Under the pieces are notes generated by a model. That model was given only the letters and a program-made list of their open reading frames with translations. It did not search any database and was not told the origin of the DNA. The position numbers and the translations under genes were made by a program. A stretch of 63,976 nt of DNA, the filler included, from Craspedostauros australis (Eukaryota), in assembly GCA_030167865.1 (NCBI GenBank). It is 12 parts of 12 records of this genome, joined end to end, with 100 filler letters (N's around TTAATTAATTAA, not from the genome) between each part and the next. Parts side by side here need not be neighbours in the genome. Positions count along the whole stretch, not along the records: positions 18,891 to 47,115 come from JALAGF010001112.1; 11 more parts are not named here. One strand, 5' to 3'. This document shows positions 1-63,976 of the stretch, piece by piece. Within the stretch, counting starts at the first letter, position 1, and each line of letters starts with the position of its first letter.

Positions 1-240
1 GATGTGCAACATCTGTGATGTCTACATCTGCAAGCAACACTGGGCTACATACCATGGTCAGGATCAGGGCTGACGAATTTTTTTTACTAGTAAAACCGTG
101 TGAATAAGAAGAATGGTTCCGAACTAGATTAAAAAAGAAAGCTTTCTGTCGTAGCTCCTGGTAGGGAAACCTCGTTCAAAATTTAACACGGGCCGAAAAA
201 AAAGGATATAATGAACGCGTTGGACCCGGGTCGTTAAGGG
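1..240 (+). mobile_element. Right end of a piggyBac-like DNA transposon (transposase C-terminus, 3' UTR, right TIR)
   Basis: 2-73 reads MCNICDVYICKQHWATYHGQDQG*, resembling the CxxCxVxLC...YH end of the piggyBac Cys-rich domain. A subterminal motif ggtagggaaacctcgttcaaaatttaacacgg (~160-190) is followed by the terminus ...cgggtcgttaaGGG(240)|ATAA. The same motif and terminus recur at 13057-13135 and ~34547-34628. Confidence 0.7.
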
Positions 241-470
241 ATAATATGTGCTCTGTGAGAATGGCATGGCTGACAGTACTCACCCACACCAATGGTGCGC
301 GCATGTGTGCGATCCTATTTTCCTCCGTGTAGCGTTTCCGATATCGACTCGTTCGACTACCGAATGGGTTCACTCGTTTTGGCGATTTCTGTCGGCGTGG
401 ACTTTCACATGTTCCTTTTGTCTTTGTTTGTTGCCTGGTTTGATCGTCTGAATCAACATCGTTTTGGGTT

Positions 471-600
471 CGCGCCAAAAGGTGAAAGATATTTAGCGGC
501 TTGTGGAGCTCGTGTCATACATGTACAACTAATACTGATCGTACGTACACAGTCACGAACTCCGTCATTCGATAAAAAATGGAAGAATTTGCCGCCAAAA
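471..600 (-). promoter_or_regulatory. Two E2F-like sites upstream of PCNA
   Basis: cgcgccaaaa (471-480) and gccgccaaaa (591-600) read TTTTGGCGCG and TTTTGGCGGC on the minus strand, matching TTTSSCGS. PCNA is a classic E2F target. Confidence 0.4.
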
Positions 601-852
601 GTTGGTGACGGAACACGAAACCAAAACAAGGAACAACAACAACGACGCGCACAAACCTCGCCACAAACAAACAACAACGGCCAAATCGCCAAATCATCGA
701 CACCGCCACCACGCCGCGTCAACCCACAATTGCACCACAATCGAACTCGTGTGACTATTCGTTCTGATCCTCGCATCCTCCCACAACATCACCACATCTG
801 TTGCAAAGCGAGGTTGCAGACTGCAATAAAACACTTCATTCGTCAACATCCA

Positions 853-910
853 CACAAGCACAAGCACAAGCACAAGCACAAGCACAAGCACAAGCACAAG
901 CACAAGCACA
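853..910. repeat. (CACAAG)n hexamer microsatellite in the PCNA 5' region
   Basis: About 9-10 perfect copies are directly visible. Confidence 0.95.
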
Positions 911-961
911 CACCCACAAGCATATCCATACCCACCAGTCCCAACGAAGAAACGATCCACC

Positions 962-2005
962 ATGTTCGAGGCCACGCTGAATCAAGGACGCATCATGAAG
1001 CAGATCATCGATTCTGTGAAGGATCTGCTGACCGACTGCAACCTGGACATCACGGAGGAAGAGATCTCCATCCAGTGCATGGACTCTTCCCATGTCTCCC
1101 TCGTGGCTGTGCGTCTCTCCGCAGAGGCGTTCGATCACTACCGATGTGACCGCCCCAATGCGCTAGGCATCAGCACGGTCAACCTCGCCAAGATCTTCAA
1201 AATGATGAACAATGACGACAGACTGACGCTGAAGGCAGAGGACGAAGGTGACAGCCTCGCCATGGTCTTCGAAGGCCAGACCAACGACACGATCGCCGAT
1301 TTCGGTAAGTTATGACATATGTGCACCGTGGACTGTGCACATGTGTACCGTGTGCAGTGCGCTGTGTACCGTGTACCTTGCATGCAATAGATGAAACACC
1401 CGCCATCGCAATGCCCAGCTCTTGGATCACTTCGCATCATTTCAACTAGACTCGCTTCGCAATTACGTCCCTCACAACGATCAATTGCATTGCATGACGT
1501 TGCTGCATGCTCTGGTTGCACCTTGTGAAACCGTTTCCAAAAACGACCATCCAACCACGAAACGTTCGCAGAGCTCAAACTGATGGACATTGAGAATGAC
1601 CAGCTCGGCATTCCAGACACACCGTACAAGTGCACTGTCAAGATGCCAGCGAAGGAATTCGAGCGCATCGTGCGTGATCTGCAAGTCCTTGGAGAGACCT
1701 GCACCATCAGCTGCAGCAAGGAGGGGATTCGGTTCAGCGTCAGCGGCAACCTGGGAACAGGCAACATATTAACTCGGGCGAATGCCAACGCGGAAAAGGA
1801 GAAGGACCGCGTGATGATCGAGATGGAGGAGCCTGTGGAATTGAACTTCGCCTTGCGGTACCTGAACTTCTTCACGAAGGCGACCAACCTTTCCGACAGC
1901 GTCATCATCAGCATGAGCCCGGAGGTGCCCGTCGTGGTGGAGTACCCCATTGACGAGATCGGCCACGTCAAGTTCTTCTTGGCTCCAAAGATCGAAGAGG
2001 GATAA
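962..2005 (+). CDS. PCNA: Proliferating cell nuclear antigen, 2 exons (962-1304, 1572-2005), 258 aa
   Basis: Motifs MFEATL, QCMDSSHVSLV, YRCDR, FALRYLNFFTKATNLS and KFFLAPKIEE. The intron GTAAGT(1305)...TTCGCAG(1571) splices to restore the conserved DFELKLMDI. Confidence 0.97.
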
Positions 2006-2327
2006 GCTGGCGCATCTGCATCCATGCTCATGAACAATCGTACGACGACGGCTCACCACCACCAATGGCAAAGTCGAACAGCAGCACACAAGGGAAAGAA
2101 AAACAAAGGCAGTATGATCAGTATCATATCATGTTGGACGAGCACCATACAAGCACCATACAGGCATCACACCAGTAAGAATAGTATTGTCGTATTATGT
2201 TCATTCCAGAGCGATCTGACCGCATGGTACTGGAAGCATCTCGCTTTGTCCATTGGTTCATCGCAGGTTTCACGACTCTCCACTGCACTGCACTGCACTG
2301 CGCGGTAACGCGTCACCGCTGATTCCT

Positions 2328-3269
2328 TCAATCCGCTGAGATGGTGTGGTAGTCATCTCCAAGCCACTCCAGCTCTTCCTGGGTGAACGTCTCCTTCATC
2401 TTGCGCACCAACGCCTCTGCCTGATCATCGGACATGAGCTCCTTCCATCCGCCTATGCTCCCCTTGCGGATGAATGGCGCATGTCCCACCTTGCGCTCGC
2501 TGGACCATCGCAGTGGATCCTTCTTCATGCTCGACAGCGACGTGTGCTCCAGGATGTCTGTCATCAGCTTGCCGTCGTCAACATCCAGCATGGCTGGAAG
2601 AGTCGCGCTGTCCAAGAACTTCGCGATATCACGTACGACTGCCTCCTGGTCACGCCTCAGATCTTCGTACTTGACCACTAGGACGTTATCGTCGTCGCGG
2701 TGGGCCATCCATGCCTTCAAAAAGTCAAAGTAGCTTCCAAAGTCCACCTCACCCTTCAGGAAGAGGTCGAAGAACACATCGAATGAACCATCCGCGAAGT
2801 TGTAGTGCTTTTCGAAACCCCGCGTGTGATGGAAGAAAGATACAACGACGTCTTTGGGGTTCCGGGTCACGATGACGTACTTTGCTTTGGCGCTGAGCGG
2901 CGTCATGGAACGTGGGAGATGGGTTTTGATGAGGCGGAAAGGAGCCGGTGCTTTTCCGTTGCTGGCGGGGTTCTGGATGCATGGCAGATTGGTGACAAAG
3001 TCGGCGCCGACTTCTTCGAGATGCGGGAAGATGTGATCCAACCGTTCGTCAGGCTGGATTGGAACTCCTTCGTTGAGCATCACGTACACGATGTGCTGAG
3101 TCAACGTGGTGCCACTTTTGGCGTAGGTGGCGATGAAGAGATCCTCCGGTTGTGCTTCGTACGTCAGACCGCTGATGAACCCATCGACAGGGAATCCTTT
3201 TGGCATGAGGAGACCATCGTGGCTGGTGTAAGTCGGCTTCAGATCCTTGTTGTCACCGTCGCTCGTCAT
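2328..3269 (-). CDS. Cytosolic PAPS-dependent sulfotransferase (Sulfotransfer_1 family), 313 aa
   Basis: 5'-PSB TYAKSGTT, KTH, 3'-PB RNPKDVVVSFF, and C-terminal RKGSIGGWK are all intact. Confidence 0.93.
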   Translation of the reverse strand: MTSDGDNKDLKPTYTSHDGLLMPKGFPVDGFISGLTYEAQPEDLFIATYAKSGTTLTQHIVYVMLNEGVPIQPDERLDHIFPHLEEVGADFVTNLPCIQNPASNGKAPAPFRLIKTHLPRSMTPLSAKAKYVIVTRNPKDVVVSFFHHTRGFEKHYNFADGSFDVFFDLFLKGEVDFGSYFDFLKAWMAHRDDDNVLVVKYEDLRRDQEAVVRDIAKFLDSATLPAMLDVDDGKLMTDILEHTSLSSMKKDPLRWSSERKVGHAPFIRKGSIGGWKELMSDDQAEALVRKMKETFTQEELEWLGDDYHTISAD

Positions 3270-3356
3270 GTTGGGTCAGTGCTGTTGTCGCTCGGACTCC
3301 AGAGGACTTCTCGTGCTGTTGGTATTGCTCGTCGCGCTTGTGTTGTTTGTTTTGTT

Positions 3357-3417
3357 TGTATTGCCTGTATTGCCTGTATTGCCTGTATTGCCTGTATTGC
3401 CTGTATTGCCTGTATTG
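3357..3417. repeat. (TGTATTGCC)n 9-bp tandem repeat
   Basis: About 6.5 perfect copies upstream of the sulfotransferase. Confidence 0.95.
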
Positions 3418-4123
3418 TTGATATTGGTGTAGTAGCCGTTGTAGTTGGTGTCGATTGGATTGTACATCATGGGTGCGAGAACGAACACAAACACCAACAC
3501 AAGTCTGGATACTCTGCGAATGACGAAACGCTCAGTATCCGCGGAACCGCGCATTTGGACGGACAGAACAGTGGCACGTTTGGCCAAGTCCAAACAAGAG
3601 GCCAGAATTGCGATTGGGTGGCAAAAGATCGCTTTTTGGATTCGGCAGATCGGAATTTCGGGTTCGCGACCATGGAAGTGCGCGTTGCTTTGGGAGATCA
3701 TGGGTGGGACCAACGAAACGGCAAATGGCGAAGGAAGAGACAAGCATGTACGACTACGCAGCGAGCGGACCAAATGACAATCGCAACATCAACAACAACA
3801 ACATCAACAACATCATCATCATCGACAGCCTCGACGACATTGGTTGATGAAAGAGTCACCTCACACGTATTACATATAATATTATAGAATAGAATACTAT
3901 TCTATATTAGTACGACGAAGATCACCAGTGGCAAACGCAATGCTGCTGCAACCCCGAAAGAGCTACGCTACTGACACGAACACCGCGACACAGGAGCAAG
4001 AGCGCCAGGGACGGCAGCACACCTACCGCAACGCCTTTTCGAGGAGCCTGTCTTCCTTGTCTGCCGATTTGGAGTAGGAACGTATACGACTAATACCATA
4101 CTTCGAGTCCGAGCACCAGTTGT

Positions 4124-7100
4124 ATGCATGGAAGCTCGGATAACATTCGCAGACACCAGAACACAACCACCATGCCTCGTTCCCGGAGCAACACGGCGGA
4201 GAACCCTCTTGCCAATGCGTCCACAGCCGCGTCCATAGCTGCGTCGACAGCTGCTTCTACCGGCGCGGTGGCATCGAAGCCTGATCCGATAGTGAGCATC
4301 GGATTGGGCATGGGTGGCAGGATGATCGGGGCAAGCAACCACAAGTTGCAGAAGCAGTACTCCGGCGTGTCTTCCACGCCACCGCAAACTCTATCCAATC
4401 CAGGCTCCAGGCACAAACGCAAAGAGTCCAGTGCTATGCTCCTTGCGGCCGCGATGCCCAACATCGAAGGGCCTACCTCCACGACAAAGGCGCTCATGGT
4501 ATCTGTCATCTGCCCACGGCGCATTGGTCACACAGTGACGATCGAAGCCCCCGACGACCCTCCTCAGACTAGCATGGTCAATAGCGATCAGCCCACACCA
4601 GGTGCAGATGGTGCCAACGAAGCCCATGAGACAAATAAAGCAACGAAGCAGCCACCGCCACCGCCACCATCGCAACCTGCAGACTTGGCATTGGGATTGG
4701 AATTGGCAGCAACGGAATCGGTAACAGCAACAGCAACCAACCCAAAGCCGAAGTCCGAAGTCAAGGGAATTCTGAGAAAGTCCACCTACAGCGATGTTGG
4801 CATGGCGGATGCCGCAGCATCCATTCCCTCCGATGATCCCAACTCTGCAACGTCGGAACCTACTCGTACACTAACGGGAGCTGCTGCAGCAGCTGGAACG
4901 ACCGCAGATATGGACGATCAACCATCCGAAATCGTTCCTCTCAAGTTGGATGCCGCGAACCATGTCTCTTACAGATCCACCGACGCTACTTCTGCTGCTT
5001 TGGCCTCTTCGACGGCAGCTGCAAATATCTCTGTTGGAGCCGCAACCGACGCAGTCCCATTTCATGAACCTCAGACACCTCCAGCCATTGCACAACGCAA
5101 GACCATCGTCAAGGAGACCAGTCAAGATTCCATCACGATAACTTCCGAAACGGAAGCAACCCCACGCGTTGGAAACAAAACGAAGAAACAGGTGCTCGAT
5201 GTTGGCGACGATTCCACAGACCTCATGATGCCACCCTTGCCTGCCCCTGACCTTCAACTGCCATCCAACAATGTTGCGGCAATGACACGCATGAAGACCA
5301 TCATCGAAGCCACGCCCAATACTCTGCAAGCACCCGATGATCCAACCAACCTCAAGTCCCAACATGAACCCAGCACGCCCGTCCAATCTGACACTCTGCC
5401 AACTCAGCAGCAAACGGCTCTCAATCCACCAAATCAAACTGGTGGCGAACGTGGCAGCGACAGCAACGGCGAAGCAATATCCATTCAACCCCCATCAGCG
5501 CAAGAGGAAGAAACCAAATCAAACGCCAAGGTTTCTGTCAACGAAGAAGTCGAACAGATCCATTTCCCACCCTACAGTGATGATTTAGGCGGCATTGCCC
5601 ATAATGACCAAGGTCAAAACCAAACTCAAGGAAACGGAGAAGGAGAAGACGAAGACCAAGGCGACCTGGTGGGCAACAGCATTGAAGATCGCAAGGTCAC
5701 TCCCGAAGAGGCGGCCGCTGTCACGCCCGGCGAACACCCGGACGAGAACGAGATTAACATGGAAGAGCTGTTGCGCATCACCTTCGACACCCTCCTTCGA
5801 GAATGGCACTTGCTCAACGTCCCCACCGTCGCCTTCGTCGATCATCAGAAGCTCCCCACGGACCTGGTGAACCCATACACCTACAGCAGCGAGGATCAGC
5901 GACAAGACGAAGGCAATTGGATGTCCCTTCAGGTGATGGTCCGCAACAGCTCCCTCGGCATCGTTCTCGAACGATTGGAGCGTATCGGGGTTGGTATCAT
6001 GTGCGGCACGGTCTCCATATTCAAGATGGAGCTTTGCAAGACCGCTTCTCCTTACGCGCACATCAAGGAGCAAGATGAACAGCAGCTCCAGCAACAACGC
6101 GAAGCAGAAGACATGTCCACCATCGGCAGCCTCACGCAAGCTGACGACATGTCTCTCGGTGGTGTTTCCCTGAAGGTGGCGACCGACAAGGCCATCGATG
6201 AAGCTGAGGATCGTGAAAAGGCCGAGGAAGCCGAGCGGATCCGGAATGAACGCATGATCGAGGCGGCCAGATCCGAGTGGAAGAATGCCGCGACACGATT
6301 GCGCATCGAACAGGTGCGGGAACAGATCGTGGAGCAGGCAGCATTCTCCTTTGATTTCATCAGCCTTCTGACCATCGCCAGCATCCTGGCTGGAGTTGGA
6401 CTGATTACGGACAACACGGTGGTGATCGTTGCGAGTATGCTGGTGTCGCCGATCATGGGGCCGGTGCTGGGGTTGACCTTCGGAAGCCGGATCAAAGACT
6501 GGCCGCTTGTGAGGGCATCCTTGTTCAACGAATGCCTCGCCCTGCTGGGGTGCGTCGTGGTGGGTGCGCTGGTCGGTGCATCATCTGCCTTCACCAAACT
6601 GGCAGACGATGACTGGCCGACCAACGAAATGGAGATTCGAGGGGAGACGACCGGGTTGCTGACTGGTATCGCCATCGCCATTCCTTCCGGCATGGGAGTT
6701 TGCTTGGGTATTCTGGGTGGCAACACCAGCAGTCTCGTGGGCGTCGCCATCTCAGCCTCTCTGCTGCCGCCGGCAGTCAACTCCGGAATCTGCTGGGTCT
6801 ACGCCATCATGCTCGAAACTGGCGCAACCACGTCCAACAGCGGCAAAGATGCCAGAGACTTTGCCGAAATCGGCGCCATCTCATTCTCCTTGACGGTTCT
6901 CAACATTGTCTGTATTTGGGCTGCCGGGATCATCATGTTCGAAATCAAGGAGGTGGCACCGACCACGGAGAAGAGCCCGTTCTGGGCACGCGACCTCAAG
7001 ATCGCTCGGGAACTCAACGACAACACCCGCGGCGAAAAGCCGCCGCCCATCAACATGAGCAAGATCCGAGAAGGTCTGAAGACGGCCCTCCGCCGTCGCA

Positions 7101-7510
7101 GACGCGCAGAGAAAAACATGGCTGGCGGTGCCAAGGTGTCGGAAGACATCGCGGACGGTAACGATGGCGACGATGATGACGATCGATCCCTGATCTCCGT
7201 TCGCATCAGACCCCTCCCGTTCCGACGAGGACTGCGGAGGAATCATTTCGGCCCAAGGCCACTGAACACGACCTGGAATCTCAACCCGCAGAAGAGTCCA
7301 CCCCCACCGACCGAGATCGAATTGTGGGAAGAAATGCCGTTCCACGATGCACCGGATCACGGTTTGGAGGATAACATACGATACGTGGGATTGGAGGACA
7401 TGGCAACCCTGCTGGGTTTCGACCAAGAAGACGATGAAGATGGGACATCGTATTTTGACATGGACCATCTGGCATTCGCGCAGCGTTATGGGCGTGGCCG
7501 GTACCTGTAA
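4124..7510 (+). CDS. DUF389 (TIGR00341-like) multipass membrane protein with a long low-complexity N-terminus; true start uncertain
   Basis: Motifs IASILAGVGL..DNTVVIVASMLVSPIMGP, LVGVAISASLLPPAVNSG and SLTVLNIVCI in a 1128-aa uninterrupted ORF. Confidence 0.85.
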   Translation: MHGSSDNIRRHQNTTTMPRSRSNTAENPLANASTAASIAASTAASTGAVASKPDPIVSIGLGMGGRMIGASNHKLQKQYSGVSSTPPQTLSNPGSRHKRKESSAMLLAAAMPNIEGPTSTTKALMVSVICPRRIGHTVTIEAPDDPPQTSMVNSDQPTPGADGANEAHETNKATKQPPPPPPSQPADLALGLELAATESVTATATNPKPKSEVKGILRKSTYSDVGMADAAASIPSDDPNSATSEPTRTLTGAAAAAGTTADMDDQPSEIVPLKLDAANHVSYRSTDATSAALASSTAAANISVGAATDAVPFHEPQTPPAIAQRKTIVKETSQDSITITSETEATPRVGNKTKKQVLDVGDDSTDLMMPPLPAPDLQLPSNNVAAMTRMKTIIEATPNTLQAPDDPTNLKSQHEPSTPVQSDTLPTQQQTALNPPNQTGGERGSDSNGEAISIQPPSAQEEETKSNAKVSVNEEVEQIHFPPYSDDLGGIAHNDQGQNQTQGNGEGEDEDQGDLVGNSIEDRKVTPEEAAAVTPGEHPDENEINMEELLRITFDTLLREWHLLNVPTVAFVDHQKLPTDLVNPYTYSSEDQRQDEGNWMSLQVMVRNSSLGIVLERLERIGVGIMCGTVSIFKMELCKTASPYAHIKEQDEQQLQQQREAEDMSTIGSLTQADDMSLGGVSLKVATDKAIDEAEDREKAEEAERIRNERMIEAARSEWKNAATRLRIEQVREQIVEQAAFSFDFISLLTIASILAGVGLITDNTVVIVASMLVSPIMGPVLGLTFGSRIKDWPLVRASLFNECLALLGCVVVGALVGASSAFTKLADDDWPTNEMEIRGETTGLLTGIAIAIPSGMGVCLGILGGNTSSLVGVAISASLLPPAVNSGICWVYAIMLETGATTSNSGKDARDFAEIGAISFSLTVLNIVCIWAAGIIMFEIKEVAPTTEKSPFWARDLKIARELNDNTRGEKPPPINMSKIREGLKTALRRRRRAEKNMAGGAKVSEDIADGNDGDDDDDRSLISVRIRPLPFRRGLRRNHFGPRPLNTTWNLNPQKSPPPPTEIELWEEMPFHDAPDHGLEDNIRYVGLEDMATLLGFDQEDDEDGTSYFDMDHLAFAQRYGRGRYL

Positions 7511-7708
7511 TTACCGACAGAACATTCGTACTACGAGTATCCGTATCATGACATGGTGCAATGGCATGCACGTACCGTCCTCCATTGACACCACACCCTC
7601 TAGGACGAGCACCACACTACTAGTATGCACGATTATGATCCTTTCTGTATCTATCTGGGCTAAGTCTCCATCGTCTCGACTTCAGAATTGCCTCCTCCCG
7701 ACAACAAT

Positions 7709-9807
7709 TCAGAACTCCTCATCGACAACATCCGCGTTGTATTCGTCTTCCTTCTTCACCTTTGGCGTCGCGTTCCCCATCACGCATCCCATGAGGATCA
7801 TCAACCCACCGACCATGCCGGACTTCGACAACATCTCGCCCATCGTCACGTACGCGAACGCCGCTCCCCACAGGGAGACGCTTGTCATAATGAGCGTGAG
7901 CTCTGATGCGGACACGACCTTCAGTGACACCGTCTCCAGGTACAGAGCCATGGCCGTTGATATCAACCCCGTCCACAGCAGGCATGCCACGATGAATGGG
8001 TCCGTGAACCACTCGACCCACTGGTAGTAGGAGAAAATGATGTCCTGCAGGTTGTTGTGCTCCAACAGCGCCCCGATCATGGCGTACACAGTCGATCCCA
8101 CCGCCACACCACCGACTTGGCCGACAGTTATCCGCCCCGATTGCGTCGGGTGGCTCTGCGACGCGTCTTCAAGACGCCAATAACCCACGCCAAAGAATAC
8201 GGTTTGCCCGAAGGCAAACAGATCTCCGATCGAAATGCTCAAACCAGCTGGGCCCAGTTCCAGAAGACCGACACCCAGGGTTGACAGCCCGACGGCCATA
8301 ACGTCATGCTTCTTCAGCAGCTTGTTCTTGAATGTTGCATCCAACAGAGGGACAACAACAACTGCGAGCGAATTGAAGAAGGCGCTCTGATCATTGTGAA
8401 AAGTGACGAAATTGAATCGGTGTTCATGGCAATAGCCATTGGTTGCGCAGTTGAATTGCATTGAATTGAGTTCAGTTGGGTGGAATGAAACACAAGTTCG
8501 GATGGTGATATTAGTGAGCGCAGGGCCAGCGAGGAAGCACCAACGAGCAATCAATAACACATTCCGTCGATCACATGCCGATAACATGCAGATCACAGAG
8601 ACACAGCTGTTTATCCGTCATCCAACACTGAAGACATTCAAAATCAATTCCAACTTACTTTGCCTGCTGCGACAGTCTCCAACCCCAGCGATTGGCACGT
8701 GTATCCCAAAAAGTACCAGAATCCAATTTCGGCGCCCGCCATCAGCCCGGCATGGCGTTCTCGCAGCAAGTGCTGCTGTTCAGCAACTGTTCTGCCGGAT
8801 GCATTCCTCGAGTCCTCAGAAGCTTCTCTGCCAAAAGTAGCGATGGAAACGGCTGCTGCTGCCAGGCTGAATCGCAGCGCCGCCGATATTTCCATCGGCA
8901 TCGCGACATCCAACATCTTGACGGTGGCAAAGTTGGTCCCGTAGATGGCGGAGGCAACGACGACAATGAGGCGACCGATGCGCAACGATGGCTTGTCAAG
9001 AACAGAAAGGCAGGAAGCGACGGCGACAAGCACCGTTCTCCAAAGTTCGGCAACGGCTGGTGTAGGGCCTCTCGATGCGAAATTCGCATTCTTGGAATCA
9101 AACTCGTGCGAGTCATGGGATGAAGATCGATTGCGACGTATCATGGCCTTGTTGGTTGGCACCAACTCGACTGATGATGGCGTGAGCAAAACCGAAGTGT
9201 CTCTCTGCGCATTCTCTTCATCGTACCTCGCGATGGCTTCGTCGTCCTTTCCAGGCGAAGACGAGTAGTCGGATGCAAGCAAAGCAATGTGATCAGGATG
9301 CGGCTTGTTCTGATGGCCGATCGCCACGGAAGACATGTTCAGCGATGCGGAAGAATCTGGCCGTGGATAGTCACCGGCTGGTTTGTTTGCATTGTCGGAT
9401 TTGGCAACATGCGATGGCGTTGCTATTGGTGCTGATGTTGCCGTTGCCGTTGCCGCTGAGCTTGATGCTACCCGACCGGATGCAAGAGCGGATCGTGCAC
9501 CAATGCGCGGTGAAGCACTGTTGCTGTTGCTGCTGCTATTCGTGTTGCCGTGAATGGTGCCTTGCACACCGCCTTGCACACCGCCTTGCACACCGCCTTG
9601 CATGCTGGTGACCGTCCCAACGCCACCGCTTGGAATGTTGCCATTGTTGGATGCGCCTGTCCCTCGTTTCTTTCCGAATCTCTGGGTGATGCTCGATCCG
9701 CTGTGAGGTGCAGCCGATGAAGGTGCTGATGATGGCATTTTTGTTGTTATTGTTGCTGCTCCTGTTGGTGGTGACCGAGTTGTTTGTGCTTGGACGGCGC
9801 GACACAC
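7709..9807 (-). CDS. EamA/DMT-family transporter, 2 exons (~9807 or a downstream ATG to 8659; 8386-7709)
   Basis: Motifs AIYGTNF, ALRFSLAA and GYTCQSLGL. The intron GTAAG(8658)...TCAG(8387) joins AAGK|SAFFNSLAVVVVPLL. A second EamA half contains LWTGLISTA...GE...GGLMILMG. Confidence 0.88.
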
Positions 9808-10520
9808 TCAGCTGGTTGGAACGAATGACGATGACCGCAGAAAAATGGCGGATGGACAGCCTGTATCCTTATCGCGGCGGTCCTCCAGTACTCCGGTGCG
9901 CAAGTGTCGCTCACAGCTCGTACGAGTACAGGCGTGTCGACGTTGAGCTGTATGAGCACAAACAGACGACGGCAGGCAGCGCATTCATCCCAGCAGAATT
10001 CGGAGGCGCAGAATTCCTTTCTGCCGTTGTGCGCACGTGAGGAGGGGTAGGCAACAGGCAGTCGCCTTGGTGGTTCGTCGGGATCGCGGCGAGCAACAGG
10101 ACATCAGCATCGAGGTCACCCGACGCAGCCAATGACCTCTGCTGCCTCAAGAAAAATGTGTGACGCAAGGGACATTTGTCAAACTGAAACAAGCTTCACA
10201 GGACTCATTCGTGACAGAATCGTGCTTGGATTTGCTCGATTTAACTTGCGTGATTGCGGTTGCCAAGGTGTCAACATCTAGATAGAAATTTAGTCTAACA
10301 TCAAACATGACTGGAACGTGATTAGACTCGATTGATAGTATAGTCGAATGAGTCTTGATGATGCAAATGGTGTTCGGGTTCTATTGTCATCAGGGACACG
10401 CGGCAAAATGTCGAGTATGACCCCAAAACCTCATGGCTTAAATACGAACGACAGTTTCAGTGACGTTTGATATTTATTTGGTCATCACGTCTAAATTGAT
10501 AGTATCATGCTGTCATGTGT

Positions 10521-10670
10521 CATTGTCGGGAATGTCGGGAATGTCGGGAGTTTTGTCGGGAATGTGGGGTGTCTTGTCGGGAATGTCGGGTGCTTTGTCG
10601 GGAATGTCGGGTGTGTTGTCGGGAATGTCGGGTGCGTTGTCGGGAATGTCGGGAATGTCGGGAATGTCAG
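10521..10670. repeat. TGTCGGGAA-based tandem array (mixed 9-bp and 12-bp units); related copy at ~15037-15095
   Basis: About 14 copies of TGTCGGG separated by AA or 5-nt spacers. Confidence 0.9.
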
Positions 10671-10839
10671 GATTCTCTCCNACACACACCCGCAGCTGAT
10701 TCAGCACAGCCCCTGGCGACGGACAGACGAAAGAATGAAGAAAACAAAAACGTGCGTCGTGGTAACAACAGACACAGTCACACAGAGTGCGAAACCGACA
10801 CGCTTGCGCTCATTTTGTGGATGTGCACTTGACTCAATG

Positions 10840-10939
10840 NNNNNNNNNNNNNNNNNNNNNNNNNNNNNNNNNNNNNNNNNNNNTTAATTAATTAANNNNN
10901 NNNNNNNNNNNNNNNNNNNNNNNNNNNNNNNNNNNNNNN
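10840..10939. other. Artificial contig-joining spacer (N44-TTAATTAATTAA-N44); also at 12957, 15924, 17066, 18791, 47116, 48691, 51831, 55323, 58815 and 62723
   Basis: Eleven identical 100-nt blocks containing a six-frame stop linker. Confidence 0.97.
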
Positions 10940-12956
10940 TACCATCAACACGATCAGAGGAGTACTCCGCACTGCATACGCCACGCACAGAGGAGGCAAA
11001 GCATACGTCGACGACTTCCAAGATAGTAACACGAAGAGCAACGACACCGGCTTCACAAGTACCGGTAACTTCAAGGGTACCTGCCACAACTGTGGTGTGT
11101 ATGGTCACAGATCCGCCGATTGCCCAGAACGCAAGAAATCGAACAACAAGAAAAACAACAACAACAACAANNNNNNNNNNNNNNNNNNNNNNNNNNNNNN
11201 NNNNNNNNNNNNNNNNNNNNNNNNNNNNNNNNNNAAGTGCAACTACTGTGGCATCTTCGGACACCGCGAGGCGGAGTGCCGAAAGAAGAAGTTCAACGAG
11301 AACAAGAAGGCCAACGAACAGGCCAACACAGCAACGGAAGGACACGACAAGAGCGGGCACGAGATGGTACTCTCAGCAAAAGACATGCCGCTCTGCATGT
11401 TGGTGTCCGACAACTACATCGAAGACTCCTTCTTCGATAACTTCGAATACGTCGGGAGTGACGACGAAGTGCAGGATGATGAGATCATCCCGGAGTGGCT
11501 CAGCGAGGAGCCAATCATCCATGAGGTGGATCCAAGATGCGAAGTGAGCTACGAATGCTGCTTCAACGCGCACAACCTGATCGGTCCATACGGCGACGGA
11601 GCCGAGATGGGCAACGAGGTCAACGATAGTGACATCGAAGAGGCCATGAGCGAAGAGGCCGACGACGAGATCAACGACAATGATAGAGGCCGAGACGAGA
11701 CAAACGGCGGCGCAGCACCGCCTCCCCCAGCGGCGGGGAACAACAGATCGGGTATCTTCGACGAAGATGACAGCGACGAAACCGAAGATCATCCGGACGA
11801 CAGCTTCAATCCAAACGAGCGTGTCGTCTATCCAAGAGACATCGACTTCCCACCGATTGGGAATCCCAACAAATCAAACTACCTTCATTGTCATGACACC
11901 ATTCCGTATGGAACGGAAACAGCATTGGTAATCCAGAAGCAACTCATCTTCGATACTGTGATGGAAGCAGGGGTGAAACTGTTCCCAGGAGTCGCACAAG
12001 GAGTGCTGAGACCAATATGGGTGAACATGATGGGATCGATCCTATCCGAGAACTTCAGATCAATCGAAGAGATTCTCGCCAATTCGGTTGTGATCAATCG
12101 CATACTGGAAGCAGCCGAGACAGAGACGATCCCAGAGACGGATCTTCATTACATCCTTGGAGGATGTATGCGCGTACTCTTACGCGAACGACCACGCGTC
12201 CACCCGTACGATCCAGTCACAGGATCACATCGAAACAGCACAATTCCATCGGACTACGCGCAACTACCCGACGACATGGATGACGGAGACCATCATCATC
12301 CATACAACGAAGATGGAGTTCACGAAGACGACGACGACGACAGCTTCGACGACGAGATAGCTGCGGCAGCTGTGGAGTAACTCCATGAGCTGAGCACCAA
12401 ATACAAGGACAAGGTCAACAAGGACGCCTGGCTCGCTGACAGCGGAGCTTCGTGTCACATCGTCGACTCGGACGCCGCTCTCTTCAACGTGCGGCACATC
12501 AAGTCCTTCGTCCAAGTGGGAGACAGCACGAAGCTGGACTCTCCCAAAATGGGATNNNNNNNNNNNNNNNNNNNNNNNNNNNNNNNNNNNNNNNNNNNNN
12601 NNNNNNNNNNNNNNNNNNNNNNNNNNNNNNNNNNNNNNNNNNNNNNNNNNNNNACGAACAAGGCTCTGTACAACGGTTACCAGCTTGGTAACAACGGCAT
12701 TCTGATGGACATCATCAACGGATCCGGAACGAAGATCGTATTCGATCGAGTCTTCCCTACATCCAACGGATTCATCACGGGAGTGCAGATGCATCCCATC
12801 ATGCCGACAAACGACAACAAGGCTTGCACAGCCATCGTCAAGAATCCATCCAAGGAGATCAGCGCGGTGAATCTGCACCGAATGCTCGGCCACGCGCCAC
12901 TCGAGACCATGAAGCGGACGGCCGCTCAGTATGGATGGAAGATTATCGGCGAGATG
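10940..12956 (+). mobile_element. Ty1/Copia LTR retrotransposon internal fragment (gag zinc knuckles, extension, protease, GAG-pre-integrase)
   Basis: Two CCHC knuckles (FKGTCHNCGVYGHRSADC; KCNYCGIFGHREAEC), protease WLADSGASCHI (~12429-12461) and pre-integrase LHRMLGHAPLETMKRTA. Confidence 0.9.
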
Positions 12957-13056
12957 NNNNNNNNNNNNNNNNNNNNNNNNNNNNNNNNNNNNNNNNNNNN
13001 TTAATTAATTAANNNNNNNNNNNNNNNNNNNNNNNNNNNNNNNNNNNNNNNNNNNN

Positions 13057-13135
13057 GTAGGAAAAAGCCGTAGAAATTTAACACGGAGGCTTTATAATGG
13101 ATCTGACAGATCCTTTATGGCTGGTCCATTAAGGG
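13057..13135 (+). mobile_element. Right terminus of a piggyBac-like element (related subfamily)
   Basis: gtaggaaaaagccgtagaaatttaacacgg ... ctggtccattaaGGG|ATAG, homologous to the ends at 240 and 34628. The contig begins inside the element. Confidence 0.65.
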
Positions 13136-14333
13136 ATAGTTACAAAGTTAAATTTTTCGCATTAGCCTTTGCCTAGACGCGTCAAGCGTGCGGACGGAAA
13201 AGAGCAAATGTGGTTGGGAATCGTCAGTCGTGTTTCGACATGCTGACCAGTCGTGTCTATCATCGACACACTCACATTTGACGGGGTGAGGCGGCTACTT
13301 GTGACGAAAGGTTGAGGATTGCGTGGTGGCAGTGGGCATGCCGAGGCTGCTGCTTTGTCTGGGCTTTGGATAAATGGAACCCATGTGGAGAAGAATGCAT
13401 ATAATGGTGAGAGGGTTGCAGGCTCCATGCTACCCACAGGGGGTACACCCCAATTCAACCTTTGCTCTCTCCCTTAGCTTGACCTGCATCATGCCTTGTG
13501 CTCGGTCTGCCGCTGTTCATGATTCAGGACATTCAGCTTCGTCCACATCTCAATCAGCACATGCTGCCTTCCCTTCATATGCCTATTCTATACTACAGCC
13601 TCGTCCTTGCTTCGGGTCTATTCCCTGCCTGTGTGTTTGGACCTCCTCTCTGCTCATCGTCGCCAATGGCCATCATTGGCTTCTGCCTGTTGCTCATCTG
13701 CTCCCCCTCTTTACTTCTTGTTTTGGTTGTATTGAATCCGCAAGCACTTGAATCACGATGCAAGAAACAACAAGGATAACAGCACTACTGTCACCAGTCT
13801 CTTTCTGCACCATGTCAACAGCTCAGCAGATGATCATGGTNTCCCATGTCNAAGGGGAACAAAGCAGATTGCACAGGACTTTGTAGAATATTCACAAACT
13901 AGCCAAGTATTATTTAGTATTGTATTTTGTTGTGCATAGCAAAGGATAAGTCACTGCGCTCTATTACATTACATAATATCATGTTGTGTAGCATTCGCAC
14001 GTGTGGATATTGTGGCCGATATGTAGGGATGACACCACCAATGCTTTGCTGCTTGACACAACACTGGCAGTAGGAAACACACAAAGGAGCCAAATCACCA
14101 ACAGCGTGAGCAACCGACATGACACCGGACCTGTCACAACATCACCATCCACACCATTGAATACAGCTTCGGTCTGTCATCGACCGTCATTGACGTCATG
14201 TGTTTTGTCCGCGTTGAGGACAAGCCAGCCAGTATTGGTGTCGTAGACATATAGCTAAATATGTCTAACCCTAGTTGACAACACGGTACATCGCCATCTA
14301 ATAAAGTAGTGTTTTCCTATTATTTACCTTCAG

Positions 14334-14399
14334 GAAAACATGATGGTACCCAGCATGGGGCTTACAGAAAACACGACGGTACCCAGCATGGGGCTTACA
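14334..14399. repeat. 33-bp tandem duplication
   Basis: gaaaacaYgaYggtacccagcatggggcttaca occurs twice. Confidence 0.9.
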
Positions 14400-14570
14400 A
14401 GAACCACTGAATTGGCAGCAGGAGAATTGTTCTTGCTCACCACGACCACCTTCCGTTCGCAAACAGTACGTCTGCCTCATGCAACCACCACTTTCGCACC
14501 CAGTGGTTGGATGTGGCGAGTTGACGCCAGAAGGATCCATTCACGAATTGTTGACAGCAAAACCGATGAA

Positions 14571-14725
14571 GTGCATTTAATGCACTCCAATTGCATTTAA
14601 TGCACTACAAATGCATTTAATGCACTCCATTTGCATTTAATGCACTACAATTGCATTTAATGCACTTCAAATGCATTTTTTGAACCCCAAATGCATTAAA
14701 TGCACTGCAAATGCATTTTTTGAAA
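14571..14725. repeat. 20-bp minisatellite containing the palindrome TGCATTnAATGCA, ~8 units
   Basis: Successive tgcatttaatgcactMcaWW units, degenerating at the right end. Confidence 0.9.
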
Positions 14726-15431
14726 AAGGAAGCAGGTTCGACGGGACTCGATGACGCTTCAACAAAACGGAATCAATGACTGAATGTGTCCGAGTAACAC
14801 ATATTGATAAACTATTAATATCAATGAATCAAACCAAGACGTCGCTGCGACATTTTCTTGCTCAACATTTCACAAACAGCGAAGAAACACAACAAATGAC
14901 AAAAAGCACTTTCGAGTCGTACTAGTCGTAAACTGAAGTATTCAATGCACTTGCCGGGTGTCCCAGCACTCACACTCCGCCAACGTCATCCAAACAGATT
15001 GTCAACTTTGGTCGAGTATGTCGACTGTTGTGTGAGGAATGTTGGGATTGTGGGGATTGTCGGGAATGTCGGGTGTCTTGTCGGGAATGTCGGGAGTTTA
15101 TCTGTTTCGACTCAAGGTTCTCTCAAGGGAGTAATTGACGCAATACGCGGCAATGATGTATGACCAATTCATAATATCATGATATTATGTTACTTAACTC
15201 GTTTCCGGTTGTAGCAAATCCCGACTTTCTGCCGAATGTCCCAGGCATTTACAAAACGAGCACCAACAACAATAGAGGACCACAAAGAGGCAGAGAGGAC
15301 AACACAACCGCATCAACACCAGATCCGTCTTTTTGTTCGTCTGATCTGTTCATCGAAAAGCGAACATAATTGCGATCGAAACAGCCGACAAGAGTTGGAC
15401 TTCGAGTATCCCATCAACCTCCATTTGCATC

Positions 15432-15923
15432 CATGGACGCAAAGATGACAACCGCTGCAGTGACAAACAACATGACGGCGAGTAGTAAGATCGACGTCGG
15501 GAGGAACGCGTCAAGCATGCGGCTGNCGNGAAGAGCTTTGCTTTCCTTTCGGTCCGGACAGGGTCAGGATGCCACCACCGCGTCGGTGCGTTCCGGTAAC
15601 TCAACCACCATCTCCACCGTCACCATCGGCGGCGATCGATCGTCAATCGAGGATGGGTCCAAGCACGAGATATACAGCATGGACAATACGCATTCAGATC
15701 ACAATGGTAGTGACCTGGGCAGCCGAAGTTTTCACCAACCCAGAAGACCAACCAACAGTACCAGGAGCAACGGCAGCAGCATCGACGAAGATGACATCGA
15801 TGATGCATCATCGTCTTGGAACAAGCTCGACTTTCTTCATTCTGGATTCGTTGGTCGGGATGATGAGTTGGAAAAGCTGAGATCGATCTATGGCCGGCTA
15901 TGTCGCAAGCAATCAGTAACATC
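15432..15923 (+). CDS. 5' part of a probable AAA_16/MalT-like STAND NTPase protein, truncated by the contig end
   Basis: A Ser/Asp-rich leader is followed by NKLDF..GFVGRDDELEKLRSIY, the typical pre-P-loop motif. The P-loop itself is not in the contig. Confidence 0.5.
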
Positions 15924-16023
15924 NNNNNNNNNNNNNNNNNNNNNNNNNNNNNNNNNNNNNNNNNNNNTTAATTAATTAANNNNNNNNNNNNNNNNNNNNN
16001 NNNNNNNNNNNNNNNNNNNNNNN

Positions 16024-17065
16024 TCTACCCATAGAACCGGACGCGACAACGACAGCCACCAAGGAGGAACCCCATCTGGGCTCTCCCTCATGCTTGGTGG
16101 GAACACAACGCACCGTACCCCACCTAACTTCCAGAACGAAACCCAACTCTCCAGCATCGCCAAGCAAGGATCACAAAACACGTCACCAGTGATCATCGAC
16201 ACCCGCGGTACCACNCCGCCCAACGAAGNNACNGAACCAGGCACNGACTACGACCAACNCCCTGGTAACGACGANACCGTNNACGTACCCGANAACCGCG
16301 GCCCCACAGGACGGAACCGACTCTTCCCCAACGTAGACCCNGCGACGATCGGCGANTACAACCGCAACCCAACCGGCGCCAAGGTAGTAACCTTCGCCCC
16401 CGAAACGACCGCCGGAGGCCCAGGAGGTACCAACGCACCCCGGATGAACTACCCAGAGAACGACGGGAACCGCCCACCCCACGATCGGAACCCGCATCCC
16501 TACCACGGTTCTGCGGATACACCAGCCTCACACGGCATGGGTAACTATCGAGACGACAACGGGCACGAACCCGTGAACCGAAACCCTGCCGGCAACCCAC
16601 CCGCAAACCATGGGACAAACCGCCCGCACCGTGACAACCATGGACCGCCAATTAACCATGGACACAACGACGATAACCCGTATGGGCATCCCCCTAACAT
16701 GGGAAACCAATTCCCTCATGGCCCACCGCTTCCGATGTACCACGGAACTCACCCAGGAGGATTCCCGCCCATTGGAATCCCTATCCCCATGGGCCATTTT
16801 CCCCATGGAGCCGGAGGTTTTCCAATGCCGCAAGGAGCCTTCACCCCTGTTGGACCCCCTCACCCCGGGTATCCACCACGACCACCCGCGTATGGGTACC
16901 GCCCAACCGATCCCAATGGAGGTTTCGGAAGACATGACCCTCGCAACATGGGCCCGAACACCCCACACGGGCGACACGAACCCGGGTATGCACCCCATCG
17001 AGGATCCACCCGCAGCGAACCACCGGTCGCCCAGGCCAAGCTAACGAAGCGACGCCCCATCCCTG
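16024..17065 (+). mobile_element. Multicopy Pro/Gly/Asn/His-rich ORF, probably a retrotransposon gag N-terminus
   Basis: The frame is open across the whole contig. Scattered single Ns suggest a collapsed consensus of copies. It ends in KLTKRRPIP, reminiscent of KRVKRPNTFP in the gag at 51949. Confidence 0.4.
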
Positions 17066-17165
17066 NNNNNNNNNNNNNNNNNNNNNNNNNNNNNNNNNNN
17101 NNNNNNNNNTTAATTAATTAANNNNNNNNNNNNNNNNNNNNNNNNNNNNNNNNNNNNNNNNNNNN

Positions 17166-18790
17166 GCATGTACTACTGGAAGCAAGGAGGCGCTCGACAC
17201 ACGCATTGGAAGAACTGTCCATGGTCATGGGACCATGAAGTCGAGGAAGGCACGGAGACCTTCACGGCTAGGTTGGAGCACGAGAGCAAGCTGCACGCAA
17301 GAAGAGATTCGAACGCAGCTGGCCACGCTCTCGGACGCATCAGACTCAGCAGACTGCGCCATGAAGGCGAGATAGCTGAAGGAGCTCAACGAGATGCAAT
17401 CGAGGAGCAGCAATGGAAGCACCGAGATGATCACATGGCGCTGTTGGCCATCGTGTGATACAGGTTCGAGTGCTGGCTGCGAATACTGCTGCGATATGAT
17501 CGCGGAGATAAGGATGTAACCTACCAGCCATGAATTGGCGACAACAATAAAAATAGCAACACAGGAAGTGCATGCTTCGATGAGAAGGGACAGTGCTGCA
17601 ACAAGGTGGACGGGAGGTCCGACCGCGCTTCGATCCCACGCTCGAGACGAAAGCCGAGGAACAGGAGGTATCCTCGCCATCAATCACGATGATGATTCAA
17701 GACATCCACGAAGCTGTAAGCCTCATCTACGACCGCCACCGTATCAAAAACGGTTATAAGCGCGCACGAGGCAACAACAGTGAGAGTGAGAAAACGCTGA
17801 CTACGGATCGATCGGTTTGGGACCAACTGTCCGCACCGTGATGCCCACGACAGTGAGATGACGGATCAACGCTTGCCAATGAAAGGCAAAAGCAAGAATA
17901 GCGGTGATGCCAAGAGGCAGAGCAACCGCGATGACAAACAAAGGCTGCGATGCAGGAGGGTGAGTCGACCAACGTCGCGATTGACAGGATGGATAACATC
18001 GCTCCTCATCATTGACGAGCTGATGTGCGCGGCCACCAACGAAAACGTGGCCGACATCAAAAATGTGACCAACACGAAATTTGTGGTCACCACCGAAATC
18101 GCGAACAACAAAAACGCGGTCGACATCAAAAATGTGACCAACGCGAAATTCGTGGTCATCACCGAAATCGCGAACAACAAAACAACAATGTGACCACGGG
18201 AAACTACACGATGGATACTCGTGATAACTGACAATGATGATGTCTCCGACTTCAACAGCGGAACACCAGTCAACGACTACGAGTTGACCAGGGAGGAGAC
18301 AGCCGAGTACACTTTGGGAGTGCTTGGCTACTACGGATCTACGATCGACCACGAAGAGTTGATCAACCGAGAACTCTCTCCATCCAAGAATAAAGAGAAA
18401 GGCGGCCGTACTCACGACAACGAGGAGGATACCAATTTCGACGAAGGCGTAACAACCGAAGCGGACACAGACGAGAACGAAATAGAAATAGATGGAGTGA
18501 ACGTGGACGAGGAGATTGACCGCGCCATCCAAGTGCCGGTACATAATCTCACTCCAATTTGGAGCTTCCCCGACAGGAAGATCGATGAGGCGTCGCACTG
18601 GGACATGAACAATGCACGATGTCCGTTGCGCCTTAAGCGCAGACCATTGAATGCATGGTGCATGGACTGCCCAGAACTCCCATTCTCTATTCAGATTCCG
18701 GATGGTCCAAGAGGAGCAATCCTGTGGACCAAAGCGGAAAGGGAGGAGTGCAGAGGACTGCTCATGGACGCAGATCCGATCTGCCTCTCT
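17166..18790 (+). mobile_element. Degenerate Copia-like gag fragment with an acidic extension
   Basis: Broken ORFs include IQDIHEAVSLIYDRH...SEKTL. A 69-bp tandem duplicate (18042/18111) encodes decayed knuckle-like KCDQHEICGHH, followed by a ~190-aa acidic ORF. Confidence 0.4.
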
Positions 18791-18890
18791 NNNNNNNNNN
18801 NNNNNNNNNNNNNNNNNNNNNNNNNNNNNNNNNNTTAATTAATTAANNNNNNNNNNNNNNNNNNNNNNNNNNNNNNNNNNNNNNNNNNNN

Positions 18891-19232
18891 GCATGGTGGA
18901 GCAGCAGCGCGCAGCAGCAACCAACATTGACAACACCACCTTCTCAATCTCGGACATGCCACAAGCCCCCACTGCTGGGTTTGTCCATCGTCGCGAGAAT
19001 GACAATGTGCTGAGCCGAAACGATTCTGTACACCAACGAATGGATGGTGTTCCAAGATCTGTCACAACAGGAGTTCATTCAGCTGCTGTCTCTGAGGATG
19101 GACTTGCATCAACAGTGCATGCATGAGCCCCAACCAAGTTCATGTTGCAAGAGGATGCTCGCTCAACAACACACCAGGCAGTGAAAAGCGCACAATGGGC
19201 AACAAATGAGCACCAACCAAGACACACACACA
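18891..19232 (+). repeat. Inverted identical copy of 47216-47557 (3' end of a repeated ORF)
   Basis: The same peptide MVEQQRAAATNIDN...STVHA* and its 3' flank occur in both places. Confidence 0.92.
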
Positions 19233-20393
19233 CATCAACAACAACACCCACAAACAAACAGAACCAAGTCAGTGCGCTGCTAGAATAAGCCAACACCGAT
19301 AGTAGCAACAGTAACGAACACAACAAACCTGACTTGCCACAGCCGCGATCCGACCACCAAATGGATTGCCGTTGTCGATTTACTCGACTGTGACGAAACG
19401 TTGATAATTCGTGACCCTAAATACAAACTATTTTATTTTGTAACTTTTACGATGACTCCCTGACCACGGCTTCTGCAGAGTCACACGAAGAGTGGCGATA
19501 CACTGGACCACCAATCATCTTATCGCAGAAACAAACACGTCTGCCATGTTGTTGTATGTTCGTATGTGCAAACCTCATTCTGCGATCGATCAGTTGTCTT
19601 GTTGGGCAACTGTGCACCCTGCCTCTGCCAGCTACGAATACGCGACCATAGGAGAAGCTTCTATTCTACTATACTCTCCAGAATACGAATAGGAAAAGTC
19701 TCCGCTTTCGTGGAATGCCATGATGTGCCACATGCCAACAACCATGAGCGGTGATGGGAGACGAGGAGAGGAAAGGAGAAGAAATCAACAGTCTGCTCTA
19801 TTTGGATGTCTTACGCGCGCAGAGTGCGCAGAGTGTGGTAGAAGGGAGATGTTTGTTACCAGAGCGAACCATGCGTATCCCTGTAACATTTATGTTGCTA
19901 TTTGGACGTCGCCGACTTCGTCCGTCACCACAAACCCAATGCGACCACAACATGCGCAACCACATCACATCTTAGAACACAGTTTCCCCTTGCATACCTG
20001 CATACGCTCCAGAGTACTCGAGGAGATCATCATGGGTGGAACCTCACAGGACCATGCCATGCAATAACGACACACCACCATGTTTCCCCACAGGGCTGCT
20101 CGTAATCCTCGTTGCACGATTACATTCAATATTGCCCGTGTTGGCGTTGTTAAACCCTAACAAACTTATTGAAGTGCATCACTCAACAAGTGCAAGTCTT
20201 CCAGACGCAGGCTTGCGAACAAACCCTCTCGCGAATCCTTTCATTTATCGACCAACCTTTCGCACCATGGAAACCACTTTTGCACAATACCACACTCGTA
20301 CAAATAGATCGGGGCACTATGGTGGTCGTATTTCATCGTCATCAAGTGCCATGCACGAGGTCACAGAAGTCATATGCCGAGATGAAACGAAGA

Positions 20394-21909
20394 TCACTGC
20401 TTCATGAAGTCCGACAACATCACGGCGGAGGCTGCCATGATAAGTATGGTCGATGCGCCCACTATTGTGACCGGCCCGAGGTGACTGCCGCTCCCATCGT
20501 CGCTGCCGTCGGTGCCATCAGTCGAACTTCCATCGTCAGTCCCCGAGCTGCGGAATTCGATGGATCCAGCCCCGCCAGATCCTGCATTGCCATCCTTCCC
20601 ATCATCCACGTACAATCGGAAGAAGGTGGTTGGATCCCCTTGGGCCGAAGTGATCTTGGCAGATGAAACCAGCACGTAGTAGCGATCCAGATCGTTCGTC
20701 GCAAAGGTGACAGTCGACATGGGGAACTTGGCAGCTCCGCCCCCGCTCAAGCCGTACGTGCATTCACCGCTGGACACGTCGTCGGCTGCCACCATCGCTT
20801 TCGTCACGGGGATGCAATTGAGATCGTTGCAGTTGGGTGCGTTGTACACGGTAATTTCGAAGCCGTCCACGTTGCCAGCTGCGCACACCCCGACCGTGAC
20901 GTCGCTGCCCGTTCCGAAGATCTGATACCAAACGCTGGGGAACCTGTTGAGCTGACCCGCGCACAATGGGACACTTCCGCGCCTGGCATCCGTCAGTTTG
21001 CCTTCGATGCGGGTGCGATCTCGCGGGATGGGCCCGATCGCCTGGTTGCAGACATCGTTGCGGGGGATGCCGACTTCGCGAACGGACAGGAAGGCATCTC
21101 CCGGAGGGCCTTGGACGAGAACGGAGTACCTCACATTCTTCACCGTGTCGAACTCGTGCGCTCTGCCGATCGTGCTCCACTCATCGCCGGCTTGACGGAA
21201 TGGACAATCGAAATCCACACTAGTGCCACCGCCCACACATGTCAAGGAGTCGCAATCGCCAGAGAAGATGGAGAGCTTCGTCTCTACTTGCGTCCTGGAG
21301 AAGCCGTTGGGTGCACCCTCGTCACAAGTGGAAACTCGCACGCGCTTGCCGATGCCTTTGAAGTAAAACCAGATCCCCGCCTGATCGATCAACGTGCCGC
21401 ATGATTGGATGCCTGGGATGGTACCCATCGTCTTTTCTCTCAAATTGCCTGGATTTCCACGCACGGACGCGCCCGCGAAGGGACTAATTTGCATCAGGGC
21501 GCCGTCTGCCATGCAGCTATCCATTTCTGGCCGCAGCGCCGTGGAGGTGTCCGGCACTTGTCCCGTCGCTGACAGGCCGTATCCGAATGCATATTGAGAT
21601 GGAGCAGAAGAATCACATGGCGTGAATACGAGAGTATGAACGGTCGATCGCAGGGGAGGAAGTTGAGCTTGAAGAAGCACGCGCATGTCAACATGTCCAC
21701 ACGATCCCTCTGGTTTGTGTGCAACGGAGGTGCAGTGTCAACACTGGAGCACGTCACTGATCAGCACCATCGTTTATTGACCACAGGTCGACGCAGAAGC
21801 ACATTTTCACCGTACCTTGTCCCATCATCGCCAACATCACTCCAATCACCATGGCGAAAGCCATCGTTGCCGAGTTCTGCGGATGGCGGATCTTTCCTTT
21901 CCCATTCAT
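20394..21909 (-). CDS. Secreted, likely GPI-anchored Cys-rich surface protein with two repeated domains; exons 21909 (or 21864)-21816 and 21568-20394
   Basis: The intron GTACGG(21815)...TCAG(21569) joins the hydrophobic leader MAFAMVIGVMLAMMGQ|ATG-QVP. Two repeats (C..G[IV]W[FY]...G.G..V.V..C...C..L.C) are followed by a Ser/Gly/Asp linker and a hydrophobic C-terminus. Confidence 0.75.
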
Positions 21910-22584
21910 CGTCGTCGCCGCTGTCGCAATTGTTGCTGTCGTTTCTTCCTTCTCCACACTTCATGTGAGTGGAAACACACGTACTTCTGTATCTCGAGGT
22001 GGCTTTCGTTGGTTTCTACGGCTGAGCGAGCCCAGTGATGGTGGCGTTGCTTGCTGAATGCGCGCACTGCGTTATCTCCTGATTGCCTTCATTCTGTTCT
22101 TCCGACTTGCACACCCTTGTTGTTCTGGTGGGTTTCTCTCGACCACATTCCTCTCTTTCTCGGAGTCGTCGCGTGTTCCACGATCGAAGTCGAGAAGCGC
22201 AAGTCATTTTGTTGTTGGCGTGAAGATTCCAAAGATACGAAAAGACTGATGGTCTTTGTGAGTCATGGATGTCATTTGGTACTCAAACAGTATCATATTC
22301 CTTTATTGACTAATAGGATTAAAATGGAGTTGAAGTTTCATGGTTGTTTGTCAACAACCATCATCACGACCACCACCAAGAAACGCACGATGGCGGTGAC
22401 AGGAACAGTCGCGGAGAGCATCAACAAATGAGCACCAAATCCAAACGGCGACTGCACAAAAGTCACAACAACCGATGAAGGGAGAGACAACGACTTGACG
22501 CATCCATCAACACCGACCAATACGGTACAGATTCCCATCTTCTTCTACAGCATTGTGCTTACATAAACGAACGCCGCCGCCGAC

Positions 22585-23414
22585 ATGTCCCGGATTCTAT
22601 CACTCTTCGCGCTGATCGTGACAACGACGCATGCATTTTCGACTGTGACGCGACCCAGCGATCATGCGTCTTCCTGCAGCCATCGACGTAGGAGACAGGA
22701 TGATGCAATTCCAGCAACGACGATGATGCAACCATCCATTCCTCATCGCATGCTGCATGCAAGCCAGTGCAATTCTCGTCGCGGCACGGCACTACGGTCC
22801 ATCCTGGACGACGTTGCGCGTTCATCAAACGACGACGATGATGACGTGGAGAAATTCAATCCACTGTCGTACAACAAAGCACAGACCGTGTCGGGCATCG
22901 GGTATACGGGAAATCAAATCTCGCTGCGCAAGATGAGGATGCAGGGGATGGTGGACGAGCTGCTGGATGCCGTTGGTGACGATGAGAAGATGGAGGAGAT
23001 CCTGCGAGAACAGAAGGAGTTTTTGCTGGCACCGTTGGAGGATGGCGAGACCATCTTGGTAGGTCGCATTTTGGGTCGTACCGAACAAGCCGTGACATGA
23101 CGGATTGGTAATGCTTGATGTGGCGATTCAGTCCACTGCGCTGTGTTGCGACACTGTGGCGTGCACAGGCTCCATTCTGTGACTCAGCTCTTTCCACTCT
23201 TCGTCTTTTTTCTTGAATATCTTGTTACCACTCGCCGCGCGATGACCTCGATGCCGTGCAGGACCCTGATTCCATATACACACCCGAGATGTCGAGGTCA
23301 GAGAGGTACGCAACGTACCAACTTTCGATGGACAAGAGAATTGCCGCCGCCCGTAACGCTCGAGTAAAACAAGTGCTGGAATCCATGCGCGAATTCGTCG
23401 TTCGGTGCGAATGA
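22585..23414 (+). CDS. Hypothetical protein with a bipartite plastid-targeting presequence; exons 22585-23058 and 23262-23414
   Basis: Signal MSRILSLFALIVTTTHA|FST (ASAFAP-like) followed by an S/R-rich transit region. The intron GTAGG...TGCAG gives the in-frame DGETIL|DPDSIYTPEMSRSERY...VRCE*. Confidence 0.75.
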
Positions 23415-24138
23415 ACGATGCGAAGGAATCAGAGTGAAACAATGCTCTGCACGGTTACGACAAAACGATGCTGTGGACGATTGATCTGGTTTCAACAGTG
23501 ATCAGCATTCATACGGATTGATCTGAAGTGACAACACGATACGCGCACGCGCACTCACAATGTATGGATCGTAATAGGAACACGCGCGCAGCGTAGCACT
23601 GAACATGGAATGTCTATATCGTAATGTAACTGAATCCTCCATTCCGGTGGATAGAAAAGGATGGCATGAGTGCTGACTGTGTGAGTAAGTACTTCGGTAT
23701 CGGACTGTTGTTTGGCCTCAAACAGCTCCTTGATTTGCGACGTGGTCTGAAAAATCGACTCACACGACCAATGATCAAAACTCGATCTTGTGTTTCACGA
23801 CCAAAGCACTTGTGGGTGTGTGGAGAGACGCGAACAGTTCCGAAAAAGATTCCCTGGTGACAACAACAGCGCAAGTCGCACACAGTCATCAGCGCTCGCG
23901 CATGCTCGCGCACACTTTCTCTGTCTGATCGACAAGAGAGACAGCCTCGATCTGACCACAAGAAAGAGAGAGACCTCCTCAGCTTCATCCAAGCACTCCA
24001 TACCTAGCTCGTGTTATACGTACCACCTCCCATCTGAACCAAACCGGGTGCTGCACATAGCAACATCGGTCAACCACAACGTGATCCCCCTTCACCCACC
24101 ACGAGACAACGAGACAACGAGCTGCGCAACTAAGTAGG

Positions 24139-25176
24139 ATGCCTTCTGGAACAGCAGACAACACCGGCGATGCGAAGACAGGAGCCACGCACGCTCTGAT
24201 GCGGGACGATGTGCCCTTAGGCGGAGATGCCGCACAGAAGGACCCCCTCCTGGCATCCGAAGTGGCACCAAGCGCCGCCACGGCATCCACTGTGATGGAC
24301 ATCGCGCCAGAATCGGAGCACACCGCGGGCCTCTCGTCTCAAGCTTTCATGGTGATGGGACTGTCCGTCACCGTGGGGATCGCGATCTTCTTCGTCGCCG
24401 TGGTGATCGCGGTGGAGAGCGTCGTCATCGCTCTCGAGTTCGCGGTCATGCTCATGATACTGACCTACATCCCGGTCGGCATCGGCCATATCCTCCACCT
24501 GCACCAGGACATCGACCGCAACGTCTATCCGCGCTTGACCAACCTTCCCATCTGGAAACTGGTGGAGAATGACAAGATATGCTACGGCTTCCTGGGCGCG
24601 TGCGTCTTCCTCTCCCTTCTGGAGATTGCCGATGACAACTGGAGGACCAGTCCAAACTTCATCTATACCCTCAAGGAGATGCTGCTGGATGCCCTCTGCT
24701 TCGTCAAAGCAACTGCCCTTTTGGTTGTGGTATCGCGCAAGCTCTACCAACTTCTCGTGAGGTGGACTACGATGAGGGAAGGCTCACAACGTCGCGTCCA
24801 TCTCCTCAAGGTGGCCCTCGTTGTGTCTCCGGCTGCGCTCGATCTTCTCATGTACTTCGCCGACGATGGCTACAGATACATTTCCGGCTTCGCAGGACTG
24901 TCGGGATGCTTCATCAACATCTACCTCGTCGCCGCCTTCGTTGCATGCGTGCTCCAGTACTTGATTTGGCTGCGCCATCAGAACATGAGACAAGTCGTGG
25001 CGAGTTGGAAGCGGCAAGTGGCGGACTGCTTCCGCCGTATTCACCAATCCGCGGTCGTCCAAAAGTTCAAGGCCTTGTTGGCATCCATGTTGCAGGCCAA
25101 CGCAGGATCCACCAGCCGCCCACAAAGTCCCACGAGCGCGCCATTGCAAGGCGCTGCGCATGTGGCCGCTGTGTGA
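24139..25176 (+). CDS. Hypothetical multipass membrane protein, 345 aa
   Basis: About six hydrophobic segments, coding-like codon usage, and an adjacent paralog. Confidence 0.75.
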   Translation: MPSGTADNTGDAKTGATHALMRDDVPLGGDAAQKDPLLASEVAPSAATASTVMDIAPESEHTAGLSSQAFMVMGLSVTVGIAIFFVAVVIAVESVVIALEFAVMLMILTYIPVGIGHILHLHQDIDRNVYPRLTNLPIWKLVENDKICYGFLGACVFLSLLEIADDNWRTSPNFIYTLKEMLLDALCFVKATALLVVVSRKLYQLLVRWTTMREGSQRRVHLLKVALVVSPAALDLLMYFADDGYRYISGFAGLSGCFINIYLVAAFVACVLQYLIWLRHQNMRQVVASWKRQVADCFRRIHQSAVVQKFKALLASMLQANAGSTSRPQSPTSAPLQGAAHVAAV

Positions 25177-25849
25177 TCTCTTCCAACAAACGGGCATCGA
25201 CGGCGCCTTGCGTTGGTTGGAAGATTTGGTGGATGGGAAGGCTTCTCGGTCTGACCCGGCGGATAGAGCAACACGAGGAGTAAGCAGAAATACATACGAA
25301 CAGTACATGTTGACAACCAAGACTGAATGTTGTCTTGTGTATTGGAAGCACTCTGTGGGCGTTCCCCTTCTCGGCAATTGTTCCTAGTTTTGTTGTTGCT
25401 GATCGGGCTGTGGTGGTTGGCCCTCGGGAAGGATGATGTTGCGGACATATGCCTTCTTCTCGCTTCCTGCGCAACCTTGGCAGGCGTCTCTCCCGAACGA
25501 ACGAAGGAGAGAACGGTGCAGGAGTATCCTCGTTGACCGCGCAGTGGCACGGTGGGGATACGGCCCAGACCCAGATTTCACGGGCCGGAGAGATGGCGTC
25601 AATCTCCTCCAGAAAACGAAGACGCGAACGTCTGCGAAAAAGATCCTGCCGCCACACAAGAGTATTGGCACTCGTGCTCTGCCTGGCCAAGAAGCTTGCT
25701 CCACATACAGATAACGTATTATGCTCTGCATGGAGGACATGTGCATAATTTCATTTCCAGCAGTGAGCAGAAGAGTCACATCCGATCCGACTTGACGCCG
25801 ACGCACACGCACATTGCGATGTAACAACAGAAGCTATCGTGCACAACTA

Positions 25850-26627
25850 TGATACCGCGCGATGGTATTTTAAACAACAGACAACAGCGGCGATGGGAGT
25901 CATGCACGCTCTCATGTGCCAGCGGGCGAAGACATCCCACAACGGGACCCCCTCCTGACATCCGAAGTGGCACGAAGCAATGCAATCCGAAGAAGAGCAC
26001 ACCGCGGGCATCTCATCGCAGGACTCGTGATCGCTGTGGGCGCCGCGATCTTCTTCATTTCGATCGTGTTGCAGAACGCGCTCGTTGCTCTTGAGGTTCT
26101 GCGCTTGGTCGTGATTCTGGTCTACATCCCGTTCAGCACCGCTACGCTTCAACAATCTTCTCGTCTGGAGGTAGTTGGAGACTCACAAGATTTGCTTCGG
26201 ATTCCTTGGTGCCTGCCTCATTATCTCCCTGGTGGAGATCATCTATGAGACATCGAGGACAAAATCATTCTTGTTCTACCGCGGCAGGAGCACACTACTG
26301 GATGGCGCCATCTTCTTCAAGGCAACGGCCCTCATGATTGTCGCCTCTCGGAGGCTCCATCGGCTTGTCGCGAGGTGGACTACGATGAGGGAAGGATCAC
26401 AACGACGCATCCATCTCCTCAAGGTGGCCTTCGTCGTGTTTCCCGCTCCGTTCGATCTCTTCATCTCCTACATCGACGACGAGCAAGGACAGATACAATT
26501 GTACGCAGCATTGTCCGGATTCGTCATCAACTTGGATCTCATCTCCATATTCCTTTCGAAATACGTGAACTGCATTCTCTACATCGTATGGCTGGGTAAT
26601 CGCGACCTGGTCGTCCTGTTGGGATGA
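25850..26627 (+). pseudogene. Frameshifted tandem paralog of the 24139-25176 gene
   Basis: Shared blocks RDPLL.SEVA, AVG.AIFF, KIC[YF]GFLGAC, LLD...F.KATAL and RWTTMREGSQRR.HLLKVA, split across two frames with internal deletions. Confidence 0.8.
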
Positions 26628-27117
26628 TGCAATACATTCTTTTGTCGGGTGGACATTGGTAGTGATATACGTACAATGCGTAAGTTGAAATATGCGACTG
26701 AGGAGGAGGAGTTACATCAAGAATAGAATCGTCCGATCTGCTTCAGCAGAGAGTGTGATGCGGGGCAGCAAGCACGCAAACAAACAATGCGATGGTATTG
26801 CCATTCCGCACTGCCACGCATCGTTGATGTATATCTAGTTCAATACACGTAGACTGACATCCTTGGTTCTCGTTCCAGTCCATCGAGTCGATCAATCAAC
26901 AACCAAACCCGAAAAGTGGAATTGCGTCACAACGCGCGATGAGCCATCAACACGTTCAAAGACACGCAAACCGAGGCTATGATCGTTGTATAGCAAAGAC
27001 GGATGACAGCAGCCAAGTGAGCACAAGCATAGCACCATACCACCATACCATACTATACGATACATCCTACAAGTACCATACGAGGACTCTGTCACAATAC
27101 CATACACTAGCCCCACC

Positions 27118-29196
27118 ATGAACGAACGCAAGCAACGGCTGACACCGCGGCAATCGCAGGCGCAGGAGGCGCGCAATCGTAGCAACCAGCGTCGGCATGC
27201 GACGACAGTGGCAATCCGGAAGCAGAAGAAGTCAGAGTATCTCGCGCGCAAGCGGGGATTGAAGACGTTGGAGACGGCAGCTGCGTCGCAGGATCAGGCA
27301 TCCGCGGATTGCGCCAACAGGCTGTCGCAGTACATCGCCGCACCGAATGATGCGAGTTTGGCGAGTCTGTACGAAGCTACGTCGAAGCTCAGTGCTGCGA
27401 ACTCCGCCATCAATGATCGGTCTGCAACATCAGTGCGGCCTCAGGCAGCCAACCCTCTCGTGTTTGAGGACGATGATCAGAGGATCCTTGACGGCCAGAA
27501 GTTGATCGCCGTCCTCAAATCACATCTGCAGAGCGTGGCTGTCCAAATGGGGCCATCGCTGCAAGGCGCTGCTCCGGCTCCCGCGACCGCGCAGAAGCAG
27601 GTCAGGACGATTCTGCAGTTGCTGGTTCTGCTCAGTTCCATGCCAAATCGCAATTCATCGACAAGCACGGGGTATTATGGAAAGACGCCAACCACATGGT
27701 GCACGTTGATTGCTGGCGAGCACCACAGCACTTCGGCCGCTGCATCTGTTGTCACGAGCAGCGCACCAACAGCACCACCGCTCATCGTCGCGCTACGCGA
27801 TTTATTGCAGCATATTCATACGCAGAGCAATACGGCCGGTGGTGTGCAGTCGCTGGATGATAAATGCGCGATGGCAGATTCCATCTGTATGGTGTTCGGC
27901 AACTTGGCGGGTGATGATGGCGAGGTGGCGCGCAATGCCATGAAGCAGGCTCGAATATCCTTCACGCTCACGCAAATACTCAGGCAATTCGCTACCTCCC
28001 TCAATGCAAATCATGCTGTTGCTACACCGAATCAACCCAACCAGATAGGAGAGATTCGCGTTGCGTCCACTGCCGCATGGGCGCTCACCAACCTGGTGCG
28101 CAACGATCCAACAGCATTTGCACGTGATTACTGCTCCGAGGAACTGCTATCGGCATCATTGCTCAAGGTCCTTGTGGAACAACCCCACGACATAGCGCTG
28201 TCCACGCAAAGCGCATGGATTATCGCGTCCGTCACGAGCCGCGAGGAAGACGTCGTCAACTATCTCTGCAAGCACGATGCTGCCTTCTGCCCCACGCTCG
28301 CGCAGGCTCTTGGACGGAGGCTCGCAATGACCGATGTCCATGTCCAGCAAGTACTGCCGCTGATCCAAAGTATCGGTCACATCGCGTCCTTCGAGGAGTA
28401 CATAACGCCATTGCTGACGAGCACGTCGCTGATCGATACCATGCTCAAACTGTTCGAAAGGATGATGGCGTCGGAGTACGGCTTTTTGGAATCCCTGCCA
28501 TCATCATGGTCACGCAGCGACGTCACTCAGCTTCTCGTTCATCTGTCCTGGCTCTGCGGATGCTTGCTGCTGGATGCGCGCAAGGTCGGACACGCCTCCA
28601 CGAACGTGGCATTCCCCAAGCTCGCGCCGCCGCTCTTCGACATGTTCATCCGCTATCAAAACAACGGGCTGGTGTTGGAAGAGATGTCCGCCATCTTGCG
28701 GGCGCTCTGGAATGCCTGGGATATCCCGCCGTTCGATCCGAACTATCCGCAGCTACTGCATTTGCAGGAATGCCCCTGCAGGAACGGATTAATTGACCTC
28801 CTTCCCTGCCTCGTCGATCTCATCGCACCGTTGCTGCGCAGCGACATGGATTCCTTGATGAAGGTCCTGCTCTTCATGGACATGACGCTGCGCAACTCCG
28901 ACTCTATCACCTATTTGCGACAGCACCTCGAGGAGCTGCAGATCGTGGAAAAATTGGAGATGATTTGCGACGACCACGTGATCCCGAACAACATTTCGGA
29001 GATCGCTGCCAACCTTCTCGATGATTTCTTTGACGGCAACGACTACGAGGAGGATGACATCCATCTCATGCCAGAATCGACATCGAACGGCGAGACGTTT
29101 GCATTCGGGTTGGACTCGTCGTCGACGCCCTTGACGTTCGGTGGCATGGGCCGTGGGCGCGGAGCTGTGATGCCGTCGTGGATGTCGCAGAGTTAA
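27118..29196 (+). CDS. Divergent importin-alpha-like/TMCO6-like ARM-repeat protein with an IBB-like N-terminus, 692 aa
   Basis: RRHATTVAIRKQKKSEYLARKR (IBB-like); ARM signatures FGNLAGD, AWALTNL and SAWIIASV; C-terminal AANLLDDFF..FAFG. Confidence 0.75.
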   Translation: MNERKQRLTPRQSQAQEARNRSNQRRHATTVAIRKQKKSEYLARKRGLKTLETAAASQDQASADCANRLSQYIAAPNDASLASLYEATSKLSAANSAINDRSATSVRPQAANPLVFEDDDQRILDGQKLIAVLKSHLQSVAVQMGPSLQGAAPAPATAQKQVRTILQLLVLLSSMPNRNSSTSTGYYGKTPTTWCTLIAGEHHSTSAAASVVTSSAPTAPPLIVALRDLLQHIHTQSNTAGGVQSLDDKCAMADSICMVFGNLAGDDGEVARNAMKQARISFTLTQILRQFATSLNANHAVATPNQPNQIGEIRVASTAAWALTNLVRNDPTAFARDYCSEELLSASLLKVLVEQPHDIALSTQSAWIIASVTSREEDVVNYLCKHDAAFCPTLAQALGRRLAMTDVHVQQVLPLIQSIGHIASFEEYITPLLTSTSLIDTMLKLFERMMASEYGFLESLPSSWSRSDVTQLLVHLSWLCGCLLLDARKVGHASTNVAFPKLAPPLFDMFIRYQNNGLVLEEMSAILRALWNAWDIPPFDPNYPQLLHLQECPCRNGLIDLLPCLVDLIAPLLRSDMDSLMKVLLFMDMTLRNSDSITYLRQHLEELQIVEKLEMICDDHVIPNNISEIAANLLDDFFDGNDYEEDDIHLMPESTSNGETFAFGLDSSSTPLTFGGMGRGRGAVMPSWMSQS

Positions 29197-29417
29197 GATG
29201 GACTGCAGCCGAATTAGGGAAAATGCAGTCGATGGAGTGTTGAAACAGGCATCTATGTACGTACGTACCAGTACTGTGTGAAAGTAATGAAGAATTCCAA
29301 GTTTCGCCCTGCAGGAGGCAAAAGAATATTTTGCACTTTGTGAAACATTGCAGTAGCGCCTGTCCAGTATTGTCGCATTCTGTTTTAGCTTAGTGGATAC
29401 TCATGGCTTCTGTGGAC

Positions 29418-31526
29418 TCATAGTATTCTCGAACTGTCTTCTTCTCGGAATTCGTCGGCAAATAGGATCTTGATTGCCACGTAAAAGACGAACAGTCCAA
29501 ACGTCGCCACCAATAGATAGATCTGTTCTGATGTGACGCCAGATTCCGCCTGGATCAAATCCGCAATGTACCCCAACTCATTATTCAAGTGCGAATCATC
29601 CTGCAATCTCCGTTCTCGCTTGCGCACGTGCTCCGGATCCATCTCATCAAAGATGGAGACGATGAATTTGCCATCTACATTGACTGTCATGCCAATTTGG
29701 ACCGAACGCGGATGTTTGTGTTGTGCATCCAACCGATGCAGCAAGAAGGTGAATTCCCCCATGGATTCCAACACGGGATCGCCGGTCGTATCGTCCTCGC
29801 CGATGCGTTCCACGGCCGCGACGGTGACACCGGGTTGGCCGGCGCTCGCCAGGACGAAGGAAGCGCTGCCTTGCGCTGGCAGCGGCGTGTTCTTGGGCAG
29901 CACTTCGATGAAATTGCCATTTGCGGTTTCGACTCCGATCGCATGCGGGATGCAATCCAGCATGAGGGCGGACAAGAGTTCGTGCTTGGGCACTGCATTG
30001 GATAGGAAGGCTGCCTGAATGGCCAAGCCTTGCGCCACGCTGCCCATGGGGTTGAGGGATATGCAGAGTTCAATGTCGGGGAAGAGATGCTGCATCATGT
30101 GGCGGATGGCAGGGACGCGCGTGGAACCGCCGACCAGTACGACTTCCGAGATCCGTTTGGCGTTTTCCTCGTTGGCTGTCGTGGCGGATGGCATTTGATC
30201 CAATGCCTGCCGAACCACCTTGCGCGCTTTGTCCAACCATGGTTTGAGGATTGCGCTGAGGTCATCCTGCGTGATTTCCACGTCGTGTTGATCCAGCACG
30301 CGGATGGTTTCAGACTTGCTGGGTGGTGCGTTGTTGTCGCCGCACAGAGCTTCTTTTGCTTTACGACACGCCTGCATCAAGGTCTCATGCTGTTGATGGG
30401 AGAGATCGGATCTGGATTGGATCGCATCGATCTTGGCAATGCAGAACTGTGCCATCGCCTCGTCCATGTCGTCTCCGCCCAAGTGGGAATCACCCGTCGT
30501 CACGACGACGCGGTAGTCCGAATTCGATTCACCATCATCCATGGTTGTTGTTGTGGACATGTTGGATGCTCTTTGTGCTATCGTGACATCTGTTGTGCCT
30601 CCGCCAACGTCCATGACGAGAATCGTCTGATGTGATATGGCGTCCGAAGCATTGCCATTTCCACCTCCATTGCGGCTGTCGGCCTGCATACTCGCCGCGA
30701 CCTGTTTCGAGAGAGTGCCCATCCCCGTCGCCGTCGAACTGTACGCCAACCCATACGCCATCGCTGCTGCCGAAGACTCCACCATGGTATGGACGGTTTG
30801 AAAGCCAGCCGTCTTGGCTGCCGTTTCGATGAGCTTGCGCTGATGATGATTGAACTGCGCCGGGATGCCGATGACCGCGTTGAGCACTTCCAGTTCGTCG
30901 TCCGACGCAGGCACCGACAGATGTTTCTTCGCGGCGTTGCGACGCAGGTAGTAGTCGGCCTCCTGGCGTATCGCTGTGAGTTGGATGGCCAGCAGCTGCG
31001 CGGGCATGTAGCACTGATCACCAACCTGGATCTGGACATCCTCCAAGTCATCTTGCGAACGAATCGCGAATGGAAGGGACTGCACCAATGCAGCATCCAG
31101 TTCGCATTCTCGTTTTCCCAGCACGCGCTTGACGCTTCGAATGAGCGGCGGCATGCTTCGCTCTTTGTTCGCCTGCTGCAGAAGCCTCTCATGATGTTCG
31201 TGGGCAGCCTGTCCCACGAATGCTCGTTTGCGATTGCCAGGTGGCGGCAGGATCGATGACACATCGTAGCATCCTCCTGTCTCCTCACCGTCGCCAATCT
31301 CGTCACCATCACTGTCACCAGATGCAATCCACACGGAGGAAGGCACCGTCCTGCCCAGCTTGCCGTTGATCTGCGCAGCGATGGATCTGCATCGCATCCA
31401 CTTGGCACCACCGCGATTGGAATCGTAGACGGCACATGCGCAATTCGAAGTTCCCAGATCGATGCCGATCCAGACTCCGGGAATCGGTTCCTTCTCTTTG
31501 CTGCTGTTATCAGTGGATGGGTTCAT
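29418..31526 (-). CDS. Atypical Hsp70-family protein with a C-terminal transmembrane segment (~702 aa from MNPSTD)
   Basis: GIDLGTSNC, DVGGGTTDV, HLGGDDMD, VVLVGGSTRVP and SBD-beta PHAIGVET..LPKNTPLP; ends IYLLVATFGLFVFYVAIKILF. Confidence 0.9.
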   Translation of the reverse strand: MNPSTDNSSKEKEPIPGVWIGIDLGTSNCACAVYDSNRGGAKWMRCRSIAAQINGKLGRTVPSSVWIASGDSDGDEIGDGEETGGCYDVSSILPPPGNRKRAFVGQAAHEHHERLLQQANKERSMPPLIRSVKRVLGKRECELDAALVQSLPFAIRSQDDLEDVQIQVGDQCYMPAQLLAIQLTAIRQEADYYLRRNAAKKHLSVPASDDELEVLNAVIGIPAQFNHHQRKLIETAAKTAGFQTVHTMVESSAAAMAYGLAYSSTATGMGTLSKQVAASMQADSRNGGGNGNASDAISHQTILVMDVGGGTTDVTIAQRASNMSTTTTMDDGESNSDYRVVVTTGDSHLGGDDMDEAMAQFCIAKIDAIQSRSDLSHQQHETLMQACRKAKEALCGDNNAPPSKSETIRVLDQHDVEITQDDLSAILKPWLDKARKVVRQALDQMPSATTANEENAKRISEVVLVGGSTRVPAIRHMMQHLFPDIELCISLNPMGSVAQGLAIQAAFLSNAVPKHELLSALMLDCIPHAIGVETANGNFIEVLPKNTPLPAQGSASFVLASAGQPGVTVAAVERIGEDDTTGDPVLESMGEFTFLLHRLDAQHKHPRSVQIGMTVNVDGKFIVSIFDEMDPEHVRKRERRLQDDSHLNNELGYIADLIQAESGVTSEQIYLLVATFGLFVFYVAIKILFADEFREEDSSRIL

Positions 31527-31872
31527 CTTGGTGCACTCGTATTTGGAGCGGACATCCGTGTTGTGTTGGGCAGCCTTCCTGATTTGTGAACATCGAGGAG
31601 TCGAATGCATGAGTGTGCGTTCGTGTGTTGTGAGAACGTGTTGTGTGGGCACAACCATCTTTCCTGTTCGAAGCACTTCTTTCGTTTTTCTGTCCAGACT
31701 TTGTGATTGGAAAACAAACGTTTGAATCGAAGTGGTCAACCTCGCTCAGCTGAGTCACAAGGGTCGTGACTCAATACATGGTCCGTGCCAACCAAGAGAG
31801 GTTTCTCACATCACGGAACTTTGACAAAATTGAAAATGTGACGCACAGGTCACAAAAAGAGAATGTCTCAGA

Positions 31873-33836
31873 ATGGCGCCTTTCTTTCGCCACAACACCA
31901 CAATGCGCAGTTGGCTGCCGCTGCTCATGGCCATGGCATTGCTGTCGTCAACACAAGAGACACAAAGACCGGTTCATGCCAGAGCAAGCACTCAGGTTGT
32001 TGCATTTGCGATCATCCCAAGGCATGTCGGTCGTTTGGATCGATTTGGTGGAACAGATATGCAGAGAAGTGATAGTTGGCGCAACAGCCACAGAAGGTTG
32101 CTGAGTCGACAAGCGCCTGCAAACGGTGATGTTGGTGGAGATGACGAGACCGGGAACAGTGGCGTTGATGTCACGTCCATCGACCAACGCAATGTTCAAA
32201 GCGAGGCGTTAAATGGCGTTGCGTCAACCGCGGCCAATAGTCCGGCGGACAGCACAGCCGCTTGTAAGGGAGAGATATCCAGGGCGAAATGGATGATGAC
32301 ACTGATCATACCGCTGTGGCTGGTCTTCCTGTCCAATCAGTGGTCCAGGCATCTGCTGGGATACCTGGTGGACTTCAGTCCCAACGCCAACAACGCCATG
32401 AACGTGGAAATCGGCTTCACCAAGTCGCAGTACTCCGTCCTGGCCTCCGTCACCTTCACCGCCCTCTACTCACTGGCATCCTTGGGCGGAGGCGCCATGG
32501 CGGACTTTGTCAGCCGCAAATTCCTCACCGTCGCATCGGCCGTGGGCTGGAGCGTGGCCACGTTGGGCACCTCTCTGGCCACGACGTATCAATCCTTGGT
32601 CTTCTGGCGTTTGTTCATGGGCCTCACATGCGCCTTCGCCGCACCGACCGCGTACACCATGATCAATCAGAACGTGCCGCCACATTGTGTGTCATTGGCC
32701 AGCAGCCTGTACGGCACGGGCGTCGTCTTTGGCACCGCGGTGGCGTCGTTGTCGATCCTTCTCGATAAGTCATATGGGTGGCGCACGACGACGCAGATCG
32801 TGGCGGCATTTGGATTTGCGTCGGCCCTCATCGCGTCGGTTATGGTGCGGGACGATGCGCAGGAACAACAGAAACAACAACAACAACAACAATTGACAAC
32901 AGAGACAGTCAAGCCTGTGTCGTTCCAGTTCGTCGACAACTTTCGCAAGGTCCTTTCGATCAGTCGAGTGCGATGGATCTTGGCGGCTGCTTTGTTTCGA
33001 TTTTCGGCGGGATTGTGTATTGGAGTGAGTGTTGGGGTGGTCGTTTCGTGTGTCGCAGCGATACGGGGTAGTCCATCGTTGCATGGCCAGAGCGACGGCT
33101 CATCCATTCATGTTTTCACGTGTAGACGCATGTGCGTGCATGCATTCATTCGACGTGCTTGTCACTCTGTTCTACAAGCATATTTTCTCACACCAAGCCA
33201 CACCATACCATACCACATCATCACAACCCTCTTCTATTCCATTCCATTCCATACTTCTTCCTTGATTCACTCCAGATCTGGTCGCCACCCTACTTCCGGT
33301 TAGCGTTCCCTGACCAAGTTTCCAACTACGCCATCATCCAAGCCGCCATCACGGCCATCGCGGGATCCCTCAGCGGCATCATCGGTGGCACCATCGCCGA
33401 TCGTTTGGCATCCTCCCAACCCGGCGACCCCAACGGCCAACGTCTGCTCGTACCGTTCGTGGGCAGCTGCTTGGCCGCACCTCTTTGGTGGCTCGTCCTG
33501 CAGTACCGCACCAACTTCGGCGCCGCCATGATATTCCTCGCGATGGAGTACCTCGTGGCCGAATGCTGGTTCGGACCCACGATCAGCGCGTTGCAGACGA
33601 CGGTGGGACGCAAGATCGGCGGCGCGGCGCAGGGGTGCTTCGCGTTGACGGCGGCGTTGGCCAATTTCGCGCCGGCCTTGTTGGGATACAGCCAGCGCGC
33701 CGTGGATCTGTCGCATCTGTTGGCCGGCGGCGTGGGGATATGTTACGCGTTGAGCGCAGCGTGTTTCTACATGGCGTCGCGCGAGGCGGCTGGCGTGGTG
33801 AAAAGGCGCAAGCTCTTTGCGGCGGTATCAGGATAA
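31873..33836 (+). CDS. Major facilitator superfamily transporter (spinster-like); exons 31873-33024 and 33276-33836
   Basis: Motif A GAMADFVSRK, WRLFMGL and YGWR. The intron GTGAGT(33025)...CTCCAG(33275) joins LCIG|IWSPPYF. Second half has GGTIADRL. An N-terminal signal-like segment is present. Confidence 0.9.
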
Positions 33837-33928
33837 TCAACGGTGCCATGCCATGCAAGTACAGAGTGGTGGACACACAGTATTGTGCAAAGCGAGTAAC
33901 TATGATCTCGGAGCATGTAATCTATTAT

Positions 33929-34628
33929 CCCTTCATGACCTAGACGATATAATATATCGTTTTCAGTTTCAGTTGTTTTTATTTTTGACGATAACATCTA
34001 CATGTGCAATACCATTTTCTTTGCATTTTTAGAAAGCTGTTGAGCACAGCTTTCCAATGATTATGTTTAAGTTTTATGTTTCTTACTGCCATCTTATCAC
34101 TAATCAAGCCTGAAGTACCCGTGAATTAATTTTGGACTGCGGGACTGGAGTGAAATTGCTCAGTGACACGCGGATTGTGGGCGACACACATCCGGAGGCT
34201 ATCGTATCCAAGAACGAAGAGAGGGATGAGCAGAACTCAACCATCTTTGGGTGAGGAAAGGTTCATGGGCATGTATGAAGACCACAGACAGGTAATCGAC
34301 GAGGACGGAACGCAACGACGTTGCCGATAGTGCTGCTACTTGAAGGCCACAAACAAAAATACTGGCGTAGACAGAAGCACTCCAAAGAGGTTCAAACAGA
34401 TCTGCACCTTATGCAGATTCCATATCTGCAAAGAACATTGGGGTATCTACCATGGAAGATGTTGAAGTAGGCTACAACATAATTTCGGTGGCTTCCAACG
34501 ATAGCGCTAGTAAACGATGGTACAGATTTAGTCTTCACGTAGGCCGTGGTAGGAAAAACGCGTTCAAAATTTAACACGGTGTCGAGATAAACGACATACT
34601 GGTGCACTTATCTCTGGGTCATGAAGGG
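33929..34628 (+). mobile_element. Complete 700-bp non-autonomous piggyBac-like element (MITE)
   Basis: TIRs CCCTTCATGACCTAGA (33929-33944) and TCTGGGTCATGAAGGG (34613-34628) match at 15/16. Flanked by AT on both sides. It shares the subterminal motif with 1-240, is relatively AT-rich, and lies between convergent genes. Confidence 0.85.
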
Positions 34629-34650
34629 ATAGAACCTTCTCCCATCACGC

Positions 34651-36384
34651 CTACTTCCATATCCGTTTCCAATTGGAGTGGCCAATCGGCGAATCCAGCT
34701 TATGCTCCTTGAGAACCTTGAGCAACCGATCGTTGTACGTCCGAAAGAACCGCTCCAACATGATGCGCGTCGCGTCCGACATTACATGATTCGAGTGTTT
34801 TTGATACCGCACGCGATGGAGCCGCAGATGCGCCGCCGGCAATCCCATGAATGGGAGAAGCCGATCCAGAATCGACGCATAGTCGACATCGAGAATCTCG
34901 GTCGGCAGCACGAACAAGGATTGCGTGATGTTCTTGCCGACGCGCGTGTAGGCGTCGATCCAGTGTTGCAAAGGAATGACGTAGAGGGAGACGCCGATGG
35001 CCGGTTCCTGAAAAGTCTTGTCTTGGTCGATCAATTGCAGGTACGATTTCCACGCGGCGTACTCGTTGTCGGGTTGCGTCGGCACGAGCGCGTCGGTTCC
35101 GGATCGTTCGATGAGGCCGGCTCGGATCATGAGATCGAATTCGATCGCGATCCAATCCTCGAAGGACTTTTCCAAACGGAAGTTATCGACGTAGTAGGCC
35201 CACTGCGCGTAGAGGCGGTCGACAGGATTGCGCATCATGAGCACGAGCTTGCTCCACGGCGTCGTGCACAGGATATTGTAGGGCACCAGATGCGACGCCG
35301 TGAAGTAGTTGGCCGATCCGTCCATGGCGATGCTGTGCGTGTCGGGCAACGTCGTCGCCAATCGGTTGTAGTTGGCGCCCGAATTGTACATGGCCTCGCG
35401 GGCTAAGTAGACTTTGCGCTTTTGGATCATATCGTCGCGGTCGGCATCGAGGCGCAGTGGTGGGAGGTAGCGATTGAATTTGTTGGGTAGGTAAAATTTG
35501 AGGTTCTTGGTTTTGGTGGCGTTGGCGTTGATGTTGGGGTGCTTCGCTAACGTGTAGTAGAGCGTGGCGGATCCGCTCTGCTGCGTACCAATGATGATGA
35601 CACCCGGCGCCCGCTGCTTCCAGGCCGACTTGTCGCTGGAGGGATACCAGCCATAATCTTTGTCGGTGGGCGTTTTGGGTTGGAAGTTGCAATACTGCTC
35701 CAGGAAACTGGACTCCGTTGCGGTGAAGCCCTCGTTGTTTATTCTGCCCTGGGAATAGGAGACCGACGTCGCAGGTGAAATGGCCGGCAGCTTGATCGAT
35801 TGCGTTGGCGTCGGCTTGGCCTTTGGTGTTTTGGGCCTGGGCGTCGGCCTGGAGGTTGGTTGGATGTTGCTGGAAGTTGGATGTTGATTGGATTTGGGAG
35901 CTTTGGTCGGAGCCGCCGTCGGTGTCTGCGTTTGCGGCACGGCCGCGTCATGCGTCGGCTTCTGCGTCGGGTAGTGCTCCTGCGGAGATACCGTCCTGGT
36001 CCCCACCTGGACATGATCGTTTGGCAGATGCATCTTGTGCTCCACATCCTCGGGCGTTGTCGCATCGAGAATGCCGGACTTGATGATGACGAGAGATAGC
36101 ATGCACGTGAGGATGCAGCCGGCCAGAACGTATCGTCGCCTCTGCATCGTGGAGGGTCTCTTCCGGTTGGAGCTGGCGCTCGTCTCAATCTCGATCTCGA
36201 GGCCGCTGTAGATGCGGGTGTTCGCGTTGTGACTGCTGGCGCTGTGGTTGCTGCTGATGCTGTCGTTGCGTTGCGTGCGGCTGGTTCGCCGACCAACGAG
36301 GCTGCCGGATCTGCTTTCGGCGTTGCTGCTGCTGCTTCTCTTGAGGTTGCTGAAAGGAATGGGCGCTGGTGGCCTCCCAGGCAT
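34651..36384 (-). CDS. Type II membrane (Golgi-type) heparan-sulfate-sulfotransferase-like protein, 577 aa
   Basis: N-terminal TM YVLAGCILTCMLSLVII, a P/T-rich stem, then PGVIIIGTQQSGSATLY..L..HPNI, DGSANYF, KLVLMMRNPVDR and LERFFRTYNDRL. Confidence 0.85.
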   Translation of the reverse strand: MPGRPPAPIPFSNLKRSSSSNAESRSGSLVGRRTSRTQRNDSISSNHSASSHNANTRIYSGLEIEIETSASSNRKRPSTMQRRRYVLAGCILTCMLSLVIIKSGILDATTPEDVEHKMHLPNDHVQVGTRTVSPQEHYPTQKPTHDAAVPQTQTPTAAPTKAPKSNQHPTSSNIQPTSRPTPRPKTPKAKPTPTQSIKLPAISPATSVSYSQGRINNEGFTATESSFLEQYCNFQPKTPTDKDYGWYPSSDKSAWKQRAPGVIIIGTQQSGSATLYYTLAKHPNINANATKTKNLKFYLPNKFNRYLPPLRLDADRDDMIQKRKVYLAREAMYNSGANYNRLATTLPDTHSIAMDGSANYFTASHLVPYNILCTTPWSKLVLMMRNPVDRLYAQWAYYVDNFRLEKSFEDWIAIEFDLMIRAGLIERSGTDALVPTQPDNEYAAWKSYLQLIDQDKTFQEPAIGVSLYVIPLQHWIDAYTRVGKNITQSLFVLPTEILDVDYASILDRLLPFMGLPAAHLRLHRVRYQKHSNHVMSDATRIMLERFFRTYNDRLLKVLKEHKLDSPIGHSNWKRIWK

Positions 36385-37184
36385 CGTGCGGCTAGCGATG
36401 GCAGATGGGCACTTCGCTTGTTGCGCAGGCTATCGATTGAGTGGATGCCCAGCTCTGTCTCTCTCTCTCTTTCTCTCTGTCTCTGTCTCTGTCTGTCTCT
36501 GTCTCTGTGTGTCTATCTGCCTCTCTCAATCGCCTCCTTCTCTTGCTCTCTCTCTTCTCCTCTTGCCCCAGTTATGCGATGAGGTTCGTCAAGGATGCCG
36601 CCGCCGTTCAAGCGCAACTTGCGCCATTGTCGACAACAGGAAGAGGCAAACAGCGATGCGTTGTGTTGTTGTCGTTTCTCAGTCACAGGCATCGAGTCAC
36701 GACGGTCATTCAGCGATTATGGTCGTTGGAGTCGACTTCAGAGAGGTCCTGTTTCGTGAGTCGTGGTATGTGAACTTGGTGGAACATCCAATGTCGTGAA
36801 TCGTGAGAACGGATCAACTTCTCGGAGTTTGTGAGAACTTCGCGCCAGAGGTGTATCGCAGTCACCGGCGCAGACGTCCCAAAGCGCCACAACATCCGAT
36901 GAACTCATCAACCAAGGCGCCTCTCCATCTTGGCAGATGCTCCTTCCTTCTTCCATGTGATCCTCTCTTGTTCTTGTTTGACCAAGCTCTGCCATCGTCG
37001 TGGTAATAGCCATACCACACAGACGCTTGATCACATTGCGTTGGAGTTGATTCGAGTTCATCTGGAGTGTCGATAACCATCTCACCATAAAACGAAAGCA
37101 GAGACGCAACGCAAGACAGAACACAACACATCGCACAACACAGAACACAACACAGAACACAACACAGCACGCAACACAGAACAA

Positions 37185-37697
37185 GTGACGATGTCGATAC
37201 CAATACGAAGAGGCGACGAGCTGCACAAGGCCATGATCCAATTCCTGCCTGAAACGGACTGCGAATACGCCAGGTACCCCATGAACTACGAACGATGGCT
37301 CGATCCCGGCGAGACGGGTCCCAAAGGCGAGCCATGCTTCATCGCATCGCCCAACGACGACGGCATCAAGAAGGGATACGTCTACGGCCCCGGCAACAAA
37401 GGCAAAGGATATTACCACATGCTCACGCGCAGCGCCCAGACCGCGTTGTATTCCCAGATCACGCACAAGCAACCATCCGTGAGTTGCTGTTGCGCTGGCG
37501 GCGACAAGGATCCCGATGCCTACGACAAATGGGACGACGTGCAGCGTGTCATGTACGCACGTTACAAGTCGAACGTGCCCAATGATGGACGCGCCAACGA
37601 GGCCGCCATGGCGGAAGCGCAAGGTATGGCCAATGCCGCGCATCATGGTACGCAAGGTATGCAGGCCGGGGCGATGGCGGGTTCGATGTTGGGTTGA
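37185..37697 (+). CDS. Hypothetical protein, ~168-170 aa
   Basis: Strong GC3 coding bias and a protein-like sequence (YVYGPGNKGKGYYHMLTR), preceded by a CA-rich 5' UTR repeat. Confidence 0.75.
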   Translation: MTMSIPIRRGDELHKAMIQFLPETDCEYARYPMNYERWLDPGETGPKGEPCFIASPNDDGIKKGYVYGPGNKGKGYYHMLTRSAQTALYSQITHKQPSVSCCCAGGDKDPDAYDKWDDVQRVMYARYKSNVPNDGRANEAAMAEAQGMANAAHHGTQGMQAGAMAGSMLG

Positions 37698-38309
37698 TGC
37701 GTGAATGCGACTATTATACGGCGCAAGCGTCATACCTGAGGAGATATGTGGAATACACGCGACGAGAACTTGGACCAATTAATAGAGAACGAGCAAAAAG
37801 ATACTGAGCAAACTGCAACACACACTCTCTCTCTCTCTCTCTGGAGATAGATAGATTCCTGTTATTGTTCACAATGAACTGTGGATACCACTATCCACGC
37901 AACGCAAGATGCGGTTGCTGTCCGTTTGAAATGTGAAGAATACAACACAAGATGGACTGAAGTCTACTCCATCGACTTGTCTGTCAGTCTGTCTGCGTGA
38001 TACGTATGGTTTCCGTCTCAATAGATTTTGGCGCCATTTGCGAATGGAAAAAGAATGCGCCTCAACAACAACACACGCGAACTCGTGCGCAACAACAGAA
38101 TCATGACAGCCATGGTCCACAATCAAGCGTTTGACGTCCCACCAAGGTGCTCGACATGTCACGAAGATCTTGACTGTTGCTCACAAAAGTATTGCACAAG
38201 TAGTATAATCATATTACAGTACTCCATTTGGACAAGAGGACAGATATACCTGCTGTTGCACCAGTAAATCACCGCACATATTATCCCAACAAACAAAAGC
38301 AGATGGATC

Positions 38310-40844
38310 ATGGCAGAAGACGAGGAGCCGACCGATCCAACGGACAACCAAGAAGCAACGGCAATTGCCCCGAGAGACGATGAATCGGACGCGACGGTCC
38401 CAAGACGATTCCCTCGACAGGGTCTCTTCGATCCAGACAGTGAATCGGACGTCGAGGTTGGCATAGAAAGTTCCGACGAAGTCGCACAAGCGGATGATGG
38501 CACGCAACCGCAGGAATTGATGCCAACTCGCCAACGCAGCAGGCAGGTGATACATGGCGACTTCGCTGCTGATGACAGCAGCGTGAATGATACAGGCGAT
38601 GGGACACAACACAGGACGACTCCAGAAACACAGGAACACGCAAGTCTAGAAGATGAAACACGTTCGCAGCAACCCAACGATGGCAATGACGCAGATTCGG
38701 ATCAGCCCGATCCGCCAGGCATCACCGCCAAGCAGAATATGGAACTTGACACTCAACCGCCGCCGCCACGAACACAACCACAAGGCAATGCTCGTCCTTT
38801 GAGCAGCGAAAACGATGGCAATCAAGAAGGTGGTATACATGATGGTAACGATGATGTTGAAAAGGACATTGACAATGACGACGCCAACACAGGTGAACAC
38901 GATAATGAACAAGATGGAAACAACGATGACGAAACCAACGACGACAACAGCAAAGATAACAGCAATGAAGCGACTGTCGAAATCGTCAATCCCGAAGCTG
39001 AGGCAGAAAACGAGGAAAGCTCAGATGAAGATGAATCACAAGGAGGGCAACCACTGCAACTCCAGCAGGACGAGGACGAAGACGACGACGAGGAGGAACA
39101 ACCTTCTGATGAGAGAATACCTGTGCAGACTGAAGCTGTCAAAGAAGCGCTGCTATTTGAAGCCGACCTTTGCGAATGGTTCTGTTACCAATTTCTTCAG
39201 GCGGACATCAATGATGCCTCTGCGGTGAACAAAAACAGGATGCATTTCTGCGACCGAATCAACACTCGCGACCTCACCGGGCGGCTCAACACGCGCATCA
39301 TGGCTGCTGGAATTTGGGACATCTTCGTTTCGGAATGCTGCGTTGCGCAGTCTGTCGACGACGATCAATTCCAAAAGTTCAATGCCGACGCGTTGCAAAA
39401 GCTCGGATCCCGCATCAACGCTGTCCGTAAGGACTTCCTCTCACCGAAGGCAAACATTGAGACGCGCTTGGAAGATGGTGGCGGAAAGCCGTGCGGCCGT
39501 CCCACCGATGCGCAACTGAAGCGACAACAGGAGCTGCGGAAGTTGGACTGCTTCTCCACGCAGTACAAGCAGCTCCACACCCTTTGCGACGTCCAGATCG
39601 CGCTCACCATCATCGATGAGCATATTCAGAAAGGCGAAACGCGCACGGGTCTCCAAGATGGCGTCACCCGCCAGTCGGGGCACGAAGGCATCATTGGCTT
39701 TTTAGATGAATGGCAGAGCATTCTGGAAGCCACCTTCAAGAGCACTGCGAACAAGCAAAGCCAGAACAACCGCGACAGCAACGACGACGAGAACGGCGAT
39801 GACGATAGTGATGACAACAACAAACACGAGTTTGATGCGGAACGCGACATGCCGGAGGAGATACGATTCATCTACTACGTCAGCTCTTCTAACTTTGATG
39901 ACGAGACCAAACGCACCAAGCTCCGCAACAACCTCCGTGCCGTGCAGACCAACAAGCAGTCGCCATATGCGCCAGACAGGCTCTTTACAGCTGTGCGTTC
40001 CATACTCAACGACTGGTGTCAACATGTTCTCACCGTCCCAAAGCTGGTGGAATGTGGATACCGTGGCGCGCAGCTTCCCGAATGGACGGTTGATGCTGAG
40101 ACTGGAGCCAGACGCGACCTCGTAAGCCAACGTAACACCAAGAAGAGGACTCCACGCCGCGAGAGAAAATCGGTGTACAAAAGCGAAGAAGAATTGCCTC
40201 CGGATTCGCCGTCCGAAGACGAAAGTGCGCTGTCCAGCTACAGCGAAGGCTCCGGGAATAACGAGACGGAGTATGATCATGAACTCGAGCATAGTTTCAT
40301 CGTGACAGAAAACGAGCGCCTGAGCGAAGGATCCAGCACCACGTCGTCGTCGATGGCTCCTCCCCCTCTTGCACGCAGGGATGGCAGCGACGACGATGAT
40401 GAAGACGACAGCGATGTTGCCAAGATAAGCCAGGTCCAAGAGGAGCGTAGAGGCCGTGCCAATCGGAACCACAAACGCAAGCGTGGGTCCACATCCCGTC
40501 CTCGATCAACGGCGGTTGCTCATGCGGGTGCAGAAGCGTCGCGATCACCTCCATCACGAAGGCCTCCGCTCGACACTTCCGATGCCGATAGTGATGACGC
40601 TCTCGGCAACAGCAGCGACGCCGGATTGCCCCATCGCATCAAGCTGTCATCGCCCCCACCACCGTTAGAGTCATCTCGTAAGCGAAAACGGAACGGAATA
40701 TCCAACAACAAGGGCAGACAGCGGCGCGTGGTGCGCCCACGGAACGAGGAGATCCGGCGTCCAAAAACAAACGGCAGAGCGAAGCCGGCGCCAGCGCGCC
40801 GTCGACGCCAGACCACGTTCATGGAGGACTTAGCCGAGTTTTAG
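38310..40844 (+). CDS. Hypothetical, probably nuclear protein, 844 aa (acidic disordered ends, central helical domain, NLS-like basic clusters)
   Basis: Long uninterrupted ORF with HKRKR, RKRKR and RRRRQ clusters. Confidence 0.8.
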   Translation: MAEDEEPTDPTDNQEATAIAPRDDESDATVPRRFPRQGLFDPDSESDVEVGIESSDEVAQADDGTQPQELMPTRQRSRQVIHGDFAADDSSVNDTGDGTQHRTTPETQEHASLEDETRSQQPNDGNDADSDQPDPPGITAKQNMELDTQPPPPRTQPQGNARPLSSENDGNQEGGIHDGNDDVEKDIDNDDANTGEHDNEQDGNNDDETNDDNSKDNSNEATVEIVNPEAEAENEESSDEDESQGGQPLQLQQDEDEDDDEEEQPSDERIPVQTEAVKEALLFEADLCEWFCYQFLQADINDASAVNKNRMHFCDRINTRDLTGRLNTRIMAAGIWDIFVSECCVAQSVDDDQFQKFNADALQKLGSRINAVRKDFLSPKANIETRLEDGGGKPCGRPTDAQLKRQQELRKLDCFSTQYKQLHTLCDVQIALTIIDEHIQKGETRTGLQDGVTRQSGHEGIIGFLDEWQSILEATFKSTANKQSQNNRDSNDDENGDDDSDDNNKHEFDAERDMPEEIRFIYYVSSSNFDDETKRTKLRNNLRAVQTNKQSPYAPDRLFTAVRSILNDWCQHVLTVPKLVECGYRGAQLPEWTVDAETGARRDLVSQRNTKKRTPRRERKSVYKSEEELPPDSPSEDESALSSYSEGSGNNETEYDHELEHSFIVTENERLSEGSSTTSSSMAPPPLARRDGSDDDDEDDSDVAKISQVQEERRGRANRNHKRKRGSTSRPRSTAVAHAGAEASRSPPSRRPPLDTSDADSDDALGNSSDAGLPHRIKLSSPPPPLESSRKRKRNGISNNKGRQRRVVRPRNEEIRRPKTNGRAKPAPARRRRQTTFMEDLAEF

Positions 40845-41877
40845 ATGTGCACCAGGATATCAGTGGTGCATGAGTATCATATTCTATAATACTTTGATAT
40901 TATACATAATAACAATAGTTGCTCCTATTCAGCTCCTATTCGAACCGAGAGTCTCTGTCGTCTCATGACAGAGCACCTGCAAAGTATTCCTTCTGGAACC
41001 TGAAGCATTCCGTTCCCGAGTCGTCATCGAAAACACGATTCAACATCCAGTCATGTAGGAGTATTTGTCGCGAATTAGTCACGGATTCTCTACAACAACC
41101 ACGAGTGAAACACCGATGGGACGCACTTTTTCGTTTGGCGTTTCCGCGACCACATCGCATCAATCCATGGTCACATCTTCCTGTTTCGAGAGAGGAGCAT
41201 TTGCTGGAACAGACAACTGATGCGAATGCAACAGTGGATCGGATCGGATCGGATCGTTGATGGCAATGGTGATGTCGGCCACAACAACATGGGGGAGAAG
41301 AAGGAGAACGATGGAAGCACGACCAAGTGTGGTCGGGATCTGGGAGGCGCGTAAAGCTTCGAGACGTGATCATGGCGAGTGATGCTTGTCTGGTATCATC
41401 TCGTGATGTTGTTGTTGCTTACGATGTCTTGTTTCAGACCTGCCGCGCCGACATGCGACTACTCGCGCGCGCACTCCGCATCGGCGCGGTGGTCGTGATC
41501 GGCCAAATGTGCTGCGAGTTGCCGAAAGGATGGTCACGATGGTCGTCGCAGGAGGAACACAGGAGTCGACTTCTACTTGGTGTGCACGTCATGTCTCGTA
41601 CTGCCGAGAAGTCATCCAAGAGGGGGAGAAAGGCAGCAACAGGGTACGATGGGTACCTTGTACCCAGTGCCTTTCGCAGGAGGCAGAACTGAGCTGGTTA
41701 CACCATCGCGAAGCGGTTCGCGGGCACGGACAGTGGCAGAGTGCACGGGGTACCGCCCCACAGATCGCACACCCGAGGGCAGAGAGCAGACCGACGAAGT
41801 GTGGTGTGGCTCGGAGAGCAGAGGGGGCGAAGCGCAACCAAGACGCTCAATTTCTCTGCAAGTAAAGAGAATTTGAT

Positions 41878-43950
41878 TCAGAAAACTTTACAAAGGTTGC
41901 GGAGTCGATTGGTCTGATGGTTGGTCGCCTTCTCTTCTCGCGAGGAGACTGATCCAGCGTGCATGGCGCGAGCACGTTGAAGCGGGTGTGATTGAACCAT
42001 GATGGAGAAGAATGATACGAGTACCAGCAGGCAAGTGATGAGGTACTCCTCGGAATTGGAATGTTGCAGAGTATCCATACTCGTACGTCTCACGGGTGGT
42101 AAACTCATTCCTCGTTGGCTACTAGATGGAGGGAGAGGAATAGGTGCAACTCCTCCTGCATGTGGTGCTCCATTCCACGATCTGCTCCGTGGGATTGGAG
42201 AACCGCTCTCCGAAATGGAGTCGGTACGTGCAGAAGAACTGAGGAGAAGGTGACGGTCAGTCACACGAGCGCAGCATTGACCACGATGGCCAGAAGACAG
42301 CCACTCCCAGATTGGTTGACGCTTCAACAAGATGAGATCGGTGGCAATGTCTTCCAATCGAGTGCGGAACTGCATTGTGGGCACCAAGCGCTGAGTTTCA
42401 TTGCATTGCGAAGCAAAGCATCACCTGGCATTGTATGGTATTCGTGGATCTCTCCAGTTTGCTGTGTGGGAAGCAGTCACATGGTCGTCCCTTCAAGTGC
42501 AGCACTGTTCGTCGGAGGGATGCTCACATTGTGGCAGGGAGCTGGTTGAGAACCGCAAGATATCTTCATTCCTAGAGAAAAATGACCCACCTCCGAGTTC
42601 GAGACCATCTCTTTTGTGACGGCGTTGGTCATGCATCGCCGACGGCCAAGAGAGCCAAGGAGGCAAGCCAAGGACATCGTCGAACGCGGTGGGAACCACA
42701 GTTCCCGAAGCCAGCCCATGCCTCTTGATCAAAGAGTCATTTCTGGCGAGGAGGAGTCGATGATTTCTGGTGGAGTTTGGAAAAGGCGTTCCCAACGCAC
42801 ATGTACCTGATTCGGTGCGATGCGGCCCAGCGTCTTCGCCTTCACAGAACTGCGACGGCATGTCGGCGCATCACAAGCACAAGCTTTGCATGACGCGGCG
42901 AGACCAGCCTTTCTCTGCTATACTCGTCCAGAGCCAAGAGAGATCGACAATGATGCCATCCAAAGGCAGGGGCGAGCCGAAGTGGACCAACATCGTTCCA
43001 AGACCAACCCATCGGCGGTTGAGGCTGGTCGATACCGTATCTACTCGTGTTGTTCGATAGTACATTCGGAAATATTGTGTTACGACATCAATCGGTGTTG
43101 TCGGCACCAACCAGCCATTGTTGTGGTCAGATCGGTGCGGCCTTTGTTTCTCAAATTGTGAGAGGAGGTACGAGCATTCCCCATAGATGTTGAACCAGAC
43201 AGAGGAAGATGTCCATCACGATCACGAAGCGGTTATCGGACAGACAGAGAATAGGAACATCGTGTCGCGTCGCCCATTCTCTCTGACCTGCCCATCGTCA
43301 CGCAAACCTGTTGGGATGAGCCAAGTCGCTCACTTGTTCATCTTCCTCAGCCATGCCACAACATGTAAGCCCAAGCGAGATTCAAAGCTCGCGCAAGTCC
43401 TTGGGTTGTGCGAAATAGTCTCCAGCAGCCAACGTCGAACACAGCCACGAGCTGGGTGCGAGGACGAGCACGAGAACGAGTAGAACAGAGTCGAGTGGAG
43501 CAGACCATCTCCGCATGTATGGAAGGCGTGTGTGACGTGATGCGTGGAAACGTCTTGTCTCCCTGCCACACCGCTCCCCAGTTGCACGAATACACTCCAA
43601 ACACGCATGCCATAGATACAGCTCTGTCTCACTTGTCCAAGGATGGATGTGAGTACCAAAATGTCCTCGAAATGATCCATGCTATGTGGAAAGCAGCAGA
43701 CTGATCCTCACGGACCATGTTCGACAGCCATATATCTTCGTCATGCTAGCCTCTACACTTATGCGGGACGAAGGCAGCTTGTGCTGAAGCAGTCCGTGAC
43801 ATGTCGCACATGCGTGATTGTATGTGCCCTCGAGCATCGTGTGTAGGCAAGAAACCCCGAGAAGAGCGAACGAGGCGTCTGCATCCTCTTCTCGCGAAGG
43901 TCGTCGTTTCGAAAAATAGTGGAGCGAAGGGTTCGTCCGTTTTGACCATG
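41878..43950 (-). pseudogene. Possible decayed gene remnant
   Basis: Protein-like fragments in shifting frames (CCFPHSMDHFEDILVLTSILGQ; WTSSSVWFNIYGECSYL; FCEGEDAG...STRNHRLLLAR; RLEDIATDLILL..PIWEWL), interrupted by stops. Confidence 0.3.
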
Positions 43951-45558
43951 ACAGGAGTACGAGTACGAGGAGAGTATGTAATAGTCGTAGTATTGCGCGC
44001 ACGAGTACGATTAGGTGCCTGGTTTGGAAAGTTGGAGGTGTTGGTGGGAGAGATGGAAACGGAGAGAGAGAGAGAGAGAGAAAGAGGAGGGGGATTGGAT
44101 GTTTGCCGATGCGTTTGTCGATGTCCCAGAGAGGCAGGTCACGAAGTCGCCCGGCTGCAATTGCGTTTGCTAGTTTTATTGCCATTGCCAATTCCTATCG
44201 GCACTCGCGTTGCCGTTGGTAGAATACTCAAGGTCCTCGAGACCCATTGTCGTTGTCCCTGTCATCGCCGACAACGAGTTTCCAGACCGTTTGCGTTTTC
44301 TGAGGACCAGAAATGGCCGAGACCACGAACACAACGAGCAGTTCTGTTGCGTTTTGGCGCAAATGCGTTGTGCGGTTAAATTCCTGTATCGTGGATTGAA
44401 GCCCATCGCGCAGCTATAGCAAGGGCTGTTGTACTCGCGATGCCTCGTTCCGCAGTGTTACTGGCGTCACTGACGGACGCGGAATGGGTAGAGTCGCTTC
44501 TACCCACAGAGTTGCTGTTGGTGTTGTTGTCTGGCATTTGAAATTGGGACCAAACTATCATGACGAAACGAGTTGGACCGTGACACGACCGTTGGTTTGT
44601 TCGGAGGAGCAGATATGTCGTATGTGCCCGATTACATGGTCAACAAGAGGTTAATGGTAGTCACGTGCCAAGTGGTATTTTACGAATAGCTTACGACCTA
44701 CATAAAGAGGTCATTCGTCTATGGCACGGTTGCGACAATAAATCAGGATCAACGCAATTATGGAGTGATATATATACTTAACAAGACGAAGCCCATGGCG
44801 AAAACAGCCGAACGACGCCGTGGTTGTGACGGCACACAAACACACGCAGGAACCGAGCACAGGGAAGCGAAGGAAGAAAATCAATCAGACGAAAGGAAGA
44901 AATTCACGTCCAACGTTGGTGGGTTCCCATCGCGAAGCAATCGGCGGATCGAACCAACGACGAACAGCCACGACAACACACGATCACAGGAACAAGACCA
45001 ACTTCCCGCCACGGAGGGGGTTGGTCTTTGTTGGCGGCGCCGTTCCCTCTCTTGGCGTTGTCGTGGTTGTTGCCAATAACGCGCTGTCGTGCTGTTGCGT
45101 TGTCACGAGAGCACCAAGAACAACCACATGAAACGCGAGTGGCAAGAAAGGGCACAGGTCAAGAAACACTCCAACACACAATCAACACCCAGCCGCCCCA
45201 AGAGAGACGACACCACAATCCCACAACCACTCCAGCCACTCCACTACTATCATAATTGTACCACCCAATACCACAACACCGCAGCATACTTGTACAAGGA
45301 CTAACGATAGCGACTGTAGCTCGTACGAATACCAATACCAATCCTCCACAACCTCCATCCACAGCAGCATCAGCAGCATCAGCAACTTCACCAAGAAAAG
45401 CAAGCAAAGCATCTGTACATCCCATAAAACGAGGACGACCCACCGATCACCTCAACCAAGCTACCTGCCTACCTACCGACCTGCCTATCTACCTGCCTTT
45501 CTTGACCGGACGATACCCATCCTCTGATCCATACCCATAGTCACATCGACAGCACACC

Positions 45559-46627
45559 ATGACATCCCACCAATCGCAATCAGAAGAATCCACCATGCAG
45601 CAACAGCAACAGCAACAGCAACCACTGAGCCAGCATTTGGCGCTGCACGCGGATGCCGCTCCCACCACAGGCTCCCTCTGCTCCGGAGAACTGCAGCAGC
45701 AACACCACACCTACGTCTACAAGAACCAGCTGCCACGACGCCGTCGCAAGCTCGATCCCAACCGCCGCGTGACATTCGCAACGGAGGCCATCGCGCATCG
45801 CAATCCCCTCACCGTGGAGGAGGCCAGCGAGTGCTGGTACACGGTACGTTGCGTGCTTGTTTGCGTGCTTGTTTGCGTGCTTGTTTGTTGGTTTATCTGT
45901 GTTGTGCAACCCCAATCAATCGCCGCGTCTTGCCACGACCATCTGCTATACCCCACCTTGTCGATCCACATCACTCACGCTCCACTTGCGCTTCCCTTCC
46001 AACCTTGTCTCTCGATTCGAATCTGTGCACACGCCATCCCCACACTCCCGCTCGCATGTACCCATAACCGTATCTGGATTCGTTCTCTGCGCTCGCGTTC
46101 CACGACCTAAACAGAGAGACCAACTGGCTTCCTTCAAGCACGATCGCAAGGACACAGTTCGCGCACTCAAAGCAGTCAACTTCGATGCCGCCAAGATCGA
46201 TCTGTCGCGCTACTGTCTGCGCGGCTACGAGGCCTACTCCTCCGTGCAGTTCAACAGATTCCTGCAGAAGCAGAGGATACTCGTCTCGCGTTCTGTCCTG
46301 GCGGAGCAGCGCAGGCAGAAGCAGGTCTGCGTCGAGATGATCATGGACCAGCAGAGGCTGCCGCTCACGAGGGAACAGGTCGAGCAGAGCCTGCCCTTCA
46401 TGGTCTTTGACACCGACAGCCTCTGCGAGATCTCCATGAAGTCCACGGCGTGGGCCAAGGAGCGCGGCGTCGAGATGGCCATGGAGGACGCTCTCAACTG
46501 CGGATACCCGCCCATGACTTCCATCGTGGTGGACGACGTCGGAGACTACTACAACGAGCACGCGCCCGCCAATGCCAGCGACGACGACGACGACGACACC
46601 AGCAACGGGGACTGGGGCTTCCGGTAA
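45559..46627 (+). CDS. Diatom-type hypothetical protein; exons 45559-45843 and 46115-46627
   Basis: The intron GTACGT...AACAG joins RRVTF...ECWYT|RDQLASFK, followed by YCLRGYE and VLAEQRRQ. A 12-bp repeat lies inside the intron. Confidence 0.8.
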
Positions 46628-46767
46628 AACGGACTATCGGACTAACGAACAGCATCACTATTTGGTTAACGGACGATATTAGTCGTGAATGCGAAATTCT
46701 TAGTCATGATTGGAATGTCGTACTTGGCGTTTATGGTTTATGCAATCCGTGATTGAATTGTCTCTAG

Positions 46768-46926
46768 CCTACAGCGAAAAAAAAATGCCCTAAAATAAGG
46801 CACCTTTTGAAAAGATGCCCTATTTAGGGCACGTTTTGAAAAGGTGCCCTATTTAAGGCACGTTTTGAAAAGGTGCCCTATTTAAGGCACGTTTTGAAAA
46901 GGTGCCCTATTTTAGGGCACGTTTTG
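46768..46926. repeat. 29-bp tandem repeat with an internal palindrome, ~5 units, behind a TACAGCG-A9 boundary
   Basis: Unit gttttgaaaaggtgccctatttaRggcac with palindromic core gtgccctatttagggcac. Confidence 0.9.
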
Positions 46927-47321
46927 TTTCACAATAGCCCAGCCACGATGGGCACATTCCACAAAGCCATCAACGGGGAACGATGTGGACGTCACTGAAT
47001 GACGAATCAGAACACTAATACTTATCGTCAACTTGGCGTGACATGCCTTTGATAATCCTCTGTCGTCGCGTTGTTGCGCGGGATTTGCTCTTGCTCTTTC
47101 TGTCGTCCAATCGGCNNNNNNNNNNNNNNNNNNNNNNNNNNNNNNNNNNNNNNNNNNNNTTAATTAATTAANNNNNNNNNNNNNNNNNNNNNNNNNNNNN
47201 NNNNNNNNNNNNNNNTGTGTGTGTGTCTTGGTTGGTGCTCATTTGTTGCCCATTGTGCGCTTTTCACTGCCTGGTGTGTTGTTGAGCGAGCATCCTCTTG
47301 CAACATGAACTTGGTTGGGGC

Positions 47322-48690
47322 TCATGCATGCACTGTTGATGCAAGTCCATCCTCAGAGACAGCAGCTGAATGAACTCCTGTTGTGACAGATCTTGGAACA
47401 CCATCCATTCGTTGGTGTACAGAATCGTTTCGGCTCAGCACATTGTCATTCTCGCGACGATGGACAAACCCAGCAGTGGGGGCTTGTGGCATGTCCGAGA
47501 TTGAGAAGGTGGTGTTGTCAATGTTGGTTGCTGCTGCGCGCTGCTGCTCCACCATGCNNNNNNNNNNNNNNNNNNNNNNNNNNNNNNNNNNNNNNNNNNN
47601 NNNNNNNNNNNNNNNNNNNNNNNNNNNNNNNNNNNNNNNNNNNNNNNNNNNNNNNNNNNNNNNNNNNNNNNNNNNNNNNNNNNNNNNNNNNNNNNNNNNN
47701 NNNNNNGCTCGGGCTTCCTGCTCTGGCTGGCGACGACGGTCCTCCTCCTGTTGTGCACGAGCCTCTGCTGCTTGGCTGCGTGCTGCCTCCTCCTCGTTCT
47801 TGTGGCGCCCAGTAGAGCGCAGCGTGAAGTTTGCAGCTCCTGGCATGTTGCCAAAATGGCTTGCTGCTCCTTGCTGTCCCCAACCAAACCCTTGTTGATG
47901 TGGCTGAGTTGGGGTTGCAAATGGCTGTGTGCCAAACCCAGCAGGCAGGAATCCATGCCTGTTGGCAGCNNNNNNNNNNNNNNNNNNNNNNNNNNNNNNN
48001 NNNNNNNNNNNNNNNNNNNNNNNNNNNNNNNNNNNNNNNNNNNNNNNNNNNNNNNNNNNNNNNNNNNNNNNNNNNNNNNNNNNNNNNNNNNNNNNNNNNN
48101 NNNNNNNNNNTGAGATGGTGTGACCAAGCGGAATCGCCGCCTTCTGCTGCAGCTCAAAACAGAACGCCGCGATGGTGAACGACCCAAGACCGTTGTAGAT
48201 GATGTGGTACTGTGCAGGCATCGGCATCTTCATCACAGCATGCCAGAAGTTGTTGTCCATCTGGAAGTCAACACTTACCCTGCGCGTGACTGCAGGTTCA
48301 CCGTTCTCATCGGCTTGCGATTGTGCCATCGAGCGAAGCGCTTCTTGTCCCTGACGAAGGCCAACGGAAAATTGAGGACGATCCGTGAATGGCCCGTAGA
48401 TGCTGCTTGCGGAGTAATAAGTTGCTGGTAGCTTGTACGCCAATTTAATGCTCCACCCGTCATCCTTGCTGGAGAAGCGACTAGATTCTGGGTTGACGAG
48501 CGGTTCGAGCACAAAGAAGATGTGGACTCCATGATGGTTGTGGATCAGAATGCCTCCCAACACTGGATCCAGCGCATTCTCTTGGAATGATCCTTGCTTG
48601 ACCATTTTGGCACTCGAAGTTGTCACAATTTCCTCGTTTCCTTTCACATGGTTGATGTTGAGGCTGCGCATTGCTTCTTCAATGTTGTTG
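47322..48690 (-). CDS. Uncharacterised ORF in a repeated/collapsed contig (probably transposon-associated), with two internal N gaps
   Basis: The frame is open across the contig and its 3' end is duplicated at 18891. Confidence 0.5.
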
Positions 48691-49259
48691 NNNNNNNNNN
48701 NNNNNNNNNNNNNNNNNNNNNNNNNNNNNNNNNNTTAATTAATTAANNNNNNNNNNNNNNNNNNNNNNNNNNNNNNNNNNNNNNNNNNNNCTTCGACAGT
48801 GAATCGGGTTCTCCACTATTCTCCCGTGCGTGCCCACTGTGACGAAGTAGACAAAAATACATAGGCACATCCATACACACAGCGCGCTGCTCATCGCGCA
48901 CTCCTACCTTCGTCAGACTCAACTGAAAGGCAATGCGTTACTTTGCACCATACTATAATCGTCCAGGGTATCCATGTTGGTGCCTGCTTCCTGCTCGTGT
49001 CATCCTTGTCGTCTCCTCATGCTTCATCATGCAGATCCTGCTAGTTGCTGCTCCCTTGCTCTCCCCTCTGCTCCTACTCACATTCGCACGCACGGTTGCG
49101 CCAATGCCCTTGCCTGTGGTCCAATAGTTGTCTGCATACTCTTGCAATTCATCCTACTTCATTTTCTCCATCCAATTCATCAGAAAGCCACGTGCAAAGT
49201 GACTGTTCCACTGGCCTCTGTTGGAAATCCAGGGTATTGATACTGTAGTCTAATCCTTA

Positions 49260-51429
49260 TTTAACTGTACCGTTTTAGAACTGTGAGAACAACACCTTCA
49301 TTTCTCAATTCCTCAAGTCGTTTGCCCGCGATGATGCTGGTGGCACCCTGTAGTTGCTCCTGCATTTATCATAGCACACTCTCTCCATCATTCACATCTC
49401 ATTGCTCATGACAGGTCCAGTTCATCATGCTTGATCATAGAGGTTCCCTCCTACACTCCTGCAGTGCATGCATACTCTTCTCACATGTTCACTGGTGGTC
49501 ACACTTGGTTCAGAACATGGTGTTCTGGAACGATCATTCCAGTCCTTCAATGATGTTCCAGTTTGCGCTTTGTTCTCCTTCGGCGGTTCCCTTCCAGTCA
49601 TGTAATCATGCTCTGCGTTCTGATTGACACAACTGTGATAGCGTTTTCGCATAGATGTTTCGGTTCAACCAATCAACCATCGTGCTTGGAACACTTCGGT
49701 GTTCCAGTCTCCCTTTTGCATCCACTGTTCGCCAACTTGGTTCGTCAATCATCTCAAAACATGTCACACCTTTAGTCTGTCCTTTGTCCGTCATACTCTT
49801 GACACACAGGGGAGGAAGGTCCACAATCGACTTGGGAGTGTGTCCGACTTTGGTAGATCGGTCAGTCTATTTTTGGTATTATGGGAGGTGCGGCAATCTA
49901 GGATAACACGACATAGTCGCACCCTCGATTCCTGACAATCGTTTTCGCGCTGGTCTGATTGACAGCAGCATTGGAATGCACCTCCCGCGGAAGGACAGCA
50001 GCTGGGTTTGATGAGTAGAACTCAGATGCATCGATTCCCACCTTCAGCCTCTCATGTCGTCTCAGCATCTTCCACTGCACTGTGCTCAATTTTGCGAGAT
50101 TGTACTGTTTGTCTCCAACTGAGATGAAGCCGATGTTTCGCTCATGTGCTCGACTGGATAAGTGTTGGTGGAACAGGTCAAGGCTGGTTGAATTGGACGC
50201 ATCATATCGTTGCCTTGGCCTTGGTACTTGGTGAGCCTCCTTTGATGGCTGTTGAGGAAGGAGGAAGTAGTGCAGGAAATGTGGAGACACGTTGATTGAG
50301 TGGTTGGAGATCAGCATTTCCCTTTTCAACTCACCAGCTCCAATCATGAGCTTGATGATATTGCCAATTCTTCTTGGATGGCTGCATTGCTTTGACATGT
50401 ACAGCTCTGTGCATTGCAGCACCTGTTTGTGAAAGCGGCCACTGGCCTCAAGCCGAAGGCCAGCTTCTTCAAACACCTCGTTGGTCCGCCAGGAGTTGCC
50501 CTGTGCGCGCCACCAATCGTCCAATTGCCAAGAGGAATCAAGTTCGTTGCAAATTGCAACAGCCTCCTAGTATACGCCGTTGCTGTAGGACACCCCACAA
50601 GATGGGTGCTGTTGAGTGATTGGTTGCAGCATGTTGTGCAAATTGCGATGCAGTTGCAACACAGTCAGATGCAAAGTGTCCTTTGCGTGCCCTTGTACTG
50701 CTCAATGGTGTCCGACACGTTCCTATAGTACCATCTCATGCATTCAGAGTTGGTGGCGAAGTCTCCCAGAATCGTTGCATTCGCTTGGCCGACAGAAACT
50801 GGCTTCCCAGCCAGAATGGCATCGCATATGGCTGTGTTTATTGCACCAGCTCGTCCGGAATGCGCAGAGAAATACTGCTTGGGGTAGCCTGCGCTCAGAC
50901 AAAGGTGCCCAAGGAACTTGTATATTGCATTGGGCGACTGGATGCAGAATGTGTTCCCCTTCTGTGTCCAATCCATGTTGTGGCGACATCTCCAAAATCG
51001 TTCAAATGCGGTTGATGCCTCCTGCGACAATATGACGTGCCTGTAGTCAAGGTGGTTTTCTCTGACCTTCACATTTGGATATGTGATGGTCCATCAGCCT
51101 GTCAAGTGATCTTTCCTGGGAGCCTTCTGACTTGGTCAACAAAATGCAACGCTCCTGGCTCCAGTCTCGAACATAGCGGAGAGCAGGGCGATGTTCCTGT
51201 ATGACTTTAGATTGGGTGCAGTGCACTTCTGAAATCTGCGACTGTCAGCCAGCATGATCGGTTCCGCCCGGAGCACGTCCTGTGAGCTGTTCATTTGGAC
51301 GCCCCTGAGGTTCAGGTTGATCTGAGCGTAAGTGTGCGATTTCACTCTCACTGCTCCAATTCCTTTTGCGTACGCAATGTTTCTCCAAGACGGGAATCGC
51401 CGAATTAACTCAACATGCCTTGACATGGG
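49260..51429 (-). mobile_element. Decayed tyrosine-recombinase (YR) element: YR pseudogene (~51429-50665, probable extension to ~49898) plus a downstream decayed ORF (~49850-49260)
   Basis: RNIALLSAMFETGAR ... NVK ... FSAHSGRAG ... LGDFATNSECMRWYY are in one frame once two TGA codons are read through. Confidence 0.75.
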
Positions 51430-51830
51430 CACAAGTCAGCCATTTCATGGGACTTGTGCCATCCTCCTGTAGTTGGAATGGTGTTGACAGATAGTTCATT
51501 CGATGTTGACTGTTACATCACGGTTTCACGTGTTGTTGTGTGTTGTGGCTGGTTGTACCATGTGGCAGTGTGTGTGTGTGTGTGTGTGTGTGAGCACGTG
51601 GATGTGTGAGTATCACAGTTGATGGTGTTGTTCCCCCTCCTCCCCCACAAGTCAGCCATTTCATGGGACTTGTGCCATCCTCCAGTAGTTGGAATGGTGT
51701 TGACAGATAGTTCATTGTGTGTTGACTGATGCATCACAGTCTCACGTGTTGTTGTGTGTTGTGGCTGGTTGTACCGTGTGGCAGTGTGTGTGTGTGTGTG
51801 TGAGCACGTGGATGTGTGAGTATCACAGTT
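51430..51830. repeat. 216-bp tandem repeat (~1.9 copies visible) with a hairpin and a (TG)n tract
   Basis: Units begin cacaagtcagccatttcatggg at 51430 and 51646; the array is truncated by the contig end. Confidence 0.9.
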
Positions 51831-51930
51831 NNNNNNNNNNNNNNNNNNNNNNNNNNNNNNNNNNNNNNNNNNNNTTAATTAATTAANNNNNNNNNNNNNN
51901 NNNNNNNNNNNNNNNNNNNNNNNNNNNNNN

Positions 51931-54900
51931 AAGATCAACCCTGGCAAGGTGTTTCGCGAGACAACCGCCAACAATGTGACGGTCGCCAAGCAGGCGTACA
52001 AACGCCCCCTACAGTCCCTATCTGAGTGGGTAGACTATGTCATGCGCCGAACACCGGAAGCCAGCGTGGCAACATCGGCAAGCGGTACGTCTGAAGGAAG
52101 AGACGTGTCATCTGATCGTCCACGAGGAGGATCTGCCGCTGGCACACCACCGATACCGCTCCCAACCAGTGGACTTCCCATGTCCGAGCTCACCGTACCC
52201 ATCAAGGAAGGCACAGCGAAGGCGCGAACAAAGGTCACTTTCCAACCACGTGTACCACCAACAGATGCACACCATCCTGCCACAATGGCAGCAAGTGGGC
52301 AGACATCGGTCGACACGGCACAGGCTGACAGCCTCAGCCGCACCACCGAGCACAAACGAGTGAAGCGACCTAACACGTTCCCCGAGCGGTACAAGCTGGG
52401 TGACACCATGCGTTTCACCGAGTTCCGACGTGACATGGAATTCTTCCTGTCGCCATACGGCATGGGGTACCTCATGAACACGGAGTTCGCCACACTCTAC
52501 GCGATGCACGGGAAGCGCGTACTCGAGATGTACGTGGACGACCACTACGAGTCGCACCTCCCATTCGATTCCGTTCAGCTCAAGTCCGATGTCAGCCTGT
52601 TCGCGCGGTTTCTCCGTGAGGCCATCAGCAACACCAGCATGTCGTACCTACTCCGTGGCCCACAGGGCACTGATGGTGTACACATCTGGCAGCAACTGGT
52701 GTTGGAATGCGACAACGTCCAACAACGNCGTGAACGTGCCGCGCTGTTGAAGGCCAGGCTTACACAACGACTCCGTGCCAACGACGACCTCGTAAAATAC
52801 ATCGACGAGTTCCGTGACAATGTGCTTGCATACAACGATGCTGCAGCACGAGAACGCGACCGCTACGACGACACAACCATGTGCGAGATGATGTCACAGC
52901 AAGTGATTGATTCTGGGAATGCGCAGTACATCAACTGGATGCATCTGGTGCGGTCCGGCCGCAAGCACCTCTCCTTCCCAGATTTCTGTCACAAGCTGCA
53001 ACATTATGCGCGTGAGGTCGAGACATCGCGACGACTGCATCACCAACGCCGTGCACGTCCACGTGATCGCGCCGTCGCCAGCGCCCGTACACAAGGAGGG
53101 CAACCGCCTGCATCCTCGACGCCGTACGATGAGGCCTCCGACGACGCTCGGTACATTGCGGTGGAACTCCAGTGCGGCATCGCCAATGCTGAGGCTCTGG
53201 TCTACTCTGCCCAGCCACACGTCGAGACTGCCAACAACGACCCGGACTACATTGACAGTGCCACATTCTCCAAGCTGCCGCAGCAGGTGCGCAAGGTGAT
53301 CCGACGTCTCCGCGAGCGTGCTCGAGGGTACCGCCGCAACCGTGGCAACCGGCGTGACCAGGTCCCTGAACGACCGGCAGCCGCGGATCCCGGGGGGGTT
53401 CATTCGCCTCCAACGCTAGGCACACCAGCCAACGCAACAGCAACAGCCCACAACGCGACAATCCCCATGCAGTACAACGTCAACAGGACGCACAGCTACC
53501 GTGAACGCATGGACAGTGGAAGTACCACAGACAGGGGCGACAACACAGATGGATACAGCAACGAGGACAGCTCATGGTCAGAAGCGACTGATGAAGACTA
53601 CGATGTGATGGACAGTGCCAACCGAATCAGGAATATGCGCATGTACATGGCACAAATGCACCACACGGATGCCGAACTGGAGCCAACCGAGAGCAGAGAA
53701 CACAACCCCACAACGGAATCGATGTACATCGACCTACAAGCCAACGCAACAACCACGGAGGGCGAGTCGTATGCTATATGCGATAGCGGTGCTCAATGCT
53801 CCATCCTGGGAAGTCTTGGTGATGTATGGCAGGTGGAGACCGTGCATATGGGGCGCGTCATCAACGTCATTGGCGCAATACCATCGACAATGAAGAAGAA
53901 TGGACTTCGTGTGGTGTCAGCATGGACGAAGGCAACCCTCGATGATGGCCAGAAGGTCATACTCAAGGCGCACGAGTGCGCACTCAACCCCATGAGTCGA
54001 GTCACATTACTGTCCGAGTACCAGCTCAGGTCTAATGGATGCGTGGTCGACTCTGTATCAAAGAAACACTACAGGTCTCTTGAGCCACCAAAGAAGGGCA
54101 CACAATCATTCATCCCAGCAAAAGGGGCACGCATCGCACTCCAGGCACGAGATGGCTTGATGGCGTTCGACATCGAACCGCCAACACACGAAGACCTCCA
54201 GCAACTCCCCATCTATGAGATCACCAAAGATGAACCATGGAACCCACATGTGGCTGAGGATTCCAAAGATGACATGCAACCATTCCTGAATCAAGTGGCA
54301 TCCATGAAGCATCCAACCGAAGGCGGAACAGAAGTGACCACCACGACATTCGAGGGCCTGGACCACCCGGTTCTGTCCGTGAACACAAGCATGCTTGAAC
54401 AGGATGACAGCATGGAGTATGATGGAGAAGACGAGGCAACTGACTGTGTGGAGCTTGATCCGGTTGATCAATTCCTCAACTCACTGGAGTACGATGGGCT
54501 CGTTGGGCAGGACATGCCGTTCGCGTTCAACCCAGCAGTGTATGCTGCACACGTATCGCGCACAGTGAGAGGCGGAGGCGCACTACGCGAACTGGTGGAG
54601 GATATGGTGCCGACTGGCGGACAAGAGACATGGGAAGACATGGAGGCGTTTCGGGTGCACAACAAAGAGTTGTGGCACATCCACCCACCAGGTGCCACCG
54701 ATGACGAAGACACCACCGTACCCACCGCCAACGTCTACAAGAAGGGTGATGCACATGGCGATGACGTCTCTGCATACGATGATCTCTCTGACGCGATGCA
54801 CAAGATGCACCAACAGCGCATCGACAACAACAACGAACCCGCCGCTACCCATGCGCACGATGTCGGTTTCCGGGTGCGGGCACGTCACAAGGTGGACAAT

Positions 54901-55322
54901 CCAGAGAAGATCCGACCTTACCTTGGATGGCGCAACCTACGCATCGTGAAGGAGACAATCAAGCGCACAACGCAGGACTGCAAGGCGGTGGTTCGGTGGC
55001 CCATGGTTCGGCATCTGCGATCCCGTTTTGCATGGATGCGACGGCCAAGAATCAAAGAGGTGGTGGCAACAGACACTTTCTTCGCAAATGTGCCGTCGTT
55101 TGGCGAGAACTACACATGTGCCCAGGTGTTTTTCGGCACTGCATCACATGTGATCAACATCGTTGGACTACGCACGAAGCAAATGGTCCATGATGCCATC
55201 AACCTGTTCATCCGTGAGGAAGGCGCACCATGGGCGTTTCGCATGGACAACGCTGGTGAGCAGGTTGGTGAGCAGGTCGACCGGATCCTTCGCGAGCTAC
55301 ACATTGGTGTTGAACTCACGGA
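51931..55322 (+). mobile_element. CoDi-like Ty1/Copia gag-protease-integrase polyprotein fragment (copy 1)
   Basis: Gag DGVHIWQQL, protease AICDSGAQCSILG, TLLSEYQLR, integrase ATDTFF...CAQVF...RMDNAGEQ. Integrase follows protease directly (Copia order). Confidence 0.88.
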
Positions 55323-55422
55323 NNNNNNNNNNNNNNNNNNNNNNNNNNNNNNNNNNNNNNNNNNNNTTAATTAATTAANNNNNNNNNNNNNNNNNNNNNN
55401 NNNNNNNNNNNNNNNNNNNNNN

Positions 55423-58400
55423 AAGATCAACCCTGGCAAGGTGTTTCGCGAGACAACCGCCAACAATGTGACGGTCGCCAAGCAGGCGTACAAACGCCCC
55501 CTACAGTCCCTATCTGAGTGGGTAGACTATGTCATGCGCCGAACACCGGAAGCCAGCGTGGCAACATCGGCAAGCGGTACGTCTGAAGGAAGAGACGTGT
55601 CATCTGATCGTCCACGAGGAGGATCTGCCGCTGGCACACCACCGATACCGCTCCCAACCAGTGGACTTCCCATGTCCGAGCTCACCGTACCCATCAAGGA
55701 AGGCACAGCGAAGGCGCGAACAAAGGTCACTTTCCAACCACGTGTACCACCAACAGATGCACACCATCCTGCCACAATGGCAGCAAGTGGGCAGACATCG
55801 GTCGACACGGCACAGGCTGACAGCCTCAGCCGCACCACCGAGCACAAACGAGTGAAGCGACCTAACACGTTCCCCGAGCGGTACAAGCTGGGTGACACCA
55901 TGCGTTTCACCGAGTTCCGACGTGACATGGAATTCTTCCTGTCGCCATACGGCATGGGGTACCTCATGAACACGGAGTTCGCCACACTCTACGCGATGCA
56001 CGGGAAGCGCGTACTCGAGATGTACGTGGACGACCACTACGAGTCGCACCTCCCATTCGATTCCGTTCAGCTCAAGTCCGATGTCAGCCTGTTCGCGCGG
56101 TTTCTCCGTGAGGCCATCAGCAACACCAGCATGTCGTACCTACTCCGTGGCCCACAGGGCACTGATGGTGTACACATCTGGCAGCAACTGGTGTTGGAAT
56201 GCGACAACGTCCAACAACGCCGTGAACGTGCCGCGCTGTTGAAGGCCAGGCTTACACAACGACTCCGTGCCAACGACGACCTCGTAAACTACATCGACGA
56301 GTTCCGTGACAATGTGCTTGCATACAACGATGCTGCGGCGCGAGAACGCGACCGCTACGACGACACAACCATGTGCGAGATGATGTCACAGCAGGTGATT
56401 GATTCTGGGAATGCGCAGTACATCAACTGGATGCATCTGGTGCGGTCCGGCCGCAAGCACCTCTCCTTCCCAGATTTCTGTCACAAGCTGCAACATTATG
56501 CGCGTGAGGTCGAGACATCGCGACGACTGCATCACCAACGCCGTGCACGTCCACGTGATCGCGCCGTCGCCAGCGCCCGTACACAAGGAGGGCAACCGCC
56601 TGCATCCTCGACGCCGTACGATGAGGCCTCCGACGACGCTCGGTACATTGCGGTGGAACTCCAGTGCGGCATCGCCAATGCTGAGGCTCTGGTCTACTCT
56701 GCCCAGCCACACGTCGAGACTGCCAACAACGACCCGGACTACATTGACAGTGCCACATTCTCCAAGCTGCCGCAGCAGGTGCGCAAGGTGATCCGACGTC
56801 TCCGCGAGCGTGCTCGAGGGTACCGCCGCAACCGTGGCAACCGGCGTGACCAGGTCCCTGAACGACCGGCAGCCGCGGATCCCGGGGGGGTTCATTCGCC
56901 TCCAACGCTAGGCACACCAGCCAACGCAACAGCAACAGCCCACAACGCGACAATCCCCATGCAGTACAACGTCAACAGGACGCACAGCTACCGTGAACGC
57001 ATGGACAGTGGAAGTACCACAGACAGGGGCGACAACACAGATGGATACAGCAACGAGGACAGCTCATGGTCAGAAGCGACTGATGAAGACTACGATGTGA
57101 TGGACAGTGCCAACCGAATCAGGAATATGCGCATGTACATGGCACAAATGCACCACACGGATGCCGAACTGGAGCCAACCGAGAGCAGAGAACACAACCC
57201 CACAACGGAATCGATGTACATCGACCTACAAGCCAACGCAACAACCACGGAGGGCGAGTCGTATGCTATATGCGATAGCGGTGCTCAATGCTCCATCCTG
57301 GGAAGTCTTGGTGATGTATGGCAGGTGGAGACCGTGCATATGGGGCGCGTCATCAACGTCATTGGCGCAATACCATCGACAATGAAGAAGAATGGACTTC
57401 GTGTGGTGTCAGCATGGACGAAGGCAACCCTCGATGATGGCCAGAAGGTCATACTCAAGGCGCACGAGTGCGCACTCAACCCCATGAGTCGAGTCACATT
57501 ACTGTCCGAGTACCAGCTCAGGTCTAATGGATGCGTGGTCGACTCTGTATCAAAGAAACACTACAGGTCTCTTGAGCCACCAAAGAAGGGCACACAATCA
57601 TTCATCCCAGCAAAAGGGGCACGCATCGCACTCCAGGCACGAGATGGCTTGATGGCGTTCGACATCGAACCGCCAACACACGAAGACCTCCAGCAACTCC
57701 CCATCTATGAGATCACCAAAGATGAACCATGGAACCCACATGTGGCTGAGGATTCCAAAGATGACATGCAACCATTCCTGAATCAAGTGGCATCCATGAA
57801 GCATCCAACCGAAGGCGGAACAGAAGTGACCACCACGACATTCGAGGGCCTGGACCACCCGGTTCTGTCCGTGAACACAAGCATGCTTGAACAGGATGAC
57901 AGCATGGAGTATGATGGAGAAGACGAGGCAACTGACTGTGTGGAGCTTGATCCGGTTGATCAATTCCTCAACTCACTGGAGTACGATGGGCTCGTTGGGC
58001 AGGACATGCCGTTCGCGTTCAACCCAGCAGTGTATGCTGCACACGTATCGCGCACAGTGAGAGGCGGAGGCGCACTACGCGAACTGGTGGAGGATATGGT
58101 GCCGACTGGCGGACAAGAGACATGGGAAGACATGGAGGCGTTTCGGGTGCACAACAAAGAGTTGTGGCACATCCACCCACCAGGTGCCACCGATGACGAA
58201 GACACCACCGTACCCACCGCCAACGTCTACAAGAAGGGTGATGCACATGGCGATGACGTCTCTGCATACGATGATCTCTCTGACGCGATGCACAAGATGC
58301 ACCAACAGCGCATCGACAACAACAACGAACCCGCCGCTACCCATGCGCACGATGTCGGTTTCCGGGTGCGGGCACGTCACAAGGTGGACAATCCAGAGAA

Positions 58401-58814
58401 GATCCGACCTTACCTTGGATGGCGCAACCTACGCATCGTGAAGGAGACAATCAAGCGCACAACGCAGGACTGCAAGGCGGTGGTTCGGTGGCCCATGGTT
58501 CGGCATCTGCGATCCCGTTTTGCATGGATGCGACGGCCAAGAATCAAAGAGGTGGTGGCAACAGACACTTTCTTCGCAAATGTGCCGTCGTTTGGCGAGA
58601 ACTACACATGTGCCCAGGTGTTTTTCGGCACTGCATCACATGTGATCAACATCGTTGGACTACGCACGAAGCAAATGGTCCATGATGCCATCAACCTGTT
58701 CATCCGTGAGGAAGGCGCACCATGGGCGTTTCGCATGGACAACGCTGGTGAGCAGGTTGGTGAGCAGGTCGACCGGATCCTTCGCGAGCTACACATTGGT
58801 GTTGAACTCACGGA
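55423..58814 (+). mobile_element. Same CoDi-like fragment (copy 2, near-identical)
   Basis: Same first and last nucleotides as copy 1. I found only 4 substitutions and one N difference. Confidence 0.88.
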
Positions 58815-59705
58815 NNNNNNNNNNNNNNNNNNNNNNNNNNNNNNNNNNNNNNNNNNNNTTAATTAATTAANNNNNNNNNNNNNNNNNNNNNNNNNNNNNN
58901 NNNNNNNNNNNNNNTTGTTTTGTATGATGGTTGTTGAGGTATGGTGCTTATGAGGAGAGCTTCTGCGATGGCAGAGTCGTTGACGAAGGCAATTGCTAAC
59001 GTTGTTGTCGTCATCGGCGATGTGTGGAGGAGGAGTCTCTCTGCCGATCAGAAGTTTCTCATGGATGATTTGCTTTGGGCTCAAGAGCAATCCTGTTTGT
59101 TTCGTTGTCGTCGTTGTTTACGGGCACACGTGATCGTACTCTCTGCCTTGTTTGGTTGTGGATGTGGATGCAAGGGTCTCGTGTCCATCCAAGGCTGATC
59201 GGTGTGCCTGTGTCTCTGGTGATGTGTTGCTGACGATGATGGCATTCCTGGTCGTTCGTCCCTTCTCTCTCGAAGAGTGCAAACTGTTGTGCATTGCTGC
59301 TTCGCGTGTTGCGTTGTGTTGTGATGGATGACGAGGTCTGTCGTGTCAAGGGTTCTCGTTCTTCTTTGTTTTGTTTCGCCTGAACGGTATCTTTCTGCGT
59401 TCTGTCCAATTCAGTATCTTTCTTTTCTTGTGCAATCGGTCTTCGATCGAATCATGGAACCATCAAAATCTATTGAGTCGATCTAGTCGTACGTGAATGA
59501 CGCCGTGGCTGCGAGAACATCGACTTTGTGGAGTGACTGCGCAGACGCATCAGGGGCGTCATCCACATTGCGTGCACGGTGGTGGCAACGAACACTCTGT
59601 TGTCACCATCCCCGTCATACCTGTCATCCTCACTGCATCAAAGAAGCGAAGCAGCAGCAGCAATGAGAGTGGGAGGGGAGTGGGAACCACCAACCAATAC
59701 GGAAG

Positions 59706-60448
59706 AACGCCGTGATCGGTGGTGGCATCGCCGGTCTCTCCTTGGCGCATGCTTCCGAGAACAACAACAACATCAGCAATAACGACAACAGCGACACCAA
59801 TGACAACAACGTCGCTTGGAAGGCATCATCCGAGGCCAAACGCATCCAGCAACAGATGCGACAGCAGATCGATGGTGCCATGATCCGCACGCACATCACA
59901 AGGCCATCACCGATCGACTCATCGACAATGCCGATCGTTTCTTCGAGTTGGGGATCTACTTCCACAAACCCTTTGCGCGATGGACCAAGGCGATGATAGC
60001 CACCACCGGAAATCGCAACTGTGACTGCAATGGAAGCACTGGCGCAGACAAGGTCGCCGTCCTGATTGCCTGCGGTGATGCGGCGCACGCCATGCCCCCG
60101 TTCCTTGGACAGGGCACCAATCAGGCCATCCAAGATGCCTACTGTCTGGCCAACGCCATTCAGCAGTACACCATGCAGTACGATGGACAAGCCAATGGTG
60201 GCAACAGCCTCAAAAATATCCTGAAGACAGAATACAAGGACAAGCGATGGCCTACCACCACGAGCATCATGGACATCACAGGTGCCACGGCCAAGGCTGG
60301 GCTGCTGGGGTACCTGGAGGCCTCGCCGGGGCCGTTGACCAAGTTCCGGGATGTGTCTTTCTTCGTCATCGACAAGACGGGGCGTTGCGAAGAAGATCTT
60401 TCTGGATGCTGCCATTCCGAGGATATGAGAATGTGTAGAGCAATGTAA
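59706..60448 (+). pseudogene. FAD-dependent monooxygenase pseudogene (internal deletion and frameshift)
   Basis: VIGGGIAGLSLAHA and, in another frame, GDAAHAMPPFLGQGTNQAIQDAYCLA, only ~350 nt apart. The central DG motif region is absent. Confidence 0.8.
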
Positions 60449-60857
60449 AATCGTGATGTGATGCAGATAGGTTCTGTGGACAGCTTTCGCTTGCTGTTGA
60501 TGGACCAGCCATACTCATACAATCTAGACATTCCATTCTACTCGCCAATTACCGCACGCAATCACAATCACCCAACCATCACCCTTGTTTCTGTGCCACG
60601 AACACGAGTACACATGCATCGAGTACGCCCATGCTCGACCAACGCATTACAAGTAATCGGAAGAAGGCTGCACAGTATCCTATTGTGCGCGTGACATCGA
60701 ACGTACCCGTACTATCTCAATCATTGGTGCACTCCACCTTTCCTTGCAAACTGTCAAGCGGAACCTTCGTCGCTTTGACGAGTATGGCCAGTCCGCTGTC
60801 ACTTCCGATGCTCTGGCAGAAGCGCTTTGATCTATTCCAGGCAGCATCTCGTCTTTG

Positions 60858-62231
60858 CTAGTTCTTCTCGTGGGCAGTGGAATCTGTCTCAAGTTGGACG
60901 AGCCGATCCGCTCTCTTGTCGTCCCATGCCCGCTTCAACATCTCACTGCCCTGCAACAGAAGATGGAAAGTCTCGTTCGTGGGATTGGATGTACCCAATA
61001 TGTTCCAATGTCTGCTTGTCCTAATCAGCATCTCCCCAAACAATGTCAGTGGCCGCGACCATGTTGGAAGGGAACACAGCATCGCTTTCGCCGTGTTGCG
61101 ATAGTTCCGCCACAAGATACGTGTAACAAGTGCGTTGTACACACGGGCGTGTTCGTTGGGCAGGCGCAGAGAAATGGAGAGATAGGTGAGTTGGGTAGTC
61201 TGCTCCAAGGCTTGCTGAAATGCTTTCATTTGTGCTGAGAGGGTCTCAGGCGGAAGCTCAAACATGCCAAGATCCCAGAACTCCCAGTATGTGAGAGATG
61301 ACAAGCTCTTGTTTCCCAGAAGCGATATCAAAATGTCGAACCATGCACCCCGTTCTTGTCGCGATAACGCGTTCCAAAGATTGGAAATCGTGAGCTTCTT
61401 CAGGTGCGATGAATCTGAAAGAAGTTGGATGATCTGCTCGATTTCTTGTCGTGAGTAGATTCGTTGGAACATAGAGAGCCACGACCAATCGATTTTGAGC
61501 TGGTTGATGCGCTTGTTTGACTGGAATAGCTTTGCCAAGCTATCACAAGTGATACGGGTGGATACGAAGGATACTTCGGTGATGCTGCAATTGTTTGGAG
61601 ACAGCCATCGGCACAAATCGGTACCCCCATTGGCGAGCTTGCAGTCATTTAGCACAACATGTTTCGAGTTTTGTGAGATGTTGAACATGAGCTTGTCGCA
61701 ATCAACAAGATCACAATGCCACAAATCCACACGACGTGCCACAAGAGGGATATCGTGGAGCTGCTTCATCTCCACGAAGGACTTATTCAATTGGATGCCT
61801 TCGTGGGATGAAGATTTGGGTGGGTGTTCGGCAGCCAATCGAATTACGAAGCGAATCGCTTGCTTGTCTTCTTCTCCGAATTGGTCAATGGTGCCGAATT
61901 CCAGAAACGGGTCTAGAATGCGCATCCGCCCGCAGCACTGGTGAGACAAACAAGTCAGTAGAACATGAGGTGATAAAGCAACGTTCTTGTTCCACTGCAT
62001 CGACTCCAGGTCGTCATAAGTGTATCCTGCTTCGACGGCCATGTCCCAGTGTTCCATCCGCTTGGGTGTGACACTGTAGCAGTCAATCTGCTCTGCTCGT
62101 GGGTACCACGGTGTGAACACGGTCTTCGGTGGCAGCTCTTTTCCATGGAGTTGCTTCCAGAAAGTCTTGAAGTCTGGGTCATGATCGCTGTTGGTATTGG
62201 CGTTCGCGACATCATCCATGTTGCGGTTCAT
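60858..62231 (-). CDS. RNI-like/leucine-rich-repeat-like hypothetical protein, 457 aa
   Basis: Recurrent N.S[IL]..L.[IL] units (NCSITEVSF, NKRINQLKI, SSHLKKLTI, NKSLSSLTY, TTQLTYLSI). Confidence 0.7.
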   Translation of the reverse strand: MNRNMDDVANANTNSDHDPDFKTFWKQLHGKELPPKTVFTPWYPRAEQIDCYSVTPKRMEHWDMAVEAGYTYDDLESMQWNKNVALSPHVLLTCLSHQCCGRMRILDPFLEFGTIDQFGEEDKQAIRFVIRLAAEHPPKSSSHEGIQLNKSFVEMKQLHDIPLVARRVDLWHCDLVDCDKLMFNISQNSKHVVLNDCKLANGGTDLCRWLSPNNCSITEVSFVSTRITCDSLAKLFQSNKRINQLKIDWSWLSMFQRIYSRQEIEQIIQLLSDSSHLKKLTISNLWNALSRQERGAWFDILISLLGNKSLSSLTYWEFWDLGMFELPPETLSAQMKAFQQALEQTTQLTYLSISLRLPNEHARVYNALVTRILWRNYRNTAKAMLCSLPTWSRPLTLFGEMLIRTSRHWNILGTSNPTNETFHLLLQGSEMLKRAWDDKRADRLVQLETDSTAHEKN

Positions 62232-62822
62232 CCTTTTCTTGTTGTCGCTGTCGTCACTGTTGTTGCTTCGGTTACGGCTGATGCCGATTGTTGCTGATTA
62301 TTGTTGATTGTTGCTGATTGCTGCTGTTGGCGATACAATCATGCGAGTAGAGCTGGTAGAGCAGGCAGAGTATGTAGTCCCAAATTAGTTGCTCTCTTCC
62401 ATTTCATGATCCTGTGCATTCATCACGAAGCAACGTGCCGTCAGTCAACACGCCTGCATGGACTTGCGCAGTTCCACCATGGTGTATGGTATGGTATGGT
62501 ATGGCATGGAACGACCGTGGACAGCCACATCATGATCTGAAGCTGGCTAGCTCGCTCGCTCGCTCGCACGATACGACGTTCGATCGCGCCCAACTTGGCC
62601 ACGCTGTGCAGTTGTGCCTCTTCATGTGATACCATAGTTCGTGTAATATGAATAGACACATCCCTCTGTGATGGTCTTGGGGGAGTCAACCAGTATGCCA
62701 TACGAATGCATACTATGTACTTNNNNNNNNNNNNNNNNNNNNNNNNNNNNNNNNNNNNNNNNNNNNTTAATTAATTAANNNNNNNNNNNNNNNNNNNNNN
62801 NNNNNNNNNNNNNNNNNNNNNN

Positions 62823-63976
62823 TGCTGTCTCCGTCCACGTTGCACCCCTGAGGTACTTGCATGAAGATGTCGCATTCCACATCCGCTTGCGGGAACGCCA
62901 GAACGAAGTCGATTTGGCGAGTGTGCCAGCGCCGTTGGACGGCCATAGTGAGGAATGTCCGAATGGTGGACCATTGCACGACTGGAGCGAATGTTTCCCA
63001 GTAGTTGACACCATATTGTTGCTCTCCTCCATGCACGCATAGCCGTGCTTTCCACTTGTAGATCTCGCCGGTTGCGAGTCTGCGTTTGCGTTTGAATGAC
63101 CAGACGGCTTTCAGGATCTTGTGCCCTTTTGGCACTTGATTGCGTTGCACGACCTCCCAATGCTGTCTGGACTGGTGGTCTTCAATCTCTTTGTGCATTG
63201 CCTCGATGAATTTGTCGCGGTCGTTCTGCTTCTGCATCTGCCCCCAGTACATGGTGTCATCGTCAGCGAGCGTTGCTGCGAATGACATGGGGTGCAGATC
63301 ACCAGAGTTCATGTTGAGGATGTTGGATGCATGGAAGGATCGAGCTGTGTGCGTGTGGTATGATTGGAGTTGGAGTGTAAGCTGGTTGGTGTCTGCACGT
63401 TCTGTTGCGGATGGAGCGGATCGTGATGCGTTCTGCGTGGCGATGGCGCGTGTAGGCGTAGCTCCCTCTGAAGGCGAGCTTGCTGACTGTCTCGGAAGAC
63501 GTTGCCTCGGAAGGCTGTGCCCCGGAAGGCTGGACCTCGGAAGGTTGTGCCTCGGAAGGCTGTGCAACTCGCGCTGCATGTCAAGCTGGAATGGCTTGGC
63601 GTCAGGTGCAGCGTTTGTGGTCCCTGGAGGACGCGTGCTTGCGGAAAGCTGGTGCTGAACAGCATGTGTGATGCGTTCGGAGCGCATCTGTTGCGAGGGC
63701 TTGGCTGGTTCATCAATGTGCGTGAGACGTTGCCACTGTGATGCGCCAGGACGCATTAGCGGGTTGGTCTTGACTGTTTGGAACCTGTCGTCGAAGTTCA
63801 GATGGAACTGTGGCGAAATGTACCCTGTGTCGATCTTGAGAACGATAGGTACGCTGCTCGCATGTTCAGCTGACATGCCAAGGAAGATGGCGATGTTGGC
63901 GCGGCTGCTCCATTTGGGAACCTGAGATCCCTGTTGGAGTGCGGCCTTGAGGATGTATACAGGGCATCCAAATGTG
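62823..63976 (-). mobile_element. CoDi-like Ty1/Copia pol fragment (integrase C-terminus to N-terminal reverse transcriptase)
   Basis: IFLGMS.EHASSV...TGYISPQFH..FDDRF; RT AVWSFKRKR...KWKARLCVHGG..YWETFAPVVQW..QIDFVLAFPQA. Confidence 0.95.

Follow-up and report, generated by a model that had tools for sequence, protein, structure and literature searches.

Targeting of TTAA, together with the 4-bp duplication of this sequence, is the trait taken to define piggyBac transposons; it is described as universal for the superfamily in the literature searched, and has been built into the pipelines used to mine such elements. In the available portion of the cryo-EM work (PMC7351741), TTAA recognition, a 4-nt hairpin and seamless excision are tied to one active-site geometry. 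The DNA is nicked at GGG-3', attack on the opposite strand at 4 nt within the flanking DNA then creates a hairpin, and this hairpin is reopened to give a TTAA overhang. Integration at TTAA follows, its 4-bp offset being, according to the authors, mandated by active-site spacing. Non-TTAA sites make up ~2% of canonical piggyBac insertions, mostly as one-base variants (PMC3499692). An analysis of 157 elements (Bouallegue 2017) gives, in its accessible part, C/CCC...GGG as the superfamily norm for termini, while treating odd flanks as mutated TTAA in unique copies. In the Paramecium system, as described in the sections available (PMC3408717), the piggyBac-family enzyme PiggyMac excises IESs bounded by a 2-bp A/T palindrome instead of TTAA, although this enzyme is domesticated and non-mobile, and generates 4-nt overhangs centred on TA that need processing by NHEJ. 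For diatoms, Maumus 2009 mentions only an element "weakly related to piggyBac". The literature searched, with Repbase and Dfam being outside its scope, yielded no piggyBac lineage described as using a 2-bp or TATA target, and ATAT-type variants, which a preliminary description of this locus had taken as established, proved to be loosely backed there.

The locus described here lies within a window, meaning the whole 63,976-nucleotide stretch of Craspedostauros australis DNA that was analysed, filler included. Direct reading of the window identifies a 700-bp element at 33929-34628 (+), starting with CCC and ending with GGG, the caret in the junctions below marking such element boundaries. Its terminal inverted repeats (TIRs) are 16 nt long, with the left copy, CCCTTCATGACCTAGA (33929-33944, +), carrying the terminal CCCTTNA motif common to its relatives, and the right copy (34613-34628, +) matching it at 15/16 positions. 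The inverted repeat continues outward across TAT on the left (33926-33928) and ATA on the right (34629-34631), extending it to 19 nt at 95% identity. The junctions read ...atctat TAT^CCC and GGG^ATA gaacc, such that the adjoining 4-mers are TTAT and ATAG; TTAA is absent from these flanks, as is any 3- or 4-bp direct repeat, whatever the register. The preliminary description, which had reported 16-bp CCC...GGG repeats with neither TTAA nor a shared 4-mer beside them, therefore stands on this point. The only matching flank pairs are AT with AT, if the element ends in CCC, or TA with TA, if it ends in TCCC, and as TAT and ATA are palindromic, this single copy cannot discriminate between the two. 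Under the reading favoured below, position 33926 would be the outer T of the target, 33927-33928 and 34629-34630 the left and right copies of a duplicated AT, and 34631 the outer A.

Between these ends lies a decayed remnant of a transposase C-terminus (34154-34465, +), comprising an apparent Cys-rich, zinc-finger-type domain interrupted by an in-frame TAG at 34328-34330 and closed by a stop at 34463-34465. Further downstream is the conserved subterminal motif AATTTAACACGG (34568-34579, +), 44 nt ahead of AAGGG. The element is a dead, MITE-like and internally deleted derivative, which could be mobilised only by transposase from a full-length family member, for example that with its right end at position 240 of the window. 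It is positioned between the convergent 3' ends of genes for an MFS transporter and a sulfotransferase-like protein. The latter gene (34654-36429, -), the 3' end of which is 23 bp from the right junction of the element, is one of two with a sulfotransferase domain in the window; the PF00685 match is weak for this gene, and 2e-52 for the other (2331-3275, -).

Two other ends of the family are present in the window, both of which had been recognised in the preliminary description, and both of which are genuine. The first is the 3' end of a second, probably coding, member (1-240, +), which retains the last 23 transposase codons (2-70), a stop (71-73) and the subterminal motif (180-191); its terminal GGG (238-240) is followed by ATAA, with the flanking ATA at 241-243, and lies 167 nt past the stop of the ORF, which ends in MCNICDVYICKQHWATYHGQDQG. 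The second is the right end of a third member (13057-13135, +) that has an assembly gap on its left, and in which GGG (13133-13135) is followed by ATAG, making 13136 the first flank base and 13136-13138 the flanking ATA. Both right ends are related to that of the 700-bp element, but diverged from it, and the latter is indeed the only two-sided copy within the window. The motif AATTTAACACGG occurs in all three right ends, each time exactly 44 nt before AAGGG, with these three matches comparing to an expectation of 0.2, and a count of three being reached in 0/100 shuffles; the motif may be a binding site for the transposase. The string AAGGGATA was found five times in the window, relative to 0.69 expected, with four of these occurrences being termini, and the fifth (37371) falling inside a coding ORF. 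The junction and flank at 238-251 (GGG followed by ATAATATGTGC) also recur, as an exact inverted match of 14 nt, at 38274-38287, where they read ...TAT^CCC and immediately precede an 858-aa ORF. This was considered as a relic of the family and set aside, as with an E value of 0.16 it is probably due to chance.

The assembly of the window has some features of its own. It consists of small contigs in series, each join being a pair of 44-N runs separated by 12 bases; these joins are at 10840-10939, 12957-13056, 15924-16023, 17066-17165, 18791-18890, 47116-47215, 48691-48790, 51831-51930, 55323-55422, 58815-58914 and 62723-62822. The one join examined contains the artificial six-frame stop linker TTAATTAATTAA, and the TTAA strings in these linkers are assembly artefacts, unrelated to transposon targets. 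The opening 342 bp of one contig (18891-19232) recur exactly, in reverse complement, as the opening 342 bp of the next (47216-47557), which is probably an unmerged assembly overlap. Additionally, the contigs at 51931-55322 and 55423-58814 are 99.85% identical over 3392 bp, and are redundant contigs or haplotigs; hence a second haplotype of the insertion site may also be present elsewhere in the assembly.

The affiliation of the family to piggyBac was established through the relatives of the remnant. Read in frame 1 of 34154-34465, with X at the TAG, this translates as ...RRCRXCC...ICTLCRFHICKEHWGIYHGRC followed by a stop, and the resulting 103-aa query was used in a HMMER search of 1.84 billion representative proteins. 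At E<=1e-3, 53 proteins matched, the best with an E value of 2e-13, and each match was at the C-terminus of its target. Twelve of these proteins were scanned for domains, and PF13843 (DDE_Tnp_1_7), the RNase H-like DDD catalytic domain of piggyBac-type transposases, was detected in all ten long ones (E values from 9e-53 to 3e-7), with no domain found in the two fragments of ~100 aa. When a profile of seven full-length relatives was compared with solved structures, only piggyBat (9c0f, 3e-23) and T. ni piggyBac (6x67, 3e-13) were recovered, with the DE, DNY and GVDxxDQ motifs aligned in both. The relationship to these transposases, distant by these E values, extends to an apparent C-terminal Cys-rich domain ending C..C...C...HF/W..YH, short CCC...GGG TIRs, subterminal repeats and a palindromic target composed solely of A and T. 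The remnant, the protein P0001 and all seven aligned relatives display the Cys/His pattern, while the Pfam zinc-finger model, PF13842, had no match on the remnant and scored 19.5 bits on the protein P0036, below the 24-bit cut-off.

Within the window itself, Pfam searches of the remnant and of the 23-aa ORF end matched nothing, and scans of 24 large ORFs detected no transposase domain, such that no catalytic domain was found in the window; the one coding copy runs off position 1, and membership of PF13843 is shown via the relatives. Where these carry a source name, it is that of a diatom: Cylindrotheca closterium, Amphora coffeaeformis or Nitzschia inconspicua. A Hsp70-like protein encoded in the window likewise has a diatom cluster as its nearest match. 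The piggyBac-type identity proposed in the preliminary description has thus been borne out, and, on the basis of sequence comparison, the 700-bp element belongs to a diatom-borne lineage within the piggyBac superfamily, of which it is a non-autonomous copy with an internal deletion.

The generality of the junction was assessed using DNA around the transposase relatives, taken from metagenome contigs and comprising 55 loci; no relatives were found among the viral contigs and prokaryote genome contigs. Termini were located without reference to their flanks, by means of CCCTTNA upstream of the ORF and TNAAGGG downstream of it. The upstream motif matched 16 times, preceded by TAT in 12 cases, AAT in one and other sequences in three, which were judged not to be termini; the downstream motif matched 22 times, followed by ATA in 19 cases and by ATG, ATC and GTT in one each, the last of these being a subterminal repeat. 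Hence four matches were left out by judgement: L011:184 and L026:635, as a true end with matching subterminal structure exists elsewhere in the same locus; L021:1507, which has no partner end in a locus without convincing TIRs; and L045:1471, one of several serial subterminal repeats, which is located 24 nt inward of the terminal copy. An array at 1190-1500 of L045 consists of ~10 short GC-rich subterminal repeats (..CGAGGGG..) just inside the right end, which may be multiple binding sites for the transposase.

Among the accepted ends of relatives, TAT precedes CCC at 12/13 left ends, and ATA follows GGG at 19/21 right ends. Together with the four window termini, these 34 ends from metagenome loci give 38, in which T at position -1 and A at position -2 are invariant (38/38 each), and position -3 is T in 35/38, whereas position -4 is variable (T in 14, C in 12, A in 7 and G in 5). 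Hence collecting the flanks, as the preliminary description had suggested, revealed AT at every end, with the outer T or A at 35 of the 38 only, making these outer bases a preference and no rule. The outer Y...R of the YTATAR target it had proposed is weak, as the pyrimidine at -4 (26/38, relative to ~56% in the flank background) is not a significant excess. All 38 ends also begin CCCTT, although this motif served to find 34 of them. A cruder count, over both strands of all the loci, was in agreement, giving 42 occurrences of [GC]NTNAAGGG, of which 25 were followed by ATA, and each other triplet followed at most two. GGG^AT(A) additionally occurs at ends with other penultimate motifs in L006, L009, L023, L025, L031, L038, L039 and L044, which were left uncounted because the search for them presupposed the flank.

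No TTAA^CCC...GGG^TTAA pair was present in the 55 metagenome loci, and none of the 38 termini adjoins TTAA. Nine elements are two-sided, these being the window copy and those in L002, L004, L014, L018, L020, L028, L029 and L047, of which the one in L028 is a composite, made up of two coding elements arranged one after the other; all nine lack a 3- or 4-bp direct repeat, either beside CCC and GGG or beyond TAT and ATA. The junction is kept across families with transposases that are just 30-50% identical, as well as in 98-99% identical copies at different insertion sites (L004, L005 and L018), and is therefore not a decayed TTAA. Hence, whereas canonical piggyBac is flanked as TTAA^CCC...GGG^TTAA, these elements are flanked as N-T-A-T^CCC...GGG^A-T-A-N, without a 4-bp duplication and most likely with one of 2 bp, AT. 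The non-TTAA junction belongs to the whole diatom-borne clade, in which AT is invariant; these transposons lack one feature regarded as defining piggyBac, while displaying others, namely the PF13843 catalytic domain in the relatives and the CCC...GGG ends. The preliminary description had inferred such a family from the window alone, and the survey supports it. The flanks TTAT, ATAG and ATAA, listed among the non-TTAA sequences in the accessible part of Bouallegue 2017, are exactly the 4-mers that this junction produces.

Some of the loci had unusual arrangements. In L028, a tandem pair of transposase-coding elements occupies 88-7073, one with its ORF at 232-3291 and the other at 3668-6688. The right end of the former is missing its final ~9 nt, and directly meets, at 3478, the left end of the latter (TAT^CCC), an arrangement that may have arisen through aberrant or one-ended transposition. 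Three 98-99% identical copies (L025 1817, L031 1676 and L038 1097) share ATATATAT after GGG before diverging, and each finishes in a small, perfect 18-nt palindrome (CCCTTCG..CGAAGGG), with TTAA before it. The shared ATATATAT would reflect a marked preference for (TA)n or, alternatively, an end that is longer in that family, and it counts as a point against the reading favoured below. Several insertions are located in (TA)n tracts, and these, the three copies included, are compatible with a preference for TATA.

The reading that best accommodates these observations is that the window element is a dead copy from a diatom clade of the piggyBac superfamily that integrates without TTAA, most likely duplicating 2 bp, AT, within TATA, to which we assign a probability of roughly 0.68. 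The AT register, the 2-bp stagger and the hairpin chemistry are what we infer beyond the junctions themselves. Under this model, the target would be T-AT-A, and the transposase would join both GGG-3' ends to it at positions staggered by 2 bp, duplicating the central AT to give N-T-AT^CCC...GGG^AT-A-N, while the outer T and A would be preferred or recognised without being duplicated. If the chemistry parallels that of piggyBac, excision would proceed via a 2-nt AT hairpin or overhang, instead of the 4-nt TTAA; as AT is its own complement, seamless excision would still be possible, the TATA of the unoccupied L023 site described below being the one hint of it. Given that the 4-bp offset of piggyBac is regarded as set by the spacing of the active sites, an offset of 2 bp would need a different geometry.

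The strongest rival, which we regard as unlikely, is that the ends are TCCC...GGGA, and that a plain TA is duplicated. A piggyBac-type enzyme would then use a target like that of Tc1/mariner transposons, sharing with them a 2-bp palindromic A/T duplication. Where eukaryotic DDE transposons have a 2-bp target, this is most often TA, and the 35 consensus termini fit TA as well as AT, owing to the palindromic TAT and ATA. This reading recalls the TA-bounded IESs of PiggyMac, and the available sections on that system show a domesticated piggyBac transposase cutting TA-centred sites (PMC3408717); the elements here are nevertheless transposons with their own TIRs, in which a 4-bp duplication is excluded in every register. 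The resemblance to Tc1/mariner does not extend to the enzyme, as the relatives carry PF13843 rather than a DD34E/DD34D transposase, or to the ends, which are CCC...GGG, and the evidence favours AT within TATA over the TA register. As CCC ends are the superfamily norm, duplication of TA has to add an extra T before an otherwise universal terminus.

Three further lines of evidence, all indirect, bear on the choice between AT and TA. Firstly, the three deviant ends among the 38 (AAT^CCC in L007, GGG^ATC in L005 and GGG^ATG in L002) all differ at the outer base, with no deviation at an inner one. Duplication of TA would put half of such deviations at the inner base, and therefore the outer-only pattern, which has a probability of ~1/8 under that model, favours AT. 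Secondly, L002 combines an intact 621-aa ORF with well-defined ends, at which the subterminal palindromes match, and is flanked by TAT and ATG. AT is the same on both of its sides, whereas TA would have to be paired with TG, despite the intact ORF; hence L002 favours AT.

Thirdly, the models predict different empty sites: the left and right flanks would be separated by TATA if AT is duplicated, by TA if TA is duplicated with TCCC ends, and by nothing if there is no duplication. The right junction of L032 reads GGG^ATAagccgtacac..., and L023 contains a 137-nt stretch that is 90% identical to this right flank, starting at the same ATA. This stretch is preceded by unrelated sequence ending ...gctct T, and so the unoccupied site reads TATA, exactly as expected if AT is duplicated. 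The TA model would require a chance TA directly before the target TA, expected in about 1 in 11-16 cases. The comparison is one-sided, as the L032 contig starts inside the element and its left end is missing. Shortly to the left of the TATA in L023 is TACTTAGG, resembling the L032 end TACTTAAGG; this likeness is taken as coincidence, rated at a 1-2% chance, whereas true homology here would make L023 doubtful as a clean empty site. BLAST of flanks of at least 40 nt, and comparison of 11-mers from short flanks with the loci and the window, identified no filled and empty pair besides L023 and L032, and all-against-all BLAST of the loci found no usable nested insertions. Reading frames across the joined flanks of the seven two-sided metagenome elements examined were uninformative because these flanks look non-coding. 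Hence the AT duplication put forward in the preliminary description is favoured over TA, with the choice of register depending on one one-sided empty site and three deviant ends; as no two-sided pair was obtained, AT within T-AT-A is held as probable, and not more firmly.

A second rival, considerably less plausible than duplication of TA, is that TAT and ATA are the outermost bases of the TIRs (TATCCC...GGGATA), inserted without any target duplication. The inverted repeat does run through these nearly invariant bases, and eukaryotic DNA transposons without target site duplications exist, Spy being an example in the part of its description available (PMC4122938). However, the unoccupied site in L023 already has ATA, and indeed TATA, without an element, for which the chance under this model is ~1/64 to 1/256. 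The preliminary description had recognised that its proposal would fall if these bases were simply part of the TIR, and the retention of TATA at this homologous site argues that they are not. Furthermore, the outer base varies at 3/38 ends, whereas the inner two never do, and no target pattern exists beyond TAT and ATA.

The weakest rival, that these are ordinary TTAA-duplicating copies with decayed flanks, or with boundaries misread owing to the TTAA just inside CCC at the 31/38 ends that read CCCTTAA, can be dismissed as extremely improbable, for although the accessible part of Bouallegue 2017 ascribes odd flanks to mutation, AT adjoins 38/38 ends, including those of young copies that are 98-99% identical at different sites, neither GGG^TTAA nor TTAA^CCC is paired in the loci, and the inner motif is inverted between the two ends (the window copy has TTCA at its left end, but TGAA at its right), and is therefore part of the TIR rather than a duplication. 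Other candidate targets were also rejected: a 4-bp duplication in a shifted or asymmetric register fails in 9/9 two-sided elements; ATAT would require an A at position -4, where it is found in only 7/38; and the inner TTAA of CCCTTAA, being inverted and not direct, is not the true duplication.

Duplication of AT within TATA would, if true, imply a 2-nt hairpin or overhang and a differently spaced transpososome, with seamless excision possibly kept. Slightly more tentative than our reading of the window element, but still rather probable, is the broader proposition that a diatom-borne clade of active piggyBac-type transposons integrates at TATA with a 2-bp stagger, duplicating only the central AT. 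A clade with such junctions would be filtered out by the 2025 survey, which, in its available part, kept only elements with a TTAACC-like motif (PMC13461360). In diatom genomes, both elements and MITEs could instead be annotated using the rule TAT^CCCTTAA...TTAAGGG^ATA. Intact members, such as that in L002 with its 621-aa ORF and both ends, would then be natural non-TTAA piggyBac enzymes, and the clade would offer starting points for piggyBac tools free of the TTAA limit. A natural lineage on a different, shorter target would test the link between target, hairpin and excision drawn from the cryo-EM structures, and would show the evolution of stagger length within one transposase fold.

What the first reader, a model, noticed from the sequence alone, without database searches (positions are those of the whole stretch)
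49898..51429. Tyrosine recombinase of unclear element class
Seen: reading through two in-frame TGAs gives a full YR catalytic domain with R (TGAR), K (NVK), HxxR (HSGR), F at the H/W position (LGDF) and Y (MRWYY). It is probably followed, after a frameshift, by a ~250-aa C-terminal extension (49898-50660). No RT, RNase H or methyltransferase motifs are visible in the contig. Established: eukaryotic YRs occur in DIRS/Ngaro, Cryptons (CryptonS in stramenopiles), Polinton-like viruses and Starships. Inference: this may be an unclassified YR DNA element or an endogenised virus fragment.
Basis: partly seen in the sequence, partly recalled or inferred. Interest (0 to 1): 0.7.

Follow-up and report, generated by a model that had tools for sequence, protein, structure and literature searches.

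The report
Broken subtelomeric recombinase of diatom transposon
This is a dead copy of a DNA cut-and-rejoin enzyme gene from a little-known family of jumping genes in a diatom, notable mainly because this branch of the family sits next to chromosome ends.

Summary
The tyrosine recombinase (YR) is real. The window copy is dead: 5'-truncated, two frameshifts, three stops, 3' end replaced by an LTR. Five sister copies (94%) show that the YR and the C-terminal part are one ORF. The host is a diatom and carries five subfamilies. A full-length paralogue folds like Cre (Z 15.7) and adds a conserved ~240-aa C-terminal domain. Twenty-four distant homologues exist, none with a known-family name among 20 clusters looked up. 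No DIRS-type reverse transcriptase or viral gene was seen beside any copy. All six copies of this subfamily are fused to a repeat module that adjoins the telomere in 8 of 10 telomere contigs. Variants shared between copies are mostly synonymous. Best reading: a Crypton-like, YR-only DNA element of an apparently unnamed lineage, whose truncated branch spread between subtelomeres by recombination. Element ends were not found, and CryptonS homology could not be tested directly. Earlier notes of this scan report telomere-linked YR-RecQ fusions and Crypton-like elements in other diatom DNA, but no look-alike sequence.

The parts
51430..51830 (-). Two tandem ~216-bp units of the subtelomeric repeat module. 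Each holds a ~30-bp hairpin (51460-51428 and 51676-51646). The module supplies an ATG (51448) that is in frame with the YR in the five sister copies.
51411..51429 (-). Module-to-YR junction, shared by all six subfamily-A copies, followed by an 11-nt deletion private to this copy
50681..51410 (-). C-terminal half of the core-binding domain plus the YR catalytic domain (R 51156, K 51069, H 50862, R 50853, F 50760, Y 50730); stops at 51138 and 51096
49938..50680 (-). Family-conserved C-terminal domain, reached after a 1-nt deletion; TAG at 50569; same ORF as the YR in sister copies
49219..49937 (-). LTR (TG...CA) 91-93% like an LTR of the Copia-type retrotransposon in C5636; interrupts the ORF 46 codons before its normal end; no target duplication; the YR does not resume after it
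48791..49218 (.). Sequence beyond the LTR with no match in the other fetched contigs; not part of the YR unit

Best explanation
The locus is a non-functional copy of a stand-alone, intronless tyrosine recombinase gene (core-binding domain, Cre-like catalytic domain, conserved ~240-aa C-terminal domain) from a Crypton-like DNA element, in the loose sense of a YR-only eukaryotic transposon. Shown: the fold, the catalytic residues, five subfamilies in this diatom, the breaks in this copy, and the link of subfamilies A and B to telomere-adjacent repeats. Inferred by analogy with Cryptons: full-length members excise as circles and reintegrate by YR crossover at short microhomologies. Inferred for subfamily A: one element lost its 5' end by fusion to the telomere-adjacent module, was copied between chromosome ends by ectopic recombination or break-induced replication, stayed under purifying selection for a time, and the copies then decayed. 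This copy also lost its 3' end to an LTR-mediated rearrangement.
For: Six A copies at 94% and further subfamilies at 27-53% in the same search; the seven own-genome rows form one clade, SH-aLRT 96, quick tree. The paralogue YR-B is a stop-free 1,539-aa ORF with R, K, HxxR and Y. Its model (pLDDT 86) matches Cre best (Foldseek E 5e-6; Z 15.7, rmsd 4.5, 274 aligned); ESM Atlas neighbours are phage integrases at 0.97; PHROG integrase E 8e-4. A metagenome homologue sits alone as one intronless ORF on a 3.3-kb contig. Private changes in A copies are neutral (32 synonymous of 109; 30% expected), shared ones are not (23 of 38, p 8e-5; non-CpG 14 of 25, p 0.002), the usual pattern of a mobile family. 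Shared variants form incompatible splits and the proximal ends of homology are staggered at +1586, +1969 and +2571, as subtelomeric exchange would give. Other retroelements also lie in these subtelomeres, and TE density rises beside subtelomeric satellites in Ectocarpus (PMC12477816, passages).
Against: No element terminus, terminal direct repeat or empty site was found, so mobility is not shown. Selection on variants shared by copies that all carry the truncation is not expected of a mere passenger, and no full-length A copy or orphan A N-terminus was found as a donor. The module's hairpin segment has a 73% homologue beside subfamily D, which ties module and element more closely than chance refuge would. 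C, D, E and truncated B copies show no telomere module.
Confidence: 0.6

Rival explanations
1. Telomere-linked recombinase. The YR acts at chromosome ends, recombining at the conserved hairpin or at telomere-like junctions, so that telomere+module(+YR) units are added to, or exchanged between, chromosome ends by single crossovers. The module is its non-autonomous partner.
For: 6 of 6 A copies are fused to the module; 8 of 10 telomere contigs begin with it. YR-B starts 9.4 kb from a telomere tract across an exact 2,102-bp contig overlap. A and B point away from the telomere. Module tails end in CCCTAA-type sequence joined to many different flanks. The hairpin stem differs between module and subfamily D by paired changes. 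In C3013 the unit ends 12 nt after the stop and joins mid-gene with 2-nt microhomology. Selection persisted on variants shared by truncated copies.
Against: The hairpin comparison rests on two independent sequence types only. It is inverted relative to the YR in D versus A and B. Only one one-sided junction was seen, and ordinary repair explains it. The only stop-free A copy has Leu at the second catalytic Arg, and A lacks half of the core-binding domain. Three subfamilies show no telomere link. Retroelements lie in the same regions and could move the module.
Confidence: 0.15
2. A divergent CryptonS: the stramenopile Crypton group with a YR, no GCR1_C and a conserved C-terminal region, normally 2.5-5.9 kb with 5-7-bp terminal direct repeats.
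For: Diatom host (92 silicon-transporter matches). Same broad plan, YR plus conserved C-terminal region without GCR1_C (PMC3212892 passages). One homologue is from a diatom transcriptome.
Against: None of 20 homologue clusters looked up comes from NCBI or UniRef, where oomycete CryptonS proteins should lie (my knowledge, not tested). No TATGG, TTACTG or CTGTAAG pair flanks the A copies in shared positions, though their ends are undefined.
Confidence: 0.12
3. Integrase remnant of a Polinton-like or other DNA virus of diatoms.
For: YRs occur in such viruses (established knowledge). Homologues come from environmental assemblies of unknown origin, some on 10-34-kb contigs whose gene content I could not see.
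Against: No viral gene was seen in ORF surveys around the own-genome copies. The one homologue locus read carries only the YR. No pattern match in IMG/VR (close relatives only).
Confidence: 0.07
4. Orphan YR of a DIRS/Ngaro/VIPER-type retrotransposon whose RT part is lost or unassembled.
For: Cre-like fold, which DIRS-type YRs share (recalled). RT genes lie within a few kb of some copies.
Against: Those RTs are Copia or non-LTR types by motif and are not shared between YR loci. D copies share over 2 kb upstream with only a short divergent ORF and LTR pieces. L101 has 1.15 kb upstream with no ORF over 90 codons.
Confidence: 0.06

Closest known systems
CryptonS (oomycetes, Phaeodactylum; Kojima & Jurka 2011, PMC3212892)
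   Same: YR-only plan, stramenopile host, conserved C-terminal region, no GCR1_C, low copy number
   Different: No TATGG-type termini seen; no named oomycete homologue retrieved; long acidic and low-complexity tails (to 1,539 aa); subtelomeric repeats around A and B. Sequence homology untested.
Cre recombinase (phage P1)
   Same: Best structural match over core-binding and catalytic domains (Z 15.7, 15% identity)
   Different: F or Y at the H/W position in own-genome copies; extra ~240-aa C-terminal domain
CryptonV (microsatellite-targeting Cryptons; one passage in PMC8869645)
   Same: Precedent for a YR transposon tied to simple repeats
   Different: Reported from cnidarians; targeting is not shown here; no sequence compared
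Telomere-linked helicase genes and yeast Y' elements (recalled; diatom YR-RecQ fusions in scan notes e1-7530817, e1-7505181)
   Same: Multi-copy genes just inside telomeres, spread by subtelomeric recombination
   Different: No helicase domain in any family member seen
Protelomerases / telomere resolvases (TelA, TelK, ResT)
   Same: YR-fold enzymes connected with chromosome ends
   Different: Much weaker structural match (Z 7.1, 6.2, 5.2) than Cre; this genome has ordinary CCCTAA telomere tracts

Membership tests
Tyrosine recombinase superfamily | Catalytic R-K-HxxR-(H/W)-Y in order | tested here: met
   All present in the window copy with F at H/W; R, K, H, F, Y in 6 of 6 A copies, second R in 5 of 6
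Tyrosine recombinase superfamily | Core-binding plus catalytic fold | tested here: met
   Model of paralogue YR-B: Cre top in Foldseek and VIA. The window protein itself was not modelled.
Tyrosine recombinase superfamily | Pfam PF00589 over cut-off | tested here: not met
   No hit for P0001 or P0002; 1 of 25 family proteins at E 0.0018, below cut-off; PHROG integrase E 8e-4 for 1 of 25
Crypton (broad sense) | YR as the only mobility enzyme, no RT of its own | tested here: met
   ORF surveys and pairwise maps of the YR loci; L101. Short-read contigs only.
Crypton (broad sense) | Short terminal direct repeats, no TIRs; empty sites | tested here: inconclusive
   Ends could not be defined; copies are nested in other TEs
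CryptonS | C-terminal region homologous to that of CryptonS | not testable with these tools
   No CryptonS sequence or profile was available; supplement 1 of PMC3212892 lists names, lengths and termini only
CryptonS | TATGG (or TTACTG, TAATG, CTGTAAG) terminal direct repeats | tested here: inconclusive
   TATGG, TTACTG and CTGTAAG scanned on both strands around 6 A copies: no shared flanking pair, but ends unknown; TAATG not scanned
CryptonF | GCR1_C DNA-binding domain | tested here: not met
   No GCR1_C or NDC10_II Pfam hit at E 0.05 in 25 family proteins or at E 1 in P0002
CryptonA / Starship | DUF3504 or DUF3435 type YR | tested here: not met
   No such Pfam hit
DIRS / Ngaro / VIPER | RT and RNase H (plus methyltransferase) in the element | tested here: not met
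   None shared among YR loci; nearby RTs belong to other retroelements. Fragmented assembly is a caveat.
Polinton-like virus | Capsid, packaging ATPase, replication gene, TIRs | not tested
   No capsid profile was run; only ORF inspection, Pfam scans of 18 neighbouring ORFs and an IMG/VR pattern scan
Telomere-linked helicase (YR-RecQ fusion) | RecQ helicase fused to the YR | tested here: not met
   No helicase domain in 25 family proteins; no hit among longer proteins, weak evidence
Protelomerase | Closer to TelA/TelK/ResT than to recombinases | tested here: inconclusive
   Z 7.1, 6.2, 5.2 against 15.7 for Cre

The most novel reading that the evidence does not exclude
An unnamed eukaryotic YR lineage, part of which has become a telomere-linked recombinase in diatoms: it recombines at a conserved hairpin or telomere-like junction and so adds or swaps telomere-capped modules on chromosome ends, with a truncated form kept under selection.
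Probability: 0.13. Interest if true: 0.85.

Novelty: new variant of a known kind. Interest (0 to 1): 0.5.

Why it matters
Eukaryotic YR elements are few and poorly classified. This family escapes Pfam and carries an uncharacterised conserved domain, so TE annotation will miss it; alignment A2 is a usable probe. If the subtelomeric link is only refuge, it adds one more Crypton-like lineage. If the enzyme works on chromosome ends, it would be a site-specific route to subtelomere exchange in a eukaryote with ordinary telomere repeats. The window copy itself is dead and ordinary.

Tried and rejected
Alternative genetic code: rejected, because sister copies have sense codons at the window's stops and the stops are private. 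The ORF after the YR in C3013 as a second element gene: rejected, it is the 3' part of a gene that is whole in C6368. PDB sequence search with A2 gave only summed weak repeats matches with no single significant stretch: treated as spurious. Right end of subfamily D at the C4329 breakpoint: rejected, the breakpoint lies inside an LTR fragment. Empty-site search for the A 3' flank: none among 7 matches. PF00589 and PF16787 searches of the genome: no match; the second had no positive control. C-terminal domain alone: model pLDDT 84, best Z 4.5 and no Foldseek hit at E 0.001, no usable Atlas hit; this shows neither absence nor novelty. Alignment-based locus searches could not be run; single-protein scans gave L101, a weak second locus L102 that the family profile does not recognise, and nothing in IMG/VR. 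The tree is the quick one, with long branches and no outside references. Literature searches with no paper on this family in the listings. Scan look-ups by sequence and by place found nothing.

Full report
Setting. The window is a chain of contigs joined by N spacers. The finding lies in a 3,040-bp contig, window 48791-51830 = G000:C1116. The genome (65.9 Mb, 6,734 contigs) gives 92 matches to the silicon-transporter family, many full length, so the host is a diatom.

Observation. Against the stop-free sister copy the window copy has an 11-nt deletion at codon 12, a 1-nt deletion at codon 255 and three stops. An LTR of about 720 bp (49937-49219), 91-93% like an LTR in C5636, cuts the ORF short. 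It has no target duplication and the YR does not resume. Pfam does not recognise the protein, but a profile from 23 environmental homologues alone hits both frames (iE 3e-70, 2e-30).

Family in this genome. A DNA search scored 40 of 225 candidates and gave 42 matches: six long ones (the window and five at 94-95%) and mostly short LTR hits. A protein search gave 35 matches from 33 candidates, which I sorted into subfamilies A to E. In C6310 the YR and the C-terminal part form 553 stop-free codons, but its second catalytic Arg is Leu. The other five A copies have early stops or frameshifts. YR-B in C5878 is a stop-free 1,539-aa ORF with R, K, HxxR and Y, about 135 extra N-terminal residues and a long low-complexity tail. 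All six A copies lack that N-terminal part and share one junction. A search with the B N-terminus found 14 matches and no orphan A piece. Seven own-genome rows form one clade in a quick tree of 31 rows (SH-aLRT 96).

Family elsewhere. phmmer over 1.84 billion representatives gave 24 hits at E 0.001 or better. They share the three-part plan. I looked up 20 clusters (19 of these 24 plus P0047): 19 come from ENA, JGI or Logan and are unnamed or 'hypothetical', one is a Leptocylindrus danicus transcriptome protein, none is from NCBI or UniRef. One homologue locus could be read: a 3,308-bp contig with a single long intronless ORF and a 21-bp tandem tail.

Fold. The YR-B core model has pLDDT 86. Cre is the top match by Foldseek (E 5e-6) and VIA (Z 15.7; XerA 13.7; TelA 7.1; Ndc10 5.2). 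Viral matches are generic integrases at 9-17% identity. The C-terminal domain is conserved in sequence across the family; its function is open.

Telomere link. The repeat upstream of the YR contains a 31-bp word found 139 times in the genome (control 0). Tracts of seven or more CCCTAA occur on 10 contigs, all at contig ends. Eight of the ten continue into the head of the same ~1.1-kb module; the other two continue into an array that also lies downstream of YR-B. Of 118 hairpin copies in the fetched contigs, 6 run into YR-A and the rest stay in the module or end at a gap. The telomere contig C3640 overlaps C5878 exactly over 2,102 bp, which puts the YR-B start 9.4 kb from the tract; a third contig (C245) shares part of this region, so the join is not unique. 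The telomere contig C6248 matches the far end of C6310 at 93-96%, which puts that YR-A about 13 kb from an end by homology. C2731 holds the 3' part of a YR-B ORF about 5.7 kb from its tract. All of these point away from the telomere. For the window copy the subtelomeric position is inferred from the module only. Subfamilies C, D, E and three truncated B copies lie in TE nests with no module.

Module and element. A ~110-bp part of the module, including the hairpin, has a 73% homologue about 200 bp downstream of YR-D in four contigs, in reverse orientation (nhmmer E about 1e-12). The 8-bp stems differ by paired changes and both fold. That is two independent types, so it is suggestive only. Module tails end in telomere-like sequence joined to diverse flanks. 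The same subtelomeres hold Copia pieces (Pfam) and two kinds of non-LTR retroelement, which I call CRE-like and Ambal-like from recalled motifs. So the region is also a general TE refuge, as reported for Ectocarpus (PMC12477816, passages).

Selection. Among the six A copies, single-copy changes are neutral (32 synonymous of 109; 30% expected), while shared changes are mostly synonymous (23 of 38, p 8e-5; 15 multi-hit codons set aside). The excess holds outside CpG sites (14 of 25 against 27%, p 0.002). Sharing patterns are mutually incompatible, which points to exchange between copies. Caveats: six copies, majority-based polarity, non-independent sites, collapsed short-read assembly. As all six share the truncation, either the truncated gene was still selected or unassembled full-length donors exist.

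Mechanism. Most likely (0.6) a Crypton-like YR-only element: excision and reintegration by YR crossover is inferred from Cryptons (PMC3212892, first 10,000 characters, passages and supplement 1; PMC13465315, passages), not shown here. Subfamily A is best read as a truncated derivative fused to the subtelomeric module and spread by recombination between ends: homology to C6310 stops at staggered points (+1586, +1969, +2571), and in C3013 the unit joins the middle of a gene that is whole in C6368. No terminus, direct repeat or empty site was found. The bolder reading, a recombinase acting on chromosome ends (0.15), fits the same junctions and the hairpin but is not required. CryptonV gives a precedent for repeat targeting (PMC8869645, passage).

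Known families. It works like a Crypton in the broad sense. It fails the domain tests for CryptonF, CryptonA, Starship and DIRS-type elements. Seven library searches listed no paper on this family (listings and abstract starts only, apart from the papers named; PMC12130899 passages added nothing). Scan notes describe telomere-linked YR-RecQ fusions and Crypton-like elements in other diatom DNA; no helicase is seen here and sequence look-ups found no look-alike.

Verdict. Observation confirmed with corrections; interpretation partly supported. A dead copy of an apparently unnamed Crypton-like lineage with a real subtelomeric association. New variant of a known kind; interest 0.5.

Noticed in passing
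G000:C4492:6039-8681 (L146:775-3285): An 881-codon open frame holding only the core-binding domain of this YR family (48% to YR-B), ending at the linker before the catalytic domain and fused to a low-complexity and coiled-coil-like region; one match in the genome, no catalytic domain in the 19 kb examined. Candidate domesticated DNA-binding domain.
   Followed up: partly
G000:C1103, C1666, C3640, C5236, C5667, C6248, C6373, C6667 contig ends: A ~1.1-kb module with a fixed head next to the telomere tract and a tail ending in telomere-like sequence, joined to many different flanks including the inside of a Copia gag. Looks like a capping or telomere-targeted unit.
   Followed up: partly
G000:C3640:3750-6494 and C6373:1852-4207 (minus strand): Degraded non-LTR retroelement with RT, CCHC and endonuclease-like motifs (CRE-like, label recalled), starting at the same point in two telomere contigs and pointing away from the telomere.
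   Followed up: partly
G000:C5360:1669-9546: Near-complete non-LTR element (endonuclease, RT and RNase H-like motifs; Ambal-like, label recalled) between two telomere modules.
   Followed up: no
G000:C3013:2110 and C6368:2214: The YR-A unit is joined 12 nt after its stop to the 3' part of a gene of unknown family that is whole in C6368 (97% identical): possibly a healed chromosome break on one haplotype.
   Followed up: partly
window 51931-55322 and 55423-58814: Two neighbouring contigs give the same ORF list at an offset of 3,492 bases, including a gag-like 1,163-codon frame: probably a duplicated contig.
   Followed up: no
G000, genome-wide: 92 silicon-transporter matches, several with internal stops: a large family, or inflated by haplotypes and fragments.
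   Followed up: no
G000:C1289:4362-4901 (minus), also C308 and C5212: Short ~180-codon ORF divergent from YR-D and shared by D copies; no Pfam hit.
   Followed up: partly
P0013: Family member of 1,283 aa with a WW domain N-terminal to the YR: possible fusion or domestication.
   Followed up: no
G000:C6310:4033-5616 and 7398-8783: Two similar genes proximal to the YR-A subtelomere; the first has MATH and BTB domains.
   Followed up: no
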